This document shows, one piece after another, positions 1 to 64,000 of a stretch of DNA of 64,000 nucleotides. Source of the stretch: Gemmatimonadota bacterium (GTDB taxonomy: Bacteria; Latescibacterota; UBA2968; UBA8231); the NCBI GenBank assembly GCA_038128265.1, contig JAYPJE010000003.1, forward strand, positions 61,278 to 125,277. The letters are read 5' to 3'. The position numbers were made by a program, and so were the translations under genes. The notes under the pieces were generated by a model. It was not told the DNA's origin. It searched no databases and was given only the letters and a program-made list of their open reading frames with translations. How positions within the stretch are numbered: position 1 is the first letter of the stretch; each line of letters opens with the position of its first letter.

Positions 1-339
1 CGCGAGACGGTCGATCGCCGCAACGAAGCCGACCAGCTCGTCTACGCAACGGAAAAATCGCTCAGCGAACACGGCGACAAAATCTCTGAGGACGAGAAGA
101 GCGCCGTCGAAGAAGCGCTTGGCGCCTTGAAAAAGGCGCTCGAGGACAACGATGATGAAGCGATCAAGAGCGGCTTGGAAACGCTCCAGCAGGCGTCGCA
201 TAAGCTGGCCGAAGCCATCTATAAGGATGCTCAGGCCCAACAGCAGGCCGAAGCCCCGAACGGCAACGCTGCGGCTGGTGGCGGCGACGACGGCGCGGTT
301 GACGCCGATTACGAGGTCGTAGAAGACGACAAAAAATAG
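1..339 (+). CDS. dnaK: Chaperone DnaK, C-terminal part (5'-truncated by window edge)
   Basis: Frame 1 is open from base 1: RETVDRRNEADQLVYATEKSLSEHGDKI...LQQASHKLAEAIY...VDADYEVVEDDKK, the typical DnaK lid and acidic tail. Confidence 0.95.
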   Translation, partial: RETVDRRNEADQLVYATEKSLSEHGDKISEDEKSAVEEALGALKKALEDNDDEAIKSGLETLQQASHKLAEAIYKDAQAQQQAEAPNGNAAAGGGDDGAVDADYEVVEDDKK

Positions 340-355
340 TCCCCGTCAGAACGCG

Positions 356-392
356 TGCGGGGGATGCCATATGGCATCCCCCGCATTTTTTT
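356..392 (+). terminator. Rho-independent terminator after dnaK
   Basis: Perfect inverted repeat tgcgggggatgccat/atggcatcccccgca (356-385) followed by a T run. Confidence 0.85.
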
Positions 393-414
393 GCCGCATG
401 CTGCGCACTCTGAC

Positions 415-1452
415 TCAGCCATCGGCAGGCATGAACATCAGCTTGATACCTTCCTGGGCTTCTGCTAGCGAAAACGCCTGCTCCCACTCGGATAGGCGCA
501 GGTGATGGGTAATCAGTTTTTCACTGGGAATGCGTCCGTTCTCCATCAGGCGCAATGCGCGCTTCCACGCCGGCCGCCGCTGGCCGATGCCCCCGCTAAC
601 CTGGAGTTCCTTGTAGGCGATCTGCTCGAAGTCAATTTCTATGGGTTTACCCGGTAAGCCCATCAGCGATACGCGTCCCCGCTTACGCACCAATTCCAAC
701 GCGAGGCGCATGGCCGGCGCCGCGCCGGCACACTCGACCACCACATCAGCTCCGTACCCATCGGTTAACGCGCGGATGCGTTCGACCGGGTCGCAGGCGT
801 CGATATTGACGACGTGCTGGACGCCCAGCTCTTCGGCCAGACGCAGTCGCTGCTCGTCTCGCTGCGTCCCAAATAAGACGACGGTTCCTCCCTCAGCCAG
901 TGCCACCAACGCCGCAAATAGCCCCACGGGCCCCGGTCCGGTGATCGCCACGATATCACCGGCAACTACACCGGCCTGTTCGATGACAGAGTGAACACAG
1001 CAGGCGAGCAGCTCCGTCAGCGCGCCGGCCTCAAATCCCACCGATTCCGGCAGCTTGTGCACAAAGGTCGCATCGCAGTAGGGTGCAAAACAGCCGTCGT
1101 GCCAGTAACCCATAACTTTGCGCTCGGGACACAGATTGTAGTGTTCGGAAAGGCAGTAGTCGCAGCGTCCGCAAATGTCTATACTCGGCTCGCCCGTAAC
1201 GCGATCGCCCACCGAAACGTGCTCGCCTACGTCGGCGCCCTTCTCGACAACTACACCACTGAACTCATGCCCCATGACCACCGGCGTGCGAATATTGTAG
1301 TTTATTGTGTCGTGGTAAACGTGCAGGTCCGACCCACAAATTCCCGTCGCACGCACTTCGATACGCACCTGGTTGGCCGGCAGGGCACGCTCTTCAATAG
1401 CGCGCAACGCAACGTGCCCACTCCCGCGCTCATATTTAATCACTCCCTGCAT
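415..1452 (-). CDS. Zn-dependent medium-chain dehydrogenase (sorbitol/threonine dehydrogenase-like)
   Basis: GICGSDLH, GHEFSG, structural Zn motif CGRCDYC..C, and GPGPVG nucleotide-binding motif. Confidence 0.9.
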   Translation of the reverse strand: MQGVIKYERGSGHVALRAIEERALPANQVRIEVRATGICGSDLHVYHDTINYNIRTPVVMGHEFSGVVVEKGADVGEHVSVGDRVTGEPSIDICGRCDYCLSEHYNLCPERKVMGYWHDGCFAPYCDATFVHKLPESVGFEAGALTELLACCVHSVIEQAGVVAGDIVAITGPGPVGLFAALVALAEGGTVVLFGTQRDEQRLRLAEELGVQHVVNIDACDPVERIRALTDGYGADVVVECAGAAPAMRLALELVRKRGRVSLMGLPGKPIEIDFEQIAYKELQVSGGIGQRRPAWKRALRLMENGRIPSEKLITHHLRLSEWEQAFSLAEAQEGIKLMFMPADG

Positions 1453-1816
1453 TGTGCAATCCTTTCTATCCGCTGCGGCCGAACGCGCTATAGACGAACC
1501 CTAAACTTGCCTGCAACACGCACTTCCGATCGACATAATCCCCAGGCACACGGGCTGCCTTTGATCTTGTTCTCCATAGAACTTTCGGCCAACTGTAGAA
1601 ATAGTTATCTTATTTGAGCATTTTAGATAAATAGATTTCTTTTCTCTTTTTTAATACTTTGTTACCTTGATATAGGCCATAAGCACAACCATACATCGTG
1701 AATGTGCCAATGGAGACAAAAACGAGTGACTATATACCCACAAAGAGAGCCCTTGTGCGCGACTGTTTTGCGAGTGTCCCCCCTTAAGATGCGATCACTA
1801 TAGTAAGCATTCCACT

Positions 1817-2368
1817 GTGACTCTTTTGCGCTGTATCCTCCCCATCCTCTTCGCTCTGACTGCCGTGCTGTGCGCCCCCTCGTCGGCTCAAAGCCCTTCT
1901 GAGCACCAGGTTAAGGCCGCTTTCCTGTACAACTTTGCCAACTTCGTAGAGTGGCCCTCTTCTGCGCTTGACGACACGTCTTCTATCGTCATCGGTATTC
2001 TCGGGGAAGACCCCTTTGGCCAGGTATTTACTCCCTTTGAAAACCGCTCAGTAAAAGGCCATCCCCTGCGTATCATCCACTCAAAGCTACTGCAGGAGCT
2101 TCCCTTCTGCCACATTCTTTTCATCAGTTCTTCAGAGGAAAAAAATCTACCGCAAATTTTCCAATATCTTAGCGATAGACCCGTCCTGACCGTCGGCGAA
2201 TCCGTTGGTTTTGCCCAGCGCGGCGGAGCGATTAACTTCGTGATGAAAAATAAAAAAGTGCGATTTGAAATCAACCAGCAGCGCGCGGGAAAGGCCGATT
2301 TGAAGATCAGTTCTAAGCTACTCAAACTCGCATCGATCGTCGAGGACGCACCGGAGTATATAGATTAA
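1817..2368 (+). CDS. YfiR/DUF4154-family periplasmic protein
   Basis: Signal peptide; EHQVKAAFLYNFANFVEWP, CHILFIS, VLTVGE, VRFEIN and LKISSKLLKLA signatures. Confidence 0.9.
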   Translation: MTLLRCILPILFALTAVLCAPSSAQSPSEHQVKAAFLYNFANFVEWPSSALDDTSSIVIGILGEDPFGQVFTPFENRSVKGHPLRIIHSKLLQELPFCHILFISSSEEKNLPQIFQYLSDRPVLTVGESVGFAQRGGAINFVMKNKKVRFEINQQRAGKADLKISSKLLKLASIVEDAPEYID

Positions 2369-3780
2369 TGGTCTCTTTCCGCGACGTATCAATTAAGCGC
2401 AAATTAACCACCATTATCCTGCTTTCTAGCAGTATTGCGCTCATTCTCTCCTGTGCCGCATTGGCCACCTACGATTGGATTTCCTCCGAGCGCGCGCTCG
2501 TCAATCGCATCGGTACAATGGCCGAGATAATCGGTCTCAACAGCACGGCGGCCCTGGCGTTCGACAGCGCCGAAGACGCACAAGAGACGCTTTCGGCCCT
2601 CCGCGTAGAACAGCATGTTGTGGCCGCTTATATCTACGATGCCGACGGCGCCCTCTTCGCCACGTATGCAGTCTCGGAACGGGCTTTTACTCCCACGAGC
2701 ATGGGCGAAGACAGCCACTCTTTTATCGACGACCAACTGCACTTGCTGCGCACCATACAGCTCGACGGTCGACGAGTCGGATCGGTATATATCGTAACGG
2801 GCCTCGGCGAGATGGAAGATCGCCTGCAGCGCTATGCCGGCATCGTCGCCTTAGCGATACTAATCGCCTCGGCGGCCTCGTTTCTAGTCGGTGCGCGCCT
2901 CCGCGACCAAATTTCCACGCCGCTGTTAAACCTGGCGGCGCAGATGCGCACCGTATCCAGCCAACAGGACTACAGCGTGCGTGCACAGAGCTATAGCCGC
3001 GACGAACTCGGCGAGCTAATCGACGGGTTCAACGACATGTTGGAGCAGATACAGGATCGCGACGTCGCGCTGATCCAAGCGCGCGACGATCTTTCGCACA
3101 AAGCCGACGAGCTTCAAGTAGAGCTAGTGGAACGCCACCGCATCGAAGCACAGATAACGGCCTCGCTCGAAGAGAAAGAAGTGCTCCTGAAAGAGATTCA
3201 CCACCGCGTGAAAAATAATCTGCAGGTCATATCTAGCCTGCTCGACCTGCAGGCCAACAACATCCGTGACGAACAGACAGTATCTATGTTCCGCGATAGC
3301 CAAAATCGCGTCACTTCGATGGGCCTCATACATGAGCGCCTTTACCAAGCCAGCGATCTGGCGCGCATCGAGTTTTCTGAGTATATCGCCGAACTCACAC
3401 AGAACCTGCTCCAATCGTACTCCACCAACGCGCACAACATCAGCCTATCGACGACGGCTGACCCCATTTCTCTCGACGTAGACACCAGTATTCCTTGTGG
3501 CCTGATCATTAATGAATTAGTTTCCAACTCGCTTAAGTATGCATTTCCGGATGGACGAGAAGGACGCATTCACGTTGAGCTACGGAAGTGTGAAGCGAAC
3601 GAACTGCTACTTGTAGTCAGGGATAACGGCATAGGTCTGCCAGAGGGATTCGACGCGCGCAAAACGCAGTCGCTGGGTCTGAAGCTCGTACACACACTGG
3701 TGCGACAGCTCAGGGGCAAGCTGGAAATCTCTGGTTCTAACGGCGCCGAGTTCTCCATTCGCTTCACCACACATAGCTAG
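2368..3780 (+). CDS. Membrane sensor histidine kinase (YfiN-like periplasmic sensor + HAMP + HisKA_2 + HATPase)
   Basis: Two TM segments, AALAFDSAEDAQETL sensor, HAMP (DELGELIDGFNDML), LLKEIHHRVKNNLQ H-box, NELVSNSLKYAF and DNGIG; start overlaps the yfiR-like stop (TAATG). Confidence 0.9.
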   Translation: MVSFRDVSIKRKLTTIILLSSSIALILSCAALATYDWISSERALVNRIGTMAEIIGLNSTAALAFDSAEDAQETLSALRVEQHVVAAYIYDADGALFATYAVSERAFTPTSMGEDSHSFIDDQLHLLRTIQLDGRRVGSVYIVTGLGEMEDRLQRYAGIVALAILIASAASFLVGARLRDQISTPLLNLAAQMRTVSSQQDYSVRAQSYSRDELGELIDGFNDMLEQIQDRDVALIQARDDLSHKADELQVELVERHRIEAQITASLEEKEVLLKEIHHRVKNNLQVISSLLDLQANNIRDEQTVSMFRDSQNRVTSMGLIHERLYQASDLARIEFSEYIAELTQNLLQSYSTNAHNISLSTTADPISLDVDTSIPCGLIINELVSNSLKYAFPDGREGRIHVELRKCEANELLLVVRDNGIGLPEGFDARKTQSLGLKLVHTLVRQLRGKLEISGSNGAEFSIRFTTHS

Positions 3781-3798
3781 AGGCATAGGAGCGATGAG

Positions 3799-5403
3799 GT
3801 GTCAGCGAAACGCATTATGGTCGTCGAGGACGAGGCTATAGTAGCGCTCGACCTCCAAAGCAAGCTCGAGGACAAAGGCTACGAAGTACCCGCCATATTG
3901 GCCACGGGCGAAGACGCCATCAAGAGGGCCGGGGAGCTGTTGCCCGACCTAATCCTCATGGACATCAACCTCGCCGGTCAGCTCGACGGCACGCAGGCGG
4001 CTGAACAGATACACAAGCAGTACGATATACCGGTAGTCTATCTGACGGCTTTTTCGGACGAGAAAACGCTCGAAAGAGCCAAAGGGGCAGCTCCTTTTGG
4101 CTATATGCTCAAGCCATTTGAGGAGAAGAAGCTCTATGCCACCGTTGAAATCGCCCTTTACAAGCATCAATCCGACCGGGAAAAAGAGCGGCTCGAAGCA
4201 CAGCTGAGCCAATCGAGGAAAATGGAGGCCATCGGTCGCCTGACCGCCGGCATGGCCTACCACTTCACCAATATCTTGCAGGGCATACAGGGCAATCTCG
4301 ACCTGGCCATGCTCAACGCCTCGGACGGGCTAAGGCCCTTTCTCGACGCAGCAGACTACGATACCCAGCGCGCCGCACAAGCGCTCAAACAGCTGCTGGC
4401 ATTTTATCAGAGGGAAAACCTACCGCACGCATCCGTCGACGTGCACTCCATCATCAGCGACGTAGCCGACACCTGTCGCAACGTATTCGCACGCAACCAG
4501 CGCCGCATGGTGGAGCTGCAGGTCGAGTCGAGCGACGATCCCGTCGCCGTATTGGGCGATTCCAACCAGCTGCGCCAGAGCCTGTCTAATCTGTGTATCA
4601 ACGCCCGCGACGCACTCGAGTCGCTACCCACCGACGATCCACGCGCGGCGCGCATAGTGCTCGCTTCTCACGTAGTGGAGTTGCAAACGCTGCCGGCATC
4701 TGCGCATGCACACGCTACACCGGGCTCCTATGTGCAGCTCAGCGTGAGCGACAACGGAATCGGCATGGACGACGAGGCGAAAGAACACCTCTTTGAACCG
4801 TTCTACTCCAACGTCGACATCGAACACGGAAAGGGCCTCAGCCTGGCTGCGACCTATTCGATCGTCAGCGAACACCAGGGCTGGATAGAATGCGACAGCA
4901 CGCCGGGCGAAGGCACGACCATCTCCATATTCCTACCCGTGCAAACAGATCAAGAGCCCACCTCAGTTCGCGCGCTGAGCTCGCCCGAAATCATCACCAG
5001 CGATGATGCCATCTTCGATACGGATCGGCTTCGCGGCACGGAAAAAATTCTCGTCATCGCCGACGTCGATCGCGGACGCCGCGTGCTCTCTGCAATGCTC
5101 GAACACCATGGTTACGACGTCCTCGTTGGCCTGGATATTCGCGACGGCCTGAACCTGTTTGAGATGGCGCGCAACGACGTCTCGCTCGTTCTGCTCGACC
5201 TATCGCAAACCAACAACTCCGCGCGCGAAATTCTCGACCAGATCCTCGCGTTGGATCCAGACGCGCACATCTTGGCCACGACGGGCTACACGCAGGACAG
5301 CACGCCGTGGCTCGGGGCGCAGGCCGTTCTCAACAAGCCCTTTAAGACGCATCACCTGCTGCGCACGGTGCGAAGTATTATCGACGGGAAGACGAATTCA
5401 TAG
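3799..5403 (+). CDS. Hybrid receiver-kinase-receiver protein with degenerate kinase and C-terminal receiver motifs
   Basis: Intact N-terminal REC (VVEDE, DLILMDINL, LTA, KPF); kinase core (NLCINARDA, DNGIGM, FEPFY); second REC-like domain (LLDL, TGY, KPF). Confidence 0.85.
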   Translation: MSAKRIMVVEDEAIVALDLQSKLEDKGYEVPAILATGEDAIKRAGELLPDLILMDINLAGQLDGTQAAEQIHKQYDIPVVYLTAFSDEKTLERAKGAAPFGYMLKPFEEKKLYATVEIALYKHQSDREKERLEAQLSQSRKMEAIGRLTAGMAYHFTNILQGIQGNLDLAMLNASDGLRPFLDAADYDTQRAAQALKQLLAFYQRENLPHASVDVHSIISDVADTCRNVFARNQRRMVELQVESSDDPVAVLGDSNQLRQSLSNLCINARDALESLPTDDPRAARIVLASHVVELQTLPASAHAHATPGSYVQLSVSDNGIGMDDEAKEHLFEPFYSNVDIEHGKGLSLAATYSIVSEHQGWIECDSTPGEGTTISIFLPVQTDQEPTSVRALSSPEIITSDDAIFDTDRLRGTEKILVIADVDRGRRVLSAMLEHHGYDVLVGLDIRDGLNLFEMARNDVSLVLLDLSQTNNSAREILDQILALDPDAHILATTGYTQDSTPWLGAQAVLNKPFKTHHLLRTVRSIIDGKTNS

Positions 5404-5567
5404 CGCAGGGGGAGACATCCCCTCAAGGCTATCTGGCGTGAGCGCTCGGCCGCGGCGGCCATGCTCCGAGCGGTTCACGCGCCTGCGGGCGACCCGTTTG
5501 CCTATCACCTTTCCATTCACACTGAACCGGCGGCCAGCCGTCTGCCCTCCAACTAGGCCGAGCCGGC

Positions 5568-5597
5568 TTGCTCCATGTCCAGAGCAAACCTTATATT
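5568..5597 (+). promoter_or_regulatory. Putative sigma70-type promoter of tRNA-Thr
   Basis: TTGCTC-18 bp-TATATT, 32 bp upstream of the tRNA. Confidence 0.4.
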
Positions 5598-5629
5598 CTG
5601 ATCGCCCCCGCCTTTTTGCATTCCCATAG

Positions 5630-5705
5630 GCCGCTTTAGCTCAACTGGTAGAGCACCTGACTTGTAATCAGGAGGTTACGGGTTCGATTCCCGTAGGCGG
5701 CTCCA
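5630..5705 (+). tRNA. tRNA-Thr (anticodon UGU)
   Basis: Acceptor stem GCCGCTT/AGGCGGC, D arm with TGGTA, anticodon arm cctga-cTTGTAa-tcagg, GGTTCGATTC T loop and encoded CCA; 76 nt. Confidence 0.97.
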
Positions 5706-5729
5706 CTTATTCCTCGCCAAAGCTCGCCT

Positions 5730-6512
5730 CTACTTCAGCACTTCGCGCGCCCTATCGGCCATCTCGGCCATGCCAAACTGCAGCATGCGCACGGCCGCAC
5801 CGAAGCCGCCAAACTGCATGCCGCGCTGGTGCAATTTCTCCAACATACTCGTTCCAACAAAGTGACTGCCGGCGATTTTGCCGTGTTTCCGACAGGCCTC
5901 GACGAGGCGCTCTGCCACCGCCAGGACGCGCGGGTGCTCTACCTGTCCCGGCACACCCAGCGCCGTGCTCAAATCGCCAGGCCCCATATAGAGCATGTCG
6001 ACGCCTGGCACGGCGGCCATATCTTCCAGGCAATTGACCGCCGCCTCCGTCTCTATTTGCACAATAGTCAGCAGGTGCTCGTTGGCATCCCGCATATAGC
6101 CGGCCAAATCTTCTGGTGCAGCAAACTCGTTGTGCGGACGCGCAAAATGGGCCCCGCGCTGGCCCAGCGGCGGGTATTTCGAGTACTCTACGGCGCGTTC
6201 GACGTCGGCCACAGTGTTGGCCATCGGCACCATAACCCCTTCGGCCCCCGCGTCGAGCGCGCGCATAATCTCTCCCCGATCTGGACCGGACACGCGCACC
6301 AGCGGACACACGCCCCAGCGCTTACCGGCATCGATCTGTTGGGCGATGTCCAGTGGATTCCAATAACCGTGTTCGTTATCCACCAACAAAAAATCAAAGT
6401 GCGCCTGCTGTAGAAAGCGCGCCAAAGCGGGCGTGCGCAGTTCTACGACAAACGTACCCATGGCAAAATGGCCCTCTTTGATGCGCTCGCGCATCGCGGC
6501 TGCTAGTTGCAT
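5730..6512 (-). CDS. HpcH/HpaI-family aldolase
   Basis: FDFLLVDNEHG, RALDAGAEGVMVP, KYPPLGQRG, QIET and GPGDLS motifs. Confidence 0.9.
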   Translation of the reverse strand: MQLAAAMRERIKEGHFAMGTFVVELRTPALARFLQQAHFDFLLVDNEHGYWNPLDIAQQIDAGKRWGVCPLVRVSGPDRGEIMRALDAGAEGVMVPMANTVADVERAVEYSKYPPLGQRGAHFARPHNEFAAPEDLAGYMRDANEHLLTIVQIETEAAVNCLEDMAAVPGVDMLYMGPGDLSTALGVPGQVEHPRVLAVAERLVEACRKHGKIAGSHFVGTSMLEKLHQRGMQFGGFGAAVRMLQFGMAEMADRAREVLK

Positions 6513-6571
6513 AATTCCCCCTTCGCAGTTTGTGCTTTACTATTCTACACGTCGCTTTTATTATAGCGCCT

Positions 6572-7333
6572 ATGGCTCGTCTAAACCCATGGCGTCGACC
6601 CCTCTTCTGCCTCGCACTGTGCCTATTTGCAAACGCGGCGACTGCAGTGACAACCTATCGGGGCAGTGCGAACTACCTGACGGTCTGGAGCACCAACATT
6701 CGCTTTCCCACCTTCAGCAAAGAATTCAGCGAAGGGGCCGGCACCATACGAGTAGGCGGTGCCAAACAGCTCTTTCTCGATTCCGACAGCCAGTCGGTCG
6801 GCCTGCGCCTCACGCGCGAGTATATTCGCCCCAACGGTTCCGGTCTCGGTTTCTCCATATCGGCCTGGCGCGGCTCGTTTGCCGACGAGGCCTTCCTCTA
6901 CGATAGAGAAGGCATCAATCGCTTTATCGCCGAGTATAGAAATCCCAAGCATACCTATCTCTTTGCCGACCTACACTTTGCGCTGGTACCGTGGGAATCG
7001 GGCTCCCGGGCGCTGGGCATATACAGCCTGTTCAGCCTGGTAGGGGACCGCGAGGAATACCGCATTGAACGCTATGCGCTGCGCGGCACCGATCCAACCC
7101 GCAGAGATCTCAGCGAAGCGGAGCGCAGCCGCAGCGACCTGCGCTTTGGCTTTGGCTTTGGCACGCGACTGCATTTGGCTAAGCGCGCCGCCCTATGGCT
7201 GGAAAAGCGCTGGATCGTCGGCGAGCGCTTTGGCGTCGGCCAGACCCTAGGCGAGGGCGGCCTATTCGAAGGTGGACGCCAAAAGACGCTCTACGTCCCC
7301 TTTAACTCATTCGGTTTTTCACTGGCGTTCTAA
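6572..7333 (+). CDS. Putative outer-membrane beta-barrel protein of unknown function
   Basis: Signal peptide ending in ANAATA, amphipathic beta-strands (DLRFGFGFGTRLHL) and C-terminal Phe (SFGFSLAF). Start placed at ATG 6572. Confidence 0.6.
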   Translation: MARLNPWRRPLFCLALCLFANAATAVTTYRGSANYLTVWSTNIRFPTFSKEFSEGAGTIRVGGAKQLFLDSDSQSVGLRLTREYIRPNGSGLGFSISAWRGSFADEAFLYDREGINRFIAEYRNPKHTYLFADLHFALVPWESGSRALGIYSLFSLVGDREEYRIERYALRGTDPTRRDLSEAERSRSDLRFGFGFGTRLHLAKRAALWLEKRWIVGERFGVGQTLGEGGLFEGGRQKTLYVPFNSFGFSLAF

Positions 7334-7835
7334 CCCATTCAGCCAAGTCCGACCACGGCTTATCGCTCCAAAAGCCCCGCGCCGCGCCCGACGTAGAAGG
7401 CAGGGCAAAAATCCGCGTCTCGGCAATGGTCTCCGGCTGCAGCCCGTATTCAACCGGTCGCTGCAAGAACAGCGAAGCCGCGCGCTTGCCGTTGAACGCC
7501 AGCGCACGCGGTGTCCATCGCTCTATTTTCCCACGCAGCAGCGGGGCATCGTAATCAGCGGGACGCAGCGCCGCATCGGCGCCGGAAACTCGCTTGGCCA
7601 AATCGGTCAGGCCAATGCCATAGCGCAGTACGTCATCATAGGCCCTCGCATCCAACACGGAGGGCAGCAGTCCAATAGCCTGGAGCGTAGGCCAGAAACG
7701 GTTGCCCGGACCTGCGTAGTAGGCCCTTGCCTGGGCCGAATGGGTGCCGGCTGCCGAGCCGCAAAAGACCACGTCCAATCCCACCTGCAATACATCGGGC
7801 AGCGCATCAACCGCGTGAACAGATCGCTCAGCCAT
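7302..7835 (-). CDS. mug: Mismatch-specific (G:T/U) DNA glycosylase, MUG family
   Basis: LPDVL..GLDVVFCG, YYAGPGNRFW, GIGLTDL, AFNGK and LPSTSG motifs. Confidence 0.88.
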   Translation of the reverse strand: MAERSVHAVDALPDVLQVGLDVVFCGSAAGTHSAQARAYYAGPGNRFWPTLQAIGLLPSVLDARAYDDVLRYGIGLTDLAKRVSGADAALRPADYDAPLLRGKIERWTPRALAFNGKRAASLFLQRPVEYGLQPETIAETRIFALPSTSGAARGFWSDKPWSDLAEWVRTPVKNRMS

Positions 7836-8137
7836 ATGGCCCGCGTGCCGATCGACTGCGTATGTCCCATCTCGCCGTGCTGTATTTCATATTGCCTGGC
7901 GCCGCGCGCAAATGCGAGTTCCCAAACGGGGTGAAAAAATATAGCCAAAGTAAATGGGGGAGCCCACCGCTAGGCCGACCGCATTACCGGCCAACCAAGT
8001 AGACTAAACACAAAGAGCTGCCGAACCTCCGGACAGCACGCCCAATACCCCTTCGCCCTCGCACCCTATACTGCGTATATTTGCCCCGTTTTTCAACGGA
8101 ATTTAACACGCACTGCAATTGGTTAGGAGCATGCCAT

Positions 8138-9352
8138 ATGGACACAGTACATCTTGCCTGTATTGGCCTAGGGGGACGCGGGACGGGCTTGGCCAACCTA
8201 GTCGCCAGCATGGACGACGTCCGCGTCGTCGCCGTATGCGACGGGTACGCCGACCGCGTCGAACGCGCCGTTCAGCGCATCGAAGAGGCGCACGGATACC
8301 GTCCGGAGGGCTATACCGACTATCGCCCGTTACTCGATCGCCAAGACGTGGACGGAGCAATCGTCGCCACGAGTTGGACTACCCACGTAGAGGTCTCGCT
8401 CGCCGCGCTACGCGCAGGGCTCTACGTGGGAACAGAAGTTGGCGGCGCCTCCTCCCTACAGGAGTGCTGGGAGCTCGTGCGCACGAGTGAGGAAACCGGC
8501 ATGCCTTTTATGCTGCTGGAAAATTGCTGCTACGGGCGCGAAGAAATGGCCGTGCTCAACATGGTCAAGAAGGGACTCTTTGGCGAGTTGATTCACTGCC
8601 AGTGCGGCTACGAACACGACCTGCGCTCCGAGATCACGCGCGGCGGAGAAAACCGACATTACCGGCTCAACAACTTTACCTACCGCAACGGCGATCTCTA
8701 CCCTACGCACGGACTCGGTCCCATCGCCAAAATGCTCGACATCAACAAGGGAAATCGCTTTGTCTCACTGGTATCGATGAGTTCTAAGGCACGCGGTCTC
8801 CATCAATACGCAGTCGATCAACTCGGTTCCGAACACGCCCAATTCGACACGGTCTTCAATCAGGGCGACATCACGACCACGATGATAAAGTGCGCCAACG
8901 GCGAGACCGTATTGCTAACGCACGACTGCTCGCTGCCGCGACCCTATTCGCGCGCCCAGCGCGTGCAGGGCACCAAGGGGCTGTGGATGGAGGACAAGAA
9001 TGCGCTGCACTTTGACGGCGACGGCGAAAACTGGGTGCCAATGGATGCCTTTTTCGAGGAACACGAACACCCCGTATGGAAAGACTTTATGGCCGGCGGT
9101 ATCAAGGGCGGACACGGCGGCATGGACTGGCTCGTTCAGCGCGCTTTTATCGAAGCAATAAAAGCACGCCGGCAAACGCCCATCGACGTCTACGACTCGG
9201 TGGCCTGGATGGCCGTCACCGCGCTGTCGGAAGACTCCATCGCCTGCGGCAGCCAGCCGCAGCCCTTTCCCGATTTCACCAACGGCAAGTGGATTCGCAA
9301 CCGCCCCGACCCCGATCACTATTGGACATTAGATGGCATCTACTGCCCATAG
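8138..9352 (+). CDS. GH109-type NAD-dependent glycosidase (Gfo/Idh/MocA fold; alpha-N-acetylgalactosaminidase-like)
   Basis: IGLGGRG, MLLENCCY, YEHDLR, LYPTHGLGP, LPRPYSR, GGHGGMD and FPDFT motifs; AGGAG RBS before ATG 8138; no export signal. Confidence 0.88.
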   Translation: MDTVHLACIGLGGRGTGLANLVASMDDVRVVAVCDGYADRVERAVQRIEEAHGYRPEGYTDYRPLLDRQDVDGAIVATSWTTHVEVSLAALRAGLYVGTEVGGASSLQECWELVRTSEETGMPFMLLENCCYGREEMAVLNMVKKGLFGELIHCQCGYEHDLRSEITRGGENRHYRLNNFTYRNGDLYPTHGLGPIAKMLDINKGNRFVSLVSMSSKARGLHQYAVDQLGSEHAQFDTVFNQGDITTTMIKCANGETVLLTHDCSLPRPYSRAQRVQGTKGLWMEDKNALHFDGDGENWVPMDAFFEEHEHPVWKDFMAGGIKGGHGGMDWLVQRAFIEAIKARRQTPIDVYDSVAWMAVTALSEDSIACGSQPQPFPDFTNGKWIRNRPDPDHYWTLDGIYCP

Positions 9353-9579
9353 GCTCGGCTTATGCCACGCCTAACCGCCCGTCGCATTCCCTATACTGCC
9401 CGCGGCACGGCGCGCCGCGGGGCAAAATATAAAAAACTTAAGATACTGTTTTTTCTTGATATACAAGACATATATTGACGAGTACGACAACCCCATTTTT
9501 TCTCGTTGACTTTTCGCCAGCAGGCCTTCTAATTCAAAAAAGGCGAACTTCTACACACCACGAATTAGGAGGATGTACC

Positions 9580-9849
9580 ATGCCCGCTGCCAAAAAGAGC
9601 AGGGTTAATTTCGTTCTTCACGCCCCCGGTGCGCGCGAAGTGTATCTCGCCGGGACTTTCAATGGTTGGGATCCACAGTCGCGGCCCTTGCGCTGCGATA
9701 AAAAGGGCAATTGGCGCACTTGGATGAATCTGCCCACCGGCCCGCACGAGTATCGCTTTATTGTCAACGGCGACTGGCAGGAAGATCCGCAGGCCGACGA
9801 GCGCGCGGTAAATCCCTACGGGGCTTTCAACTCGGTGGTTCAGGTCTAA
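9580..9849 (+). CDS. Stand-alone glycogen-binding (CBM48/AMPK-beta-like) domain protein
   Basis: APGAREVYLAGTFNGW...GNW...L..G.HEYRFIVNGDWQEDP...NPYG.FNSV; strong AGGAGG RBS. Confidence 0.88.
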   Translation: MPAAKKSRVNFVLHAPGAREVYLAGTFNGWDPQSRPLRCDKKGNWRTWMNLPTGPHEYRFIVNGDWQEDPQADERAVNPYGAFNSVVQV

Positions 9850-9856
9850 ATGGCGC

Positions 9857-9886
9857 CCCTCGCCTGGAGCCGCGCTCCAGGCGGGG
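9857..9886. terminator. Hairpin between convergent genes (possible terminator)
   Basis: cgcctggagc-cgc-gctccaggcg inverted repeat with no clear U-tail. Confidence 0.45.
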
Positions 9887-9888
9887 AT

Positions 9889-10290
9889 TCAATCGGGCGT
9901 CCATACCTGCACGGCGCCGTCGCTGTCTTCCAATACGAGGTTGTCTCCCTGCCACCGCCAGCGCACTCGGCGCTCGCCTGCCGCGCCGAAGTATGCACCG
10001 CGCAGCACCAATTCTTCCTCCTCTAAAGACCACGTGCCCGGAAAACTGCGCTGGCCGTTGCCTTCCAAGAAAAGCGTCATGGCCAATACACCGTCTGCTT
10101 CGAGGCGCATGTGGACGCGAACGGGTCCCAGCACTTCGTCAACTCCTTCTGTGACCCACGTGCCCAATAGTGCTGCTTCCGGTCCCTCTTCTCCGATCGG
10201 CGCCACGCCCTTTTCTTCACCACAGCCCCATAGCACAGCGAGCAATAACGGCAATGTCCACGAACGGCCTATCCCGCTATACGCCCTCAC
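9889..10290 (-). CDS. Putative lipoprotein (lipocalin-like beta-barrel)
   Basis: GGGAGG RBS and GTG start; lipobox LWGC; LLGTW and GTWSL motifs. Confidence 0.65.
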   Translation of the reverse strand: MRAYSGIGRSWTLPLLLAVLWGCGEEKGVAPIGEEGPEAALLGTWVTEGVDEVLGPVRVHMRLEADGVLAMTLFLEGNGQRSFPGTWSLEEEELVLRGAYFGAAGERRVRWRWQGDNLVLEDSDGAVQVWTPD

Positions 10291-10510
10291 CAGTGCCTCC
10301 CATGCCCACTGCTTGGGCGCGCACGGCCGCCGCGATAACCTCTTCGCGCAGATCGTCTGGAAGCCCATCGAATTCTATTTGGAGCGCGTCATCCGGCAGC
10401 GTCGCACGTGCGGCAACCCAGCCGCTATCCTGCTTTTCCCAGTGCAAAATACTCGATCCCGTGCGCGAATAAAATGCGCTTTCATCGCGGCAATCTCGGT
10501 ACAGTTTCAT
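10277..10510 (-). CDS. Small hypothetical protein (77 aa)
   Basis: GAGGAGG RBS before ATG 10510; fills the gap and overlaps the lipoprotein start. Confidence 0.55.
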   Translation of the reverse strand: MKLYRDCRDESAFYSRTGSSILHWEKQDSGWVAARATLPDDALQIEFDGLPDDLREEVIAAAVRAQAVGMGGTGEGV

Positions 10511-10674
10511 ATGCTCTCCCGCCTCCTCAATAGACATATTAAACGGCTTGACGGCCTTCCCAAGATAGCCCTGTGCGCGCGGAGAAACAACCGAGCGTCG
10601 GTTGCTTTATACCCTCCAGATCGTACTTTATGGACCGGCGCGCATAACCTGCACTACCTCTATCAGGAGTCGCT

Positions 10675-12342
10675 ATGTCCATCTCCACCACACGGCACGC
10701 CGGCCCCCTAAGCGAAGCACTGCAGCAGGCGTTGGACGACGTCCGGCAGCGCGATATCGTCGCGCGCATTGCCGCGCGCGACCACGCGGTATGGCGGCCC
10801 ACTGCGGATGAAATTTCCAACCGCTTAGGCTGGCTCGACTGCCCGCACAACATGGTCGACAGCCTGGGCGAAATCCGCCGCGTCGTGAGCGCGGTGCGCG
10901 CCGATGGCCTGCGCCACGTCCTGCTCTTGGGCATGGGCGGATCGAGCCTCGCTCCAGAAGTATTCCGCCAGGTGCTCGGTGTAGCCGATCGCTACCTCGA
11001 CCTCGAAGTGCTCGACAGCACGCACCCAGAATCTGTATTAGCCAAAGCCAACACCTTAGATCCCAGCCGCACTCTGTACGTTCCAGCCACTAAGTCGGGA
11101 GGGACGGTAGAGACTCTTTCGTTTCTCAAATTTTTCTACAGGCGCGTTGTCCATGCGCTGGGTTCGGAGCAGGCCGGGCGCCACTTTGTCGCCATAACCG
11201 ACCCGGGGAGTGGACTAGCCGATACGGCGCATGCGCTGGGCTTTCGCCACACTTTTCTCAACGATCCCGATATCGGCGGACGCTATTCGGCGCTATCGCA
11301 CTTCGGCCTAGTACCAGCCGCCCTGCTCGGCATCGATTTAGACGACTTCCTCGAACGCGCCCGATTGGCTAGCGAACAAACCCATCCCGCCGTCGAGCTA
11401 GGCGCCTTTATGGGCGCAGGGGCGGCACAGGGACGCGACAAACTGACGCTGATCGCCTCACCGCCCCTTGCACCCGTAGGCGCCTGGGTAGAGCAACTCA
11501 TAGCCGAGAGCACGGGTAAAGAGGGCAAGGGTATTGTCCCCATAGAGGGCGAGGTGCTTCTCGAGCCGTCGGCCTACGGCAGCGACCGGCTCTTTGTCTA
11601 CCTGCGCTGTGACGACGCGCTCGACGCTCACGCCGACGCGCTCATAGCCGCAGGCCAGCCTCTGCTGCGCATGGACCTCGACGATCTGCTCGACCTCGGC
11701 GCAGCGTTTTACCACTGGGAGTTGGCCACAGCCATCGCCGGCCATCTGTTAGATATCCATCCTTTCGACCAGCCAGACGTGGAAGCGGCCAAAGTATTGG
11801 CTCGAGACATGGTACAAACCTTTCAACAGCGCGGCGCACTGCCGAGCGAACCGCCCATCGCCGTCGATGGCTCGCTCCGCGCCTTTGGCAGCGAGCCGGC
11901 CGCATCGCCCCGAGAAGCCCTCCACCACCTGCTGGCACAGAGTCAACCCAACCGCTCCTATATCGCCCTGCAGGCGTACCTGGCTCCCACTGAAGAAGTC
12001 GGTGCACTCCTGGCCACCCTGCGCCGCACCCTGCAAGCCGCCAGCGGTCTGGCCACGACGCTGGGCTTCGGTCCGCGCTTCCTGCATTCAACCGGCCAAC
12101 TGCACAAGGGCGATGCCGGCCACGGACTGTTCTTGCAGCTCACGGCAACCGAGACGGCCGACGCCCCGATTCCCGACGCGGCCGACGGCGATACTTCCAG
12201 TCTTGGCTTCGGCGTTTTAATCGCCGCACAGGCCCAGGGAGATGCCGGCGCACTGCGCAAAACCGGTCGCCGCGTTCTGCGCATCGACTTAGGGCCCGAT
12301 GCAGCAGCTGGATTGCGCGCCCTCATCTCTCAATTAGACTGA
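10675..12342 (+). CDS. pgi: Glucose-6-phosphate isomerase (PGI domain of the Tal/Pgi type, stand-alone)
   Basis: [61 protein letters not shown] and [14 protein letters not shown] motifs. Confidence 0.88.
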
Positions 12343-12376
12343 ATGCGAACCCCATCCTAACGAAAGCGAACACAGC

Positions 12377-13834
12377 ATGAGCCAAGCAGACATCGGCCTT
12401 ATTGGACTCGCGGTCATGGGCGAAAACCTCGTCCTCAACATGGCCAGCCACTCCATTCGCGTGGCCGTATACAACCGGACAACTGCGCGCGTAGACTCCT
12501 TTATAGCCGGGCGGGCCCAGGGCCATCCCATCGTCGGCGCCCACTCTCCCGAAGAACTTGTCGCGCTGCTCAAAAAGCCGCGCCGCATTATGCTAATGGT
12601 GCAGGCCGGCTCTGCCGTAGATCGCGTCATAGAACAGCTGCTTCCCCTGCTCGACCCCGGCGATATACTTATCGACGGCGGCAACTCCAACTATCAGGAC
12701 ACCGTGCGCCGCACTGGTGAGCTGACGGCAAAGGGAATCCTCTACATTGGCACGGGCGTTTCCGGCGGCGAGGAAGGCGCGCTCAAAGGCCCGAGTATTA
12801 TGCCCGGCGGCAACCCGCAAGCGTGGCCCCACGTCAGAGATATTTTTCAGGCAATCGCCGCTAAAGTCGAAGACGGCAGCCCCTGCTGCGAATGGGTAGG
12901 CGACGACGGGGCCGGCCACTACGTAAAGATGATCCACAACGGCATCGAGTACGGCGATATGCAGATGATTTGCGAGGCATACGACGTCATGCGCCAGGTG
13001 TTGGGCATGCAGCCAGCAGAGATGGCCAGCGTCTTTGCCGAGTGGAATCGGGGCGAACTCGACAGCTACCTTATTGAAATCACAGCCGAGATTCTCGCCA
13101 AGACCGATGACGAAAACGGCCAGCCCATGATCGACCTCATACTCGATGCGGCCGGCCAAAAGGGCACGGGCAAATGGACTGGTATCGACGCGCTGCAGCT
13201 AGGCGCCGTAGCAACCGCGATCACCGAGGCCGTGTATGCGCGCAGCCTATCGGCCCTTAAAGAAGAGCGCGTGGCCGCATCGGCGGTCTTGCAGGGTCCG
13301 CCGCCAGCGCCCTTCAGCGGCGATCGCAGCGCTTTTATAGAGGACGTGCGCCGCGCCCTCTATGCTTCGAAAATCTGCTCTTACGCGCAGGGGTTTCAGC
13401 TGCTGCGCATGGCAGCAGAAGAATACGATTGGCAGCTCAACTTTGGCAGCATCGCGCTGATGTGGCGCGGCGGATGCATTATTCGCGCTCAATTTCTCGG
13501 ACGCATCAAAGAGGCCTTTGACGCCGATCCGCAGCTGGCCAATTTACTGCTCGCGCCCTACTTCCAGCAGGCCATCGCTCAATCGCAGGCGTCGTGGCGC
13601 CGCGTCGTGGCGAAGGCCGTCGAATGCGGCGTGCCAGTGCCGGCCTTTAGCAGCGCGCTGGCCTATTTTGACGGCTATCGCTCGGCCCAGCTGCCCGCTA
13701 ATCTGCTCCAGGCCCAGCGCGACTACTTCGGCGCCCACACCTATGAGCGCGTAGACAAGCCGCGCGGTGAGTTTTTTCACACCAACTGGACGGGGCGCGG
13801 CGGCGATACCGCTTCAACAGCCTATAACGCATGA
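12377..13834 (+). CDS. gndA: NADP-dependent 6-phosphogluconate dehydrogenase (decarboxylating)
   Basis: [42 protein letters not shown] and [12 protein letters not shown] motifs. Confidence 0.97.
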
Positions 13835-13879
13835 TGTAGTTAGCCTACTGGCCGCTTTAGCGCACGACTCGAGCATCTG

Positions 13880-15295
13880 CTAGAGGGGCCAGTGCACGCC
13901 GCGCTGCCCCGACAGATCCTTTGCATAGAGCGGCGCCGTCTTTTCGGCCGGCATGCCGACGAGCGCTCCGTCTGCCACCCATGCGCGATCTTCGCCGCGC
14001 AGCTGCTCTGCGAGTAGCCCCTCCATATGACGGCGGCGATCGCCGTGTTCGTCCTTTGCCGACAGGTCGACCAACTCCTCTGGATCTTCCTCCAGGTCAA
14101 ATAGCTGCACCGAGTTGCCCATTGGATAGTAGATAAGCTTAAATCGGCCAGCGTGCAGCATGCGCGTGGCGCGCGCACCCCGTCCGACCTCTCCGTATAA
14201 ATAGTCGCGGCGCGTTCCCGACAGCATACAGCGTCCCTGCACGCTGTCGGGAACCGATAGGCCGGCTAGGTGCAGCAAGGTTGGCAACACGTCCTGCCAA
14301 CCGACGAGCCGATCGTCAACGCAGTCGCTCCCTACTTCTTCGCCCGCGCCTGCGCCGACTAAAAGCATCGGAATCCGAGCAGACTCTTCGTAGTAGAGTC
14401 TCTTTGCCCACAGCCCGTGCTTGCCCAGCATATCCCCGTGATCCGATGTAAAGAGCAAAATCGTGTCATCGAGGACTCCCTGCTCGCGCAGCGTGCCAAT
14501 AATCACCCGTAGCTGATGGTCGATATGGGTACTCAACGCATAGAACGCGCGGCGGGCGGCGCGAACGGCATAGTCACTAAAGCCCTCGCCCAAGTGCCGG
14601 CGGGCACGCAGCGCCAGCGGCACGCACTCCGGATCTTCTGCCCACTCCCCCACGCTCGGCGTAGGCACCGGCAGTTCTCGATACATATTCCAGTAGAAAT
14701 CGAGCGGAACAAGCGGCGGATGAGGGTGAGTATAGGAGGCGTACCACAGCGACGGGCGCGTAGGATCGCGGCGTTGAATGGTGCGCACGATCTGCCGCGT
14801 TATCCAGTTTGTCACGTGCGTTTCCTCTGGAAGATGCCAGGTGCGGTGGACGTATTCATTGTTGCCCATTCCGTGCAAAAACTGTGCGCCGGCATATCCT
14901 CTCTCGGCCAAATAGGCTTCGTAGTCGTCGACTACGCCCCGCTTAACGCGGCCCTCCTCACATAAGATGACGTCGTCAAAACCCAGGCGACTGCGCTGCG
15001 GCGAGGTGTGCAATTTGCCCACGGCATAGCTCTGGTAACCGCCTGCGCGAAACGCGTCTGCCAGCAGCGTCGCATCACATTGATCGGGAACGGCCGTAGG
15101 TGCCCTGCCCGTCATCAGCGCTCGGCGCGCCGGCACGCAGAGCGGCGCTTCGCTATAGGCGCGCACAAAGCGCCGGCCACTGCGCGCTAGCGCATCGAGC
15201 GTCGGCGTTTGCACGCACGGATGGCCCTCAACGCCGAGCATATGCCCCGGCCAATGATCGGTGGTAATAAGCAAGATATTCGGTTTTTGTCGCAC
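13880..15295 (-). CDS. Formylglycine-dependent sulfatase (S1, choline-sulfatase-like)
   Basis: KPNILLITTD, CVPARRALMTG (CxPxR), GKLH, PHPP and FTSDHGDMLG motifs; no signal peptide. Confidence 0.92.
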   Translation of the reverse strand: MRQKPNILLITTDHWPGHMLGVEGHPCVQTPTLDALARSGRRFVRAYSEAPLCVPARRALMTGRAPTAVPDQCDATLLADAFRAGGYQSYAVGKLHTSPQRSRLGFDDVILCEEGRVKRGVVDDYEAYLAERGYAGAQFLHGMGNNEYVHRTWHLPEETHVTNWITRQIVRTIQRRDPTRPSLWYASYTHPHPPLVPLDFYWNMYRELPVPTPSVGEWAEDPECVPLALRARRHLGEGFSDYAVRAARRAFYALSTHIDHQLRVIIGTLREQGVLDDTILLFTSDHGDMLGKHGLWAKRLYYEESARIPMLLVGAGAGEEVGSDCVDDRLVGWQDVLPTLLHLAGLSVPDSVQGRCMLSGTRRDYLYGEVGRGARATRMLHAGRFKLIYYPMGNSVQLFDLEEDPEELVDLSAKDEHGDRRRHMEGLLAEQLRGEDRAWVADGALVGMPAEKTAPLYAKDLSGQRGVHWPL

Positions 15296-15301
15296 GTTTC
15301 C

Positions 15302-16195
15302 TCAGACTTTCTTACCTGCAAGCTGTTGCTGTATCAGCTCAATAAATGCCGCGGCAGCCGCTGAGCGCCTGCGGTGACGGCGCTCTATTATTCCGACTTG
15401 GCCTGTGCTCAATCCATCGACCTGGACGGCACGCAGCGATCCCCGTTCTACCTCAGCTTCCACGGCCACCTGCGGGACGATCGCCACACCAAGGCCAATC
15501 TCGACAAAGCGCTTGAGGACTTCAATGCTGCCCAACTCCATGGCGATCTGCGGATGCAACTCGCGCGCGGAGAGGGCATCATCGAGCAGCTGACGGCTCG
15601 TACTGCCGCGCTGCAGGACAAGTATAGGGTGCTCTATAAGCGCATCAAGGCGAACGCGCTTGCGCACACCCAATGGATGGTCCGGTCGACAAACCAACAC
15701 TTCTTTGCGCTGAAAGAGCACGTCCTCGCACACATCGCGATGGCGCACAGGGAGCGTAACTAGGCCAATGTCAATTTCGTCGGCTGCAACCAAGCTAGCA
15801 ATATCGAGCGACATGCGATTGCGAATATCCAACTCGACGCCCGGATGGCGCTGGCGATACTCTTCGAGCACGCGGGGCAATATGTAGGTGCAGTTGGTGT
15901 CACTCGTTCCGATCACCAAACGCCCGCGCAGCGCCTCGCGCAGCGCGGCTATTTCGCTGCGCGCGTCATCGAGGTGAACAAAAATTTGCCGCACGTGGTC
16001 GTAAAGCACTTCGCCAGCTGCCGTCAGGGAAATTTCCCGCCGCTTGCGGTTGAATAGCACTTCGCCCAATTCTCCTTCAAGCGCCTTTATCTGCAAGCTA
16101 ATGGCCGGCTGTGTGAGATATAATTTATCGGCGGCGCGCGTAAAGCTCCGCTCTCGAGCAATCTCGTAAAAACCGCGCAGCTGATACAGATCCAT
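15302..16195 (-). CDS. LysR-family transcriptional regulator
   Basis: MDLYQLRGF...SFTRAADKLYLTQPAISLQIKALE HTH plus substrate-binding domain; GAGGTG RBS before ATG 16195. Confidence 0.93.
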   Translation of the reverse strand: MDLYQLRGFYEIARERSFTRAADKLYLTQPAISLQIKALEGELGEVLFNRKRREISLTAAGEVLYDHVRQIFVHLDDARSEIAALREALRGRLVIGTSDTNCTYILPRVLEEYRQRHPGVELDIRNRMSLDIASLVAADEIDIGLVTLPVRHRDVCEDVLFQRKEVLVCRPDHPLGVRKRVRLDALIEHPILVLQRGSTSRQLLDDALSARELHPQIAMELGSIEVLKRFVEIGLGVAIVPQVAVEAEVERGSLRAVQVDGLSTGQVGIIERRHRRRSAAAAAFIELIQQQLAGKKV

Positions 16196-16238
16196 AAGGG
16201 CCACCTCATTTATACGATTTATAATAATGCTAACTATA

Positions 16239-16253
16239 ATAAATCCCACTTAT
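16239..16253. promoter_or_regulatory. Putative LysR recognition site (T-N11-A)
   Basis: ATAA-ATCCCAC-TTAT dyad in the divergent lysR/crcB intergenic region. Confidence 0.5.
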
Positions 16254-16348
16254 AAGAAAAACCATCGATCAAGACGCGTGCAGCCCATAAGGCCCCCTTC
16301 GCACAATCAATTGCCTATATTTTCCAGTGGCGCTTCAAAGGAGATCGT

Positions 16349-16732
16349 ATGATCAATCTATTGCTCGTCGGCTGCGGCGGTTTTGTCGGCTCTGTTTTAC
16401 GCTATCTCGTTGGCCATGCCGTGCACGCACTGCTGCGCCACACAGCCTTTCCCTACGGCACGCTAACGGCCAACGTGCTGGGCTGTTTTTTTATTGGATT
16501 ACTCAGCGGAATGGCGAGTCAGCATAGTCTGCTTTCTGCACAAACTCGGCTCTTTTTATTTACCGGCGTCTTGGGAGGTTTTACTACATTTTCAACGTTT
16601 AGCTTTGATACATTTAATATGCTGAATGCGGGCGACCCGCAAACCGTCCCATGGGCGATACTACACATTTTCGCCCATGTTTTATTGGGTTTATTTGCCG
16701 TATATATAGGCCATTACCTATCGCAAATCTAG
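16349..16732 (+). CDS. crcB: Fluoride efflux channel Fluc/CrcB
   Basis: GGFVGSVLRY, FPYGTLTANVLGCF and GVLGGFTTFSTF motifs; four TM helices; AAGGAG RBS. Confidence 0.95.
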   Translation: MINLLLVGCGGFVGSVLRYLVGHAVHALLRHTAFPYGTLTANVLGCFFIGLLSGMASQHSLLSAQTRLFLFTGVLGGFTTFSTFSFDTFNMLNAGDPQTVPWAILHIFAHVLLGLFAVYIGHYLSQI

Positions 16733-16892
16733 CGCTCTGTACACATTCTAAGGTACTATTTAGTGCATTCTTTTTTTTGACTTACTCAACCTATATGCTT
16801 TTTATCTGAGTATTAACTTTTAAGGCGTGCGGCATTCCCTTTCGGCTATTGTGCGAATGTGTCGCACCTGCGATCGGAAAGGAACGCTCTGT

Positions 16893-17336
16893 ATGCCCAA
16901 TATTGCAAACTTGTTGAAGGAAGAAATTAGCCGTCTGGCCCGCAAAGAAATTCGCTCGGCCTGCACTCCTCTCCAGCAGCAGCTGCGCGAGCTGCGCAAG
17001 ACCGTGCGCCAGCAGCGCGAGACGATTGATAGCCTGCAGCAGCGCGTCAACCAGCTGCAGGCGCTTTCATCTTCGCCAACGGAAAAGATTCTCGAAGCCT
17101 CGGCCATTGACGATGACAAGCAAATACGTCTGTCTGGCAGCTCCATTAAAAAACATCGCCAGCGCCTCGGACTGTCTCAGGGAGAGCTCGGCCAGTTGCT
17201 CAACGTAAGCACCAATACGATCGTGCGCTGGGAGCAGGGCACCTCAAAGCCGCGTGCCGCTTACCGAACGGGCTTGGCCCAGATTCGCACCATGGGCGTG
17301 CGCGAAGTAAAAAAGCTGCTGGCGGCCATGGAATAG
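16893..17336 (+). CDS. Coiled-coil + C-terminal XRE-type HTH DNA-binding protein
   Basis: MPNIANLLKEEISRLARKEIR coiled coil; RQRLGLSQGELGQLLNVSTNTIVRWEQG..KP HTH; AAAGGA RBS. Confidence 0.85.
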   Translation: MPNIANLLKEEISRLARKEIRSACTPLQQQLRELRKTVRQQRETIDSLQQRVNQLQALSSSPTEKILEASAIDDDKQIRLSGSSIKKHRQRLGLSQGELGQLLNVSTNTIVRWEQGTSKPRAAYRTGLAQIRTMGVREVKKLLAAME

Positions 17337-17357
17337 CGCCGTTCCCACAGCCTCACT

Positions 17358-17390
17358 AAAAAAACCGCTTCCCTAAGAGGCGGTTTTTTT
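17358..17390. terminator. Bidirectional rho-independent terminator
   Basis: A7-ccgctt...aggcgg-T7 between convergent genes. Confidence 0.85.
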
Positions 17391-18210
17391 ATTTCCACTG
17401 CTCCATATAAGCAGCCATGTGCTCGGCGAGATCGACGTTGTCGTGCTTTAGTGCTCCCCGGTGCACAATGCGCGCCTTGCGCAGCAGCATGCCACGGGCG
17501 GCCGTCCGTTTTTCCGAATCTAGTTCTTGCGCGGTGTGCAGCAGTTTGTCTAGTGCATAGACGCGGAAGCGATCCATCGCATAATGCGCCTGCGATAGCT
17601 GGTCAGCGTGCCCGCCGTACTTGACAATCAACTTTTCCGGCACGTAGCACACCGACCATTGAGCGGCAATGCGCAGCCACAGCTCATAGTCTTCACAGGC
17701 CGGAAGCGCCTCGTCGAACAGGCCCACTTCGTCAAATACGTCGCGGTGGATTACAATAGACGAGGGCGACATCACACACAGCGGCAGCGCGCGAAGAAAA
17801 ATATCCCCACCGTATTTCTGATGGTGCTTATGCGGGTTTACGCGCACGCCGTTGCGGATCCAAATCTCATCCGTATGGCACACGGGCAATCCGCTTTCGG
17901 CTAGCGCACGACGCTGCTTGAGCAATTTGTCGGCAAGCCATTCGTCATCGGAATCGAGAAAGGCCAGCCACTCGCCGCGCGCCGCTTCGATGCCGCGGTT
18001 GCGCGCCGCTGACACGCCGCTATTCTGTGCAAGCTCGATGACGCGCACCCCGTCGCCAAAAGCCTCTTTCACAACGCCTACCGTATCGTCTTCAGACGCA
18101 TCGTCAACGACGATCACCTCGTAATCGTCGACGTCCTGCGCCAGAACCGAGCGAACGGCGCGTCCGATCCACTGGGCTCGATTGAATACGGGAATAATTA
18201 CCGAGTACAC
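17389..18210 (-). CDS. Glycosyltransferase family 2
   Basis: SVIIPVFNR, IVVDDAS, GVSAARNRG, AFLDSDDEW and CEDYELWLR motifs; GTG start inferred. Confidence 0.92.
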   Translation of the reverse strand: MYSVIIPVFNRAQWIGRAVRSVLAQDVDDYEVIVVDDASEDDTVGVVKEAFGDGVRVIELAQNSGVSAARNRGIEAARGEWLAFLDSDDEWLADKLLKQRRALAESGLPVCHTDEIWIRNGVRVNPHKHHQKYGGDIFLRALPLCVMSPSSIVIHRDVFDEVGLFDEALPACEDYELWLRIAAQWSVCYVPEKLIVKYGGHADQLSQAHYAMDRFRVYALDKLLHTAQELDSEKRTAARGMLLRKARIVHRGALKHDNVDLAEHMAAYMEQWK

Positions 18211-18217
18211 AGCATAT

Positions 18218-20431
18218 TCACGGCGCTTTGCGCTGCGCTTTTGCGCGGACCAGCGCATCCGCAACAATTTCTTTGGTTATCAGTTCGGGTAAGAGGATTG
18301 GCTCGTCGAGATTTCCGCCGGGAAATAGCACGTACAGCGGCACACCGGAGCGCCCAAACGCACTCAACAGCTGCGTAATTTCCGGGTTGCGCCGGGTCCA
18401 ATCAGCCTTGATCATAGCGACATCGTCGGCTTTAAAGCGCGCCTGTACGTCGTCCTGCATCAGCACGGCGCGCTCGTTCACCTTGCAAGTCCAACACCAC
18501 TCAGCGGTAAAGTCGATGAAAACGGTCTGCCCTGAACCCACCCGCCGCTCCACTTCCGCAGGGGAAAAATCGATCCAATCAATGGAAGACGAGGTCTCTG
18601 GCAGCGCGCGCGTCGCATCTACGCGCTTCAGCAGTGGATGCAAAAATGCACCGTACGCCACCAATACAATGGCCAGTGCAATGGCCCACACCGCACGCCG
18701 CCGGCGCGCACGGTCTTCCAAGCGCACCCACTGTCCGACGACCCAGCAAGCCAAGGCAATTCCGAGCAGAAAGGCCCCCGTCCAAACAACGCCTTCAGCA
18801 CCTACCTGCTTGCCCAGCACCCACAGCAGCCACAGCACCGTCGCCATGAGCGGAAAACCCATAGCCTGTTTAAAGCGCTCCATCCACGCGCCGGGGCGCG
18901 GCAGGAAACGCGTCCAAGAAGGTACGGCAGCAAGCACGGCATAGGGCAGCGCCATGCCAACGCCGCAGCCCAAAAAAATGGTCAACGTCGTACCTGCAGG
19001 TTGGGCGAAGGCAAACCCCACCGCCGTGCCCAAGAGCGGAGCCGTGCACGGCGTGGCCAACACCGTAGCGAGCACGCCGTTGAAAAACGATGCCGCTGGC
19101 CCTTCGCCTTCATCGAATCCGCCTGCGCTCACCGGCAGCGAGATAGAATAGACGCCAAATAGGCTCAAACCCAGCGCAAAAATCAGCGCGGCCATAGCTG
19201 CGACAAAACCGGGATATTGGAACTGGAAGCCCCAGCCGATCTGTTCACCTCCCCCCTTTAACCCGATCACAACAAGCGCCAGCGCCATAAACGAAGCGAC
19301 AATGCCGAATGCGAACGCCAAACCCAACAGGCGCACGCGCTGCTGCCGCTGACCGGCCTGACCAACGATGGACAGCACTTTGAGTGAGATAACGGGTAGC
19401 ACGCAGGGCATGAGGTTGAGCAAGAACCCTCCACCTAGTGCCATGAGCAGATAGACCCACAGGGACGTCTTATCGCCGGCAGACGACGTGCGGAAGCGGC
19501 GATCGAGCAACCCGCCCTCAGCGTCTTCGACAAATTGACTCAAGTCGAGCGCCAGGCGCCCCGAACGGCGGCCTTCACCCTCCAGGGCATAGACCAATAC
19601 GCCGCCGAGCTCCAGAATGGGCGCGTCGCCATAGGGCTCTATGACGAGTTCGAGCCGACCCTCGCCAAGAGAGCGACTGCGAAACGCGACATCTTCGGCA
19701 TCCAGCGGATAAAAGTCGAGGTAATCGGGGCGCAGCGGCTCAGCGCTCTGCACGCTCAGTTCTACTCTTCGCTCCATCCCGCGACCGCGCACTCCGTAGC
19801 GCACGTCAATAGATGGCGATAGCACCGGTGGGACCTCGGCGGCATAGCGTTCGAAAATCGCGCTATGCTTGGCCTGGCCACGCCCTATCGGCAGGTCGAT
19901 TTCGACACGCGCATCGCCCGGAATGCACAGCTCGCGACAAACCAGCCAAGATACGTCGGCCGCAACGCGCAGCGTGTCACCCTGCACTGCGCTCTGCGGT
20001 GCCTGCACATCGCTGATCAGCAGCACCTCGTCGCCATAGCCGTAAACGACCAGGTCGCCCTCTTCTGTATACTTCTTTGGCAGCGGCCACTGCAACGGCC
20101 CAGCACGCCATCCCTCGGGCAGGTCCCATTCCACCTGCGTGGGCATACCGGCATCGCCGCTAAATGCCCAATAGGTGTGCCAACCCTCCTGCATCCGCAG
20201 GGCAACGCCTAGGCGCAGCGCTTCTCCAGGCAGCACGGCACTCGCGTCGGCCAGCAGACGTGCCTCAACGGGATGTTCGCTCTCTGCGCCAACTTTTGTC
20301 ACGCAGCACAGTGCGGCGAGCAGGCCTATACACCCTATGCGCTTCACGGAGCGGGCCGTTTCCCTAAGGCGCAGTGCGGTAGCTGGGCGGCAACCGGCCC
20401 TTCTGAACTCCTCTGTGCAGCGATAGTCCAT
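18218..20431 (-). CDS. dsbD: Thiol:disulfide interchange protein DsbD family (N-terminal domain + TM + thioredoxin)
   Basis: GWHTYW, CRELCIPG, NLMPCVLPV, TPCTAP, PRPGAWME and DFTAEWCWTCKVNE motifs. True start may be GTG 20347. Confidence 0.9.
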   Translation of the reverse strand: MDYRCTEEFRRAGCRPATALRLRETARSVKRIGCIGLLAALCCVTKVGAESEHPVEARLLADASAVLPGEALRLGVALRMQEGWHTYWAFSGDAGMPTQVEWDLPEGWRAGPLQWPLPKKYTEEGDLVVYGYGDEVLLISDVQAPQSAVQGDTLRVAADVSWLVCRELCIPGDARVEIDLPIGRGQAKHSAIFERYAAEVPPVLSPSIDVRYGVRGRGMERRVELSVQSAEPLRPDYLDFYPLDAEDVAFRSRSLGEGRLELVIEPYGDAPILELGGVLVYALEGEGRRSGRLALDLSQFVEDAEGGLLDRRFRTSSAGDKTSLWVYLLMALGGGFLLNLMPCVLPVISLKVLSIVGQAGQRQQRVRLLGLAFAFGIVASFMALALVVIGLKGGGEQIGWGFQFQYPGFVAAMAALIFALGLSLFGVYSISLPVSAGGFDEGEGPAASFFNGVLATVLATPCTAPLLGTAVGFAFAQPAGTTLTIFLGCGVGMALPYAVLAAVPSWTRFLPRPGAWMERFKQAMGFPLMATVLWLLWVLGKQVGAEGVVWTGAFLLGIALACWVVGQWVRLEDRARRRRAVWAIALAIVLVAYGAFLHPLLKRVDATRALPETSSSIDWIDFSPAEVERRVGSGQTVFIDFTAEWCWTCKVNERAVLMQDDVQARFKADDVAMIKADWTRRNPEITQLLSAFGRSGVPLYVLFPGGNLDEPILLPELITKEIVADALVRAKAQRKAP

Positions 20432-20439
20432 TTCCCTTT

Positions 20440-21564
20440 TTAGAGCAGTCGGTGCGCGGCCAGCACGTCGTCATCGAGCTCTATACCCAATCCGGGCGCA
20501 TCCGGGACGGCGATATAGCCATCTTGCAGCACCTCCGCCGGACGCGTCAACTGCGCGCGCCACGGCACCTCACCAAAGGCATACTCCAAGACGGTGAAGT
20601 TAGAAATCGTCGCCGCCAGATGCACACCGGCCATCGTCGAAACGGGACCGGCCGGGCTGTGCGGTGCCACCGGAATCTGCTTGACCTCTGCCATAGCTGC
20701 AATGCGCCGACACTCGGTAATACCGCCGGCGTGTTTTACGTCGGGCATCAGCACGTGCACGGCGCCCCGCTCGACATAGTCCCAAAACTGTTCGCGACCA
20801 AACATGGCCTCACCGCCGGCCGTGGTATGTCCAGAGTGCAGCGTAATATGGCGCAGTGCCTCAATCTGCTCACGCGGAACCGGCTCCTCAAACCAGTATA
20901 GGTTGAGCGGCAGGGTTTTATGGGCCACCTTCATCGCCAGAGCTAGATCAAAGCGCTGGTGGCAGTCGACGAGCAGCTCCACGTCGTCGCCAATAGCCCG
21001 CCTTGTGAACTCCAGGCGTTCGACGCCCTTATCGGCATCGCGCTCCACACCCGGCCGATCCATCGTGCGCCAGCGCACTTCGTCAAAGGGCGTCGCCTTC
21101 ACAGCACTGAACCCAGCATCAACCGCGCGCGCAGCCGCATCGGCAAAGCCCTGCGGACTGCGATCGCGAGTGCCGCGATTGAGGTTGGCATAAACCCGCA
21201 CTCGATCGCGACGCTTGCCTCCCAGCAGACGCCACACCGGCACATTGAGTGCCTTGCCTGCAATGTCCCATAAGGCCTGATCAATGGCGCTGATCGCCGT
21301 GGCGCCTACGCGCCCAGCATCACCCGAAAAAATGCCGCCCGAACGCACCATGCGCTCCCACAGCACCTCTGGCTGAGTGGGGTCGCAGCCGATCAGGCGC
21401 TGTCCCATCCGTTCCAGCGCCGCGAGCACCAGCGCATCGTTGCCGCTCTGACTAGCTTCTCCAATGCCGCTTATACCCGCATCCGTATGCAGTTGAACAA
21501 AGTGCCAGTTGCCGCGCTGCGAAGCTTCGACCCCGTGCACCGTTAACTCCGTTATCTTCATCAC
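20440..21564 (-). CDS. Mandelate racemase/galactonate dehydratase-like enolase-superfamily enzyme
   Basis: SAIDQALWDIAGK, LLGGK.RDRV, VDCH, WFEEP, GGE, PDVKHAGGITE, APH and PDAPGLG motifs. Confidence 0.9.
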   Translation of the reverse strand: MMKITELTVHGVEASQRGNWHFVQLHTDAGISGIGEASQSGNDALVLAALERMGQRLIGCDPTQPEVLWERMVRSGGIFSGDAGRVGATAISAIDQALWDIAGKALNVPVWRLLGGKRRDRVRVYANLNRGTRDRSPQGFADAAARAVDAGFSAVKATPFDEVRWRTMDRPGVERDADKGVERLEFTRRAIGDDVELLVDCHQRFDLALAMKVAHKTLPLNLYWFEEPVPREQIEALRHITLHSGHTTAGGEAMFGREQFWDYVERGAVHVLMPDVKHAGGITECRRIAAMAEVKQIPVAPHSPAGPVSTMAGVHLAATISNFTVLEYAFGEVPWRAQLTRPAEVLQDGYIAVPDAPGLGIELDDDVLAAHRLL

Positions 21565-22862
21565 TCCTCCATGTCAATCTGCGCACCTAGCGATTTCATA
21601 TCGCGGAAGAATGCAGGGTAGGATTTGTTGACGTTTTCAGCATCGAGTATCGTCAGGCCGCGCCGGCAGCGCATTCCGACAATCGTCAGCATCTGCGCAA
21701 CGCGATGGTCGTGGTGCGTCTCCACGGCGACGCCCCCTTCGTAGCCGTTGGGGTTGCCGCGCACGACGATCTCGCTCTCGCCCTCCTCGCAGTCAACGCC
21801 TAGGCTGCGCAGCTCGCGCACCGGCACGCTAATTCGATCGCATTCCTTCAGGCGCAAATTGCCAATGCCGTAAAACCGACTCTCTCCTTCGGCCAGCGCG
21901 GCCGCCGCGACCATGGCCAAGACGGCATCGGTAGCGCGGTCCCCGTCAAATTGTGCTGCGCGTAGCGCCCCGCTGCCGCTAAAATGCACCGATTGCCCAT
22001 CGTGCTCGAGCACACAGCCCATCTCGCGCAGCAGCGGCAACACGGCGCGCTCGCCCTGGCTGTCGGCAAATAGTCGGTCCAACCTAAAGTTACCACCGGC
22101 TACGGCACCGGCTGCCAGCAGCGCGGCGCTGGATGGATAGTCGCCGTTAACCGAGTATTCGCCGGCGCGATAGACCTGTCCACCAGCGATGCGAAAGTGG
22201 AGCAAGTCATCGCCCGCTTCGATGTCTATACCAGCCTGGCGCATCACTTCTAGCGTGGTGTGCACCAGCGGCTGGGACACCAGACCATTGCGCACTTCGA
22301 TTTCTACGTCTTCACCTATTAGCGGCGCCATAAAGAGCAGCGCGCTGAGATACTGGGAGCTGTTGGCGCCGCTCACCCAAACGCGTCCGCCGTGCAGCCG
22401 AGCGCCGCGCAGAACAACGGGGAGTTTCCCGTCGCGGGACTCACTCTGAACACCCAGCTGCTCCAGGGCCTGTAGCAGGTCGCCGTGCGGCCGGGTGCCA
22501 AGCGAATCGGCATAGTCGGTTTCAAAGCGAATTTCATCGAGCTGAGCACCAACGCCCATTAGCAGGCGCAGCACGGCACCGGCATTGCCCGGGTTGATGA
22601 CGCCGGGGTTGTGGGGCCGGCCAGCAAACCCGCGCACGCGCGCGTACGGCCCTGCATCGTCGACCGCGTCTTCAATCTCCGCACCGTAAGCGCGCAGGCA
22701 TCGCCGCATAGCCGAGGCATCGTCGCTCTCGGCGGGAAAGCGCACGATGCTCTCACCGTCAGCAAGCGCTGCCACCAGCAGGTAGCGGGTCGTGTAATTT
22801 TTTGAGGAAGGTGGATCGAGTCGCCCGGACAAATTGCGGGTCGGGCGCACTAGAGCTCGCAT
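21561..22862 (-). CDS. aroA: 3-phosphoshikimate 1-carboxyvinyltransferase (EPSP synthase)
   Basis: PSSKNYTTR, GNAGAVLR, SSQYLSALL, GDYPSSA, LRLKECDRI, HHDHRVA and VNKSYPAFF motifs. Confidence 0.92.
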   Translation of the reverse strand: MRALVRPTRNLSGRLDPPSSKNYTTRYLLVAALADGESIVRFPAESDDASAMRRCLRAYGAEIEDAVDDAGPYARVRGFAGRPHNPGVINPGNAGAVLRLLMGVGAQLDEIRFETDYADSLGTRPHGDLLQALEQLGVQSESRDGKLPVVLRGARLHGGRVWVSGANSSQYLSALLFMAPLIGEDVEIEVRNGLVSQPLVHTTLEVMRQAGIDIEAGDDLLHFRIAGGQVYRAGEYSVNGDYPSSAALLAAGAVAGGNFRLDRLFADSQGERAVLPLLREMGCVLEHDGQSVHFSGSGALRAAQFDGDRATDAVLAMVAAAALAEGESRFYGIGNLRLKECDRISVPVRELRSLGVDCEEGESEIVVRGNPNGYEGGVAVETHHDHRVAQMLTIVGMRCRRGLTILDAENVNKSYPAFFRDMKSLGAQIDMEE

Positions 22863-22955
22863 GGAATCTATCCTGTGTGGATTGGTAGCAAGTGGGAAAA
22901 TCGTTCAAAAAATAAACAACGGGCCGTCAAAAGGCGAACGACACTGCAGGAGCGC

Positions 22956-24035
22956 TCAGCCGCGCCGAAACAGCGTTATACAGCGCGGCCGGTAGGTGCG
23001 CTGCACCATACTGCGCTCGTCCCGTAGTTTCCACTGCGCATCGCTCTGCTGTAGAACGCGGCTTAGCGCAGTAGCGTCTTCCGAAATAAACACCGCCCGA
23101 CCGCCAGGCCTGCACAGGCGCGCTGCTTCGGCGAAAACCTGCTCGTATAGGAGCGCATTTTCCGCGCGCACGCCGTGCGTCCTGCCATAGGGCAGATCGG
23201 CCATCACCACATCAAACGTCGCATCGGGCAAGGGACACACGCGCACATCGCCCTGCACCAGGCGCAGATGCGCGCTCACACCGGCGGCCTGCGCATTGGT
23301 GCGGCTCGCACTAATAGCATGCGCAGAAGCGTCTATACCTATGGCGCAGAAGGCGCGCTGGCGCAGCAGACGTTCAATAAGCAGCGTGCCGCCTCCGCAC
23401 ATAAGGTTGACAACGCGATCGGCGCGCTGCGGTTTCGATAGCTCAACCATACTGGCCGCCAGTGCGGCATTGAGGCTACCGCGATAGTCTACCTGCCGCC
23501 ACGATCGCGTTGCCAGCGGCCTGTTGCCCACTCTGGACAGCACTTCCCACCCGGCTTCACCGGGACGAAAGACGAGCACGCCATCGCCCCCTTCCCGATC
23601 AAACGGCATATGCAGCGCATCTTCCAACGACCGGGCAATGCGGCGCATCGTCGGTGATTCGGCACCGGCCGCGTCAAAGCGCAAACTCCCAGCTGGCTCG
23701 ACGCCCGGCACGGCCTGCGCCTGCCGCACCAATTCAACCAGGGCGGCCAAGTGCTCTGGACTCAGCAGCGTGCGCGGGCGCTGAACGGCAAAGTCCCTGC
23801 GCACAAAGAGCGACTGCACCGTGCGCAGCCCTAGTAAGGGCGCCGCGTCTCCCCCGTAGAGAAAGTGTATCTCATCGCTGCGCCGGTGGCCCAACAGCGC
23901 GCACTCCCCGCGCAGGCGACGGACAATTTCACCGCGAGCAATGTCCTCACAGCCCTCCAGGGCGGCGGCGACCCACAGCGTTTGCGCGCCATGCCCCTTG
24001 CCGTGGAGCCTCGATTTCTGGCGTCTCTTGCTCAT
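22956..24035 (-). CDS. THUMP-like/UPF0020 class I SAM-dependent RNA methyltransferase
   Basis: GSLNAALAASM, NLMCGGGTLLIE and ADLPYG motifs. Start uncertain. Confidence 0.8.
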   Translation of the reverse strand: MSKRRQKSRLHGKGHGAQTLWVAAALEGCEDIARGEIVRRLRGECALLGHRRSDEIHFLYGGDAAPLLGLRTVQSLFVRRDFAVQRPRTLLSPEHLAALVELVRQAQAVPGVEPAGSLRFDAAGAESPTMRRIARSLEDALHMPFDREGGDGVLVFRPGEAGWEVLSRVGNRPLATRSWRQVDYRGSLNAALAASMVELSKPQRADRVVNLMCGGGTLLIERLLRQRAFCAIGIDASAHAISASRTNAQAAGVSAHLRLVQGDVRVCPLPDATFDVVMADLPYGRTHGVRAENALLYEQVFAEAARLCRPGGRAVFISEDATALSRVLQQSDAQWKLRDERSMVQRTYRPRCITLFRRG

Positions 24036-24260
24036 CGCAATCCAGGGCCGCTGTGTGAGCGCGCTCGAGTTGAGCAACTATACAATGCGCACCGATTCGG
24101 CCAGCGCAGGCCTGCCATTCGTCCCATCAATACCTTCTTAGCATAGATAGCGTACACCATTCTCTGCTCTTTAAGCTACGCACCGCTCTTTTCTCATACA
24201 CCTGCATTGCGTTAGTTATATCCACTAGTATGATAAGCCTTTTTACCATAGAGTACGCGC

Positions 24261-26477
24261 ATGGATCTCTTTGACGCCGGCCTAGTCGCACGACAAGAGC
24301 GCGATCAGCCGCTGGCTGCGCGCCTGCGCCCGCGCACGCTCGACGAGTATGTCGGCCAAGAACACATACTCGGACCGGGACGCCTTCTGCGCCGCGCCAT
24401 TCAGGCCGATCAGCTCTCCTCGCTGATTTTCTACGGCCCACCTGGAACCGGCAAGACCACGCTGGCCTCCGTTATTGCGCACACCACGCGCTCGCATTTT
24501 ATCTCCATCAATGCAGTGCTAGCCGGAGTCGGCGAAATACGAAAGGCCATAGAGGAGGCACAGGAACGACGCAAGCTGCACGACCAGCGCACCATCCTCT
24601 TTATCGACGAGGTCCACCGCTTCAACAAGGCGCAGCAGGATGCCTTGCTACCGTGGGTAGAAAACGGCATCGTCATCCTCGTTGGCGCCACCACGGAAAA
24701 TCCTTACTTCTCCGTAAACCGCCCCCTGCTTTCGCGCAGTCGCGTTTTCCAACTCAAAGGGCTCGATGCCAACGACCTTCGGCGCATAGTCGAACACGCA
24801 CTTTCGGCACCCAACGGCTATGGGCATGTCAAAGTCGCCCTCGAAGAGAAGGCGCTCAACCACCTAGTCGACGTGGCCAACGGCGATGCCCGCGCCCTGC
24901 TTAACGCACTCGAACTGGCCGTCGAGACAACCGCCCCGGATACCCAGGGTCACATCGTCGTCAGCCTAGAAGTAGCCGAGGAGTCGATTCAGCAGCGCGC
25001 GCTGCTGTACGATAAGGAGGGCGACTACCACTTCGATACGATCAGTGCGTTTATAAAATCTATGCGCGGCTCGGATCCCGATGCCACGCTATACTGGCTG
25101 GCGCGCATGGTCTATGCCGGCGAAGACCCGCTCTTTATCCTGCGTCGCATGCTCATCTTTGCCAGCGAAGACGTCGGCTTGGCCGACCCCCACGCCCTAC
25201 AGGTCGTCACCAGCGCCAGCATTGCATTTGACCGCGTCGGCCTGCCCGAGGGCCGTTTCGCCCTATCGCACGCCGCGCTCTATCTGGCAACGGCGCCCAA
25301 GAGCAATTCGACTATGGCCTTTTTCGATGCGCTCACCGCGGTGGAAAAAGAGGTCGAAGAAGACGTACCCAACCACCTGAAGGACGCCAGCCGAGACAGC
25401 GAAGGGTTTGGCCACGGCGCCAATTACCTATACCCACACGCCTTTCGAGAACACTGGGTCGCCCAGCAGTACCTGCCGGGCAGCCTGCAGGGTCGCGTAT
25501 TTTACCAGCCAGCTGACAGCGGGCGCGAAAAGGCGCTGGCCGACCAAGTGCGGCGACAACGCGAACTGCAGCTGGCAGCCATGCTGGAAAGTCAGTCGAC
25601 GCCCGAGATTCTTAGCTTTTCACCGCCCGACAAGGCGCGCGACCAGTGGCTACAGCGCGCAGCGGGCCAGCACGGGGCGCAGTTGGAAACGCTGCGTAAG
25701 CGCCTTATAGAAGCCCTGCACATCGAGCGCCACCACCTCGTTCTCGACCTCAACTCCGGCACGGGTTTGCTGGCCTGGGAAGCGCTGCGCCACGCCCCGG
25801 AAGGCGGCGTCTGGATGCACACCCCCGACAAGGCCACGGCGGTTGCACTGCACGAAATAGCCGCTCGCCTGCCCGAATTGGAACGTCCGCACATGCTGCA
25901 TGGCTCCTTGACACAGCTCGACGAACTGCTCGACGCAGAAGAGGAGAGCATGCGCTTTGACGGCATCTGCGGACGCAATGCCCTCGGCAGCCTCGACGCT
26001 AAAGAACGCATTGTGGCGCGCATTGTGCGACGCCTACTGCCAGGCGGACATCTAGCGCTGGCCGAAGTGCTATCGCGCCGCGCCCAGCGGCTCCACCGCT
26101 TGGTCAACCTCGACGCGCTCGACGCCTCTCTGGCCCGACGCTTTGTCGAAGCCGAAGAGGCCATTTACGAAGACGAGGGCAATCCACACGTGGCGTGGGA
26201 CGCCGACGGCATCCGCGCCCACTTTGCCGCGACCGGACTGGCATCGTTGGAGGTGCACTGCGAAGAGGTCTGCGGTCAGCGCCACATTAGCCCTCAACAG
26301 CTGGCCCACTGGTTTGATCCCGGCGGCGAAAAACGACACACTTATACGCACTACCTGAGCAAACACCTCGATGGGGACGAAATACGGACCGTTCGCCACC
26401 TGTTTGAAAAGGAGCTGGCACATAAAACGCTCCCCTGGTCCACCACGCACGTCTACATAACGGGCCGCGCCCCCTAA
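24261..26477 (+). CDS. rarA: Replication-associated recombination protein RarA/MgsA fused to a C-terminal methyltransferase-like domain
   Basis: PLAARLRPRTL, GPPGTGKTT, FIDEVHRFNKAQQD, GATTENP, SAFIKSMRGSDPD and ASEDVGLADP; C-terminal VLDLNSGTGLL. Confidence 0.93.
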   Translation: MDLFDAGLVARQERDQPLAARLRPRTLDEYVGQEHILGPGRLLRRAIQADQLSSLIFYGPPGTGKTTLASVIAHTTRSHFISINAVLAGVGEIRKAIEEAQERRKLHDQRTILFIDEVHRFNKAQQDALLPWVENGIVILVGATTENPYFSVNRPLLSRSRVFQLKGLDANDLRRIVEHALSAPNGYGHVKVALEEKALNHLVDVANGDARALLNALELAVETTAPDTQGHIVVSLEVAEESIQQRALLYDKEGDYHFDTISAFIKSMRGSDPDATLYWLARMVYAGEDPLFILRRMLIFASEDVGLADPHALQVVTSASIAFDRVGLPEGRFALSHAALYLATAPKSNSTMAFFDALTAVEKEVEEDVPNHLKDASRDSEGFGHGANYLYPHAFREHWVAQQYLPGSLQGRVFYQPADSGREKALADQVRRQRELQLAAMLESQSTPEILSFSPPDKARDQWLQRAAGQHGAQLETLRKRLIEALHIERHHLVLDLNSGTGLLAWEALRHAPEGGVWMHTPDKATAVALHEIAARLPELERPHMLHGSLTQLDELLDAEEESMRFDGICGRNALGSLDAKERIVARIVRRLLPGGHLALAEVLSRRAQRLHRLVNLDALDASLARRFVEAEEAIYEDEGNPHVAWDADGIRAHFAATGLASLEVHCEEVCGQRHISPQQLAHWFDPGGEKRHTYTHYLSKHLDGDEIRTVRHLFEKELAHKTLPWSTTHVYITGRAP

Positions 26478-26586
26478 CCCCAAGCGCAATATAGTGGTTG
26501 ATTTGAACTGTGCGACCGCTTAAATTACGGGCCGATTCCGCAATGCAGCGCACTGTGCATCTAACTCCAACCTGTAGAAAGTGGTT

Positions 26587-27822
26587 ATGCGCGCCTCAAT
26601 TGCCGTTTTTTTCCTTTCAGTGACCCTGTCCCTATCCGCCTGTAGCACGACGGAACAGCAAATTACCGACTACGTCGAACAAATGGCGGCCAACCCAGTC
26701 GAGTCGCCAGCCTGGCGCGAAGCAGTCGATGGGCTGATTGCCATAGGACGTCCCGCCGCCCGTCAGCTCACCGCTCAGCTCAACCCCGATCACTACGTGG
26801 GAGAGCACTACCGCGAATTTCGCGCGGAGCAGGAAAAGCTGCGCACCGGCAGTGCCCGCGTGCTGGGCAGGATAAAGCCGCGCGGTGCCACGGGCCCCCT
26901 CAAAGATCGCATCACGGCCGCCTATACCGACGCCGAACGCATCGCCTGCATCTGGGCCGTGGGCGAAATTGGCTTTGTCCAGGCCGGCGTCGACGCACTC
27001 AAAGCCCAGCTGTCGGATAGCAATCCACTCATCCGCCTGCACGCGGCCATTGCCTTGCTCAAAATGGACGATGAGTCCGGCTACGAAGAAATCGCCGCGG
27101 CGATAGGAGGCACGGATGACGCGCAGGCGCGTATCGCGCTCGACGGCCTAGCGGAAGCCAAGCACTTCGGCGTGCCCCTGATGACCCGCACAGCGCATGC
27201 CGAGGGGCCCCGCCAGAGCGCTCTACGCCAGACCATTGACCAAGTATCCGCCGAACTAATCGAGCAGCTTGATCACGAGGATCCGGAAATGCGGCGGCGC
27301 GCTGCCATCGCGCTGGGTCAGGTTGGCGACGCACAGCACGTCGACGCGCTCGTCGAACGGCTCTCGGATCCCAGCAACCAGGTCCGCTTTAGCACGGCGG
27401 CAGCGCTGGCCGGCATGGATCAGGCCGCAGGCATCGACTTTCTCTTTAGCGCCATGCGCGATGCCGATCCGATTCTCCGCACCAATGCGGTCAAGTTCCT
27501 AGCCGACGTGCAAAAGGACACCGGCACCGTTGAGGCTCAGCTGATCGAAGCCCTCTCCAACTCGGAGCCCCTCACGCGTGCGGGCGCGGCGCAGGTCCTC
27601 GGCCAGGCGCGCGTTGCAGCCGCCGTCAGCGCCCTTTCGCAGGCAACGGCCGACGCAGAAGCACAGGTGCGCGCCAACGCCGTCATCGCCCTGGGCCATA
27701 TTGGGCGCACCGAAAGTCGCTCTCCCATAGAGGCGCTGCTGAGTGACCCCGATGAAACCGTGGCATACTACGCAGAATGGGCGCTCCGACAACTCGATGT
27801 GCAACAGGGAGGAGAGGGCTGA
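26587..27822 (+). CDS. HEAT/PBS-repeat lipoprotein
   Basis: Lipobox LSAC; repeated L.D.dp.vR..Aa.ALG units. Confidence 0.85.
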   Translation: MRASIAVFFLSVTLSLSACSTTEQQITDYVEQMAANPVESPAWREAVDGLIAIGRPAARQLTAQLNPDHYVGEHYREFRAEQEKLRTGSARVLGRIKPRGATGPLKDRITAAYTDAERIACIWAVGEIGFVQAGVDALKAQLSDSNPLIRLHAAIALLKMDDESGYEEIAAAIGGTDDAQARIALDGLAEAKHFGVPLMTRTAHAEGPRQSALRQTIDQVSAELIEQLDHEDPEMRRRAAIALGQVGDAQHVDALVERLSDPSNQVRFSTAAALAGMDQAAGIDFLFSAMRDADPILRTNAVKFLADVQKDTGTVEAQLIEALSNSEPLTRAGAAQVLGQARVAAAVSALSQATADAEAQVRANAVIALGHIGRTESRSPIEALLSDPDETVAYYAEWALRQLDVQQGGEG

Positions 27823-27823
27823 T

Positions 27824-28738
27824 ATGGGATTCGCTGTCAAGGTAGCGCACGCAGTCATCGCCTTTGCACTGCTTATCAGCCTGCGCGCAGAAGCGGCTGA
27901 AACGCCAGAGACCATTCTCATACGACAGACGCTGAGCGCCGATCTATCGGGCCATCGCCGCGGTGACTTAGACCTCGTTCTGTCGGCGTACGACGAATAC
28001 TTGGCGGCCTACGATGGCAACGGCAGTAGCGATCCACGCGGCTGGAGCATTCGCCATGAGGGCCGCGAGGCGCTGAGGGCCAGCATAGAGCAAGACCTGC
28101 AGGCCAACCGCTACGAAACGGTGCGCACCGTGCCGACCATTCAGGTTCGCGGCAACGTCGCAACGGCCACTACGATCGACTCGGGTCGCGTAGTAGACCG
28201 CCAGACGGGCGCAGCCCGCACGGTGTACGAGAAGCGCCTGTGGACGCTCTTTAAGCGCGAAGACAACTGGCGCGTCACCGCTTTTGTCACGGCGCTAGGC
28301 GATTCTACAGCACGTGCACTGCTATCTGAGAACGGCGAAGTAAGCGCCGTGCTCGCCCGCGAAGAAGAGGCACGCGAGGCTGGCGACAGCGGCGACCTGC
28401 TGTCCATCTTTGCCGAAAATTTTAGCGGCTACGACGGCAAGGAATCGCTCAACCCAGCCGCGTGGAAAATCATCTTTAGCGGCACGGAAGAGTTTGAGAA
28501 GCACCTCGTGCGCCGCCTACCGCACGTGGCGTACCAGGTGGATCGCCAGCTCCTTTCGACCCAGGTTGGCCCCCAGCAGCGCGAGGCCATCGCCGTAACG
28601 CGTGACAAGGTCCAGGTAACCCACGAGCGCGGCGAGTCGGAGCACGCCTTGGAACGCTACGTACTGTGGACGCTGAGCAAGCGCGATGGCGGTTGGAAAA
28701 TAACCAATATGCTCTACAACCTCGGCCCGTCCGAATGA
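27824..28738 (+). CDS. Secreted protein with two NTF2/SnoaL-like domains
   Basis: Signal peptide; two halves each ending in LWTL.KR...W..T; GGAGGAG RBS. Confidence 0.7.
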   Translation: MGFAVKVAHAVIAFALLISLRAEAAETPETILIRQTLSADLSGHRRGDLDLVLSAYDEYLAAYDGNGSSDPRGWSIRHEGREALRASIEQDLQANRYETVRTVPTIQVRGNVATATTIDSGRVVDRQTGAARTVYEKRLWTLFKREDNWRVTAFVTALGDSTARALLSENGEVSAVLAREEEAREAGDSGDLLSIFAENFSGYDGKESLNPAAWKIIFSGTEEFEKHLVRRLPHVAYQVDRQLLSTQVGPQQREAIAVTRDKVQVTHERGESEHALERYVLWTLSKRDGGWKITNMLYNLGPSE

Positions 28739-28744
28739 GGCGCT

Positions 28745-29986
28745 ATGAGCAGCAAGATAAACAACTACGAGAATACCAATCGCCTTTTTGACAAGGCAGC
28801 GGACCTCATCGACCTCGATGAGGAAACGCGCCTCCTCTTAAAAACGCCCTTCCGAGAAATCCAAGTTGAAATCCCGCTGCGGCTCGACGATGGCAGCCTA
28901 AAGATCTTTCTCGGCTACCGCGTGCAGCACAATGCCGCGCGCGGCCCGATGAAGGGCGGCCTGCGCTATCATCCCGAGGTTGACTTTGACGAAGTGCGCT
29001 CGCTCGCCTCGCTAATGACCTGGAAAACCGCCCTGGTCAACGTCCCTTTTGGCGGAGCGAAAGGGGGCATCAACTGCAATCCAAAAGAGCTGACTACGCG
29101 TGAGCTAGAACGCATTACGCGCAAGTTCACCTCCCGCCTTGGCTTTGCCTTTGGCATCCAGCAGGACATACCGGCACCCGACGTCAATACCAACGCGCAG
29201 ACCATGGCCTGGATCATGGACCAGTATAGCGCACAGTACGGCTATACGCCGGGTATTGTAACCGGTAAGCCGATTGAATTGGGCGGATCGCCCGGACGCG
29301 AAGCGGCCACGGGGCGGGGCGTCTCCATAATCACGCAGGCGGCTGCAGCCGACGAGGGCATAGACATTAACGGCGCCCGCGTGGTCGTACAGGGCTTTGG
29401 CAACGTGGGCTCCTATACGGCCCTCTTGCTACACGAAGCGGGTGCGAAAATTATTGCCGTCGGGGACCACACGGGCGCGATATACAACGGCGACGGGTTT
29501 GACGTGCCGGCCCTTTTCGAACACGCGCGCAGCACACGCAGCATCGCCGGTTTTGCCGGAGAAGCCATAGATGGTGCAGCGCTCCTCGAGCAGGACTGCG
29601 ACATACTCATCCCGGCAGCGTTGGGCGGCGTTATTACGCGCGACAACGCTGACAATATCCGCGCGCGCATGGTCGTCGAGGCAGCCAACTCGCCGATAAC
29701 AACGATCGGCGACGAGATTCTCGACGAACGCAATATAACGGTCGTCCCCGATATTCTCGCCAACGCCGGCGGCGTTACGGTATCCTACTTCGAATGGGTG
29801 CAAAACGTCCAGGCCTTTGGCTGGGACGAGACGCGCATCAACGAGCAGTTGGAGAAATACATGCTACGCGCCTACCAAGCGGTGCGCGATACGATGAAAG
29901 AGCGCGGGGCCCGCATGCGCACCGCCGCCTTTAGCATTGCCATTGCGCGCGTGGCCCATGCCGAGCGCATCCGCGGCGACCTGTAG
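28745..29986 (+). CDS. gdhA: Glu/Leu/Phe/Val dehydrogenase (glutamate dehydrogenase type)
   Basis: GYRVQHN, GPMKGGLRYHP, MTWK, PFGGAKGG, DIPAPDVNT, VTGKP, QGFGNVG and NAGGVTVSYFEW motifs. Confidence 0.93.
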   Translation: MSSKINNYENTNRLFDKAADLIDLDEETRLLLKTPFREIQVEIPLRLDDGSLKIFLGYRVQHNAARGPMKGGLRYHPEVDFDEVRSLASLMTWKTALVNVPFGGAKGGINCNPKELTTRELERITRKFTSRLGFAFGIQQDIPAPDVNTNAQTMAWIMDQYSAQYGYTPGIVTGKPIELGGSPGREAATGRGVSIITQAAAADEGIDINGARVVVQGFGNVGSYTALLLHEAGAKIIAVGDHTGAIYNGDGFDVPALFEHARSTRSIAGFAGEAIDGAALLEQDCDILIPAALGGVITRDNADNIRARMVVEAANSPITTIGDEILDERNITVVPDILANAGGVTVSYFEWVQNVQAFGWDETRINEQLEKYMLRAYQAVRDTMKERGARMRTAAFSIAIARVAHAERIRGDL

Positions 29987-30058
29987 GGCAAATAACGCGC
30001 CGTTTGGAGCGCTCCCACGCGCCACATAAGCACCGCGTATCCATGCACGGGAGGGCAC

Positions 30059-31930
30059 ATGGAGAAACTGGTTTGGCTTATTCTATTCACGCTGGGCTAC
30101 TGGGGTTACTGCATATTCTGGGGCATAAAGGGCGCGCGCGCTAGCAAAACGGCAAGCGACTACTTTATCGCCGGGCGCAGCATCGGGCTATGGGTATTCG
30201 TGCTGGCTGCCACTGCAACGTCTTTTAGCGGCTGGACCTTCGTTGGCCACCCCGGCACGATATACAAGGTCGGCCTTCCCTACGCCTTCGCCTCGTTTTA
30301 CGCCATCACTATTCCATTCACCGGCGTTCTATTCCTCAAGCGGCAGTGGCTCTTGGGCAAGCGCTTTGGCTATATAACCCCGGGCGAAATGTTTAGCGAC
30401 TACTATCGCAGCGACGCCATGCGCCTGCTGACCGTTGTCGTGGCCATGGTATTCAGCGTTCCGTATCTCGGCGTCCAACTCAAAGCATCGGGCCTGCTGT
30501 TCAACCGCCTGCTGGCGGGCACGCCCATGGAGCACACCGTATTCGCTTCTGTCGAAGGCGGCGCCATTATGCTGTCCATCGTGGTTTTTATCTACGTGGC
30601 CTCCGGCGGCCTGCGCTCCGTCGCCTACGTCGACTGCGCCCAATGCATCCTGCTTGCGCTCGGCATCGTCGCGCTCGGCATGATCACCCTCGACCTGGTT
30701 GGCGGCTGGCAGGCATTTAAGGATGGGCTGGCTTCCCTAGCTCAGCAAAAACCCGATATGGTTGCCATACCAACCCGTCCCGAGTCGACGTCCTTTCTCG
30801 AGCGCGCCGGCACGCTCTTTTTCGACAGCGCAGGCGGGCCGTGGACGGGGTTGATGATTCTCACCTATATGTTCGCACTCATGGGCATCCAGTCGGCACC
30901 GGCCTTTTCCATGTGGGCCTTTGCCAACCGCGACCCCGGCCCCTTCCCTTGGCAGCAGGTATTTGCCTCGTCGCTAGTCATCGGCGGCATCATGTTTTTT
31001 TTCACCGCCGTTCAAGGCCTGGGTGGGCGCATTCTCGACATGGGCCTGTTGCCCGATACGACGCCGCTCAACCTGCCGTCTTCCGACTATTTGGTGCCCT
31101 ATCTCATCGATACATTATCGGCCCATTTCCCCTGGTTTCTCGGCCTCTTAGCCGTCTGTGCACTGGCGGCCATGCAGTCGACCGGCGCCGCCTATATGTC
31201 CACGGCCAGCGGGATTATTACCCGCGACCTCTACCGCCATTTTTTTAATCGAGAAGCGTCGCAGAAGGCACAGGTGCTGGTGGGGCGCGTCACCGTAGGA
31301 GTCGTCGTCAGCCTAGCGCTGCTGGTTGGGCTCGCATCGGGCGACCTGCTCGTCCTACTGGGCGGACTGGCCGTTTCGTACGGCTTTCAAATGTGGCCTG
31401 CCCTGCTCGGCATCTGCTATATCCGCTTTTTCACCGGCAAGGGCGTAGCGTGGGGATTAGCGGCCGGACTGACGGCCGTCACCGTTACCTACATAACCGA
31501 ATTGGGCGGCTTGATCGGCATTGGTCGCTACCCGCTGACGCTGCACAGCGCCGGCTGGGGTATTCTCTTCAACCTGATCGTCACGACGCTCGTCAGCGCG
31601 TTGACACAGGGCGAGGAAAACGGCGCGGCGCACCGCGGTCGCTATCACGATTTCCTTCGCGAGCACACCGGCCTACCTCCAGAAAAGAAAAAGTGGAAAG
31701 GCCCCATTTGGCTCCTAACTATCGTCTGGTTTCTCTTCGCCATCGGCCCCTTCGCCGTGCTCGGCAATGAAACCAATCCGTCCGACTGGCCGCTTGGCAT
31801 TCCCACGATATGGATCTGGCAAATTGTCTGGTGGATTGTGGGCTGCCTTATGATGTACCTGCTGGCATTTAAGCTAGAAATGTCCACTGTGCCACGGCGT
31901 CCAGTAGAGCCCATCGCACAAGACGACTAG
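30059..31930 (+). CDS. Sodium:solute symporter (SSS family)
   Basis: ASDYFIAGRS, ATSFSGWTFVGHPG, GGLRSVAYVD and LAAMQST motifs; many TM helices. Confidence 0.92.
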   Translation: MEKLVWLILFTLGYWGYCIFWGIKGARASKTASDYFIAGRSIGLWVFVLAATATSFSGWTFVGHPGTIYKVGLPYAFASFYAITIPFTGVLFLKRQWLLGKRFGYITPGEMFSDYYRSDAMRLLTVVVAMVFSVPYLGVQLKASGLLFNRLLAGTPMEHTVFASVEGGAIMLSIVVFIYVASGGLRSVAYVDCAQCILLALGIVALGMITLDLVGGWQAFKDGLASLAQQKPDMVAIPTRPESTSFLERAGTLFFDSAGGPWTGLMILTYMFALMGIQSAPAFSMWAFANRDPGPFPWQQVFASSLVIGGIMFFFTAVQGLGGRILDMGLLPDTTPLNLPSSDYLVPYLIDTLSAHFPWFLGLLAVCALAAMQSTGAAYMSTASGIITRDLYRHFFNREASQKAQVLVGRVTVGVVVSLALLVGLASGDLLVLLGGLAVSYGFQMWPALLGICYIRFFTGKGVAWGLAAGLTAVTVTYITELGGLIGIGRYPLTLHSAGWGILFNLIVTTLVSALTQGEENGAAHRGRYHDFLREHTGLPPEKKKWKGPIWLLTIVWFLFAIGPFAVLGNETNPSDWPLGIPTIWIWQIVWWIVGCLMMYLLAFKLEMSTVPRRPVEPIAQDD

Positions 31931-31945
31931 CGGCGGGTCTGTACG

Positions 31946-33640
31946 GTGGCTCCGTTGGGTCTTCGCCTGATCCTGCCCCCGGCGCTCACCGCGCTGGTCT
32001 GCGCCCTACTGCCCGAGCGCGGGGGAACCGACGGGTGGAGCCTATTTCCGCCGCTGCTGGCTATTCTCGTCGCCGTGGCATCGGGCCGCCTTGTATGGGG
32101 TCTGTGCCTGGCGCTGTTGTGCGGCGCTCTTATCGCCCAGCCTGTCGATGTGCCGTTCTATGCGCTGCCCGTACACGCGCTATACACGGCGATCGTCGAC
32201 TTTGTGTGGACTCCCCTACGCGACTCTTTCCAACTCTATATCCTGGGATTTACCGCATCGCTCATCGGCATGGTGCGCGTCGTTTCGCTAGCCGGCGGCA
32301 CGCGTGGCATCGCCGAACTACTCGTGCGTCGAGCGGCGGGAGCGCGCTCGACGCGCCTGGCCACAGCGCTGCTTGGAATGGCCATTTTTTTTGATGACTA
32401 CGCCAACACCATTGTCGTTGGCACGACAATGCGCCCCATTACCGATCGGTTTCGTATCAGCCGCGAGAAGCTGGCGTACTTAGTCGATTCGACGGCTGCA
32501 CCCGTCGCCGGCGTCGCCATTATCAGCACCTGGATCGGTTTTGAGGTAGGCCTCTTTGAAGACGCAATGAATAGCCTGGGAACGAATATATCTGGCTACG
32601 AGCTTTTTTTTCGCGCCCTGCCCGCGCGTTTCTACTGCTTGCTGACGCTGTTTTTTGTTCTCGTATCGACTCTTATGCAGCGCGATTTCGGCCCCATGCT
32701 GCGGGCTGAGCGCCGCGCCCAACGACACAATCAACCGCTGGCGCCGGGCGACCAGCCCATGACCGGCGAAGAGAGCACCGTCCCCGAACACCCCGATCTC
32801 GAGGCCCATTGGTCTGTCGCCGCCCTGCCCGTAGGCTTGGTCGTCTTTGCCGTGCTCGCCGGCATGCATTGGGATGCGCGCGAGGCCGAAGCCGTCATCG
32901 CTGCACGCAATGAGCATTCCTTTTTCAGCAGGAGTTATTGGACCGCCGTTTTTTCCAACGCCGACGGCGCCAAAGTCATGTTCTTGTCTTCTCTGGCCGG
33001 GTCGATGCTGGCCTTTGCCCTGGCGCGCACGCGACGCAGCACCGTCGACGGTAATCGACCGCTGTCGATGGCTGCCATTCTCCGCACTTGGGCGTCGGGC
33101 ATAACGGGCTTTTACTATGCCTTGCTCATTCTCGTGCTGGCCTGGGCGATCAAAGAAATGTGCCAAGCCGTGCACACCTCAGATTACCTAGTCGGAGCGC
33201 TAGAAAACGTTCTCGACCCGCACTTTCTTCCAATCATCGTCTTTGCGCTAGCGGCAGCCGTCGCCTTTTCCATTGGCACTTCCTGGACCACGATGGCCAT
33301 CCTGCTTCCGACCATGATTCCCGTCGCTTACCAACTCGGCGATCTGGCGCTGGCCGTGCTCGTTGCAGCCGCCGTGCTCGATGGAGCCATCTTCGGCGAC
33401 CACTGCTCGCCGCTGAGCGACACGACCGTTCTCTCGAGCATCGCCGCTTCCTGCGACCACATCGCCCACGTGCGCACGCAGGCGCCGTATGCCCTTACAA
33501 CGATGGCGATCGCCGCGACCTTTGGCTATCTGGGCAGCACGCTATTCTATTCAACTGTTGTGGGATTACTGCTGAGCATGGTTACCGTCGTTATCGCACT
33601 GCTCGTCGTCGGTCGCAGTCCGGACAGCGAGTCATCGTAG
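31946..33640 (+). CDS. NhaC-family transporter
   Basis: IFFDDYAN, SREKLAYLVDSTAAP, AFSIGTSW and GAIFGDHCSPLSDTTVLSS motifs. Confidence 0.92.
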   Translation: MAPLGLRLILPPALTALVCALLPERGGTDGWSLFPPLLAILVAVASGRLVWGLCLALLCGALIAQPVDVPFYALPVHALYTAIVDFVWTPLRDSFQLYILGFTASLIGMVRVVSLAGGTRGIAELLVRRAAGARSTRLATALLGMAIFFDDYANTIVVGTTMRPITDRFRISREKLAYLVDSTAAPVAGVAIISTWIGFEVGLFEDAMNSLGTNISGYELFFRALPARFYCLLTLFFVLVSTLMQRDFGPMLRAERRAQRHNQPLAPGDQPMTGEESTVPEHPDLEAHWSVAALPVGLVVFAVLAGMHWDAREAEAVIAARNEHSFFSRSYWTAVFSNADGAKVMFLSSLAGSMLAFALARTRRSTVDGNRPLSMAAILRTWASGITGFYYALLILVLAWAIKEMCQAVHTSDYLVGALENVLDPHFLPIIVFALAAAVAFSIGTSWTTMAILLPTMIPVAYQLGDLALAVLVAAAVLDGAIFGDHCSPLSDTTVLSSIAASCDHIAHVRTQAPYALTTMAIAATFGYLGSTLFYSTVVGLLLSMVTVVIALLVVGRSPDSESS

Positions 33641-33653
33641 AACAACCCCCACC

Positions 33654-34145
33654 CTACCAGCTAGACGTGCTGCGATCAATCAACTCCTCGACGACCATAT
33701 CCAGCGCCTTTTCGATCGCCGGATCGCGCCCCTCCGCATCGGAGAGCGCCGCGTCGTAGGTGCCCCACCCTTCCATGGGCTCGAAGTCGATCAGCACCTC
33801 TTCGTCAAGCGTGCGCACTAGCTGACCGCTCACGCGCAGGAGAAAGCGATACTGCTCGGTCTGCTCTGCGGACGTATAGGTAAACGGCTTGTCTTCCACG
33901 CGCAGCACGACCATCTGCAGCAGGGCGTCGGCACTCTCCTCATCGACGACGCGCAGGCGCCCGTCGCGCGTATAGGCATTGACGGCGCGCTCGCTGAGCG
34001 CTTCGGCTATATCGAACTCGGCCGTCTGACTCTCTGCAATCGGTACGCCGATGCTGCGAATTCCACCGACTAAACCGCCCGACGTAGAGTAGTGAGCACA
34101 GCCAATTGACAGCGCCACCAGCGCCGCCAACAGTCTATTCGCCAT
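33654..34145 (-). CDS. lptE: LPS-assembly lipoprotein LptE-like
   Basis: Lipobox SIGC-AHYS; IRSIGVP, LRVVDEESADALL and TEQYR pattern typical of FCB-type LptE. Confidence 0.7.
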   Translation of the reverse strand: MANRLLAALVALSIGCAHYSTSGGLVGGIRSIGVPIAESQTAEFDIAEALSERAVNAYTRDGRLRVVDEESADALLQMVVLRVEDKPFTYTSAEQTEQYRFLLRVSGQLVRTLDEEVLIDFEPMEGWGTYDAALSDAEGRDPAIEKALDMVVEELIDRSTSSW

Positions 34146-34581
34146 CTCCGCTGGTCGCTTCCTCCGCTTCGGCCTCATCGACCAGCGACCGGGCGCGGTC
34201 GCCGACGGCTATGGGCTGCGCCTGCGGGCTGCCCACGCGCTCGCCCGAACGCACGTCGAGGCGCTGCCAACTGCTATGGCGCCCCACCGACTGCTCGGCC
34301 ATCAGCGCACTCAGCGGCCGCGTATCGCCTACGACCACCGCAGCTTCGGCCGGTGCCCGCACGGTGCACATATTCTCCTGCACGTGCGTGACGACGACGC
34401 GCGCTTTGACCACCTCCCAGTGCCCCAGGCTCTCACCGCTGTCGGGGTCGCGTATTTCGGCATGCTCGGCAAATACAACAAAGTCCATGCCCTCGCGCAC
34501 GCCGCGCGTCAGCCCCGCATTGATTACCAGGGTCGTATCGTCGATAATCGCCGCAACTTTTGCCTCAATTACAGTCTGCAT
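34135..34581 (-). CDS. Hypothetical protein with FlgT-C-terminal-like beta domain
   Basis: LVINAG..GVREGMDFVVF....IRDPDSGESLG..E..KARVVV..V pattern; no signal peptide. Confidence 0.6.
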   Translation of the reverse strand: MQTVIEAKVAAIIDDTTLVINAGLTRGVREGMDFVVFAEHAEIRDPDSGESLGHWEVVKARVVVTHVQENMCTVRAPAEAAVVVGDTRPLSALMAEQSVGRHSSWQRLDVRSGERVGSPQAQPIAVGDRARSLVDEAEAEEATSGDGE

Positions 34582-34593
34582 ATTCCACGCTCC

Positions 34594-34627
34594 AAAAAAA
34601 AACCGGCCCGCCCGTGGGCGAACCGGC
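34594..34627 (-). terminator. Rho-independent terminator after the M23 peptidase gene
   Basis: Minus strand reads gccggttcgccc-ac-gggcgggccggt followed by a T run. Confidence 0.75.
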
Positions 34628-34647
34628 TACAGCGTTACGCGCACTTG

Positions 34648-35685
34648 CTACTCTTCTTCCCATCCCGCAACCTGGGCCACTTTTGCGTCGGCATCGCGCA
34701 GCACGTGATCGAGTAAAAAATCCTTGGGATCGACATACCCTTTAACCCCACCACGCTGGCGGTCGATATAGCGCACGGAGTAGTGCAGGTGCGGCCCCGT
34801 AGAGCGCCCTGTGTTGCCCATCAAACCAATCTGCTGATTCCGCCGAACGCGTTCACCGACTTTAACAAATCGCTTCTGTAAATGCCCATATTCGGTGCGA
34901 AACTTTCCCTGGCGAATATAGGACTCGCCGCTCTCATTGACCTCTTGCGCACTGTGCTCAACGACTACGACATTACCCAGGCGCCGGTCCATATAGGCGT
35001 GCGTAACGATTCCATCGCCCGTTGCATAGATCGGCGTGCCCTCGCGACCGGCAAAGTCGATGCCGAGATGGCGCGCCTTACGACCGGTAAAAGGATCGAT
35101 GCGGTCGCCAAAGCCAGACGATATCCACGCGCGGTTCTTAGCCACGGGCCAGATGGTCGGAAAGTGGCGCAAATCGCCCTCGCTTTCGAGAAATTTGCTC
35201 TCGATTTGCGCGAAGCTTTCCTCCTGAAAACGGGCCATTTGCTTGAGGCGCATAATGCGGGCGGAAATCTCGCGCACTGCGTTTTTCTTGTCATCGGGAA
35301 GCGCCGCGATGTCTTCTTCCGGCAGATCTTCGGAACCCCCGACGCCGCCGAGGCGTATATCGGCGGAGAGCGGTTCCATCATGTGGTAGTCGCGCAGGCG
35401 ATCGTCATCGGCTACGAGCTGCGACATAACCCCTTCAAGATCGTCCACTTCGCGCTGGGCAAGCTCGACGCTGCGCAGCAAATCGCGATTTTCTGCGCGC
35501 AGAGCAGCCAGAGACGCTTCTTGATCGGTCTTTTGAAAGTAGCCAGTGGAAAAGTAGGTAAAGAGCGCAGCAAAGCAGAGCGCAAAGCAGGAAGCCGCAT
35601 AGAGCCACTGTCTGGCAAAGCGAAACTCGCGGACCTGCCCGTCGTTGCCAGGAATGTATATAAACGTGAGGCGCTTTTGCGGCAT
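34648..35685 (-). CDS. M23 family metallopeptidase (TM + coiled coil + catalytic domain)
   Basis: ISSGFG.RIDPFTG, HLGIDF (HxxxD), YGHL and GNTGRSTGPHLHY (HxH) motifs. Confidence 0.93.
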   Translation of the reverse strand: MPQKRLTFIYIPGNDGQVREFRFARQWLYAASCFALCFAALFTYFSTGYFQKTDQEASLAALRAENRDLLRSVELAQREVDDLEGVMSQLVADDDRLRDYHMMEPLSADIRLGGVGGSEDLPEEDIAALPDDKKNAVREISARIMRLKQMARFQEESFAQIESKFLESEGDLRHFPTIWPVAKNRAWISSGFGDRIDPFTGRKARHLGIDFAGREGTPIYATGDGIVTHAYMDRRLGNVVVVEHSAQEVNESGESYIRQGKFRTEYGHLQKRFVKVGERVRRNQQIGLMGNTGRSTGPHLHYSVRYIDRQRGGVKGYVDPKDFLLDHVLRDADAKVAQVAGWEEE

Positions 35686-35802
35686 GCGACCCTTTTGCTC
35701 TCCGTTGGATTCACCACGGGCCAGAACGGCCGCGCGCCGTGGCGCACAAACCGGCCTGTTTTTTGTATATCTATCGGCGTTGCCTTAACTTAAGAATAGG
35801 TC

Positions 35803-35831
35803 AATCTACGGCACCAATAGGCGAAAGTCAA
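35803..35831 (-). promoter_or_regulatory. Putative sigma70 promoter of the M23 peptidase gene
   Basis: Minus strand TTGACT-17 bp-TAGATT. Confidence 0.5.
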
Positions 35832-35854
35832 CCAACCCCGACCGCAGGAAAACT

Positions 35855-36622
35855 ATGTTCCTCGCCATAGATATCGGCAATACCAACGTCGACCTAGGCC
35901 TTTTTTCAGAGGGGGCACTGATCGCGCACGGCAAGGTGCCAACCTATCCCCCGGCCGGCGCGTCCGGTCATTCGGCACAGCTGCAGCACTTTGTCGAAGA
36001 GCATGCCTCGTTGCCCGCCGTGCAGTATGCCCTAATCGCCTCCGTCGTCAGGGATATGGGCTCGCTCTTTGTTGAGCACTGCCAGCAACAGCACATAGCC
36101 GCCCAGCAGGTCGATAGCAGCTGGGATCTGGGCCTGCACATCGACTACGACGACCCCGAGCGCGTTGGTATCGACCGACTGCTAGCCGCGGCAGCGGCCT
36201 TTGCAGCGGCCCAAACGGCCGTCGTCGTAGCCGATGCAGGTACCGCCCTTACCGTCGACGCCATCGATGCCGATGGCACATTTCTCGGCGGCGCCATCGC
36301 GCCCGGATTGCATATGATGCTTGGAGCCCTGCGCGCCGGAACCAGTCTGCTACCGTCCATCGAACTGACCCAACACGCCGTGCTGCCGGGCAAAAATACG
36401 CCGGACGGCATGCGCGCGGGCGTGCTCTACGGCGCGGCCGCACTGGTTGATGGTCTGTGTCAACGCCTGGTCGAAACGCTGCCGGCAAATGCTCACAGCG
36501 TGCTGACGGGCGGCGATGCGAATAGGCTCTTTCCGCTCACCCATCGCATCGAGCGCTGCGAAAGCGCTCTGGTGCTCCGCGGCCTGCTCTTAGCGTTCGA
36601 GCGACGCAAGTTGACGCTATAA
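35855..36622 (+). CDS. coaX: Type III pantothenate kinase
   Basis: LAIDIGNT, ASVV, VGIDRL, DAGTALTVD, FLGGAIAPG and LTGG motifs. Confidence 0.95.
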   Translation: MFLAIDIGNTNVDLGLFSEGALIAHGKVPTYPPAGASGHSAQLQHFVEEHASLPAVQYALIASVVRDMGSLFVEHCQQQHIAAQQVDSSWDLGLHIDYDDPERVGIDRLLAAAAAFAAAQTAVVVADAGTALTVDAIDADGTFLGGAIAPGLHMMLGALRAGTSLLPSIELTQHAVLPGKNTPDGMRAGVLYGAAALVDGLCQRLVETLPANAHSVLTGGDANRLFPLTHRIERCESALVLRGLLLAFERRKLTL

Positions 36623-36677
36623 CATACACGCAGTATTATCAGCTAGTTAACGGAGAGTATATCGACTCGCCGGTGCA

Positions 36678-38576
36678 ATGCAAAGGAGTCCCACATTGAG
36701 CGCCTTCACCCGCTTTTCCACGATGTTTTTTGCCTGCGCTGCCATCGCCTACCCCGTCCATGCAGCGCCGTCCATTGACCAAGAGTACAAAGATGTCCTC
36801 TGGCCCGTCGCCCAGCGCATCCACGAATACTATTTTGAAGAGATTTCGCCGGACACGCTAATGCAGGCCGCTGCGCGCGGGCTCTTTGCCGCCCTGGACC
36901 CTGCTTCCGACTACGAAATCGACACGGACGCCATGGACGCGTCTGCACACCCGCGCAAGCTATTGGCCAACCGCTTCACCACCCTAATGCAGGTGGCCAG
37001 AAGCCTCGACCAGCAGGCTTTTTACCACACGCCTGCCGACACGCTCGTGCGCTTTGGCATCGCTGGCATGATGCAAATACTCGACCCCTACTCCGTCTTC
37101 TTGGAAAAGCGCAACCTCGACAACTTTAACATCCAGACGCAGGGCAAGTACGGCGGCCTGGGCTTTCGCATTCAGGTCGTGCGCCCGGACAGCGCCATTG
37201 CCGTGTGGAGCCTTCTACACGAAGACACGCCAGCCGCACGCGCCGGCATCAAGTCGGGCGACCTCATCCTAGCCATCGACGGCGAGAGCACCAAGGAGAT
37301 GTCGGCCGGTGACGCAGCGGATAAAATGCGCGGCGAGCCCAACACGCCCGTCACGCTGACGCTGCGGCGCGCCGGCGTAGACGACCCCTTTGATCTATCC
37401 ATCATACGCGAAGAAGTTACCATGGGCAGCATCGCCGTCGATGCGCTCTTTCCCGACTCGACGGGCTACGTAAAGCTCGACCGCTTTCAGCGCAACTGCA
37501 GCGTCGAACTGCGCGACGCGCTGCTCTCGCTGCGCGAACAGGGCATGAAGCGCATCATTTTCGACCTGCGCGGTAACGGCGGGGGCTATCTCGACGAAGC
37601 CGTTGAAATTGTCGACCTCTTTCTCCCAGAAGAACGCCTCGTCGTCTTTACCGCTGGTCGCGCCTTCCGCGACACGACAAAGTACCTCACGTCCCAGCCG
37701 GCGCTCTTTGCCGACGAACCGCTCATCGTGTTGGTCAACGGCCAGTCGGCCTCGGCCTCCGAGATTGTAGCCGGCGCGATTCAAGATTGGGACCGCGGAC
37801 TGGTGCTCGGCTCGACGACGGTCGGCAAGGGCTCGGTACAGCAGGTCGTGCAAATTGACGAGCACTCCGAGCTCAAGCTGACCATGGCCGCCTGGCACAC
37901 GCCTTCGGGCCGCTCCATAGACAAGCGCATGCGCAAGGACTCGACGCTGGTCAGCGATCCGGCCACGGCTTTTCACACCAAGATATTGGAGCGCATCGTG
38001 CGCGGCGGCGGCGCCATAACGCCCGATGTGAGCGGATCCACGCGCAAGGGCAACCGCCTCTGGTGGCAGCTCAACGGCTTTTCCAGCCTCAACAATCAAT
38101 TTTTCTACTACGCGCGCCAGTACCGCGTGACCCACCCCGAGCTCACGCCCGAGTTTCGCGCCGACGACGCTACCTTTGCCGAGTTTCGCGCCTTCGCTCA
38201 GCAGCGCGACTTCGAGTACGTCAGCGAGGCCGAAGCACACGTCAACGAACTCGAAGAAATGGCGCAGGGCGATGACTTTGAGGAGTTGGAAGATCCCATC
38301 GCCAACCTGATCGACAAAATCGACCGCGTCGAGGAAAAGCACTGGGAGGAAAACAGGGAGCTCATTCTCTGGCGGCTGACCTACGCCATTCTGGAAAAAG
38401 CCTACGGCGTGCGTCAGGCCGAGGACTACAACGCCACCGTAGATCCGCAGGTCCTCGAAGCGCGGCAGATCTTGGCAACGCCCGACGACTACGAGCACTG
38501 GTTTCAAGTCGAAGAGATTGGCATCGGCAACGACGAGCCCGTCGCGCAGGATGCCGAAGCACAGGACATCCAATAG
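36678..38576 (+). CDS. S41A carboxyl-terminal processing protease (CtpA/Prc type, PDZ)
   Basis: GKYGGLG, PDZ domain, DLRGNGGG, SASASEIVAGA (catalytic Ser), GKGSVQ (catalytic Lys) and TPSGRSI. Confidence 0.92.
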   Translation: MQRSPTLSAFTRFSTMFFACAAIAYPVHAAPSIDQEYKDVLWPVAQRIHEYYFEEISPDTLMQAAARGLFAALDPASDYEIDTDAMDASAHPRKLLANRFTTLMQVARSLDQQAFYHTPADTLVRFGIAGMMQILDPYSVFLEKRNLDNFNIQTQGKYGGLGFRIQVVRPDSAIAVWSLLHEDTPAARAGIKSGDLILAIDGESTKEMSAGDAADKMRGEPNTPVTLTLRRAGVDDPFDLSIIREEVTMGSIAVDALFPDSTGYVKLDRFQRNCSVELRDALLSLREQGMKRIIFDLRGNGGGYLDEAVEIVDLFLPEERLVVFTAGRAFRDTTKYLTSQPALFADEPLIVLVNGQSASASEIVAGAIQDWDRGLVLGSTTVGKGSVQQVVQIDEHSELKLTMAAWHTPSGRSIDKRMRKDSTLVSDPATAFHTKILERIVRGGGAITPDVSGSTRKGNRLWWQLNGFSSLNNQFFYYARQYRVTHPELTPEFRADDATFAEFRAFAQQRDFEYVSEAEAHVNELEEMAQGDDFEELEDPIANLIDKIDRVEEKHWEENRELILWRLTYAILEKAYGVRQAEDYNATVDPQVLEARQILATPDDYEHWFQVEEIGIGNDEPVAQDAEAQDIQ

Positions 38577-38582
38577 CCAGCC

Positions 38583-39812
38583 GTGTCGCTCCTCCAGCGG
38601 CCCGCGCTGTGGTTGGGCATCGGCCTCGCTCTACACATCGCTTTCCTCTTCGCGCTCTTTGGCGACTGGCTGCGCCCCTTCTTTAACGATGCCTCGCACA
38701 CGCGGCGGGGCTTCGACTTCGGCGTATTTTACCTGGCCGGCCAGGCTCTTGCCCAACACCGCGACATCTACGCCGTAGAAGGCGCTTTCGGCTACCGCTA
38801 TCTGCCGGTCTTTGCGCAGACCTTTGGCCGTCTCTATGCGCTCGTGGCCCCTCTGCCGGCTTATGTGCTGCACCTGTGTATAGGCGAACTGCTGCTGGCG
38901 GCCAATGTCTGGCTGACCTGGCGTCTGTGCAGCCAACCGCTGCTGCGCGCCCGGGCCGTCTGCATGTGGCTGTCCTTCTCGCCCTATTTTCTCGAAATGT
39001 ACATCGGCCAAGTCAGCTTCTGGGCCGCCTCTGCCCTCTACTGGCTGATGGCGGCGCTGCGCGAAAACAGGCCCTATCGACAGGCGGCCATTTGGGCTAC
39101 ATCGATACTCATCAAGCCCAATATGCTCATCCTATTGCCCGCCCTGCTGCGAATGCGCTATCTGCGCCCGACCGGCCTCGCCCTCGCCGCGGCTGGCCTG
39201 GCTTCACTGCCCTATTTTCTCAGCTACCCCAACGCTCTGACGAGCTTTGTACAGACCAATCTGCAGGCCGGACACTTTAAAGGTGCCCTAACGCACGCCG
39301 GCAACGTCGGCCTGTGGGGCAGCCTGGTGCGCATGGGGGCCCATTTCAGCAATGCCCCGCTAAGTGAGCTGACCACCCTTGCCGACCTGCCGCTGTGGGC
39401 GGCGCTGCCAGCCTATGCGATGCCCGCACTCGGCTCGCTCGCCGCACTCTACGTTTCGTGGCGCAGCCGCTCCGACGATCCGGTATTACACCTAAGCCTT
39501 TGGATGTCCACTTATTTCTTGGTCTATAAGGACGTGTGGGAACACCACTACGTATTTCTTCTGCCCGTCATAATAGCGCTCTATATGAACCGATCAGACG
39601 CGCGCCTCCTAGGCCTCTACGTCGCACTCGCCCTGCCAACCCCCTTTATTCTCTTTGATGTACAGCCGGGCGTTTACGGGCCTATCGACCCCGAGCGCTC
39701 ATGGGATATGGCAACTTCTCTCATCTACCGCAGCGCCAAACTCGTTCCGACACTCCTGCTGTGGGTCTACGTCGCCCAGCAGCTGCGCAGCACGGAGATT
39801 AAAAACGATTAA
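38583..39812 (+). CDS. GT87/DUF2029-like membrane glycosyltransferase
   Basis: DFGVFYLAG, YRYLP, GQ, LIKP and VWEHHY motifs; multiple TM helices. Confidence 0.8.
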   Translation: MSLLQRPALWLGIGLALHIAFLFALFGDWLRPFFNDASHTRRGFDFGVFYLAGQALAQHRDIYAVEGAFGYRYLPVFAQTFGRLYALVAPLPAYVLHLCIGELLLAANVWLTWRLCSQPLLRARAVCMWLSFSPYFLEMYIGQVSFWAASALYWLMAALRENRPYRQAAIWATSILIKPNMLILLPALLRMRYLRPTGLALAAAGLASLPYFLSYPNALTSFVQTNLQAGHFKGALTHAGNVGLWGSLVRMGAHFSNAPLSELTTLADLPLWAALPAYAMPALGSLAALYVSWRSRSDDPVLHLSLWMSTYFLVYKDVWEHHYVFLLPVIIALYMNRSDARLLGLYVALALPTPFILFDVQPGVYGPIDPERSWDMATSLIYRSAKLVPTLLLWVYVAQQLRSTEIKND

Positions 39813-39883
39813 GATTTTGTTTTTATTTGTTTTATATACTAAACAGGCTCCTCCCACTCGCCGATAAAATAAACATATACACC

Positions 39884-39912
39884 TTGATATTACGGCCTAT
39901 GTCGTTTATTAT
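39884..39912 (+). promoter_or_regulatory. Putative sigma70 promoter of lipA
   Basis: TTGATA-17 bp-TATTAT in an AT-rich intergenic region. Confidence 0.45.
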
Positions 39913-39977
39913 ACTCTTCTTATGCCCGCACTCATGGCCGCGGGCACTCATTGAATACCGTTGCACGACAAGACTAC

Positions 39978-40907
39978 ATGGCAAACGCACTCCAGGGCCG
40001 TCGCCGCCTGCCCCCCTGGCTGAAGGCCAAGGCACCAGGCACACCCAACTATATAGACATTAAGAACTTGGTAGCGGAGAAGCGCCTGCACACCGTATGT
40101 GAAAGCGCTCACTGTCCCAACATCGGCGAGTGCTGGGGCCAGCGCACGGCCACCTTTATGATTCTCGGCGACGTTTGCACGCGCAGCTGCGGCTTTTGCG
40201 CCATTAAAACGGGCCGACCGGAATGGCTCGACGAGGGCGAACCCGAACGCGTCGCCGAAGCCGTGGCGCACCTCGACCTGCGCCACGCCGTCATCACCTC
40301 CGTCAATCGCGATGAATTGCCCGACGGCGGTGCACGCGTTTTTGCCCGCACGCTCGAAGCGCTGCATAGCCGCTGTCCGCAGACTACGGTAGAAGTTCTG
40401 ATACCCGATTTTCAGGGGAATTGGGACGCGTTAGAAACCGTTCTGAGCGCCGGTCCGGACATCCTTAACCACAATATAGAAACGGTGCCTCGGCTCTACT
40501 TTAAGATGCGGCCACAGGCCAAATACGCGCGCTCGCTGGAACTACTCAGCCGGGCGCGCACGGCTGGACCGGCCCCGACCAAATCGGGCATGATGCTGGG
40601 AGCCGGGGAGCGCGAAGACGAAATAGCCCAAACCATCGACGATTTGGCCGCCGTCGGCTGCGCCATTTTGACGCTCGGTCAGTATCTGAGCCCGTCCGCA
40701 CAGCACGTGCCCGTCGAGCGCTACGTCGAGCCCGACGAATTTGACCACTGGTACCATTACGCCATGCAGCGCGCATTCCGCCACGTGGAATCCGGGCCGC
40801 TCGTGCGCTCGTCTTACCACGCCGAAGCACAGGTAGATGAAGCGACGCGGCGCACCGAGACACGCGATCTGCTATCTGTAGCCCCCTTACCCATCGAGAA
40901 AGAGTAA
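39978..40907 (+). CDS. lipA: Lipoyl synthase
   Basis: LHTVCESAHCPNIGECW, CTRSCGFC, TSVNRDEL, NHNIETV and GPLVRSSYHA motifs. Alternative start at 39951. Confidence 0.97.
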   Translation: MANALQGRRRLPPWLKAKAPGTPNYIDIKNLVAEKRLHTVCESAHCPNIGECWGQRTATFMILGDVCTRSCGFCAIKTGRPEWLDEGEPERVAEAVAHLDLRHAVITSVNRDELPDGGARVFARTLEALHSRCPQTTVEVLIPDFQGNWDALETVLSAGPDILNHNIETVPRLYFKMRPQAKYARSLELLSRARTAGPAPTKSGMMLGAGEREDEIAQTIDDLAAVGCAILTLGQYLSPSAQHVPVERYVEPDEFDHWYHYAMQRAFRHVESGPLVRSSYHAEAQVDEATRRTETRDLLSVAPLPIEKE

Positions 40908-40915
40908 AGGCGCGA

Positions 40916-41920
40916 ATGAATCTGGAAAAGAAATCCCTGTCCGGCTACCTGCAACGCAAAAAGCTCATTACGCGCGGCACGCCTATCCGCGTGCAGACGT
41001 TGGGCGACGGCATGAAGAATCGCGTCTATTACGTCGCCGCTCCAAAGGAAGCCTGGATCGTCAAGCAGGCCCATTCACGCGTGCAGATAAAGGAGCGCTG
41101 GTGGCTCGACCGCAAGCGCATTTTTGCCGAGGATAGCTGCATTGATATTCTTCGCCAGTTTATGCCGCCGGAAATCATTCCGCAAACCGTCTTAGTCGAT
41201 CGCACGGACTTCGTGTTGGTGACCACTCCGCCGCCCGACAACGCCGTGCTGTGGGAAGACGACCTGGCCAGCGGTCGGATTGATCTGCAGATTGCCGTCC
41301 AGTGCGGCGAACTGCTGGCCACGGTGCACAACGAAACGGCTGAACACCCCGAGCTCAAGGCGATGTTCAAAGACACCAAGGCCTTCGAACAGCTGCGCAT
41401 AGAGCCTCACTACGAATACGTCACCAACACCTTTCCCGACCTTAAGAAGGTGATTGATGCGCAGACCAAGCGCCTCAAAAAGGAAACGTACTGCCTCATA
41501 CTGGGCGATCTGCGACCGCGCAACGTGTGGGTCAACTCCGGCCAGCTCTACCTAGTCGACTTCGCCACCGCACACTTTGGCCACCCCGGCTTCGACCTGG
41601 CGTTCTACGCGGCCGATATGTGCGTCAAAGCCATGCAGAACAGCCTGCAGAAAGCCGCTTACTTAGAAGCAATCAACGTGTTCTGGAACGGCTATTTCAA
41701 ATTGGCTTCTTACAAGGGCGTGAAGGAAATCGAAAAGCCCGCCGTACGCGACCTGGGCTGCATGCTGCTGGCAGCGACTGACGGCCGCCAGGCGGTCGAA
41801 TTCGACGATCCCCACGTCGCCGGCCTTGCGCGCCGCATTGCCATGAGCCTGCTGTTCACCGAGTTGGCCACGATCGAGGACATCACCGAGTTTATCAACC
41901 GAACGCTAATCGACGGGTAG
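40916..41920 (+). CDS. APH/choline-kinase-fold phosphotransferase, methylthioribose-kinase-like (divergent)
   Basis: LGDGMKNRVY, WIVKQA, FEQLRIEP, LGDLRPRN and VDFATAHFGHPGFDL motifs. Confidence 0.75.
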   Translation: MNLEKKSLSGYLQRKKLITRGTPIRVQTLGDGMKNRVYYVAAPKEAWIVKQAHSRVQIKERWWLDRKRIFAEDSCIDILRQFMPPEIIPQTVLVDRTDFVLVTTPPPDNAVLWEDDLASGRIDLQIAVQCGELLATVHNETAEHPELKAMFKDTKAFEQLRIEPHYEYVTNTFPDLKKVIDAQTKRLKKETYCLILGDLRPRNVWVNSGQLYLVDFATAHFGHPGFDLAFYAADMCVKAMQNSLQKAAYLEAINVFWNGYFKLASYKGVKEIEKPAVRDLGCMLLAATDGRQAVEFDDPHVAGLARRIAMSLLFTELATIEDITEFINRTLIDG

Positions 41921-41940
41921 GTTCGCAGGCGGCATTTAAC

Positions 41941-41992
41941 AAAAAAAGGGGCGCACCGACCGCATCACGAGCGGTCCGGTGCGCCCCTTTTT
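41941..41992. terminator. Bidirectional rho-independent terminator
   Basis: A7-ggggcgcaccgaccgc-atcacga-gcggtccggtgcgcccc-T5 between convergent genes. Confidence 0.88.
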
Positions 41993-42018
41993 CCGTTGTT
42001 AGCGTGCGTTCAGACGCG

Positions 42019-42774
42019 CTATGCGCCGGCAGCGGTAAACTGCGCGCGCAGATCCTCACTGCTCGACAGCACGTGCTCTACCATTGCGGTACGCGCCGCC
42101 TGCGCATCGCCGGCGCGCAGTGCACGAACGATATCCTCATGCTGCTGCAGCGACAGCCGCGCGCGATCGAGCGCGCGGTCCTCCTCCGCCAGCGAACGCT
42201 CAATCCACGCCTGCAAATAGCCGCGCGTCGCTTCGAGCAAGCTGGCCAGCAGCGCATTTTGCGTGGCCCCTGCTACCGCCAGATGAAAGCGCACGTCCGC
42301 GGCCAAAAACTGCGCTCCATCCTCCAGGGCTTCGGCCATATCCGACAGAGCCTCCTCTATCCGGCGCATATCCTCTTCTGCGGCCCGCTGTGCCGCCCAA
42401 AATGCCGTCTCCGACTCCAACATCAGGCGCGTCTCAATCAGATCGCCGACCATCTTGCGGTTAAGCAGCATACCCCACTGCAGCGCCTTTTGCACGAACT
42501 GCTGGTTGTCGCTGACAAAAGTCCCCTCGCCGACGCGGCCATCGATCACGCCCATGGCGCTCAGCGAGCGCAGCGCCTCGCGCAGCGACGAACGCCCCAC
42601 GCCAAATCGCTTACACAATTCGCGTTCAGGCGGCAGGCGATCGCCCGGGCGCAGCACGTCGCGCTTGATCAGATCGACGATCTGCGCCATAATCTCTTCG
42701 CCCAGCGACGTGCGCGCTATCGGGCGGACATTAGCGGCCACTGAATTGGAAGAATCGGCGTTATTCAAATTCAC
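42019..42774 (-). CDS. GntR/FadR-subfamily transcriptional regulator (wHTH + FCD)
   Basis: LRPGDRLPPERELCKRFGVGRSSLREAL...GEGTFV; FCD motifs ADVRFH, ATQN and QHEDIV. Start may be GTG 42741. Confidence 0.94.
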   Translation of the reverse strand: MNLNNADSSNSVAANVRPIARTSLGEEIMAQIVDLIKRDVLRPGDRLPPERELCKRFGVGRSSLREALRSLSAMGVIDGRVGEGTFVSDNQQFVQKALQWGMLLNRKMVGDLIETRLMLESETAFWAAQRAAEEDMRRIEEALSDMAEALEDGAQFLAADVRFHLAVAGATQNALLASLLEATRGYLQAWIERSLAEEDRALDRARLSLQQHEDIVRALRAGDAQAARTAMVEHVLSSSEDLRAQFTAAGA

Positions 42775-42850
42775 TGTACATTTCGCAAATTATTAATAAT
42801 AAAATACTTGTGTGAAGTTTTTTCCGAGCAAGTATTCGTTCCATTTGCAA

Positions 42851-42862
42851 TTGGTCTGACCA
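42851..42862. promoter_or_regulatory. Putative FadR-type operator
   Basis: T-TGGTC-T-GACCA palindrome matching the TGGT-N3-ACCA consensus of FadR-subfamily sites, between the regulator and the corrinoid operon. Confidence 0.7.
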
Positions 42863-42918
42863 TCAGCTATTTTGATCAAGTATAGCGCAATACGTCCTCT
42901 ATCGTCAAGGGAAATGCC

Positions 42919-43557
42919 ATGGCTCTAACCCGCGATATCGGCACTCGCATCGAGCTGGTGCCCATGGATTTGCACTGCAGCAATATAACCGTTGCCCTCT
43001 ACCGCCAGGATGGGGCCGAAGCACCGGCTTACCGCGTCCATACCTACAGCCAGCACCCCGATGCTCCCCAGCGCATCGAAGCGCTGCGCCAGGCGATGCA
43101 GATACTGGGCACCATGGAAGAGGCCAGCGAAGAGCTGCTGCGCTTCCCCTGTGGGCACGCCCATCAATTTGCCGTGCGCCGGCTCTTTTTGGATGCCTGC
43201 AAGCGCGATCCGTCGCTGACGCTACAGGCGCAGCCCCTGCGCATATTCGACAAGAAGGGCGACGGCCACATTGCCGTAGATAGCCTAGGCGACGGCCAGT
43301 ACCGCGTGCGCGCAGAAGAAGATAGCGACGGCGTCGAGCGTCGCACGGCCACCATTGCACGCGGACTGATTCGCCTCGGCGAAATGGAAGAGACCGGCGA
43401 CGACGCCAATTGCCTACACTTTGCCTGCGGCCATGCGCACGATGCCCTCATTGCCCAACTGCTGGTGCGCGCACCCAACGTGCGCGCGGCCATGCGCGAA
43501 GCCGAAGAGATGGCCCAGCGCGGTCAGCTCGTCGCCCCCAGCGCCCAGAATAATTAG
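42919..43557 (+). CDS. Uncharacterised protein with two internal repeats ending in F-x-CGHAH
   Basis: AAGGGA RBS; first gene of the operon; repeat pattern YRV...R...LGxMEE...LxFxCGHAH seen twice. Confidence 0.8.
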   Translation: MALTRDIGTRIELVPMDLHCSNITVALYRQDGAEAPAYRVHTYSQHPDAPQRIEALRQAMQILGTMEEASEELLRFPCGHAHQFAVRRLFLDACKRDPSLTLQAQPLRIFDKKGDGHIAVDSLGDGQYRVRAEEDSDGVERRTATIARGLIRLGEMEETGDDANCLHFACGHAHDALIAQLLVRAPNVRAAMREAEEMAQRGQLVAPSAQNN

Positions 43558-43565
43558 GAGATAGC

Positions 43566-44603
43566 ATGGCACACGTTCCCTCTATGACCAGCAAAGAGCG
43601 CGTACTCGCCGCTCTCAATCGCCAGCCCGTCGACCGCACGCCGCTGTGCAATCCGACTTCGGTAGCTACCGTCGAGCTAATGGACCTCGTCGATGCCCCT
43701 TTCCCCGAAGCCAATCGCCAACCCGAGCTCATGGCGCGCCTAGCTGCCACCGGCTACACCGAACTCGGCTTTGACACCATCATGCCCGTGTTCTCCATCA
43801 TTCAGGAATCTTCCGCGCTGGGCTGTAAGATCCAGTGGGAGCAAAAGGACAACTGGCCGACGGTGCGGATGAACGAACCGATTTGGCAAACGCCCGATGA
43901 TATTAACGTCCCAACCGATTTGTGCACCCATCCCGATACCCGATGCGTCACCGACGCCATTGCCATATTGCGCAAAGAATACGGGGATGAGGTGGCCGTC
44001 ATCGGCAAGACCATGGGGCCCTGGTCACTGGGCTACCACTGCTTTGGCGTCGAACCCTTTTTGCTGATGTCGCTCGACGATCCGGGCAAGACCAAGCTCT
44101 GCTTGGATCGCATGAAGGAGATAACGGTCGAATACGGTCTGGCGCAGATCGAGGCCGGCGCCGATGCGCTGACGCTGCCCGACCATGCCACCGGCGATCT
44201 GGTCAGCGGCGAATACTACGAGCGCTATTTACGCGACCTACACATTGAGATGGCCGAGCGCCTCCCTGTGCCAATTATTCTCCACATCTGCGGCCGCACC
44301 GTCGATCGCATGGAGTACATCGCCCAAACCGGCATGGCGGCTTTCCACTTCGACTCGAAGAATACGCCGATGGAATCGATGGACATCGTCTCAGATCGCA
44401 TTGCCTTGGTCGGCAATATCAACAATCCCGAAACGCTCTTTTCCAAAGGGCCCGACGTCGTGCGCGAAGAAGTATACCGCAACCTGGAAGCGGGCGTGCA
44501 ACTCGTCGGGCCGGAGTGCGCCATACCGCTGCAGACTTCGATTGAAAACCTAAAGGAAATACCCCGCGCCGTGCGCGATTGGCACGCCGGCATCGACCGC
44601 TAG
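43566..44603 (+). CDS. MtaA/CmuA-family methyltransferase (URO-D fold)
   Basis: MTSKERVLAAL...VDRTP, ESSALGC, GPWSL, AQIEAGAD, putative Zn ligands LHICG...PEC, and LVGNIN; AGGAG RBS. Confidence 0.9.
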   Translation: MAHVPSMTSKERVLAALNRQPVDRTPLCNPTSVATVELMDLVDAPFPEANRQPELMARLAATGYTELGFDTIMPVFSIIQESSALGCKIQWEQKDNWPTVRMNEPIWQTPDDINVPTDLCTHPDTRCVTDAIAILRKEYGDEVAVIGKTMGPWSLGYHCFGVEPFLLMSLDDPGKTKLCLDRMKEITVEYGLAQIEAGADALTLPDHATGDLVSGEYYERYLRDLHIEMAERLPVPIILHICGRTVDRMEYIAQTGMAAFHFDSKNTPMESMDIVSDRIALVGNINNPETLFSKGPDVVREEVYRNLEAGVQLVGPECAIPLQTSIENLKEIPRAVRDWHAGIDR

Positions 44604-44613
44604 GAGAGAAAGC

Positions 44614-45357
44614 ATGGCAGAAATCGGCGATATTGCCAACGAGTTTATACGCGAAGAAATCGATGAATTCCTCGAGCGCGACGACGAGCGCACGCGCAAT
44701 ATAGAGCACTTTGCGCGCGCAAAGCCGCTGATGCAGGACATTGCCGCCGCCCTCATCGACGGCGCGCACGAAGAGGTCGACGAACTGACGCAGCAGGCGC
44801 TGGGCGAGGGCATTGAAGCGCTCGAGGTCATGGACGATGGCCTCATTGCCGGCATGGGCATCGTCGGCATTAAATTCCGCGAAAACTTTATCTTTGTTCC
44901 CGAGGTGCTGGCTTGCGCGCGCGCCATGAAGGCCGGCATGGCCCATATCGAACCCATTCTCTCCGATTCGGGTATCGAACCCATTGGCACGGTCGTCATG
45001 GGCACGGTTAAGGGCGATCTGCACGATATTGGAAAAAATCTCTGCATCATGATGCTGCGCGGCGCCGGCTTTGTCGTGCACGACCTCGGCGTCGACACCT
45101 CGGAAGACGAGTTTATCTCCGCTATAGAAGAGCACGGCGCCACGCTACTGGGCATGTCCGCACTGCTGACGACTACGATGCCCAATATGGGCAAGACGAT
45201 TGAAGCCTTTATCGACGAAGACCTGCGCGACGATATCAAAATCATGGTCGGCGGCGCGCCTGTCACACCGGAATTTGCCGAAGATATGGGCGCTGACGGC
45301 TACGGCAAAGACGCCCTGGCCTGCGTCGAGTTGGCCAAGCAGCTGCTAAGCGAATAA
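44614..45357 (+). CDS. Stand-alone corrinoid-binding protein (cap + B12-binding domain)
   Basis: GLIAGM..VG..F....IFVPEVL..ARAM cap; GTVKGDLHDIGKN (DxHxxG), GMSALLTTTM, MVGGAP and GADGY. Confidence 0.95.
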   Translation: MAEIGDIANEFIREEIDEFLERDDERTRNIEHFARAKPLMQDIAAALIDGAHEEVDELTQQALGEGIEALEVMDDGLIAGMGIVGIKFRENFIFVPEVLACARAMKAGMAHIEPILSDSGIEPIGTVVMGTVKGDLHDIGKNLCIMMLRGAGFVVHDLGVDTSEDEFISAIEEHGATLLGMSALLTTTMPNMGKTIEAFIDEDLRDDIKIMVGGAPVTPEFAEDMGADGYGKDALACVELAKQLLSE

Positions 45358-45381
45358 CTCGCGACGGACAACGGCCACGCT

Positions 45382-47274
45382 ATGGCTCCCATAGACCCCA
45401 GCGAATACCAAAAGCGCCTCGACAAACTGTCTTCTCTGCTGGGCGGTATCGTCCGCCACGCCGATGTGCAGTCTCAGAGTCGCTGTCCCTACAAGAACCG
45501 CCACGGCGAGTGCACCGCCCAGTTTGGCTGCCGCAACCAGCGCAAAAACGAGCAGGCAGGTGGGCCGCTGCTGTGCGTGGGCGACGATCAATTGGACTAC
45601 CGCAGCGCGTGGGAAGGCATCGAACGCCCGGCTCAGCGCCCGGCCCAAGACGGCAGGGGTCGCATAACCAGCGGTGCGCATTCCTGTGTCGCGCAGAGCC
45701 GCCGCACGCTTTTTGATGCGGCCGATCAGCTCGACGTAGCCGTGCCCACATCGTGCTATCGCACGGGCAGCTGCCACGAGTGCATCGTCGAAGTCAAACG
45801 CGGTATGGAGGCGCTCAACGCGCGCACGCGCGAAGAGCACTTTCTGCGCGAAGACTACCGCCTGGCCTGCCAGGCCGAAGTCGTTGATGCAGACATCGAC
45901 ATCGAGTTCGCCCCGCTCAACCGCACTCCGCGCATACTAACCCTGTCTACGACTCAGCCCGATGAAGTCGCTCCCCTGGTGGAGCGACGGCAGGACAAAG
46001 TCTATTTCGACGGGGAGCATATCGACGACTATCGCGGCCGCATATTGGGCATCGCCATCGATTTGGGAACGACCACCGTAGCCATGGAGCTACTCGACTT
46101 GGAAACGGGAGAGAGCGTGCAGGTGGCCTCGTTTGAAAACCCGCAGCGTTTTGGCGGCAGCGATGTGATGAACCGCATATCCTACGACGCACAGCACCCG
46201 CGCGAGCTACGGCAGGCCATCGTCAAGGCACTCAACCGCCAAATTGCTCGCTGGTGCGCGCTCTACTCTATCCACCGACACTGCATTTACGAAGTCGTCG
46301 TCGCCGGCAATTCAACCATGCGCGACATCCTCTTTCGCTACGACGTCCAAGGCATAGGCCAGAGGCCCTACAAGTCGCAGGTCGAATTGGAGTTCATCGA
46401 TGGCCAACGCTCTCACACCGCCCTGAGCGAAAAGACGCGCCGCCTCGGCCTGCGCGCCCATCCCAAAGCGCGCGTCTACGGTTTACCGCTCATCGCAAGT
46501 CATGTTGGAGCGGATGCAGCCGCCGACCTGTGTGCCACCCGACTCGACGCTGAAGCGGATGCCGCCCTGTTAATCGACGTCGGCACCAATACCGAAGTCG
46601 TGGCCATCTACAACGGGCGCATGGTCGCCGCCTCTTCTCCGGCTGGACCGGCATTCGAGGGCGGCACCGTCACCTACGGAATGCCCGGCTACGAAGGCGC
46701 CATCGAACGCCTGCGCTGGAACGGGACGGCTTGGGACTACAAGACCATTGGCGATATCGCCCCCCAAGGCATCTGCGGCTCGGGCCTAGTCGATCTCCTC
46801 GCAGAGCTCCGACGCCACGATCTCATGTCACCCAAGGGCGCCTTTGCCCAGCGGCAAAAGGAGATCACCGTAGTGGCCGACGCCGGCATCACGTTTTCGC
46901 GCCTCGACGCCTCCAACCTAGCGCAGGCCAAAGCCGCCAATTACTGCGGCCAATACATCGTGCTGCGCGCGCTTGGCCTCGCTCCAGCTCAGGTAAAAAA
47001 ACTCTACCTGGCCGGCGGATTCGCCCACTACATCGATGCTCAGGCGGCCATAGATATCGGCTTTTTGGCACCGGTTCCCGTAGAGCGGATAGAAAAAGTC
47101 GGCAACGCCTCGCTGCAGGGCGCGCGCGATGTGCTGCTCTCAAAAAACAAGCGCCGCCGCTTAGAAGAGTTGGTCCGTCGCATCGAACACATCGAGCTCG
47201 AAACGACGCCCGATTTTTTTGAGCTCTTCGTCGACGGCTGCCAGTTCAAACCCATGCCCTCCGAGCTGAACTGA
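45382..47274 (+). CDS. Reductive activator of corrinoid proteins (RACo/DUF4445, ASKHA ATPase with 2Fe-2S domain)
   Basis: CYRTGSCHEC...RLACQ 2Fe-2S motif; IDLGTTT, NPQRFGGSDVMNRI, VGADA, IDVGTNTE, AGPAFEG, GICGSG, LAGGF and GNASLQGA. Confidence 0.92.
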   Translation: MAPIDPSEYQKRLDKLSSLLGGIVRHADVQSQSRCPYKNRHGECTAQFGCRNQRKNEQAGGPLLCVGDDQLDYRSAWEGIERPAQRPAQDGRGRITSGAHSCVAQSRRTLFDAADQLDVAVPTSCYRTGSCHECIVEVKRGMEALNARTREEHFLREDYRLACQAEVVDADIDIEFAPLNRTPRILTLSTTQPDEVAPLVERRQDKVYFDGEHIDDYRGRILGIAIDLGTTTVAMELLDLETGESVQVASFENPQRFGGSDVMNRISYDAQHPRELRQAIVKALNRQIARWCALYSIHRHCIYEVVVAGNSTMRDILFRYDVQGIGQRPYKSQVELEFIDGQRSHTALSEKTRRLGLRAHPKARVYGLPLIASHVGADAAADLCATRLDAEADAALLIDVGTNTEVVAIYNGRMVAASSPAGPAFEGGTVTYGMPGYEGAIERLRWNGTAWDYKTIGDIAPQGICGSGLVDLLAELRRHDLMSPKGAFAQRQKEITVVADAGITFSRLDASNLAQAKAANYCGQYIVLRALGLAPAQVKKLYLAGGFAHYIDAQAAIDIGFLAPVPVERIEKVGNASLQGARDVLLSKNKRRRLEELVRRIEHIELETTPDFFELFVDGCQFKPMPSELN

Positions 47275-47282
47275 GCACGTCT

Positions 47283-48890
47283 ATGAGCAAATCACACCCC
47301 CCTCGGCGCTACTCGGGCGCCTGGCAGAAAGAGAGCCTGCGCAACCTGCTGCGAGACGACGCAGAATTCGTGCACGTCGTCGAGCTGGTCACCTCGCGCG
47401 GCGTAATGGCAGACAAAGACGGAAGGCGCATCCTATCGCTGGCGCGCCGCCTCTGCGAACACCCGGACGTGCACGCCCTGAGCATCACCGACAACCCCGG
47501 CGGCAACGCCATGATCAGCGCCGACACACTCGGCACCGACCTGCTCTCGCGCGGCCAAGAAGTCATCATCCATATCTCCTGCAAGGATTGGAATCGCAAC
47601 GCCCTGCAGGGGCGAGCATGGCAGCTGGCCAGCGAGGGCTTTGATAACGTGCTGTGCCTTTCCGGAGACTACCCGACCAGCGGCTACCGAGGAGTCGCCA
47701 GCGGCGTATTTGACATCGACTCCATTGGCCTGCTGCAGATGTTTAGCGAACTCAACGCCGGCCTGTCCATTGCCGGCCGCAGCAAGCCGCGACGCTTGAA
47801 AAAAACCCACTTTTTACTGGGTGCGGCGACCAACAACCACAAGCGCTACGAACGCGAGGTCATGCCGCAGTATTTCAAGCTGGCACAAAAGGTGCAAAAC
47901 GGCGCCGACTTTATCATCAGTCAGATTGGTTACGACACCCGCAAGCAGGACGAACTCCTCCGCTATATGCGACTGCGGCACATCGACGTGCCGGTCATAG
48001 CCAATGTCTTCGTGCTCAGCGCTGGGGTGGCGCGCTACTTTCACGGCGGCCACATCCCCGGCGTAGAGGTTACCGATCGCCTGCTGGAACTGTGCGAGCA
48101 ACAGGCCCAGTCTCCCGACAAGGGCAAGGCGTTCTTTCTGGAATTAGCCGCTCAACAGTGCGCCATTGCGCGCGGGTTGGGCTATCGGGGCGTCTATCTG
48201 GGCGGCCATCTACAATACGGCGACTACGAAAAAATCATCGCCCTATCGCAGCGCTACGCACCCGACGATTGGCGCGACTTTGCGCGCCAGATCGACTTTT
48301 CCCATCCCGATGAGTTCTACTTTTTTGACCGCGATCCGTCGAGTGGCCTGAGCAGCGATGCAATTAATCCCGCCTACCTGGCGTCCAAGGATCACACGGC
48401 ACGCAGGCGATTGCAGCGCGAAGTATCCAGCGCCTATAAGCTCAGCCGCATTGTACACGAACACCTCTTTGCTCCGCACAGCCGCGGCTTTCAGGCCGGA
48501 AAAAAATTGGCCGCAGCACTAGAGCACAGCCCCAATGCCCAACGCTTTCTGCACGTCGTAGAGCAGGCGACCAAAGTTCCTCTTTTCGACTGCCGCGACT
48601 GCGGCGACTGCTCGCTGCCCGACATCGCCTATTTATGTCCCGAATCACAGTGCGTAAAAAACCAGCGTAACGGGCCGTGCGGCGGAACGCGGCAAGGACT
48701 GTGTGAAGTAGGCGATAAGGAATGCATCTGGGCGCGCGCCTACGAACGTTTGAAAGCGTATGGGCAGGAGGAACACATGCTCGAACGCCCTGCCGTCATT
48801 AAAGACGGTGCGCTGCACGGAACCAGTGCCTGGCTCAACACCTTTGCAGGTCGCGATCACCACGGACGCGACGGGGAGAACGCACCGTGA
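47283..48890 (+). CDS. metF: Methylene-THF reductase MetF domain fused to a C-terminal Cys-rich MetV-like domain
   Basis: ITDNPGG, IHISCKDWN, LCLSGD and KVQNGADFIISQIGYD; C-terminal CRDCGDC...CP...C.K..RNGPCGG....CEV....CIW. Confidence 0.85.
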   Translation: MSKSHPPRRYSGAWQKESLRNLLRDDAEFVHVVELVTSRGVMADKDGRRILSLARRLCEHPDVHALSITDNPGGNAMISADTLGTDLLSRGQEVIIHISCKDWNRNALQGRAWQLASEGFDNVLCLSGDYPTSGYRGVASGVFDIDSIGLLQMFSELNAGLSIAGRSKPRRLKKTHFLLGAATNNHKRYEREVMPQYFKLAQKVQNGADFIISQIGYDTRKQDELLRYMRLRHIDVPVIANVFVLSAGVARYFHGGHIPGVEVTDRLLELCEQQAQSPDKGKAFFLELAAQQCAIARGLGYRGVYLGGHLQYGDYEKIIALSQRYAPDDWRDFARQIDFSHPDEFYFFDRDPSSGLSSDAINPAYLASKDHTARRRLQREVSSAYKLSRIVHEHLFAPHSRGFQAGKKLAAALEHSPNAQRFLHVVEQATKVPLFDCRDCGDCSLPDIAYLCPESQCVKNQRNGPCGGTRQGLCEVGDKECIWARAYERLKAYGQEEHMLERPAVIKDGALHGTSAWLNTFAGRDHHGRDGENAP

Positions 48891-49915
48891 ATATACCCGC
48901 TATCGACAAACCCTTTATCGTCATTGGCGAAAACGTCCACACCACCCGCGTCCTTTCGCGCAAGGGCAAGCTCATTGCCTCCGATGCCGAGGGGCGAGAG
49001 GGCATTCGCTATCGCGACACGAACAACGCACGGCGCTTTTTACCCATCCCAGAAGACGTAAAGGGGACGCGCGACTACGAAGAGGGCCGTATCAAGCACC
49101 TCAAAATAGCCGTGCGCGAAGCGATGGCGGGCAGCGCAGATGCACTCGACTACATCGCTCGGCAGGTGCAGCGCCAAGAGCAGGCCGGCGCCGACTTTCT
49201 CGACCTCAATGTCGACGAGCTATCCATTCGCGTCGAGGAACAGCAAGAGGCCATGCGCTGGCTGGTCGGCGCCGTGCATTCCATGAGCACGCTCCCCCTC
49301 TCAATAGACTCGTCCAATAGCGAAATACTGCGCGCCGGCTTGGAGTGCTGTGCAGATCACGCGGAGCGGCCGCTGCTCAACTCGGCATCACTCGAGCGTT
49401 TAGACGGCCTCGATATGGCGCGCGCATTCAATGCGCAGGTCGTCATCACAGCCTCAGGTGAATCCGGCATGCCCGATGACGTCGAAGAGCGTATGACGCA
49501 TGCCATGCGCATGGTCGAAGAGGCCGACCGACGCTCCATACCGCTATCCGACCTATTTATCGACCCACTGATCTTTCCCATCTCTGTCGATGGCCGCTAT
49601 GGCCAGCACGCTTTTGGCGCCATAGCCCAGCTGCGCGCGCGACTGGGCAACGACGTGCACATAACTGGCGGCTTTTCCAACGTGTCCTTCGGCCTGCCAT
49701 GCCGACAGCTCATCAACGACGTCTTCCTGATACTCGCCGTCGAAGCCGGTGCCGACAGCGCCATTATCGATCCGACGAGCAGCTCCCTGAGCGAGGTCTT
49801 TTCCATCGACCGCAGTGCGTCAACTTTCCAGCTGGCCGAAGACGTGCTGCTGGGCAGAGACGAGTACTGCGCCCGTTTTATCCGCGCCTATCGCAAGGGG
49901 GAACTGACGGCCTAA
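48887..49915 (+). CDS. Methyl-THF:corrinoid methyltransferase (pterin-binding, AcsE/MetH-folate-domain-like)
   Basis: IVIGEN, GADFLDLNVD, PLSIDSSN, LLNSAS, FIDPL, GGFSNVSFGLP.R.LIN and AGADSAIIDP; GTGA overlap with metF. Confidence 0.9.
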   Translation: MNIPAIDKPFIVIGENVHTTRVLSRKGKLIASDAEGREGIRYRDTNNARRFLPIPEDVKGTRDYEEGRIKHLKIAVREAMAGSADALDYIARQVQRQEQAGADFLDLNVDELSIRVEEQQEAMRWLVGAVHSMSTLPLSIDSSNSEILRAGLECCADHAERPLLNSASLERLDGLDMARAFNAQVVITASGESGMPDDVEERMTHAMRMVEEADRRSIPLSDLFIDPLIFPISVDGRYGQHAFGAIAQLRARLGNDVHITGGFSNVSFGLPCRQLINDVFLILAVEAGADSAIIDPTSSSLSEVFSIDRSASTFQLAEDVLLGRDEYCARFIRAYRKGELTA

Positions 49916-49989
49916 GCGCCGCATACGGCAGCCCCTGCAGACTCCCGCCGCGCTGGCTTTTTCCATCCCTTTGCATAGATTATTTCTCT

Positions 49990-50988
49990 ATGATACCATT
50001 TATTGAGCGCATCGCCGAAGAGCATCCCCTGCTGTACGATGGGGGGTTTGGCTCCCAGCTATTTGCCCGCGGCATCGAGTTGACCAACAGCACACTGGCC
50101 AACGAAGCACATCCCGACGCCGTCGTAGAAATCCATCGCACCTATATCGAAGCCGGCGCCGATGCCATTGGCACCAATACGTTTGTCGCCTCGGAACTGC
50201 ATTTAGAAATGGCCGGCAAAGATCCGGCTTCGGCCGGTCAACTAGCCACGCGTGCAGCTCAGCTGGCGCGCCGCGCCGTCGAGGAGAGCGGCCGCGAAGT
50301 CTATGTCGGCGGATCCATTGGCCCCTCCCCCGGCGCCATCGAATCAGATGCCGGCGACACCACCTTTGGCATTGCCGACGCCAACGTCCGCGACGCCCAC
50401 GCGCGCATCGTCGACGCGCTGGTCGAAGGGGGCGTCGACTTTTTTGCCATCGAAACTCAATTTTCTGCCAAAGAGGCAGCCATAGCCTGCAATATTGCCC
50501 GTAAGGCGGGGCTGCCAATCGCCATCAACCTGACGCTCAAGTACACCAAAGATCGAAAAACAGGCGTCGTCACCTACAAGACCGACTGGGGTCACTCACC
50601 GGCAGATCTGCTTGACATCCTCGCCTCCGGAGAATTTTCTGACGGAGATAATCTGCTCGACCACGTACACCTACTCGGCCTCAACTGCGGGGCCGAAACG
50701 CGCCGCAGCGAGCACACCGGTATGGCCTATGCCATCTGCGGCAGCGAGCAGATAGGGCAGGCACTGCAGGCGCGCGGTCTGTCCAAGCGCATTATGACCT
50801 ATCCCAACGCCGGCATGCCGCAGCTCGATAGCGAACACCGAACTACCTATTCGCAGACGCCGCAGGACATGGCCGCGGATATCTCCGACCTAATCGACAG
50901 CGGCGCCTATTTCATCGGTGGCTGCTGCGGCACAACGCCCGATCACATCCGCGCCTTTCGCCGGGCCATCGACGGGCATGCAGCGTAG
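49990..50988 (+). CDS. Stand-alone homocysteine S-methyltransferase domain
   Basis: LYDGGFGS, IHRTYIEAGAD.I.TNTF, GSIGP, GLNCG, YPNAG and IGGCCGTTPDHI (three Zn cysteines intact). Start moved to ATG 49990. Confidence 0.9.
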   Translation: MIPFIERIAEEHPLLYDGGFGSQLFARGIELTNSTLANEAHPDAVVEIHRTYIEAGADAIGTNTFVASELHLEMAGKDPASAGQLATRAAQLARRAVEESGREVYVGGSIGPSPGAIESDAGDTTFGIADANVRDAHARIVDALVEGGVDFFAIETQFSAKEAAIACNIARKAGLPIAINLTLKYTKDRKTGVVTYKTDWGHSPADLLDILASGEFSDGDNLLDHVHLLGLNCGAETRRSEHTGMAYAICGSEQIGQALQARGLSKRIMTYPNAGMPQLDSEHRTTYSQTPQDMAADISDLIDSGAYFIGGCCGTTPDHIRAFRRAIDGHAA

Positions 50989-50991
50989 GCC

Positions 50992-51276
50992 ATGATCCAC
51001 TATCAGGTGCTCTACTGGCGCGATATACCGGCGCAAATAAAAGTCTACGCCGGGCGCCGTCCCACTTCACACGCCCTAGCATCGCGCTTTCAGGTAGCCA
51101 TCGACCGCATCGCCATGCACGAAGGACTGACCGGCACCGAGGCCTATCTCGACCAGTGGCAATGGTCAGACAAACGCCCGTATGAAGGCGATGCAGAAGG
51201 GGCAGCGGCCGTCTTAATTAGCCAGTTAGAGCGCGAGGGCGATGCGCAGCTAGCCGCACGCAAAGAATCGCCGTGA
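50992..51276 (+). CDS. Small Virulence_fact (Cvf-like) domain protein
   Basis: YWRDIPAQI...L..RFQ.AIDR.AM..G..GT.AYL.QW signature. Confidence 0.82.
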   Translation: MIHYQVLYWRDIPAQIKVYAGRRPTSHALASRFQVAIDRIAMHEGLTGTEAYLDQWQWSDKRPYEGDAEGAAAVLISQLEREGDAQLAARKESP

Positions 51277-53162
51277 GCACCTTTGAAAAACGCTACGACG
51301 TGCTCGTCGTAGGCGGCGGTCATGCCGGCACCGAGGCCGCTCTGGCCGCAGCGCGCATGGGCGCAGAGACGCTGCTGTTGACGATGAATCTCGACACGGT
51401 TGGCCAGATGTCGTGCAACCCGGCCATCGGCGGCATCGGCAAGGGACACATGGTTAAGGAGATCGACGCACTCGGCGGGCAAATGGCGGTTAATATCGAC
51501 CGCACGGGCATCCAGTTTCGCCGCCTGAATACCAGCCGTGGACCCGCCGTGCGCGCCTCGCGCGCCCAAGCCGACAAAAAGGACGACCAGTTCGAGCTGA
51601 AGTTTGCCTGCGAACAGCATGCACACCTCGACCTGCGCCAGGGCCTGATGGAGTCGCTGCACATCTCTGACGGACGCGTGCAGGGAGTCGGTGTCAAAGG
51701 CGGCATAACGTATTTAGCGCACAGCGTCATTCTCACCACCGGCACCTTTCTCCGCGGCAAGATCCACGTAGGCGACTTTTCCTACAGCGCCGGGCGGGCG
51801 GGTGAGACGTCGGCAGAGAGAGCCTCGGAGGGACTGGCTGCTCTCGGCTTTGATATCGGGCGCCTAAAGACGGGCACGCCGCCGCGCATCAATGGACGCA
51901 CGCTGGATTTTGACAGCATGGACATACAGCCTGGAGACGACCCGCCGCGTCCATTCTCCTATGCCGTTGAGCGCATTCAGCAAGAGCAAATGCCCTGCTG
52001 GGTGACCTATACGAATGCCGGCACCCATCAGCTCATCGAAGAAAATCTAAATCGCTCGGCCATGTACAGCGGTCGCATCGAAGGCATCGGTCCGCGCTAC
52101 TGCCCCTCAATCGAAGACAAGGTCGTGCGCTTTGCCGATAAGGAGCGCCACCAGATTTTTGTCGAACCGGAGGGCCGCCGCACGCTCGAGTACTATATCA
52201 ACGGCCTGTCGATGAGCCTACCCGAGGAACTGCAGACCGGCATCGTGCGCTCGCTTCCCGGGCTAGAACGAGCCGAGATCATGCGCCCGGCCTATGCGGT
52301 CGAATACGACTATGCGCCGCCCACTCAGCTCTATCCCCACCTCGAGACCAAGCGCGTAGAGAATCTGTTTTTTGCGGGTCAAATAAACGGGACGACGGGC
52401 TACGAGGAAGCCGGAGCGCAGGGCCTAATCGCCGGCATTAACGCCGTGCTCAAGGTGCGCGGCGAAGATCCCTTTGTACTGGGGCGCGCCGACGCCTACA
52501 TCGGCGTGCTCATTGACGACCTCGTCACCAAGGGCACGCAGGAGCCCTACCGCATCTTCACTTCGCGCGCCGAACACCGCCTGCTGCTGCGCGAGGACAA
52601 CGCCGACTATCGCCTGATGGAATTCGGGCGCGCCTTTGGCCTGGTAGAGGACGCCATATGGCAAAAATATCAGGACAAGCGCCGCGCAGTCGATGCCGAA
52701 TTAGAGCGCCTGGCCAATACGCGTCTGCGGCCGTCCGATAGGGTGGGTGAGGTCTTTGCCGAAGCGGGCACCGCGCCGCTTAGAGAAGCCGCAGCGCTGG
52801 TCGACATCCTGCGCCGCCCCGAGCTAAACTATCACCATATCGAATTGCTCTGCCCGCCCGATGTGCGCCTTTCGCACGACGCAGCCGAGCACGTGGAAGC
52901 CGAAGTCAAGTACGACGGCTATATCAAGCGCCAGCATACCCAGGTTGACAAGCTCAAGCGCCTCGAGTCCATGCGCATTCCCGCGGACTTTGACTTCGCC
53001 GATCCCGCATTGAACCTGTCTACTGAGGGGCGGCAAAAACTAGCCCACATTCGTCCGCAGACCCTTGGCCAAGCGGCGCGCGTATCCGGCGTTTCGCCGG
53101 CCGACGTCTCGTCGCTCATGGTGCTACTGCACGCGCACGCCGCGCGCACGGCGACCGGCTGA
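51273..53162 (+). CDS. mnmG: tRNA uridine-5-carboxymethylaminomethyl modification enzyme MnmG/GidA
   Basis: VVGGGHAGTEAA, MSCNPAIGG, RLKTGTPPR, GPRYCPSIEDK, AGQINGTTGYEEA and FTSRAEHRL motifs. Confidence 0.97.
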   Translation: MSTFEKRYDVLVVGGGHAGTEAALAAARMGAETLLLTMNLDTVGQMSCNPAIGGIGKGHMVKEIDALGGQMAVNIDRTGIQFRRLNTSRGPAVRASRAQADKKDDQFELKFACEQHAHLDLRQGLMESLHISDGRVQGVGVKGGITYLAHSVILTTGTFLRGKIHVGDFSYSAGRAGETSAERASEGLAALGFDIGRLKTGTPPRINGRTLDFDSMDIQPGDDPPRPFSYAVERIQQEQMPCWVTYTNAGTHQLIEENLNRSAMYSGRIEGIGPRYCPSIEDKVVRFADKERHQIFVEPEGRRTLEYYINGLSMSLPEELQTGIVRSLPGLERAEIMRPAYAVEYDYAPPTQLYPHLETKRVENLFFAGQINGTTGYEEAGAQGLIAGINAVLKVRGEDPFVLGRADAYIGVLIDDLVTKGTQEPYRIFTSRAEHRLLLREDNADYRLMEFGRAFGLVEDAIWQKYQDKRRAVDAELERLANTRLRPSDRVGEVFAEAGTAPLREAAALVDILRRPELNYHHIELLCPPDVRLSHDAAEHVEAEVKYDGYIKRQHTQVDKLKRLESMRIPADFDFADPALNLSTEGRQKLAHIRPQTLGQAARVSGVSPADVSSLMVLLHAHAARTATG

Positions 53163-53185
53163 ACTCCTCCTCACAGATTACACGG

Positions 53186-55504
53186 CTAAAAGTGTAGCCG
53201 AACGCTCGTGCCAATCTGGCGCGGATCTCCGTAGCTCACATAGAGTTTGTCACTATAAGCCGGCGGCTCCAAGCCAAAGTAAAAACCGCGCACGGCATAG
53301 CGCTCGTCCAGTGCGTTGCTGCACCACAGCGTCACGGCCCATCCAGCGCGTTCGTAGCCCATGCTCGCATTGACGAGCTGGTAGGCGTCAGCGCGCTCGT
53401 CGTGGCTATCCGAAAAGTAAAATCCGTCGACAAACGACCACGCGGCGCGTGCAAAGGCACCCACAGGATGCTCGTATTCGCCCCCGACGCGCGCATTCCA
53501 CTGCGGGGCGTGTGCGGCGGCGCGCCCACCCAACTGCTGGCGCTGACCGCCTGCAACATCGAACGCATAGGGATCCACGCGCGTGTTCAGGTAGGACAGC
53601 GAAGCAAATGCGTTTAAATTGGGCAGCAGTCGGTACTGACCCTCTGCTTCAATGCCGCTGTTGCGTCCCGAAGCGGCGTTCGCCGTGAAGTAGAAAAAGC
53701 TGTTGGGATCGCCCGGCGTCTGCTGGCTTGATAGGCTGACCTGCTGCCCATCGCGCAGGGCATGGAAGGCAATAAGCTCAATGCGGTAGCGGCTGGTCGA
53801 GAGGCGATAGCCCGCTTCTACGTTGAGCATGTATTCGGGAGCATAGGGTCGGTTCTCCGCGGCCAAATACGGGTGCTGATTAATCCCCCCCGCGCGATAG
53901 CCACGCGCAGCGGCCACGTAGGCGTTTTCTCCCCTACGCCCCTGCCAGCTGAGCGCAACTTTGCCGCCGGGCAGCCACTGTCCCACGTCGTAGCGCACAT
54001 CCTCTCCCCCGCTGTTGGTCTGGCCGCTGTAATCTATTGTGCTGCGTTCGAAACGCGCGTTAAGCGTAAGCTCCCAAACCGCACTGAGCGGACGTTTCCA
54101 CTGACCATAGAGTGCGAAGTTGCCCATGTTATAGCGCGCCTGCAGATCGCTCGCCGCGCCGCCGAATAGGTAACCCGTAGCGTCGTCCTCTTCGCGCAGC
54201 GCGCGCGCATACAGGCCGACCAATGCACGCTCCCCTCTGAGCCGCACTTCTTGGCTCAGGCTCGTGCGCTGGCGCAGGGTGCGGTCAAAAAAGTCGTAAT
54301 GCCAGCCCTCTACTTGCGGATCAAAACCGTACGGATCGCCCGCCCAATAGGCGTCGTGTCCCCAATCCCCATCGTAGCTGTAGTCCAAGTCGGTCTGCGC
54401 ATAGGTGCTGATCGATAGCAGGTCAACGCCTGTGCGCAGCGCTTTCTCAGCGCGCAGCGCTAGCGCGCTGGTCACCTGATGGTCGTCGCCCGGTCGGTCG
54501 GAATAGGTCGTCAACCGGCGGTTGTTGTCTGGCGACCACATATCGTAGCCGTTGTCCCCGTCGGCGCGAAACAGCGTCGCTTTGAGCAACAACCCGCTTG
54601 ACGCAGCATAGCGCGCCTTGAGGCGCAGCAACCCCTCGCGGCGGCGGTTGCTATCGTCGACGCCCAGATAGGCATTGTCGCGAAACCCGTTTGACGCCGC
54701 CCGTTGGTAGCCAGCGCGCAGCGCAAAACGATCGGTGATGGGCGCATTGATCACGCCTTCCGCGCGCAGGAGTCCATCGCCTCCCACGGAAAAACTCACC
54801 GCGCGCCTCGCTTCTGAAGAAGGCTCAGCTGATTCGATGTTAATCAATCCCGCCAGGGCGTTGGCGCCAAACACGCTCGACTGCGGCCCTTTAAATACCT
54901 CTACCTGCTGTAGATCAAAGAGCGCCCCGGTGCCCAGTCCGCTCATGTCGATACCGTCGACGACAAAGCCGACGGAGAAGTTGGGGGCGCCCTCTCCCGC
55001 ATACTGGCTGCGCTCGCCGATGCCGCGCACCTGGAAGTAGCGCGGCCGTGCCGTTCCACCAGCCCAGTGTACATTGGGCACGGCCTGCACGGCGTCTTGC
55101 AGATGTTGCCCTCCATCCCTCCGTACCTGCTCGCCGCGCACCACGCTGATACCAGCCGCTACCTCGCTCTGCGATTCGGCGCGCAATCCGCCGATGACTA
55201 TAACCTCTTGGGCTTGTAGCACGGCGGCCACCAACCCAATGCGCAGCGACTCGTCGTCCCGGCGCAACACCCGAATAGCCCCCTCGTAGCCATAGCGTGT
55301 AAAGCGCAGCGTATCGCCGACCGCGGCCTGGACGACAAAGCCGCCGGCAGCATCGCTGCTGGACATCCACTGGCCCGCACTTATCTGCACCTCTTCCAGC
55401 GGTATCCCCGTCTCGGCATCGACCACCCGACCGCGCACCTCTTCCGCCTCGCAAAGACCGACGGAAGCGACCCACAGAACAAAAAAAATACTGCGCAACC
55501 CCAT
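53186..55504 (-). CDS. TonB-dependent receptor, TPP-riboswitch-regulated (probable thiamine or precursor uptake)
   Basis: Signal peptide, CarboxypepD-like N-domain, plug (RPRYFQVRGIGERSQY, VEVFKGPQS), barrel and C-terminal F; GGGAGG RBS before ATG 55504. Confidence 0.9.
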   Translation of the reverse strand: MGLRSIFFVLWVASVGLCEAEEVRGRVVDAETGIPLEEVQISAGQWMSSSDAAGGFVVQAAVGDTLRFTRYGYEGAIRVLRRDDESLRIGLVAAVLQAQEVIVIGGLRAESQSEVAAGISVVRGEQVRRDGGQHLQDAVQAVPNVHWAGGTARPRYFQVRGIGERSQYAGEGAPNFSVGFVVDGIDMSGLGTGALFDLQQVEVFKGPQSSVFGANALAGLINIESAEPSSEARRAVSFSVGGDGLLRAEGVINAPITDRFALRAGYQRAASNGFRDNAYLGVDDSNRRREGLLRLKARYAASSGLLLKATLFRADGDNGYDMWSPDNNRRLTTYSDRPGDDHQVTSALALRAEKALRTGVDLLSISTYAQTDLDYSYDGDWGHDAYWAGDPYGFDPQVEGWHYDFFDRTLRQRTSLSQEVRLRGERALVGLYARALREEDDATGYLFGGAASDLQARYNMGNFALYGQWKRPLSAVWELTLNARFERSTIDYSGQTNSGGEDVRYDVGQWLPGGKVALSWQGRRGENAYVAAARGYRAGGINQHPYLAAENRPYAPEYMLNVEAGYRLSTSRYRIELIAFHALRDGQQVSLSSQQTPGDPNSFFYFTANAASGRNSGIEAEGQYRLLPNLNAFASLSYLNTRVDPYAFDVAGGQRQQLGGRAAAHAPQWNARVGGEYEHPVGAFARAAWSFVDGFYFSDSHDERADAYQLVNASMGYERAGWAVTLWCSNALDERYAVRGFYFGLEPPAYSDKLYVSYGDPRQIGTSVRLHF

Positions 55505-55528
55505 ATATACTCCTCCCACTCTGCACAT

Positions 55529-55564
55529 AAAAAAACCGCCGCCCAGCACGAGGTGGGAAGCGGT
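55529..55564 (-). terminator. Attenuator terminator (expression platform of the TPP riboswitch)
   Basis: Minus strand accgcttccca...tgggcggcggt followed by a T run, between the aptamer and the RBS. Confidence 0.7.
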
Positions 55565-55584
55565 AGCAGCATGCAGCCAGCGCG

Positions 55585-55665
55585 CTCCGTTTCCCTACGC
55601 TGGCACGATCCAGTTCAGGTTCTAAGGGTTTTATCTCAGGCTCGCACGAGCCACCCCCAACGGAT
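55585..55665 (-). ncRNA. TPP riboswitch aptamer
   Basis: Minus strand tccgtt-GGGGGTG-gctcgtgcgagc-CTGAGA-taaa-ACCCttaGAACCTGAactGGATcgTGCCAGCGTAGGGA-aacgga; conserved CUGAGA and ACCUGA...GCGUAGGGA elements and P1 pairing are present. Confidence 0.93.
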
Positions 55666-55769
55666 ACTGTTCGGAAAATATACGCATGCGCGGGTTGGGA
55701 GACAATGCGCTATATTAGCCCCGTCGTCATCCCACGTACTCCATAACGCAGAGCCCAAGGGAGGTCTCC

Positions 55770-55943
55770 ATGCCGCAACAGGCCCCGTCGCGTGCAGTTG
55801 AGGCACAGATACTGCGCAAGAAATACCACTATCGCCGCCTCGTCTTGCGGGGGCAGACGAGGCTGCCTCGCGAGAGTGCAGTTCGCCTAGTTGGGCCCGA
55901 CTGCGCCTACCACCTCTATCGCATGCACTCGGGAGGAGAGTAG
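55770..55943 (+). CDS. Putative small basic protein (57 aa), not in the ORF track
   Basis: AAGGGAGGT RBS, ATG 55770, TAG 55941-55943; MPQQAPSRAVEAQILRKKYHYRRLVLRGQTRLPRESAVRLVGPDCAYHLYRMHSGGE. Confidence 0.5.
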   Translation: MPQQAPSRAVEAQILRKKYHYRRLVLRGQTRLPRESAVRLVGPDCAYHLYRMHSGGE

Positions 55944-55944
55944 G

Positions 55945-57036
55945 TCAATTTTTCCAGGTTTTCCCGTCGCTGCCAATCCCATAGCGGCTAATCTTGCCGT
56001 CTTCCTCCACGTCGACCACTTCTTCTAAATAGGCTTCGAAATAGCGCTCGGTAGCGCTCATAACCGGCGGCCAGAGAAAGTGGTGCAGCACGGGATTTTC
56101 CATTCCAAGCGAATCTACGTCGCTGGCATATTGGCCGCGTTCAGCGCGGAAGCGACGCTGCCTGTAGTAGATGCTGCGCAGCACGTCTAGTGCCTGTTCG
56201 CTGGCCGGCCGCACAAAGGGCTCAGATGCAGCCCCCACAGGCTCGCCCGAGAACAGCACATATCCCCACTTTTCGGGGAAGTGCATATTGATCAGCCCCT
56301 GCGGTGACCAGACCCAATTGTCCTCGCTGCGCCCCTGCACTTTAACGTATTCACCGTCGATCACTTCGAGTTCCCACTGCACGCGCGAAAAGTTGACGCG
56401 CCATACCTGGCCTTCTACTCCCCCGCGGCGACGGCTGTTGGCCTGCTGTAAAACGCGCCAGGGAAATGCCATCTCCACCGACCATCCCTGATCTTCATCG
56501 GTTGGATCGTTGATCGTGCCCCAGACCTGCACAGCCGTTTGCAATCCTTCTATATGCCAGGCGTTTATATAGGGTCCACCGTCGCGGTAGGGCTTGGCCA
56601 AGAGCAAGTCCCACTCCGTGCCGTGGGCGTTGATCTCGAATTCGTAGTATAGGTGTGTATCGGCATCTGGATCGATGAATACTTCGAAGTCATTGTCGCG
56701 GTAGATAACGGCATCGCGCTCAACCAGCGTTGCCCACACGTGGGGCTCTTCCAGGTCGGCGGCAATATAGAAGTACTCATCGTCCCACAGCATCTTCGCC
56801 CGCGTTGCTAAGTGCGGCCGCTCTTTTCTCTCCCCTTCGATATCGACAAATGCCGGGGTCCAAGGTGCGCGCTGCCAGGACGGCTCGTCCAGTTTGCCGT
56901 CGATAAGCAGCGGCCCGAGTGCGCGCTGTGCGACGTAGTGCAGTGGGCGAATTTTTTCGACATACTCAATGTCAAACGCGGGCTGCGCGCAGAGCGTGGA
57001 AGCCTGTAAAATAGCTATGGCAAGCAAGAGAACCAT
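55945..57036 (-). CDS. Secreted carbohydrate-binding family 9-like (DOMON-type) protein
   Basis: IDGKLDEPSW, TRAKMLWDDEYFY, DNDFEVFIDP, YYEFEINA.GT.WDL, WRVNFSRVQW and NWVWSPQG..NMH.PE.WG motifs. Confidence 0.85.
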   Translation of the reverse strand: MVLLLAIAILQASTLCAQPAFDIEYVEKIRPLHYVAQRALGPLLIDGKLDEPSWQRAPWTPAFVDIEGERKERPHLATRAKMLWDDEYFYIAADLEEPHVWATLVERDAVIYRDNDFEVFIDPDADTHLYYEFEINAHGTEWDLLLAKPYRDGGPYINAWHIEGLQTAVQVWGTINDPTDEDQGWSVEMAFPWRVLQQANSRRRGGVEGQVWRVNFSRVQWELEVIDGEYVKVQGRSEDNWVWSPQGLINMHFPEKWGYVLFSGEPVGAASEPFVRPASEQALDVLRSIYYRQRRFRAERGQYASDVDSLGMENPVLHHFLWPPVMSATERYFEAYLEEVVDVEEDGKISRYGIGSDGKTWKN

Positions 57037-57215
57037 GAAAAGCACCTCGTATAAGTGGTCGGAACGGCGATGCAAACGCCTCTGCTAAGATAAACAGTCC
57101 CCCGCCCATCACCTATACCAATGCCCTGCTAACAGGGAGTAGAAAAATCGGTTGACGGTTCGGGAGAGGTCCGTTTCTTTAAGTGTATACTTGGACCCGG
57201 GGAGAAATATACGGC

Positions 57216-57548
57216 ATGGACAGCTCGAACGACTTAGTGAAATTGGAACTGTATAAGAGCGGCATGATGAAGTTTGCCGAGGGCGACTTCGAAGGCGCAC
57301 TAGAAGTCTTCGCCCGTGCAATTGAGCTCGACCCCCGCTATGCCGATGTGTACCAGTCGATGGCACACTGCCACGAGAAGCTAGGGGATTTGGACGCCGC
57401 CCTCCGCTGCGCTCAGCAAGCCGTCGAATACAACCCCGACGACTTCCTCGCCCATACCAGCCTGTCCATATTCTATCAGCGCAAAGGCATGATTGCCGAA
57501 GCCGAGCAGGAAAAAGCCCTAGCCGCCCAGCTGCAGAGCAAGCAATAA
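57216..57548 (+). CDS. Small TPR-repeat protein
   Basis: TPR pattern (ALEVFARAIELDPRYA; AVEYNPDDFLAHTSLS..YQRKGMI.EAE). Confidence 0.85.
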   Translation: MDSSNDLVKLELYKSGMMKFAEGDFEGALEVFARAIELDPRYADVYQSMAHCHEKLGDLDAALRCAQQAVEYNPDDFLAHTSLSIFYQRKGMIAEAEQEKALAAQLQSKQ

Positions 57549-57560
57549 TCTACGCGCCCT

Positions 57561-58607
57561 ATGCACATCGGCCCGCATGCCCTAACACCGCTGCGCGATG
57601 ACCTACCCATTATGACACTGGCCCCCATGGCGGGGGTCGGCAACTGGGTCTATCGGCTTATCTGTGCACGCCTAGGTGCACGCGTCGTTGGCGTCGAGTT
57701 TATCAACTGTCGCACCATTGACATTGCATCGACCAAGAGCGACCTGCTACTCGACTTTTCCGATGCACGCGTCTACGAGGAGACGGGTATCTCTCTTTTA
57801 GCCGCGCAGATTTATGGAAACGATATCGACCTCATCGCCGCCGGCGCGCGCGAATTTCAGCGCCGCGGCGCACAGATTGTCGATATCAACTTTGGCTGTT
57901 CCGTTCCGCAGATCGTGCGACGCGGCAGCGGTGCAGCCTACCTGCGCGACCTCGACAGGCTCTACCGGGCCGTGCGCACAACCGTAGAAGCGGTCGATAT
58001 ACCAGTCACAGTTAAAACGCGGATCGGATGGGACGAGGACGACATCAATATACTCGAGGTCGTGCGGCGCTGTGAGGACGCCGGCGCACAGGCCGTAGCT
58101 ATTCACGCGCGCACGGTCGTACAGAAATACAAGGGCGATGCCGATTGGGAGTGGATCGCCCGTGCCAAAGAGGCCGCCAGCGTGCCCATTCTCGGCAACG
58201 GCGACGTGTTTTCCGCCGCCGATGCACTGCGTATGCAGCGCGAAACGCAGTGCGATGCGGTGATGATCGGACGCGCGGCTATGGCCAATCCCTGGATTTT
58301 TTCCGGGCGCGACGGCGCATCACTCGACGAGCGCATTGACCTAGCTCGGCAACAGCTCGAGTATATGGCCCAGTATAAAGGCGAGCGCGTTGGCGTAATG
58401 GAAACGCGTAAACATCTGGCGCTCTATTTCAAACACCTGCCGCGCTCGAGCACACTGCGCCAGCGCTTGTTGACTACGGAATCGCTGGCAGAGCTAGTCA
58501 ACCTGCTGGGCGAATGGAAAGAAGGCATGCCATCAGAGCATGCACAAAACAACCTCACGCTGTCCCCGCGCGAAGCGTCTGCTCTCGCATGGGGCGGCAA
58601 TGGCTAA
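57561..58607 (+). CDS. dusB: tRNA-dihydrouridine synthase
   Basis: LAPMAG, QIYG, DINFGC, PVTVKTRIGWD, IHART, GNGDV and VMIGRAAMANPWIF motifs. Confidence 0.9.
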   Translation: MHIGPHALTPLRDDLPIMTLAPMAGVGNWVYRLICARLGARVVGVEFINCRTIDIASTKSDLLLDFSDARVYEETGISLLAAQIYGNDIDLIAAGAREFQRRGAQIVDINFGCSVPQIVRRGSGAAYLRDLDRLYRAVRTTVEAVDIPVTVKTRIGWDEDDINILEVVRRCEDAGAQAVAIHARTVVQKYKGDADWEWIARAKEAASVPILGNGDVFSAADALRMQRETQCDAVMIGRAAMANPWIFSGRDGASLDERIDLARQQLEYMAQYKGERVGVMETRKHLALYFKHLPRSSTLRQRLLTTESLAELVNLLGEWKEGMPSEHAQNNLTLSPREASALAWGGNG

Positions 58608-58618
58608 GGGTAGCGGTT

Positions 58619-59098
58619 ATGAAACTCTCGTGCGGAATCATTCTCTCATTGCTGACTCTCTTCGCAGGCTGCTCTGAAAAACCAGAGAAAGCATCTATTT
58701 CCGTTCAGCTCTTTGAGGCCCAGCTGGCGGCTGATGCCAAGGGCGACTACTACGCGGGATGGGATACCGTTTCGTTTGCGCTATCCGGAGCAGCCATCGC
58801 CTACGTCGTATCGCCCGAGCCCCTGCTCACCGAGTGGAATATGGCCGCATTCAAGGCCAGTCAGCCCCAGCAGGATGATACGCGTTTGGTCACGGCGCGT
58901 CTCAACGCCTATGCAGAACGCAAGATGCGCTCGTTTTGCGAAGTGGAGGCCAATTTAAAGCGCCCCTTAGGGCTCAGAGTCGACGAGCGCTGGGTCTCTT
59001 TTCTACCGCTCCTCAGTCCGGTCAGCGACCGCATTACGCTGCGCGGCTTAACCAGCGCTGAGGTCGATCTGCTCCAGCGCTATATGGACGAGCGCTAG
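58619..59098 (+). CDS. Lipoprotein, possibly SecDF P1-head-like fold
   Basis: Lipobox FAGC; C-terminal RPLGLRVDERWVS..P...V..RITLRGLTSAEVD resembles the SecD P1 head. Confidence 0.6.
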   Translation: MKLSCGIILSLLTLFAGCSEKPEKASISVQLFEAQLAADAKGDYYAGWDTVSFALSGAAIAYVVSPEPLLTEWNMAAFKASQPQQDDTRLVTARLNAYAERKMRSFCEVEANLKRPLGLRVDERWVSFLPLLSPVSDRITLRGLTSAEVDLLQRYMDER

Positions 59099-59134
59099 CG
59101 TATTCCCCATCAGACCGCTAATTGCTCGTAGCTG

Positions 59135-60214
59135 CTACACGTCCATAGGTAAATCCAGCGAACACTTTGTCAGCGCTTCGGGTCCATCCGGTCCGACGTA
59201 GATCATATTCTCCACGCGGGCGCCGCCCAGCCCGGGCACGTAGACGCCCGGTTCGCACGACAGCGCATCGCCGATTTGCAGCACATCGGCCGCCTCGCGC
59301 CCAATGCGCGGCGCGTCGCCGCCCAGCCCCAGACCGTGACTCAGATGGTGCACGTAGTGCTTTTCCCACCCCTGCTCGCCAAAGCATGCGACGACGCGGC
59401 GGTAGATATCGGCGCCGTCGGCCCCCGGATGCATTGCCTCGGCTCCCGTCCGATAGGCGCGCTGCACGGTTTCCAAGAGCGTGCGCTGCTCGGCCGAGCC
59501 CTCGCCAACGATGCCTGCGCGCGTCATATCGCCCAAATAGCCGCGCACGTGAATGGCCATATCGATAAATATCATATCGCCCTCGCAGATTGTTCGGCGC
59601 GGGTTTTCAGCGCTGTCCAGATAAAACGTACCCTCACCCACTGCCGGCGCCATATGGGCATCCTCAGCACCGGCTTTCAGCATGGCGTACTCGCCCTCGG
59701 CAATCACGTCTAGGCAGCTCAATCCCGGACGTATGGCGGCAAACGCAGCGGTCATGCCTAGATCCGCAATGCGCGCCGCTTCGCGCATGCCCGCTAGGTC
59801 GGCTGCGTCTTTTGTCCTGCGCAACTGCGCACCGATGTCCTCGACGAGGACTTCAGTAGAACCGATGTGGCGCCGCAGCGCGTCGGCCAATCCCTGCTGA
59901 TCGACCACGATTTTCTTCCACCCTGCACCCTGCACATAGGAGAGCAGTTGCGCCTCCGGCGGCGGATCGCCCAGCGCATTTTCCACCACGCGGCAGTCGG
60001 TCAGCAAATCGCGACAGGCGTTGGATATCCACACGCCGGGAAATACTACGGGCACGTCCCCACCAAAAACGATGGCGCGACAGTTGGCACGCGAAATTAC
60101 CGAACTCGGTTCCGGATGGGGTAGAAAGTAGAGTTGGTTAGGCCTGCTACCCGCTATAAAGACATCGGCCGCGCGCTCCTGCAGCGCCACTGCGAGCCGT
60201 TCGCTACGCGTCAT
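59135..60214 (-). CDS. M24-family (pita-bread fold) metallohydrolase
   Basis: LRRTKD, IFID, GYLGDMTR, SHGLG, SCEPG and RVEN metal-ligand motifs. Confidence 0.88.
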   Translation of the reverse strand: MTRSERLAVALQERAADVFIAGSRPNQLYFLPHPEPSSVISRANCRAIVFGGDVPVVFPGVWISNACRDLLTDCRVVENALGDPPPEAQLLSYVQGAGWKKIVVDQQGLADALRRHIGSTEVLVEDIGAQLRRTKDAADLAGMREAARIADLGMTAAFAAIRPGLSCLDVIAEGEYAMLKAGAEDAHMAPAVGEGTFYLDSAENPRRTICEGDMIFIDMAIHVRGYLGDMTRAGIVGEGSAEQRTLLETVQRAYRTGAEAMHPGADGADIYRRVVACFGEQGWEKHYVHHLSHGLGLGGDAPRIGREAADVLQIGDALSCEPGVYVPGLGGARVENMIYVGPDGPEALTKCSLDLPMDV

Positions 60215-60324
60215 ATACCCCTCCTTTGCGAGACTTGCAACAATGCCATCGTGCGCTATACATTAAGCACTCCTGTTCACCGGCAACAGCCGCCTACGAA
60301 CTCAGCCAGGAGAAGCCCGACCCG

Positions 60325-61053
60325 ATGATGACCGAATCTGAGCTTTACGAATTTGATCTAAATGGACTGATCGTCTACCGCGACTTAATTCCCCCGGCAG
60401 ACGTGGCGCGCATGAACGAGCTGATCGACGACGACCAGGCCGGAGAATTTCCCCACAGTTTTCAGTTTCTCAACCTCGATCCCATCTTTATGAATTTGAT
60501 GGCTCATCCCAAGACGCTGGACGTCATGCGCACGATTATCGGCGATTGGATGCGACTAGACCACACCTACGGACTGCAGATGACGCGCGACTCGGAAGTC
60601 CGCGAGAACCTGCACGGCGGCCTGCGCGCCGACCAGGGCGAGCACCAGTACCAGTGGGCCTACAATAAAATGTGGAATGGGTTGATCGTCGTCATGTACG
60701 CACTCGAAGACGTCGAGCCAGGCGATGGCGGCTTTGTCGGCGTGCTGGGCAGCCACAAAGCCAGCATTAACACCTACAAACCACCGCTCGATTCTCACCT
60801 AGTCTTCAACCCTTCGCTTAAAGCCGGCGATATGCTCATCTTTACCGAGGCGCTGGTGCACGGCACGATTCGCTGGAAGAGCGCCAAGCCCCGCCGCTCT
60901 CTGCTCTACAAATACTCGCCGGGCTATTCTACGTGGGGCAAAGCCGAAGCGCTCGACAGCTATCTCGAACTGGCGCAAAACGACCTACAGCGCGACCTGC
61001 TGCGCCATCCCTACGTCGGCTCGCGCACCCCGCTTGAATTTCCCGAAGTATAG
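60325..61053 (+). CDS. PhyH-like Fe(II)/2-oxoglutarate-type oxygenase
   Basis: YEFDLNG, LHGG, DGGF..V.GSHK, KAGDMLIFTEALVHGT and RRSLLYKYSP motifs; CAGGAG RBS. Confidence 0.85.
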   Translation: MMTESELYEFDLNGLIVYRDLIPPADVARMNELIDDDQAGEFPHSFQFLNLDPIFMNLMAHPKTLDVMRTIIGDWMRLDHTYGLQMTRDSEVRENLHGGLRADQGEHQYQWAYNKMWNGLIVVMYALEDVEPGDGGFVGVLGSHKASINTYKPPLDSHLVFNPSLKAGDMLIFTEALVHGTIRWKSAKPRRSLLYKYSPGYSTWGKAEALDSYLELAQNDLQRDLLRHPYVGSRTPLEFPEV

Positions 61054-61072
61054 CTAAAGACAGGCACACCAT

Positions 61073-61972
61073 ATGACTGAAAAACTAGCCCGCGGCATCT
61101 GGCCCGCTCTGGCAACGCCCTTCACCGACGATGGGTCGGCGCTCGCCGCCGAGCGCGTCGCCCCGCTGATAGCCCACTTGCTCGACCAGGGGGCCAACGG
61201 ATTCTTCGTCACCGGCGGCACGGGCGAAGGGGCCGCCATGCGCGTCGACGAGCGCAAGGCGATGACGGATGCCGTGATGGCCTCCGTATCCGGCGCCGTG
61301 CCGCTTATTTTCCAAGTCGGCGCGACCAGCACGGAAAACGCCGTCGAGCTGGCGCGCTATGCCGCAGCAGCCGGCGCCGATGCCGTAGCGTCGGTCGCAC
61401 CCCAAGACCAACCCAACGACCTGCAGGCGGCCGTGCAGCACTATGCGGCCATCGGCGCTGCCACCGACAGGCCTTTCTACGTGTACTGGATTGCCCAGAC
61501 GGCCGACTCGACGATAACAGCCGAGCAGTATCTCGAGGCGATGGAAACCGTGCCCAATTTTAGCGGCCTCAAGTTTACCGACTCCAACTTTTACTTTTTT
61601 CAGCGCTTAGTCGACCTGGCCGGCGACCGCCTCAATATGATTTCTGGTCCGGACGAGATCTGTTTGGGCGGCATGGTAGCCGGCGCCGATGCGGCTATCG
61701 GCTCCACCTACAACATCATGCCGAATCTATTTCTGCGCATGCGCCAGCACTTTGAAGCGAACGAAATCGGCCCGGCCATGGATTTACAGGCGCGGGCCAA
61801 TCGAGTGATATCCATTATGATGCGCTACGGCGTAATAGGCTCTATCAAAGCGCTGCTGGGCGATCGAGGCCTGCCGGTCGGCATTCCTCGACCGCCCCAC
61901 GTTACCCTCGACATCGCGGCGAAAACTGCGCTGAACAGCGAGCTAGACGCGCTGGGTTTTACCGTAGCTTAG
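61073..61972 (+). CDS. DHDPS/N-acetylneuraminate-lyase family aldolase
   Basis: PALATPF, GGTGEG, GADA, Schiff-base GLKFTD, GPDE and AIGSTYN (NanA-like). Confidence 0.88.
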   Translation: MTEKLARGIWPALATPFTDDGSALAAERVAPLIAHLLDQGANGFFVTGGTGEGAAMRVDERKAMTDAVMASVSGAVPLIFQVGATSTENAVELARYAAAAGADAVASVAPQDQPNDLQAAVQHYAAIGAATDRPFYVYWIAQTADSTITAEQYLEAMETVPNFSGLKFTDSNFYFFQRLVDLAGDRLNMISGPDEICLGGMVAGADAAIGSTYNIMPNLFLRMRQHFEANEIGPAMDLQARANRVISIMMRYGVIGSIKALLGDRGLPVGIPRPPHVTLDIAAKTALNSELDALGFTVA

Positions 61973-61995
61973 CAGGTAGGGTACAGCAGCAGTGC

Positions 61996-62820
61996 TCATT
62001 CGAAAAAGGCGTAGCTCAACCCAACGGCAATCGCCTCTTTGACCTGCGTCTTCTCACTGGCCGTCGCGTCATCGACGATCTGCACGTTGAGGTTGACCGT
62101 CACGTATTTTCCCGCCTTTATCGACACGACGTTGTCAAAGCTAATAGCCGTTTCGTCCAGCGCCTTTATCGGCGCAAATATTTCCAGCTTGGAGCTCAAC
62201 AGCGTCGTCTCGTTTACAGGCCATTCCACTTCGACCACGGATTCGAGACCGCCATCGAACCTGCTCTTCTCGATCTTGGCCGTTCCCGCGTCGTCGGAAA
62301 AGCTATTATACTCGCGCGTAAAGATCTCGCGCATAGCCAACCCCGCGCGCGTCTTTACTTCGGGAATAACCTGATACCCGACGCCGGCGCTCTGCGTGAA
62401 ATAGGCCGGGTCAAAAAACTGGGATATGCCGACCTCAACGGGTCCGCCGTAGTCGTAACCGCGGGCGAACTGCGTCTTAAACGTAGCGCCAACGTAGGGA
62501 TTGACGTAGGTGCCGACCTTGTAGGTCAGCGTCGTTCCCAGCGCAATTTTATCGTCCGTCTTGCGAATGTCCTGCTCGCCCAACTTGCTCTGACCAAAGG
62601 CGAGCTTGTACGTGCTATTCCAGTCTATCTTGTCGCGCGCATAGGTCGAATTTCCATTCATCGTCAGCGTCCAAGCCAGCGCATTTTCGCCGCCCGGCGC
62701 CCAGTCCTTGAGCGCAACCTGAGTCAGGTTCACAGCGCCGGTCATCGAATGCTTCCACGGCGTCTCCTCGGCCCACAGCGTGCCGCACAGCGCGAAAAAA
62801 ACTGCCATTACTCTTTGCAT
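61996..62820 (-). CDS. DUF3078-like outer-membrane protein
   Basis: Signal peptide; NLTQV...WAPGGEN, RKTDDK, FKTQF..GY.Y, SQFFDPAY and QVKE...VGLSY motifs. Confidence 0.82.
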   Translation of the reverse strand: MQRVMAVFFALCGTLWAEETPWKHSMTGAVNLTQVALKDWAPGGENALAWTLTMNGNSTYARDKIDWNSTYKLAFGQSKLGEQDIRKTDDKIALGTTLTYKVGTYVNPYVGATFKTQFARGYDYGGPVEVGISQFFDPAYFTQSAGVGYQVIPEVKTRAGLAMREIFTREYNSFSDDAGTAKIEKSRFDGGLESVVEVEWPVNETTLLSSKLEIFAPIKALDETAISFDNVVSIKAGKYVTVNLNVQIVDDATASEKTQVKEAIAVGLSYAFFE

Positions 62821-62956
62821 CTTGCCTCCCATTGGCTTTTGGTATGAATCATACCTACTCTTGTATCATTAGAGTATAACGCGAATGTGCGCTTAGGAAA
62901 TACGCGTCCACTGCGCTGTATCGATTCGACGGAAACCGAGCTTGAGCATACCGCCT

Positions 62957-63535
62957 ATGCGATCTCCCATCGACGCCGACATATTGCACATAACAGACTT
63001 TTTGCGGGCGAGTGAACGCACCGACACCTTTAACCAACTGCGCGACGATATCCCCTGGGAACAGCACGTCGTGCGGCTGTTCGGGCGTTCGCATCCAGCC
63101 CCGCGCCTCTCTTCGTGGCACGGCGATACCGGCGCTACCTACGCCTATTCTGGCCTTCGCCTCGAACCGCGCGGTTGGACGTCCTTGCTCGAAGACCTGC
63201 GCCAGCGCATTAGCCAACGGGTCGATGCCCCGCTTAACTGCGCGCTGCTCAACTACTACCGCGACGGGGGCGATAGCATGGGCTGGCACAGCGATGACGA
63301 ACCCGAACTCGGCCGCAATCCCTGCATTGCCTCGCTCAGTCTCGGCGCAGCACGGCGCTTTCTCATGCGCCATAAAACGCGGCGGGACGTGCCGACCTGC
63401 GAATATCTGCTCGGCGACGGCGACCTATTTATCATGCGCGGCCCCACGCAGCACAACTGGAAGCACCAAATCCCCAAGACGCGGCGACCTGTCGGCGAGC
63501 GCATCAATATCACATTTCGCTATATACCAACATAG
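62957..63535 (+). CDS. AlkB-like (ALKBH2/3-type) 2OG-Fe(II) dioxygenase
   Basis: PRL..WHGD, Y.YSG, LLNYYRDGGDSMGWHSDDE, IASLSLGA.R.F, WKH.IPK and RINITFR motifs. Start at 62942 or 62957. Confidence 0.92.
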   Translation: MRSPIDADILHITDFLRASERTDTFNQLRDDIPWEQHVVRLFGRSHPAPRLSSWHGDTGATYAYSGLRLEPRGWTSLLEDLRQRISQRVDAPLNCALLNYYRDGGDSMGWHSDDEPELGRNPCIASLSLGAARRFLMRHKTRRDVPTCEYLLGDGDLFIMRGPTQHNWKHQIPKTRRPVGERINITFRYIPT

Positions 63536-63546
63536 GAGAGCAACCG

Positions 63547-64000
63547 ATGACGACGCGTCTGGCGGTTGTGGGCTGTGGACAGATCGCCGAAGCGCACTGC
63601 AAGGCCATTGCCACCCTGGCACAGGCAGAGCTACACACTGCGGTCGATTCGGACCTAGGCCGAGCACGCGACACGGCCCAGCGCTACGGAGCATCACGCG
63701 CCACCGCCGACTACGGCGACGTTTTGCAGGATGGCGATATCGATGTCGTCGTGCTCTGCCTGCCGCACGACCTGCACGCCCCCTTTGCCATCCACGCGGC
63801 CGAGGCTGGAAAGCACATTCTCGTAGAAAAGCCCATGGCGCTTAACGAGAGCGAGGCGCAGGCAATGATCGACGCGGCAGAAGTGCACGGCGTTCAGCTC
63901 TCGATTGGCCAGTCAAGTCGATGCATCCCATCCTTTTGGAAGGCACGAGAACTCATTTCCTCTGAGGCCATCGGCCGCGTCGTCAACGTCCTCCATCAGC
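63547..64000 (+). CDS. Gfo/Idh/MocA oxidoreductase (3'-truncated by window edge)
   Basis: AGGAG RBS; MTTRLAVVGCGQIAEAH...DIDVVVLCLPHDLH...AGKHILVEKPMA; frame open to the end of the window. Confidence 0.9.
   Translation, partial: MTTRLAVVGCGQIAEAHCKAIATLAQAELHTAVDSDLGRARDTAQRYGASRATADYGDVLQDGDIDVVVLCLPHDLHAPFAIHAAEAGKHILVEKPMALNESEAQAMIDAAEVHGVQLSIGQSSRCIPSFWKARELISSEAIGRVVNVLHQ

Follow-up and report, generated by a model that had tools for sequence, protein, structure and literature searches.

A predicted corrinoid methyl-transfer operon with a conserved MtaA-like methyltransferase and 212-residue protein pair in uncultured bacteria

Gene content and regulation of the operon

The DNA analyzed here, a stretch of 64,000 nucleotides referred to as the window, contains eight co-oriented open reading frames and one divergent GntR/FCD gene (Table 1). 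All nine genes and their gaps were reproduced as given in an earlier sequence-only reading, and domain searches confirmed the families. From 5' to 3', the gaps along the operon are 8, 10, 24, 8, -4, 74, and 3 bp; 144 bp separate the divergent GntR/FCD gene from the first operon gene.

Table 1. Features of the operon and its divergent regulator gene (positions in the window)
Feature	Coordinates	Strand	Basis
GntR/FCD regulator gene	42019..42774	-	GntR HTH + FCD domain matches
Palindromic operator (predicted) TGGTCTGACCA	42852..42862	.	Between divergent genes, 67 bp before first operon gene
212-aa protein gene	42919..43557	+	No family match
MtaA/CmuA-subfamily UroD-fold methyltransferase gene	43566..44603	+	URO-D, TIGR01463 above cut-off
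Corrinoid protein gene	44614..45357	+	B12-binding domain + cap
N-terminal 4-Cys domain, ~80 aa, of RACo ORF	45382..45621 (end approximate)	+	No Pfam family
RACo/RamA-like activator gene	45382..47274	+	Fer2 + RACo middle + RACo C
MetF-MetV fusion gene	47283..48890	+	MTHFR + DUF5981 (MetV-like)
AcsE/MtgD-like methyl-THF:corrinoid methyltransferase gene (predicted)	48887..49915	+	Pterin_bind; PRK07535 below cut-off
Stand-alone homocysteine methyltransferase gene	49990..50988	+	S-methyl_trans
PF13769 "Virulence factor" family gene (Cvf-like)	50992..51276	+	PF13769 match

The sequence-only reading had proposed a search for conserved synteny, and we examined 80 related loci, two of which come from one contig and several of which end at contig edges. 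The 212-residue protein gene occurs in 79 of them; the corrinoid protein is present in 58, RACo in 55, the AcsE-like gene in 40, MetFV and the FadR-type regulator in 39 each, the Cvf-like gene in 34, and the homocysteine transferase in 26. This recurrence shows that the grouping is not due to chance. No recurrent transporter family was found among the operon neighbors scanned, and we found no published description of the operon in the literature.

The best models for the regulator are NanR, LldR, PdhR, and GlcC, all below cut-off. Each of its FCD residues D160, H164, H212, and H234 is shared by ≥90% of the 46 sequences aligned, and its gene is the only tblastn match in the genome at E < 1e-4. 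The shared promoter contains the palindrome TGGTCnGACCA, which we take to fit the FadR-type consensus TnGTnnnACnA. This sequence occurs once in the window (0.04 expected). Exact copies are found in 24 of the 45 loci that have the regulator and in none of the 58 that lack it, and 19 of 20 genomes have the sequence upstream of the operon; secondary sites are at chance level (15 versus 12 in a control). The regulator is therefore predicted to be a FadR-subfamily GntR repressor acting at this site, and the co-occurrence bears out the earlier proposal of control by the FadR-type gene. The further suggestion of substrate induction by a catabolic-type regulator is retained here as far as FadR control goes but is not general, because the regulator is present in only about half of the loci. 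As the sequence-only reading had it, no SAM or cobalamin riboswitch is evident: at the Rfam gathering threshold, the whole window matches only a tRNA and a TPP riboswitch.

The MtaA-like methyltransferase and its 212-residue partner

The MtaA-like enzyme scores 249.7 against TIGR01463 (MtaA/CmuA subfamily; curated cut-off, 235.4) and also exceeds the cut-off of the PRK06252 subfamily model. Assignment as an MtaA or MtbA coenzyme M methyltransferase equivalog was rejected (228.9 versus a cut-off of 400 and 203.9 versus 600, respectively), and a search of this 84% complete genome did not find ComA. Residues H240, C242, D263, and C318, located by alignment and presumably equivalent to the zinc ligands of Methanosarcina mazei MtaA, form a motif found in 64/64 sequences. 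The structural model shares the fold and zinc-site residues of the MtaA/MtbA methylcobamide:CoM methyltransferases (TM 0.92 and 29% identity in structural alignment with 4ay7). Together, sequence and model predict a zinc methyltransferase with a UroD-type barrel and a His-x-Cys...Cys site; this motif is not sulfur specific, since CmuA carries it as well.

The protein is 81 to 95% identical across five phyla. With four genomes that have only 42 to 45% homologs set aside, 122 of 131 genomes in the host class carry a single copy of its gene. Its clade is separate in the tree (SH-aLRT 100). In a quick tree in which MtsA, MtpA, MecC, and MecE are not identified, the clade falls among uncharacterized bacterial proteins, outside the group of archaeal MtaA, MtbA, and methylthiol-labeled proteins. 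The archaeal group includes a cluster labeled methylthiol:CoM methyltransferase (33% identity; the comparison is with labeled proteins, not directly with characterized MtsA or MtpA) and has DPAS/DMAS and S-x-D/E instead of the PDHATGDL and HFD motifs of the clade.

An F-x-C-G-x-x-H motif occurs in each of the two internal repeats of the 212-residue protein (C78/H82 and C170/H174). Domain searches returned no known family, and a confident model (pLDDT 90.7) gave no clear fold match. The protein marks the MtaA-like clade (10/10 carriers versus 0/12 genomes with only distant homologs), and in the 22 of 80 loci in which the operon is broken, its gene stays beside the MtaA-like gene and not beside RACo. 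The core of the operon is thus the MtaA-like methyltransferase with the 212-residue protein as its constant partner, and we infer a role for the latter as a partner of the enzyme. Almost all genomes of one bacterial class carry this uncharacterized, putatively substrate-side pair in single copy, and its identity exceeds 80% across several phyla of sponge, ocean, and soil bacteria; the 212-residue protein and the 4-Cys domain described below add two protein families absent from Pfam.

A corrinoid carrier shared by several methyltransferases

The corrinoid protein has DxHxxG at residue 135 and is 72 to 91% identical in related loci. RACo family proteins use ATP to keep their corrinoid protein in the Co(I) state, and the RACo/RamA-like protein encoded here is predicted to be an ATP-dependent corrinoid reductive activator with a 2Fe-2S domain. 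Its residues ~1 to 80 form a separate domain with four cysteines (C35, C44, C50, and C65) that the sequence-only reading had missed. This 4-Cys domain is present in 79/79 loci having RACo; it is fused to RACo here but elsewhere usually lies outside the RACo open frame (in frame in 19 loci, not in 60). The PF13769 gene also occurs in the Sinorhizobium meliloti hub and is fused to RACo in Terrarubrum. A virulence function is less likely for its product than an accessory role beside the corrinoid activator, which suggests what this family may do.

As a hub, the arrangement is the aerobic Mtg architecture already known, and only the input pair is new. In the Mtg hub of Ruegeria pomeroyi (MtgBCDE/MetF2/RamA; PMC12478193), as here, the corrinoid protein is common to pterin-binding, homocysteine, and substrate-side transferases, and a RamA/RACo activator, MetF, MetV, and a PF13769 gene accompany it in an aerobe; the earlier proposal of a single carrier serving three methyltransferases is supported. 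The available part of its description gives the split methionine synthase of Phaeobacter inhibens (PMC5764234) the same gene set, as has a locus of S. meliloti (identities to the proteins here: corrinoid [cobalamin-binding] protein, 47%; RACo, 32%; pterin transferase, 33%; Bmt, 31%; PF13769, 42%; MetF, 26%; MetV, 37%). Unlike in the Mtg hub, the input here is a UroD-fold zinc MtaA-like enzyme with its 212-residue partner rather than a PF06253 MttB, the 4-Cys domain and FadR operator are additional, and the hosts belong to uncultured phyla. Neither MttB, already noted as absent from the operon, nor DUF1638 of the alphaproteobacterial hub was found in this 84% complete genome. An aerobic corrinoid hub described for glycine betaine is thereby extended to a methanogen-type zinc enzyme.

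The MetF-MetV fusion has eight cysteines at residues 437 to 481 in its MetV-like part; MetF and MetV are separate genes in a sister subclade. The AcsE-like protein scores 205 against PRK07535, below the cut-off of 259. The homocysteine transferase has the MetH-type motifs DGG, ETQ, LNC, YPNAG, and GGCC (of 29 sequences with ≥50% identity, 24 have the full set), and its best solved relative is the N-terminal part of Thermotoga maritima MetH (E 1.8e-27). Unrelated homocysteine transferases (27 to 34% identity) lie inside the operon in seven loci of two lineages.

Separate PF02574, PF00809, and PF02607/PF02310 proteins and a RamA-like activator are all encoded in the operon, as in a Phaeobacter-type split synthase. 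A genome-wide check for metH and metE, suggested by the sequence-only reading, identified a full-length MetH (1229 aa) on another contig, which rules out the operon as a MetH replacement in this genome and contains the SAM-dependent reactivation domain previously thought to be absent. Because the genome also has a YitJ-like fusion and two MetE-like genes elsewhere, the proposed split methionine synthase is redundant here, although it fits relatives that lack MetH. The MetH marker PF02965 was not found in 30 of 54 related genomes, 29 of which keep the AcsE-like folate transferase; one genome has neither. Conversely, the folate transferase is missing in 18 of 24 genomes with MetH, while the MtaA-like and homocysteine transferase genes are still kept. 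Among the 19 genomes without an intact AcsE-like ortholog, 18 have MetH and 18 keep the homocysteine transferase ortholog; the 19th has another homocysteine transferase inside the operon. These genomes are not independent, because the losses trace to only about four lineages. The AcsE-like enzyme thus appears to be dispensable where MetH is present. Its loss leaves the corrinoid and homocysteine transferase genes with the MtaA-like enzyme as the only methyl source in the set, and this retention makes the enzyme, proposed as a substrate-side methyltransferase (MT1), the most likely methyl input, consistent with its earlier placement on the substrate side.

Methyl donor and direction of flux

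Carriers include many uncultured, oxygen-respiring sponge, ocean, and soil bacteria. A heme-copper oxidase is present in 18 of 20 carrier genomes, although not found in this 84% complete assembly, which argues, as suggested before, that the host is not a strict anaerobe; the O2-dependent AlkB-like (62942-63535) and PhyH (60226-61053) genes reported earlier were likewise found in the window.

We propose, with a probability of about 0.5, that the operon encodes a cobalamin methyl hub salvaging methyl groups in aerobes, with a thioether as the favored donor. RACo would hold the corrinoid protein at Co(I) using ATP, probably with assistance from the 4-Cys and PF13769 proteins, and the MtaA-like zinc enzyme with its 212-residue partner would bind a small methylated compound and pass its methyl group to Co(I). 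The homocysteine transferase would move the methyl group from the corrinoid to form methionine, a near-thermoneutral thioether exchange, and this branch would survive loss of the folate transferase. A connection between carrier and folate would be made by the AcsE-like enzyme and MetFV. Where a species has no MetH, these would run from methyl-THF to methionine as a split methionine synthase, and with excess donor they may feed methyl oxidation (Fhs is present). In about half of the loci, the FadR-type repressor would control the operon at TGGTCnGACCA.

No neighbor, regulon member, or structure names the donor. Our best guess is a methyl-thioether that either arises intracellularly or diffuses freely; candidates are methylmercaptopropionate (MMPA) or a methylthio-acid like it, dimethyl sulfide, and methanethiol. 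The precedent is MtpA of Methanosarcina acetivorans, an MT2-family enzyme that, in the available portion of the report (bioRxiv 10.1101/548461), works as an MT1 specific for MMPA without using coenzyme M; in aerobic Ruegeria, the same hub works with MttB as input (PMC12478193). As far as that portion goes, MtpA/MtpC and MtsA/MtsB of Methanosarcina each comprise a corrinoid protein and a matching MT2-family enzyme that uses a methyl-thioether, as proposed here, but are archaeal and anaerobic and end in methyl-CoM, whereas the proposed acceptors here are homocysteine and THF. Counting against thioether input, methylation of Co(I) from a thioether is uphill by about +20 kJ/mol, and the folate branch would be further uphill.

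It is doubtful that the pair is specifically an O2-independent, corrinoid-dependent MMPA or dimethyl sulfide demethylase in aerobes. Aerobic second demethylation of DMSP to 3-mercaptopropionate and a non-oxygenase route for dimethyl sulfide were both reportedly described in physiological work long ago, to which a publication by Visscher and Taylor from 1993 may be related. If the assignment were true, it would give them a gene and make Poribacteria, Latescibacterota, and several Acidobacteriota groups an unrecognized sink of methylated sulfur leading directly to methionine. If the donor is any methyl-sulfur compound, the marine sulfur cycle gains a route, and discovery of the donor would likewise extend what is known of how methyl groups and sulfur are cycled. 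A direct test is feasible, as it involves five soluble proteins, an assay by spectroscopy, and a regulator whose operator is defined.

Opposite flux, in which the hub draws methyl groups from methyl-THF or methionine to methylate a thiol for detoxification or thioether synthesis (e.g., methanethiol, dimethyl sulfide) and the MtaA-like enzyme is an ordinary MT2, is unlikely. It would have MetFV and the AcsE-like and MtaA-like enzymes all run in their usual, downhill direction, judged from thermodynamics and family knowledge, and the sister subclade has exactly MetV-MetF-MtaA-AcsE-corrinoid-RACo in 15/15 loci, with no homocysteine transferase in the operon (PF02574 genes lie elsewhere in the eight genomes checked). 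However, the 18 genomes with MetH and without an intact AcsE-like gene would need methyl groups from methionine via a reversed homocysteine transferase, and SAM-dependent thiol methyltransferases, which methylate thiols without an oxygen-sensitive cofactor, would be simpler for the job. Somewhat less probable is an O-methyl donor, a dead-end methoxy acid or aldehyde left from O-methyl sugar or inositol breakdown, whose methyl group would be recovered while the FadR-type regulator senses the freed 2-hydroxy acid. The resemblance of the regulator to LldR, PdhR, and GlcC agrees with this, as do the wealth of sugar-acid enzymes in the genome (~18 2-hydroxyacid dehydrogenase and ~10 HpcH aldolase matches), the sugar-acid genes adjoining the operon in several lineages, and the carbohydrate-related genes adjoining several 43 to 45% sister homologs. 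The flanking dehydrogenases, however, belong to several unrelated groups (21 to 53% identity between groups), and, being so numerous, they are likely to adjoin the operon by chance. O-demethylases are among the UroD superfamily members in the available part of one account (PMC13222342), but the enzyme resembles MtaA far more than it does the UroD-like proteins compared, a set without a characterized O-demethylase.

We consider it very unlikely that the operon is only a split methionine synthase in which the MtaA-like and 212-residue proteins are maintenance factors (cofactor loading or dealkylation) replacing DUF1638, which the available part of the Phaeobacter study describes as needed beside RamA (PMC5764234). 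Retention of the AcsE-like gene in genomes without MetH and the failure to find DUF1638 here favor that view, but in genomes that have MetH and have lost the AcsE-like gene, the corrinoid, homocysteine transferase, and MtaA-like genes persist at high identity with nothing left to maintain, and broken operons pair the 212-residue protein gene with the MtaA-like gene. Least probable is Cmu- or Mec-like methyl-halide utilization. CmuAB (Methylorubrum CM4), the mec cassette, and CdmBCA share with this operon a UroD-fold methyltransferase, a corrinoid protein, and a THF transferase, and some an activator; TIGR01463 takes in CmuA and MecE, CmuA keeps H-T-C...C and works in an aerobe, and a diffusible gas needs no transporter. 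Yet the CmuA-type two-domain fusion was rejected, since the genes are separate here and CmuA is only 23% identical (E 0.002), its fused corrinoid domain being 32% identical to this corrinoid protein. The mec cassette was set apart by description rather than by MecE sequence: the available part of that description has several methyltransferases, an MtrH-type MecF, and a two-component sensor, where the operon here has an AcsE-type Pterin_bind transferase and a GntR regulator. CdmB is zinc free, and none of the three systems is described with a homocysteine transferase in the source portions available. Chloromethane is the weakest of the donors listed in the sequence-only reading, and the occurrence of one copy in almost every member of a class does not resemble a halide niche.

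Organization and distribution of the operon

The operon is real, widespread, and uncharacterized. It is a version of the corrinoid methyl hub of aerobes, in which one corrinoid carrier links methyl input, folate, and homocysteine, and it carries a new input module. Its nine genes lie where the sequence-only reading had placed them. Eight form a co-oriented block with intergenic gaps of 8, 10, 24, 8, −4, 74, and 3 bp, and a GntR/FCD gene encoding a FadR-type regulator is divergent, 144 bp upstream of the block. In gene order, Pfam and NCBIfam assign the block no family (a 212-aa partner protein), URO-D (the MtaA-like enzyme), B12-binding (the corrinoid protein), Fer2 plus RACo, MTHFR plus DUF5981 (the MetFV fusion), Pterin_bind (the AcsE-like folate transferase), S-methyl_trans (the homocysteine [Hcy] transferase), and PF13769. 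The URO-D gene scores 249.7 against TIGR01463 (cutoff, 235.4). A promoter and terminator scan gave counts close to shuffled levels. As the same reading had it, AlkB-like and PhyH genes are present in the window, which contains no SAM or cobalamin riboswitch at the Rfam gathering score.

Locations of features discussed in the text
Location	Strand	Feature
Window, 42019-51276		Operon
Window, 42852-42862		Predicted operator
Window, 42919-43557	+	212-aa partner gene
Window, 43566-44603	+	MtaA-like gene
Window, 39951-41920	+	lipA, then an APH-family kinase gene (40916-41920); kinase not tied to the operon
Window, 53186-55668	-	TPP riboswitch (55575-55668) preceding a TonB-dependent receptor gene
Genome G000, contig C9, 83340-86766		Tandem near-duplicate HpcH aldolase genes adjoining a 2-hydroxyacid dehydrogenase gene
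Loci L128, 15764-17300, and L130, 2393-4000		Additional UroD-family gene, distant (26%), paired with a separate corrinoid gene (59%), adjoining the operon
Genome G190, contig C1, 1332081-1332570		AcsE-like gene in fragments
Genome G084, contig C1, 24-152 kb, and elsewhere		PF02574 clusters
Genome G065, contig C1, 840-893 kb and 5258-5313 kb		PF02574 clusters
Locus L192, 3664-6204 (genome G032, also G033)		Partner gene 3' of a gamma-glutamyltranspeptidase gene
Locus L182, 11230-13512 (Terrarubrum plasmid)		PF13769-RACo fusion annotated "virulence factor," adjoining a corrinoid protein and DUF1638

A species-genome scan confirmed at least 557 stretches, of which the best 80, 81 to 95% identical, were retained for locus counts. 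Labels among these 80 are Latescibacterota, Poribacteria, Acidobacteriota, Lentisphaeria, Gemmatimonadota, and Planctomycetota. Among close homologues with a named locus, Latescibacterota predominates. The synteny check that the sequence-only reading had proposed found conserved neighbors in the best 80 of the at least 557: the partner gene in 79, the corrinoid protein in 58, RACo in 55, the AcsE-like gene in 40, MetFV in 39, the FadR-type regulator in 39, PF13769 in 34, and the Hcy transferase in 26, with some loci stopping at contig edges. All 22 loci without a corrinoid gene belong to genomes with a 78 to 84% identical copy elsewhere (this search also took in one control locus). Matches to the MtaA-like gene occur in 141 of 168 genomes of the host phylum and, as a single match each, in 126 of 131 genomes of the host class, 4 of these 126 being merely 42 to 45% homologues. 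In another phylum, 15 of 401 genomes carry a sister subclade (66 to 71% identity); its 15 loci keep together the partner, MtaA-like, AcsE-like, corrinoid, and RACo genes with separate MetV and MetF genes. PF13769 is present in 13 of them, and the Hcy transferase is absent from all 15. Two genomes of this subclade carry the additional UroD-family genes listed in the table. Searching a plasmid collection turned up no close homologue of either the MtaA-like gene (best, 27%) or the partner gene.

Functionally, the operon resembles the MtgBCDE/MetF2/RamA hub of Ruegeria (PMC12478193) and the split methionine synthase of Phaeobacter (PMC5764234). The S. meliloti locus encodes the same hub and has MttB and DUF1638; MttB, ComA, DUF1638, and COX1 were not found in the host genome (84% complete). 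A match to an already characterized pathway had been named as refuting the sequence-only reading. By the defining genes given in the available portions of the sources, which include those for the mec cassette (bioRxiv 10.1101/2021.08.30.458270) and Cdm (PMC13222342), the operon is not a member of Mtg, Cmu, or mec. The main text of PMC12478193 contains none of the terms "MtaA," "pfam01208," "Poribacteria," and "Latescibacter," and our literature search, judged mostly from listings and covering few subscription papers, found no published description of the operon.

Of 20 carrier genomes, 18 encode COX1, among them 4 of the 6 belonging to the host's genus, indicating that carriers of the MtaA-like clade are mostly oxygen-respiring. 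This supports the earlier suggestion that the host is not a strict anaerobe, although COX1 was not found in the host assembly itself (84% complete).

The MtaA-like enzyme and its partner protein

Along its entire length, the MtaA-like enzyme aligns with MtaA of M. mazei (E = 7.5e-50), and the predicted model of the enzyme superposes on MtaA with a TM score of 0.92. The four residues that align with the zinc ligands of MtaA (H240, C242, D263, and C318) show no variation across 64 of 64 sequences. By NCBIfam, it is not an equivalog of MtaA or MtbA. A quick tree of 105 proteins (midpoint root, SH-aLRT support only; 78 of 150 representatives used, with fragments and some proteins dropped) places it in a 22-row clade (SH-aLRT, 100) that nests among uncharacterized proteins, bacterial where named. 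The group containing this clade is separate from the group with MtbA, archaeal MtaA-like proteins, and methylthiol-labeled proteins. The same H-x-C...C motif recurs in CmuA of strain CM4, a protein with 23% identity to the enzyme (E = 0.002), so the motif by itself cannot decide the chemistry. An assembly chimera may explain P0267, a 686-aa protein with an AroB-like and an MtaA-like domain in one chain.

The partner protein has at least 1,765 homologous clusters, two internal repeats, and conserved C78/H82 and C170/H174. Its predicted model is confident (pLDDT, 90.7). Barring single weak matches, no Pfam family was found among 64 members. Foldseek returned nothing at an E value of ≤0.001 for the whole-protein model, the ESM Atlas gave no usable match, and the best VIA-align result (urea carboxylase; Z, 7.0; rmsd, 3.0; 89 aligned) is within background. 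A profile of the protein, run on 10 clade carriers, detected a copy in all 10, 5 of which have it away from the MtaA-like gene, and none in 12 of 12 genomes having only 42 to 48% homologues of that gene; among 7 genomes without an MtaA-like match, there was 1 copy, at a contig end. This presence in carriers and absence with distant homologues indicate, at the level of gene content, that the partner belongs to the function of the clade. In one lineage, represented by locus L192, the genes of the system are scattered.

Direction of methyl flux and the methyl donor

To see which methyl-transfer genes occur together, we selected 54 genomes, most of them nearly complete, and looked in each for the Hcy transferase, the AcsE-like gene, and PF02965, the sign of MetH. 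Of these genomes, 53 carry the clade, and the other has a 48% homologue. The AcsE-like gene alone is present in 29, MetH alone in 18, both in 6, and neither in 1; two of the MetH genes appear interrupted. The folate transferase is almost always retained where MetH is absent, as expected if the AcsE-like enzyme, the corrinoid protein, and the Hcy transferase form a split methionine synthase. In the 19 genomes with a missing or broken folate transferase, which represent about four lineages of loss, the Hcy-transferase orthologue is present in 18, and a different Hcy transferase lies inside the operon in 1. Since the Hcy transferase is retained where the folate transferase is lost, the most economical interpretation is that methyl groups enter the carrier through the MtaA-like enzyme and pass from there to the Hcy transferase; that the MtaA-like enzyme and its partner are accessory only is very unlikely. 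MetH-type motifs are retained in the Hcy transferase, and among solved relatives the N-terminal part of T. maritima MetH matches it best. The orthologue is absent from 17 of the 54 genomes, with other PF02574 genes in 16 of the 16 of these that were checked. Flux from methionine to a thiol could also occur because thioether exchange is reversible, but we consider this reverse direction unlikely.

Supply by the MtaA-like enzyme leaves several donors to weigh. A thioether has a probability of about 0.5, because the enzyme is close to thiol-activating MT2 enzymes, MtpA offers a precedent, and the path to methionine is thermoneutral. MtpA is described as an MT2-family enzyme that acts as an MMPA-specific MT1 and does not use CoM; the about +20 kJ/mol given there for methylation of Co(I) by MMPA counts against certainty (bioRxiv 10.1101/548461). 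Two further points temper certainty: the zinc motif also serves halide enzymes, although a halide donor is the least probable of the readings considered here, and sugar-acid genes are frequent neighbors of the locus. Among these genes, 2-hydroxyacid dehydrogenases and HpcH aldolases lend weak support to an O-methyl donor, which we regard as quite doubtful; we rejected them as a donor clue, as they fall into several unrelated groups with a high background. Scattered yet complete gene sets in some genomes, the single copy, and the lack of a recurring transporter suggest that the donor is intracellular or diffusible.

Other candidate clues were set aside. The kinase neighboring the operon matches MtnK weakly (54 bits; cutoff, 275) and was rejected as a sign of methylthioribose: it marks the host family. 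All 11 genomes tested from that family have it, even the four that lack the clade gene, compared with only 2 of 38 others. Genes inserted in the operon of relatives (mainly transposases, HNH, restriction-modification, PhyH, and assorted enzymes) were rejected as a substrate clue, none being widely common. Methanethiol oxidase (PF05694) is above the cutoff in 4 of 32 carrier genomes and is uninformative.

The host genome also encodes a full-length MetH (1,229 aa, contig C2), found with two MetE-like matches in the proposed check for metH and metE (assembly 84% complete). The claim that no SAM-dependent reactivation domain is present thus fails at the genome level, as this MetH carries one. Fhs, one MtnA-like gene (contig C5), and a YitJ-like Hcy-transferase/MetF fusion (contig C10) are present as well, and the MtaA-like gene is the sole URO-D family match in the 84% complete assembly. 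The orthologous cluster on C9 looks, from N-terminal sequences, like a generic sugar-acid locus; orthologues of its 2-hydroxyacid dehydrogenase flank the operon in three other loci. The fragmented AcsE-like gene of G190, a genome with MetH, looks like decay, though sequencing error could also produce it. The homocysteine S-methyltransferase family PF02574 shows an unexplained expansion in two genomes of the host class (26 matches in G084 and 32 in G065), mostly as clustered stand-alone ORFs of about 300 aa.

Regulation and corrinoid activation

The predicted operator, TGGTCTGACCA, which resembles PdhR/LldR boxes, occurs just once in the window, against an expectation of 0.04. We compared loci over the 300 bp that precede the first gene. 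Of 45 loci having the regulator, 24 contain the exact sequence, versus 0 of 58 lacking it; with one mismatch allowed, the counts are 34 of 45 and 5 of 58, many of the loci being kin. Five Versatilivorator-type loci have a different palindrome of this kind, TTGTCnGACAA. Of 20 chosen genomes, 19 have a site directly upstream of the operon; a regulon search of these 20 gave 15 secondary sites versus 12 with a control pattern, 12 of the 15 inside called ORFs, and revealed no transporter or catabolic gene. In the host genome, one exact match lies in an A/T-flanked context. With sites other than the operon's at chance level, the regulon is apparently the operon alone. The regulator keeps the FCD Asp/His residues, which bind metal and small carboxylates in the FadR subfamily, a mild hint that its effector may be acidic.

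Residues 1 to 80 or so of RACo contain four cysteines and match no Pfam family. All 79 of 79 loci have this 4-Cys domain ahead of RACo; it shares an open frame with RACo in 19 of them but not in the other 60. The PF13769 gene also occurs in the Sinorhizobium hub, and together with the Terrarubrum fusion to RACo this points to a role in corrinoid activation rather than virulence, suggesting that the family name is misleading.
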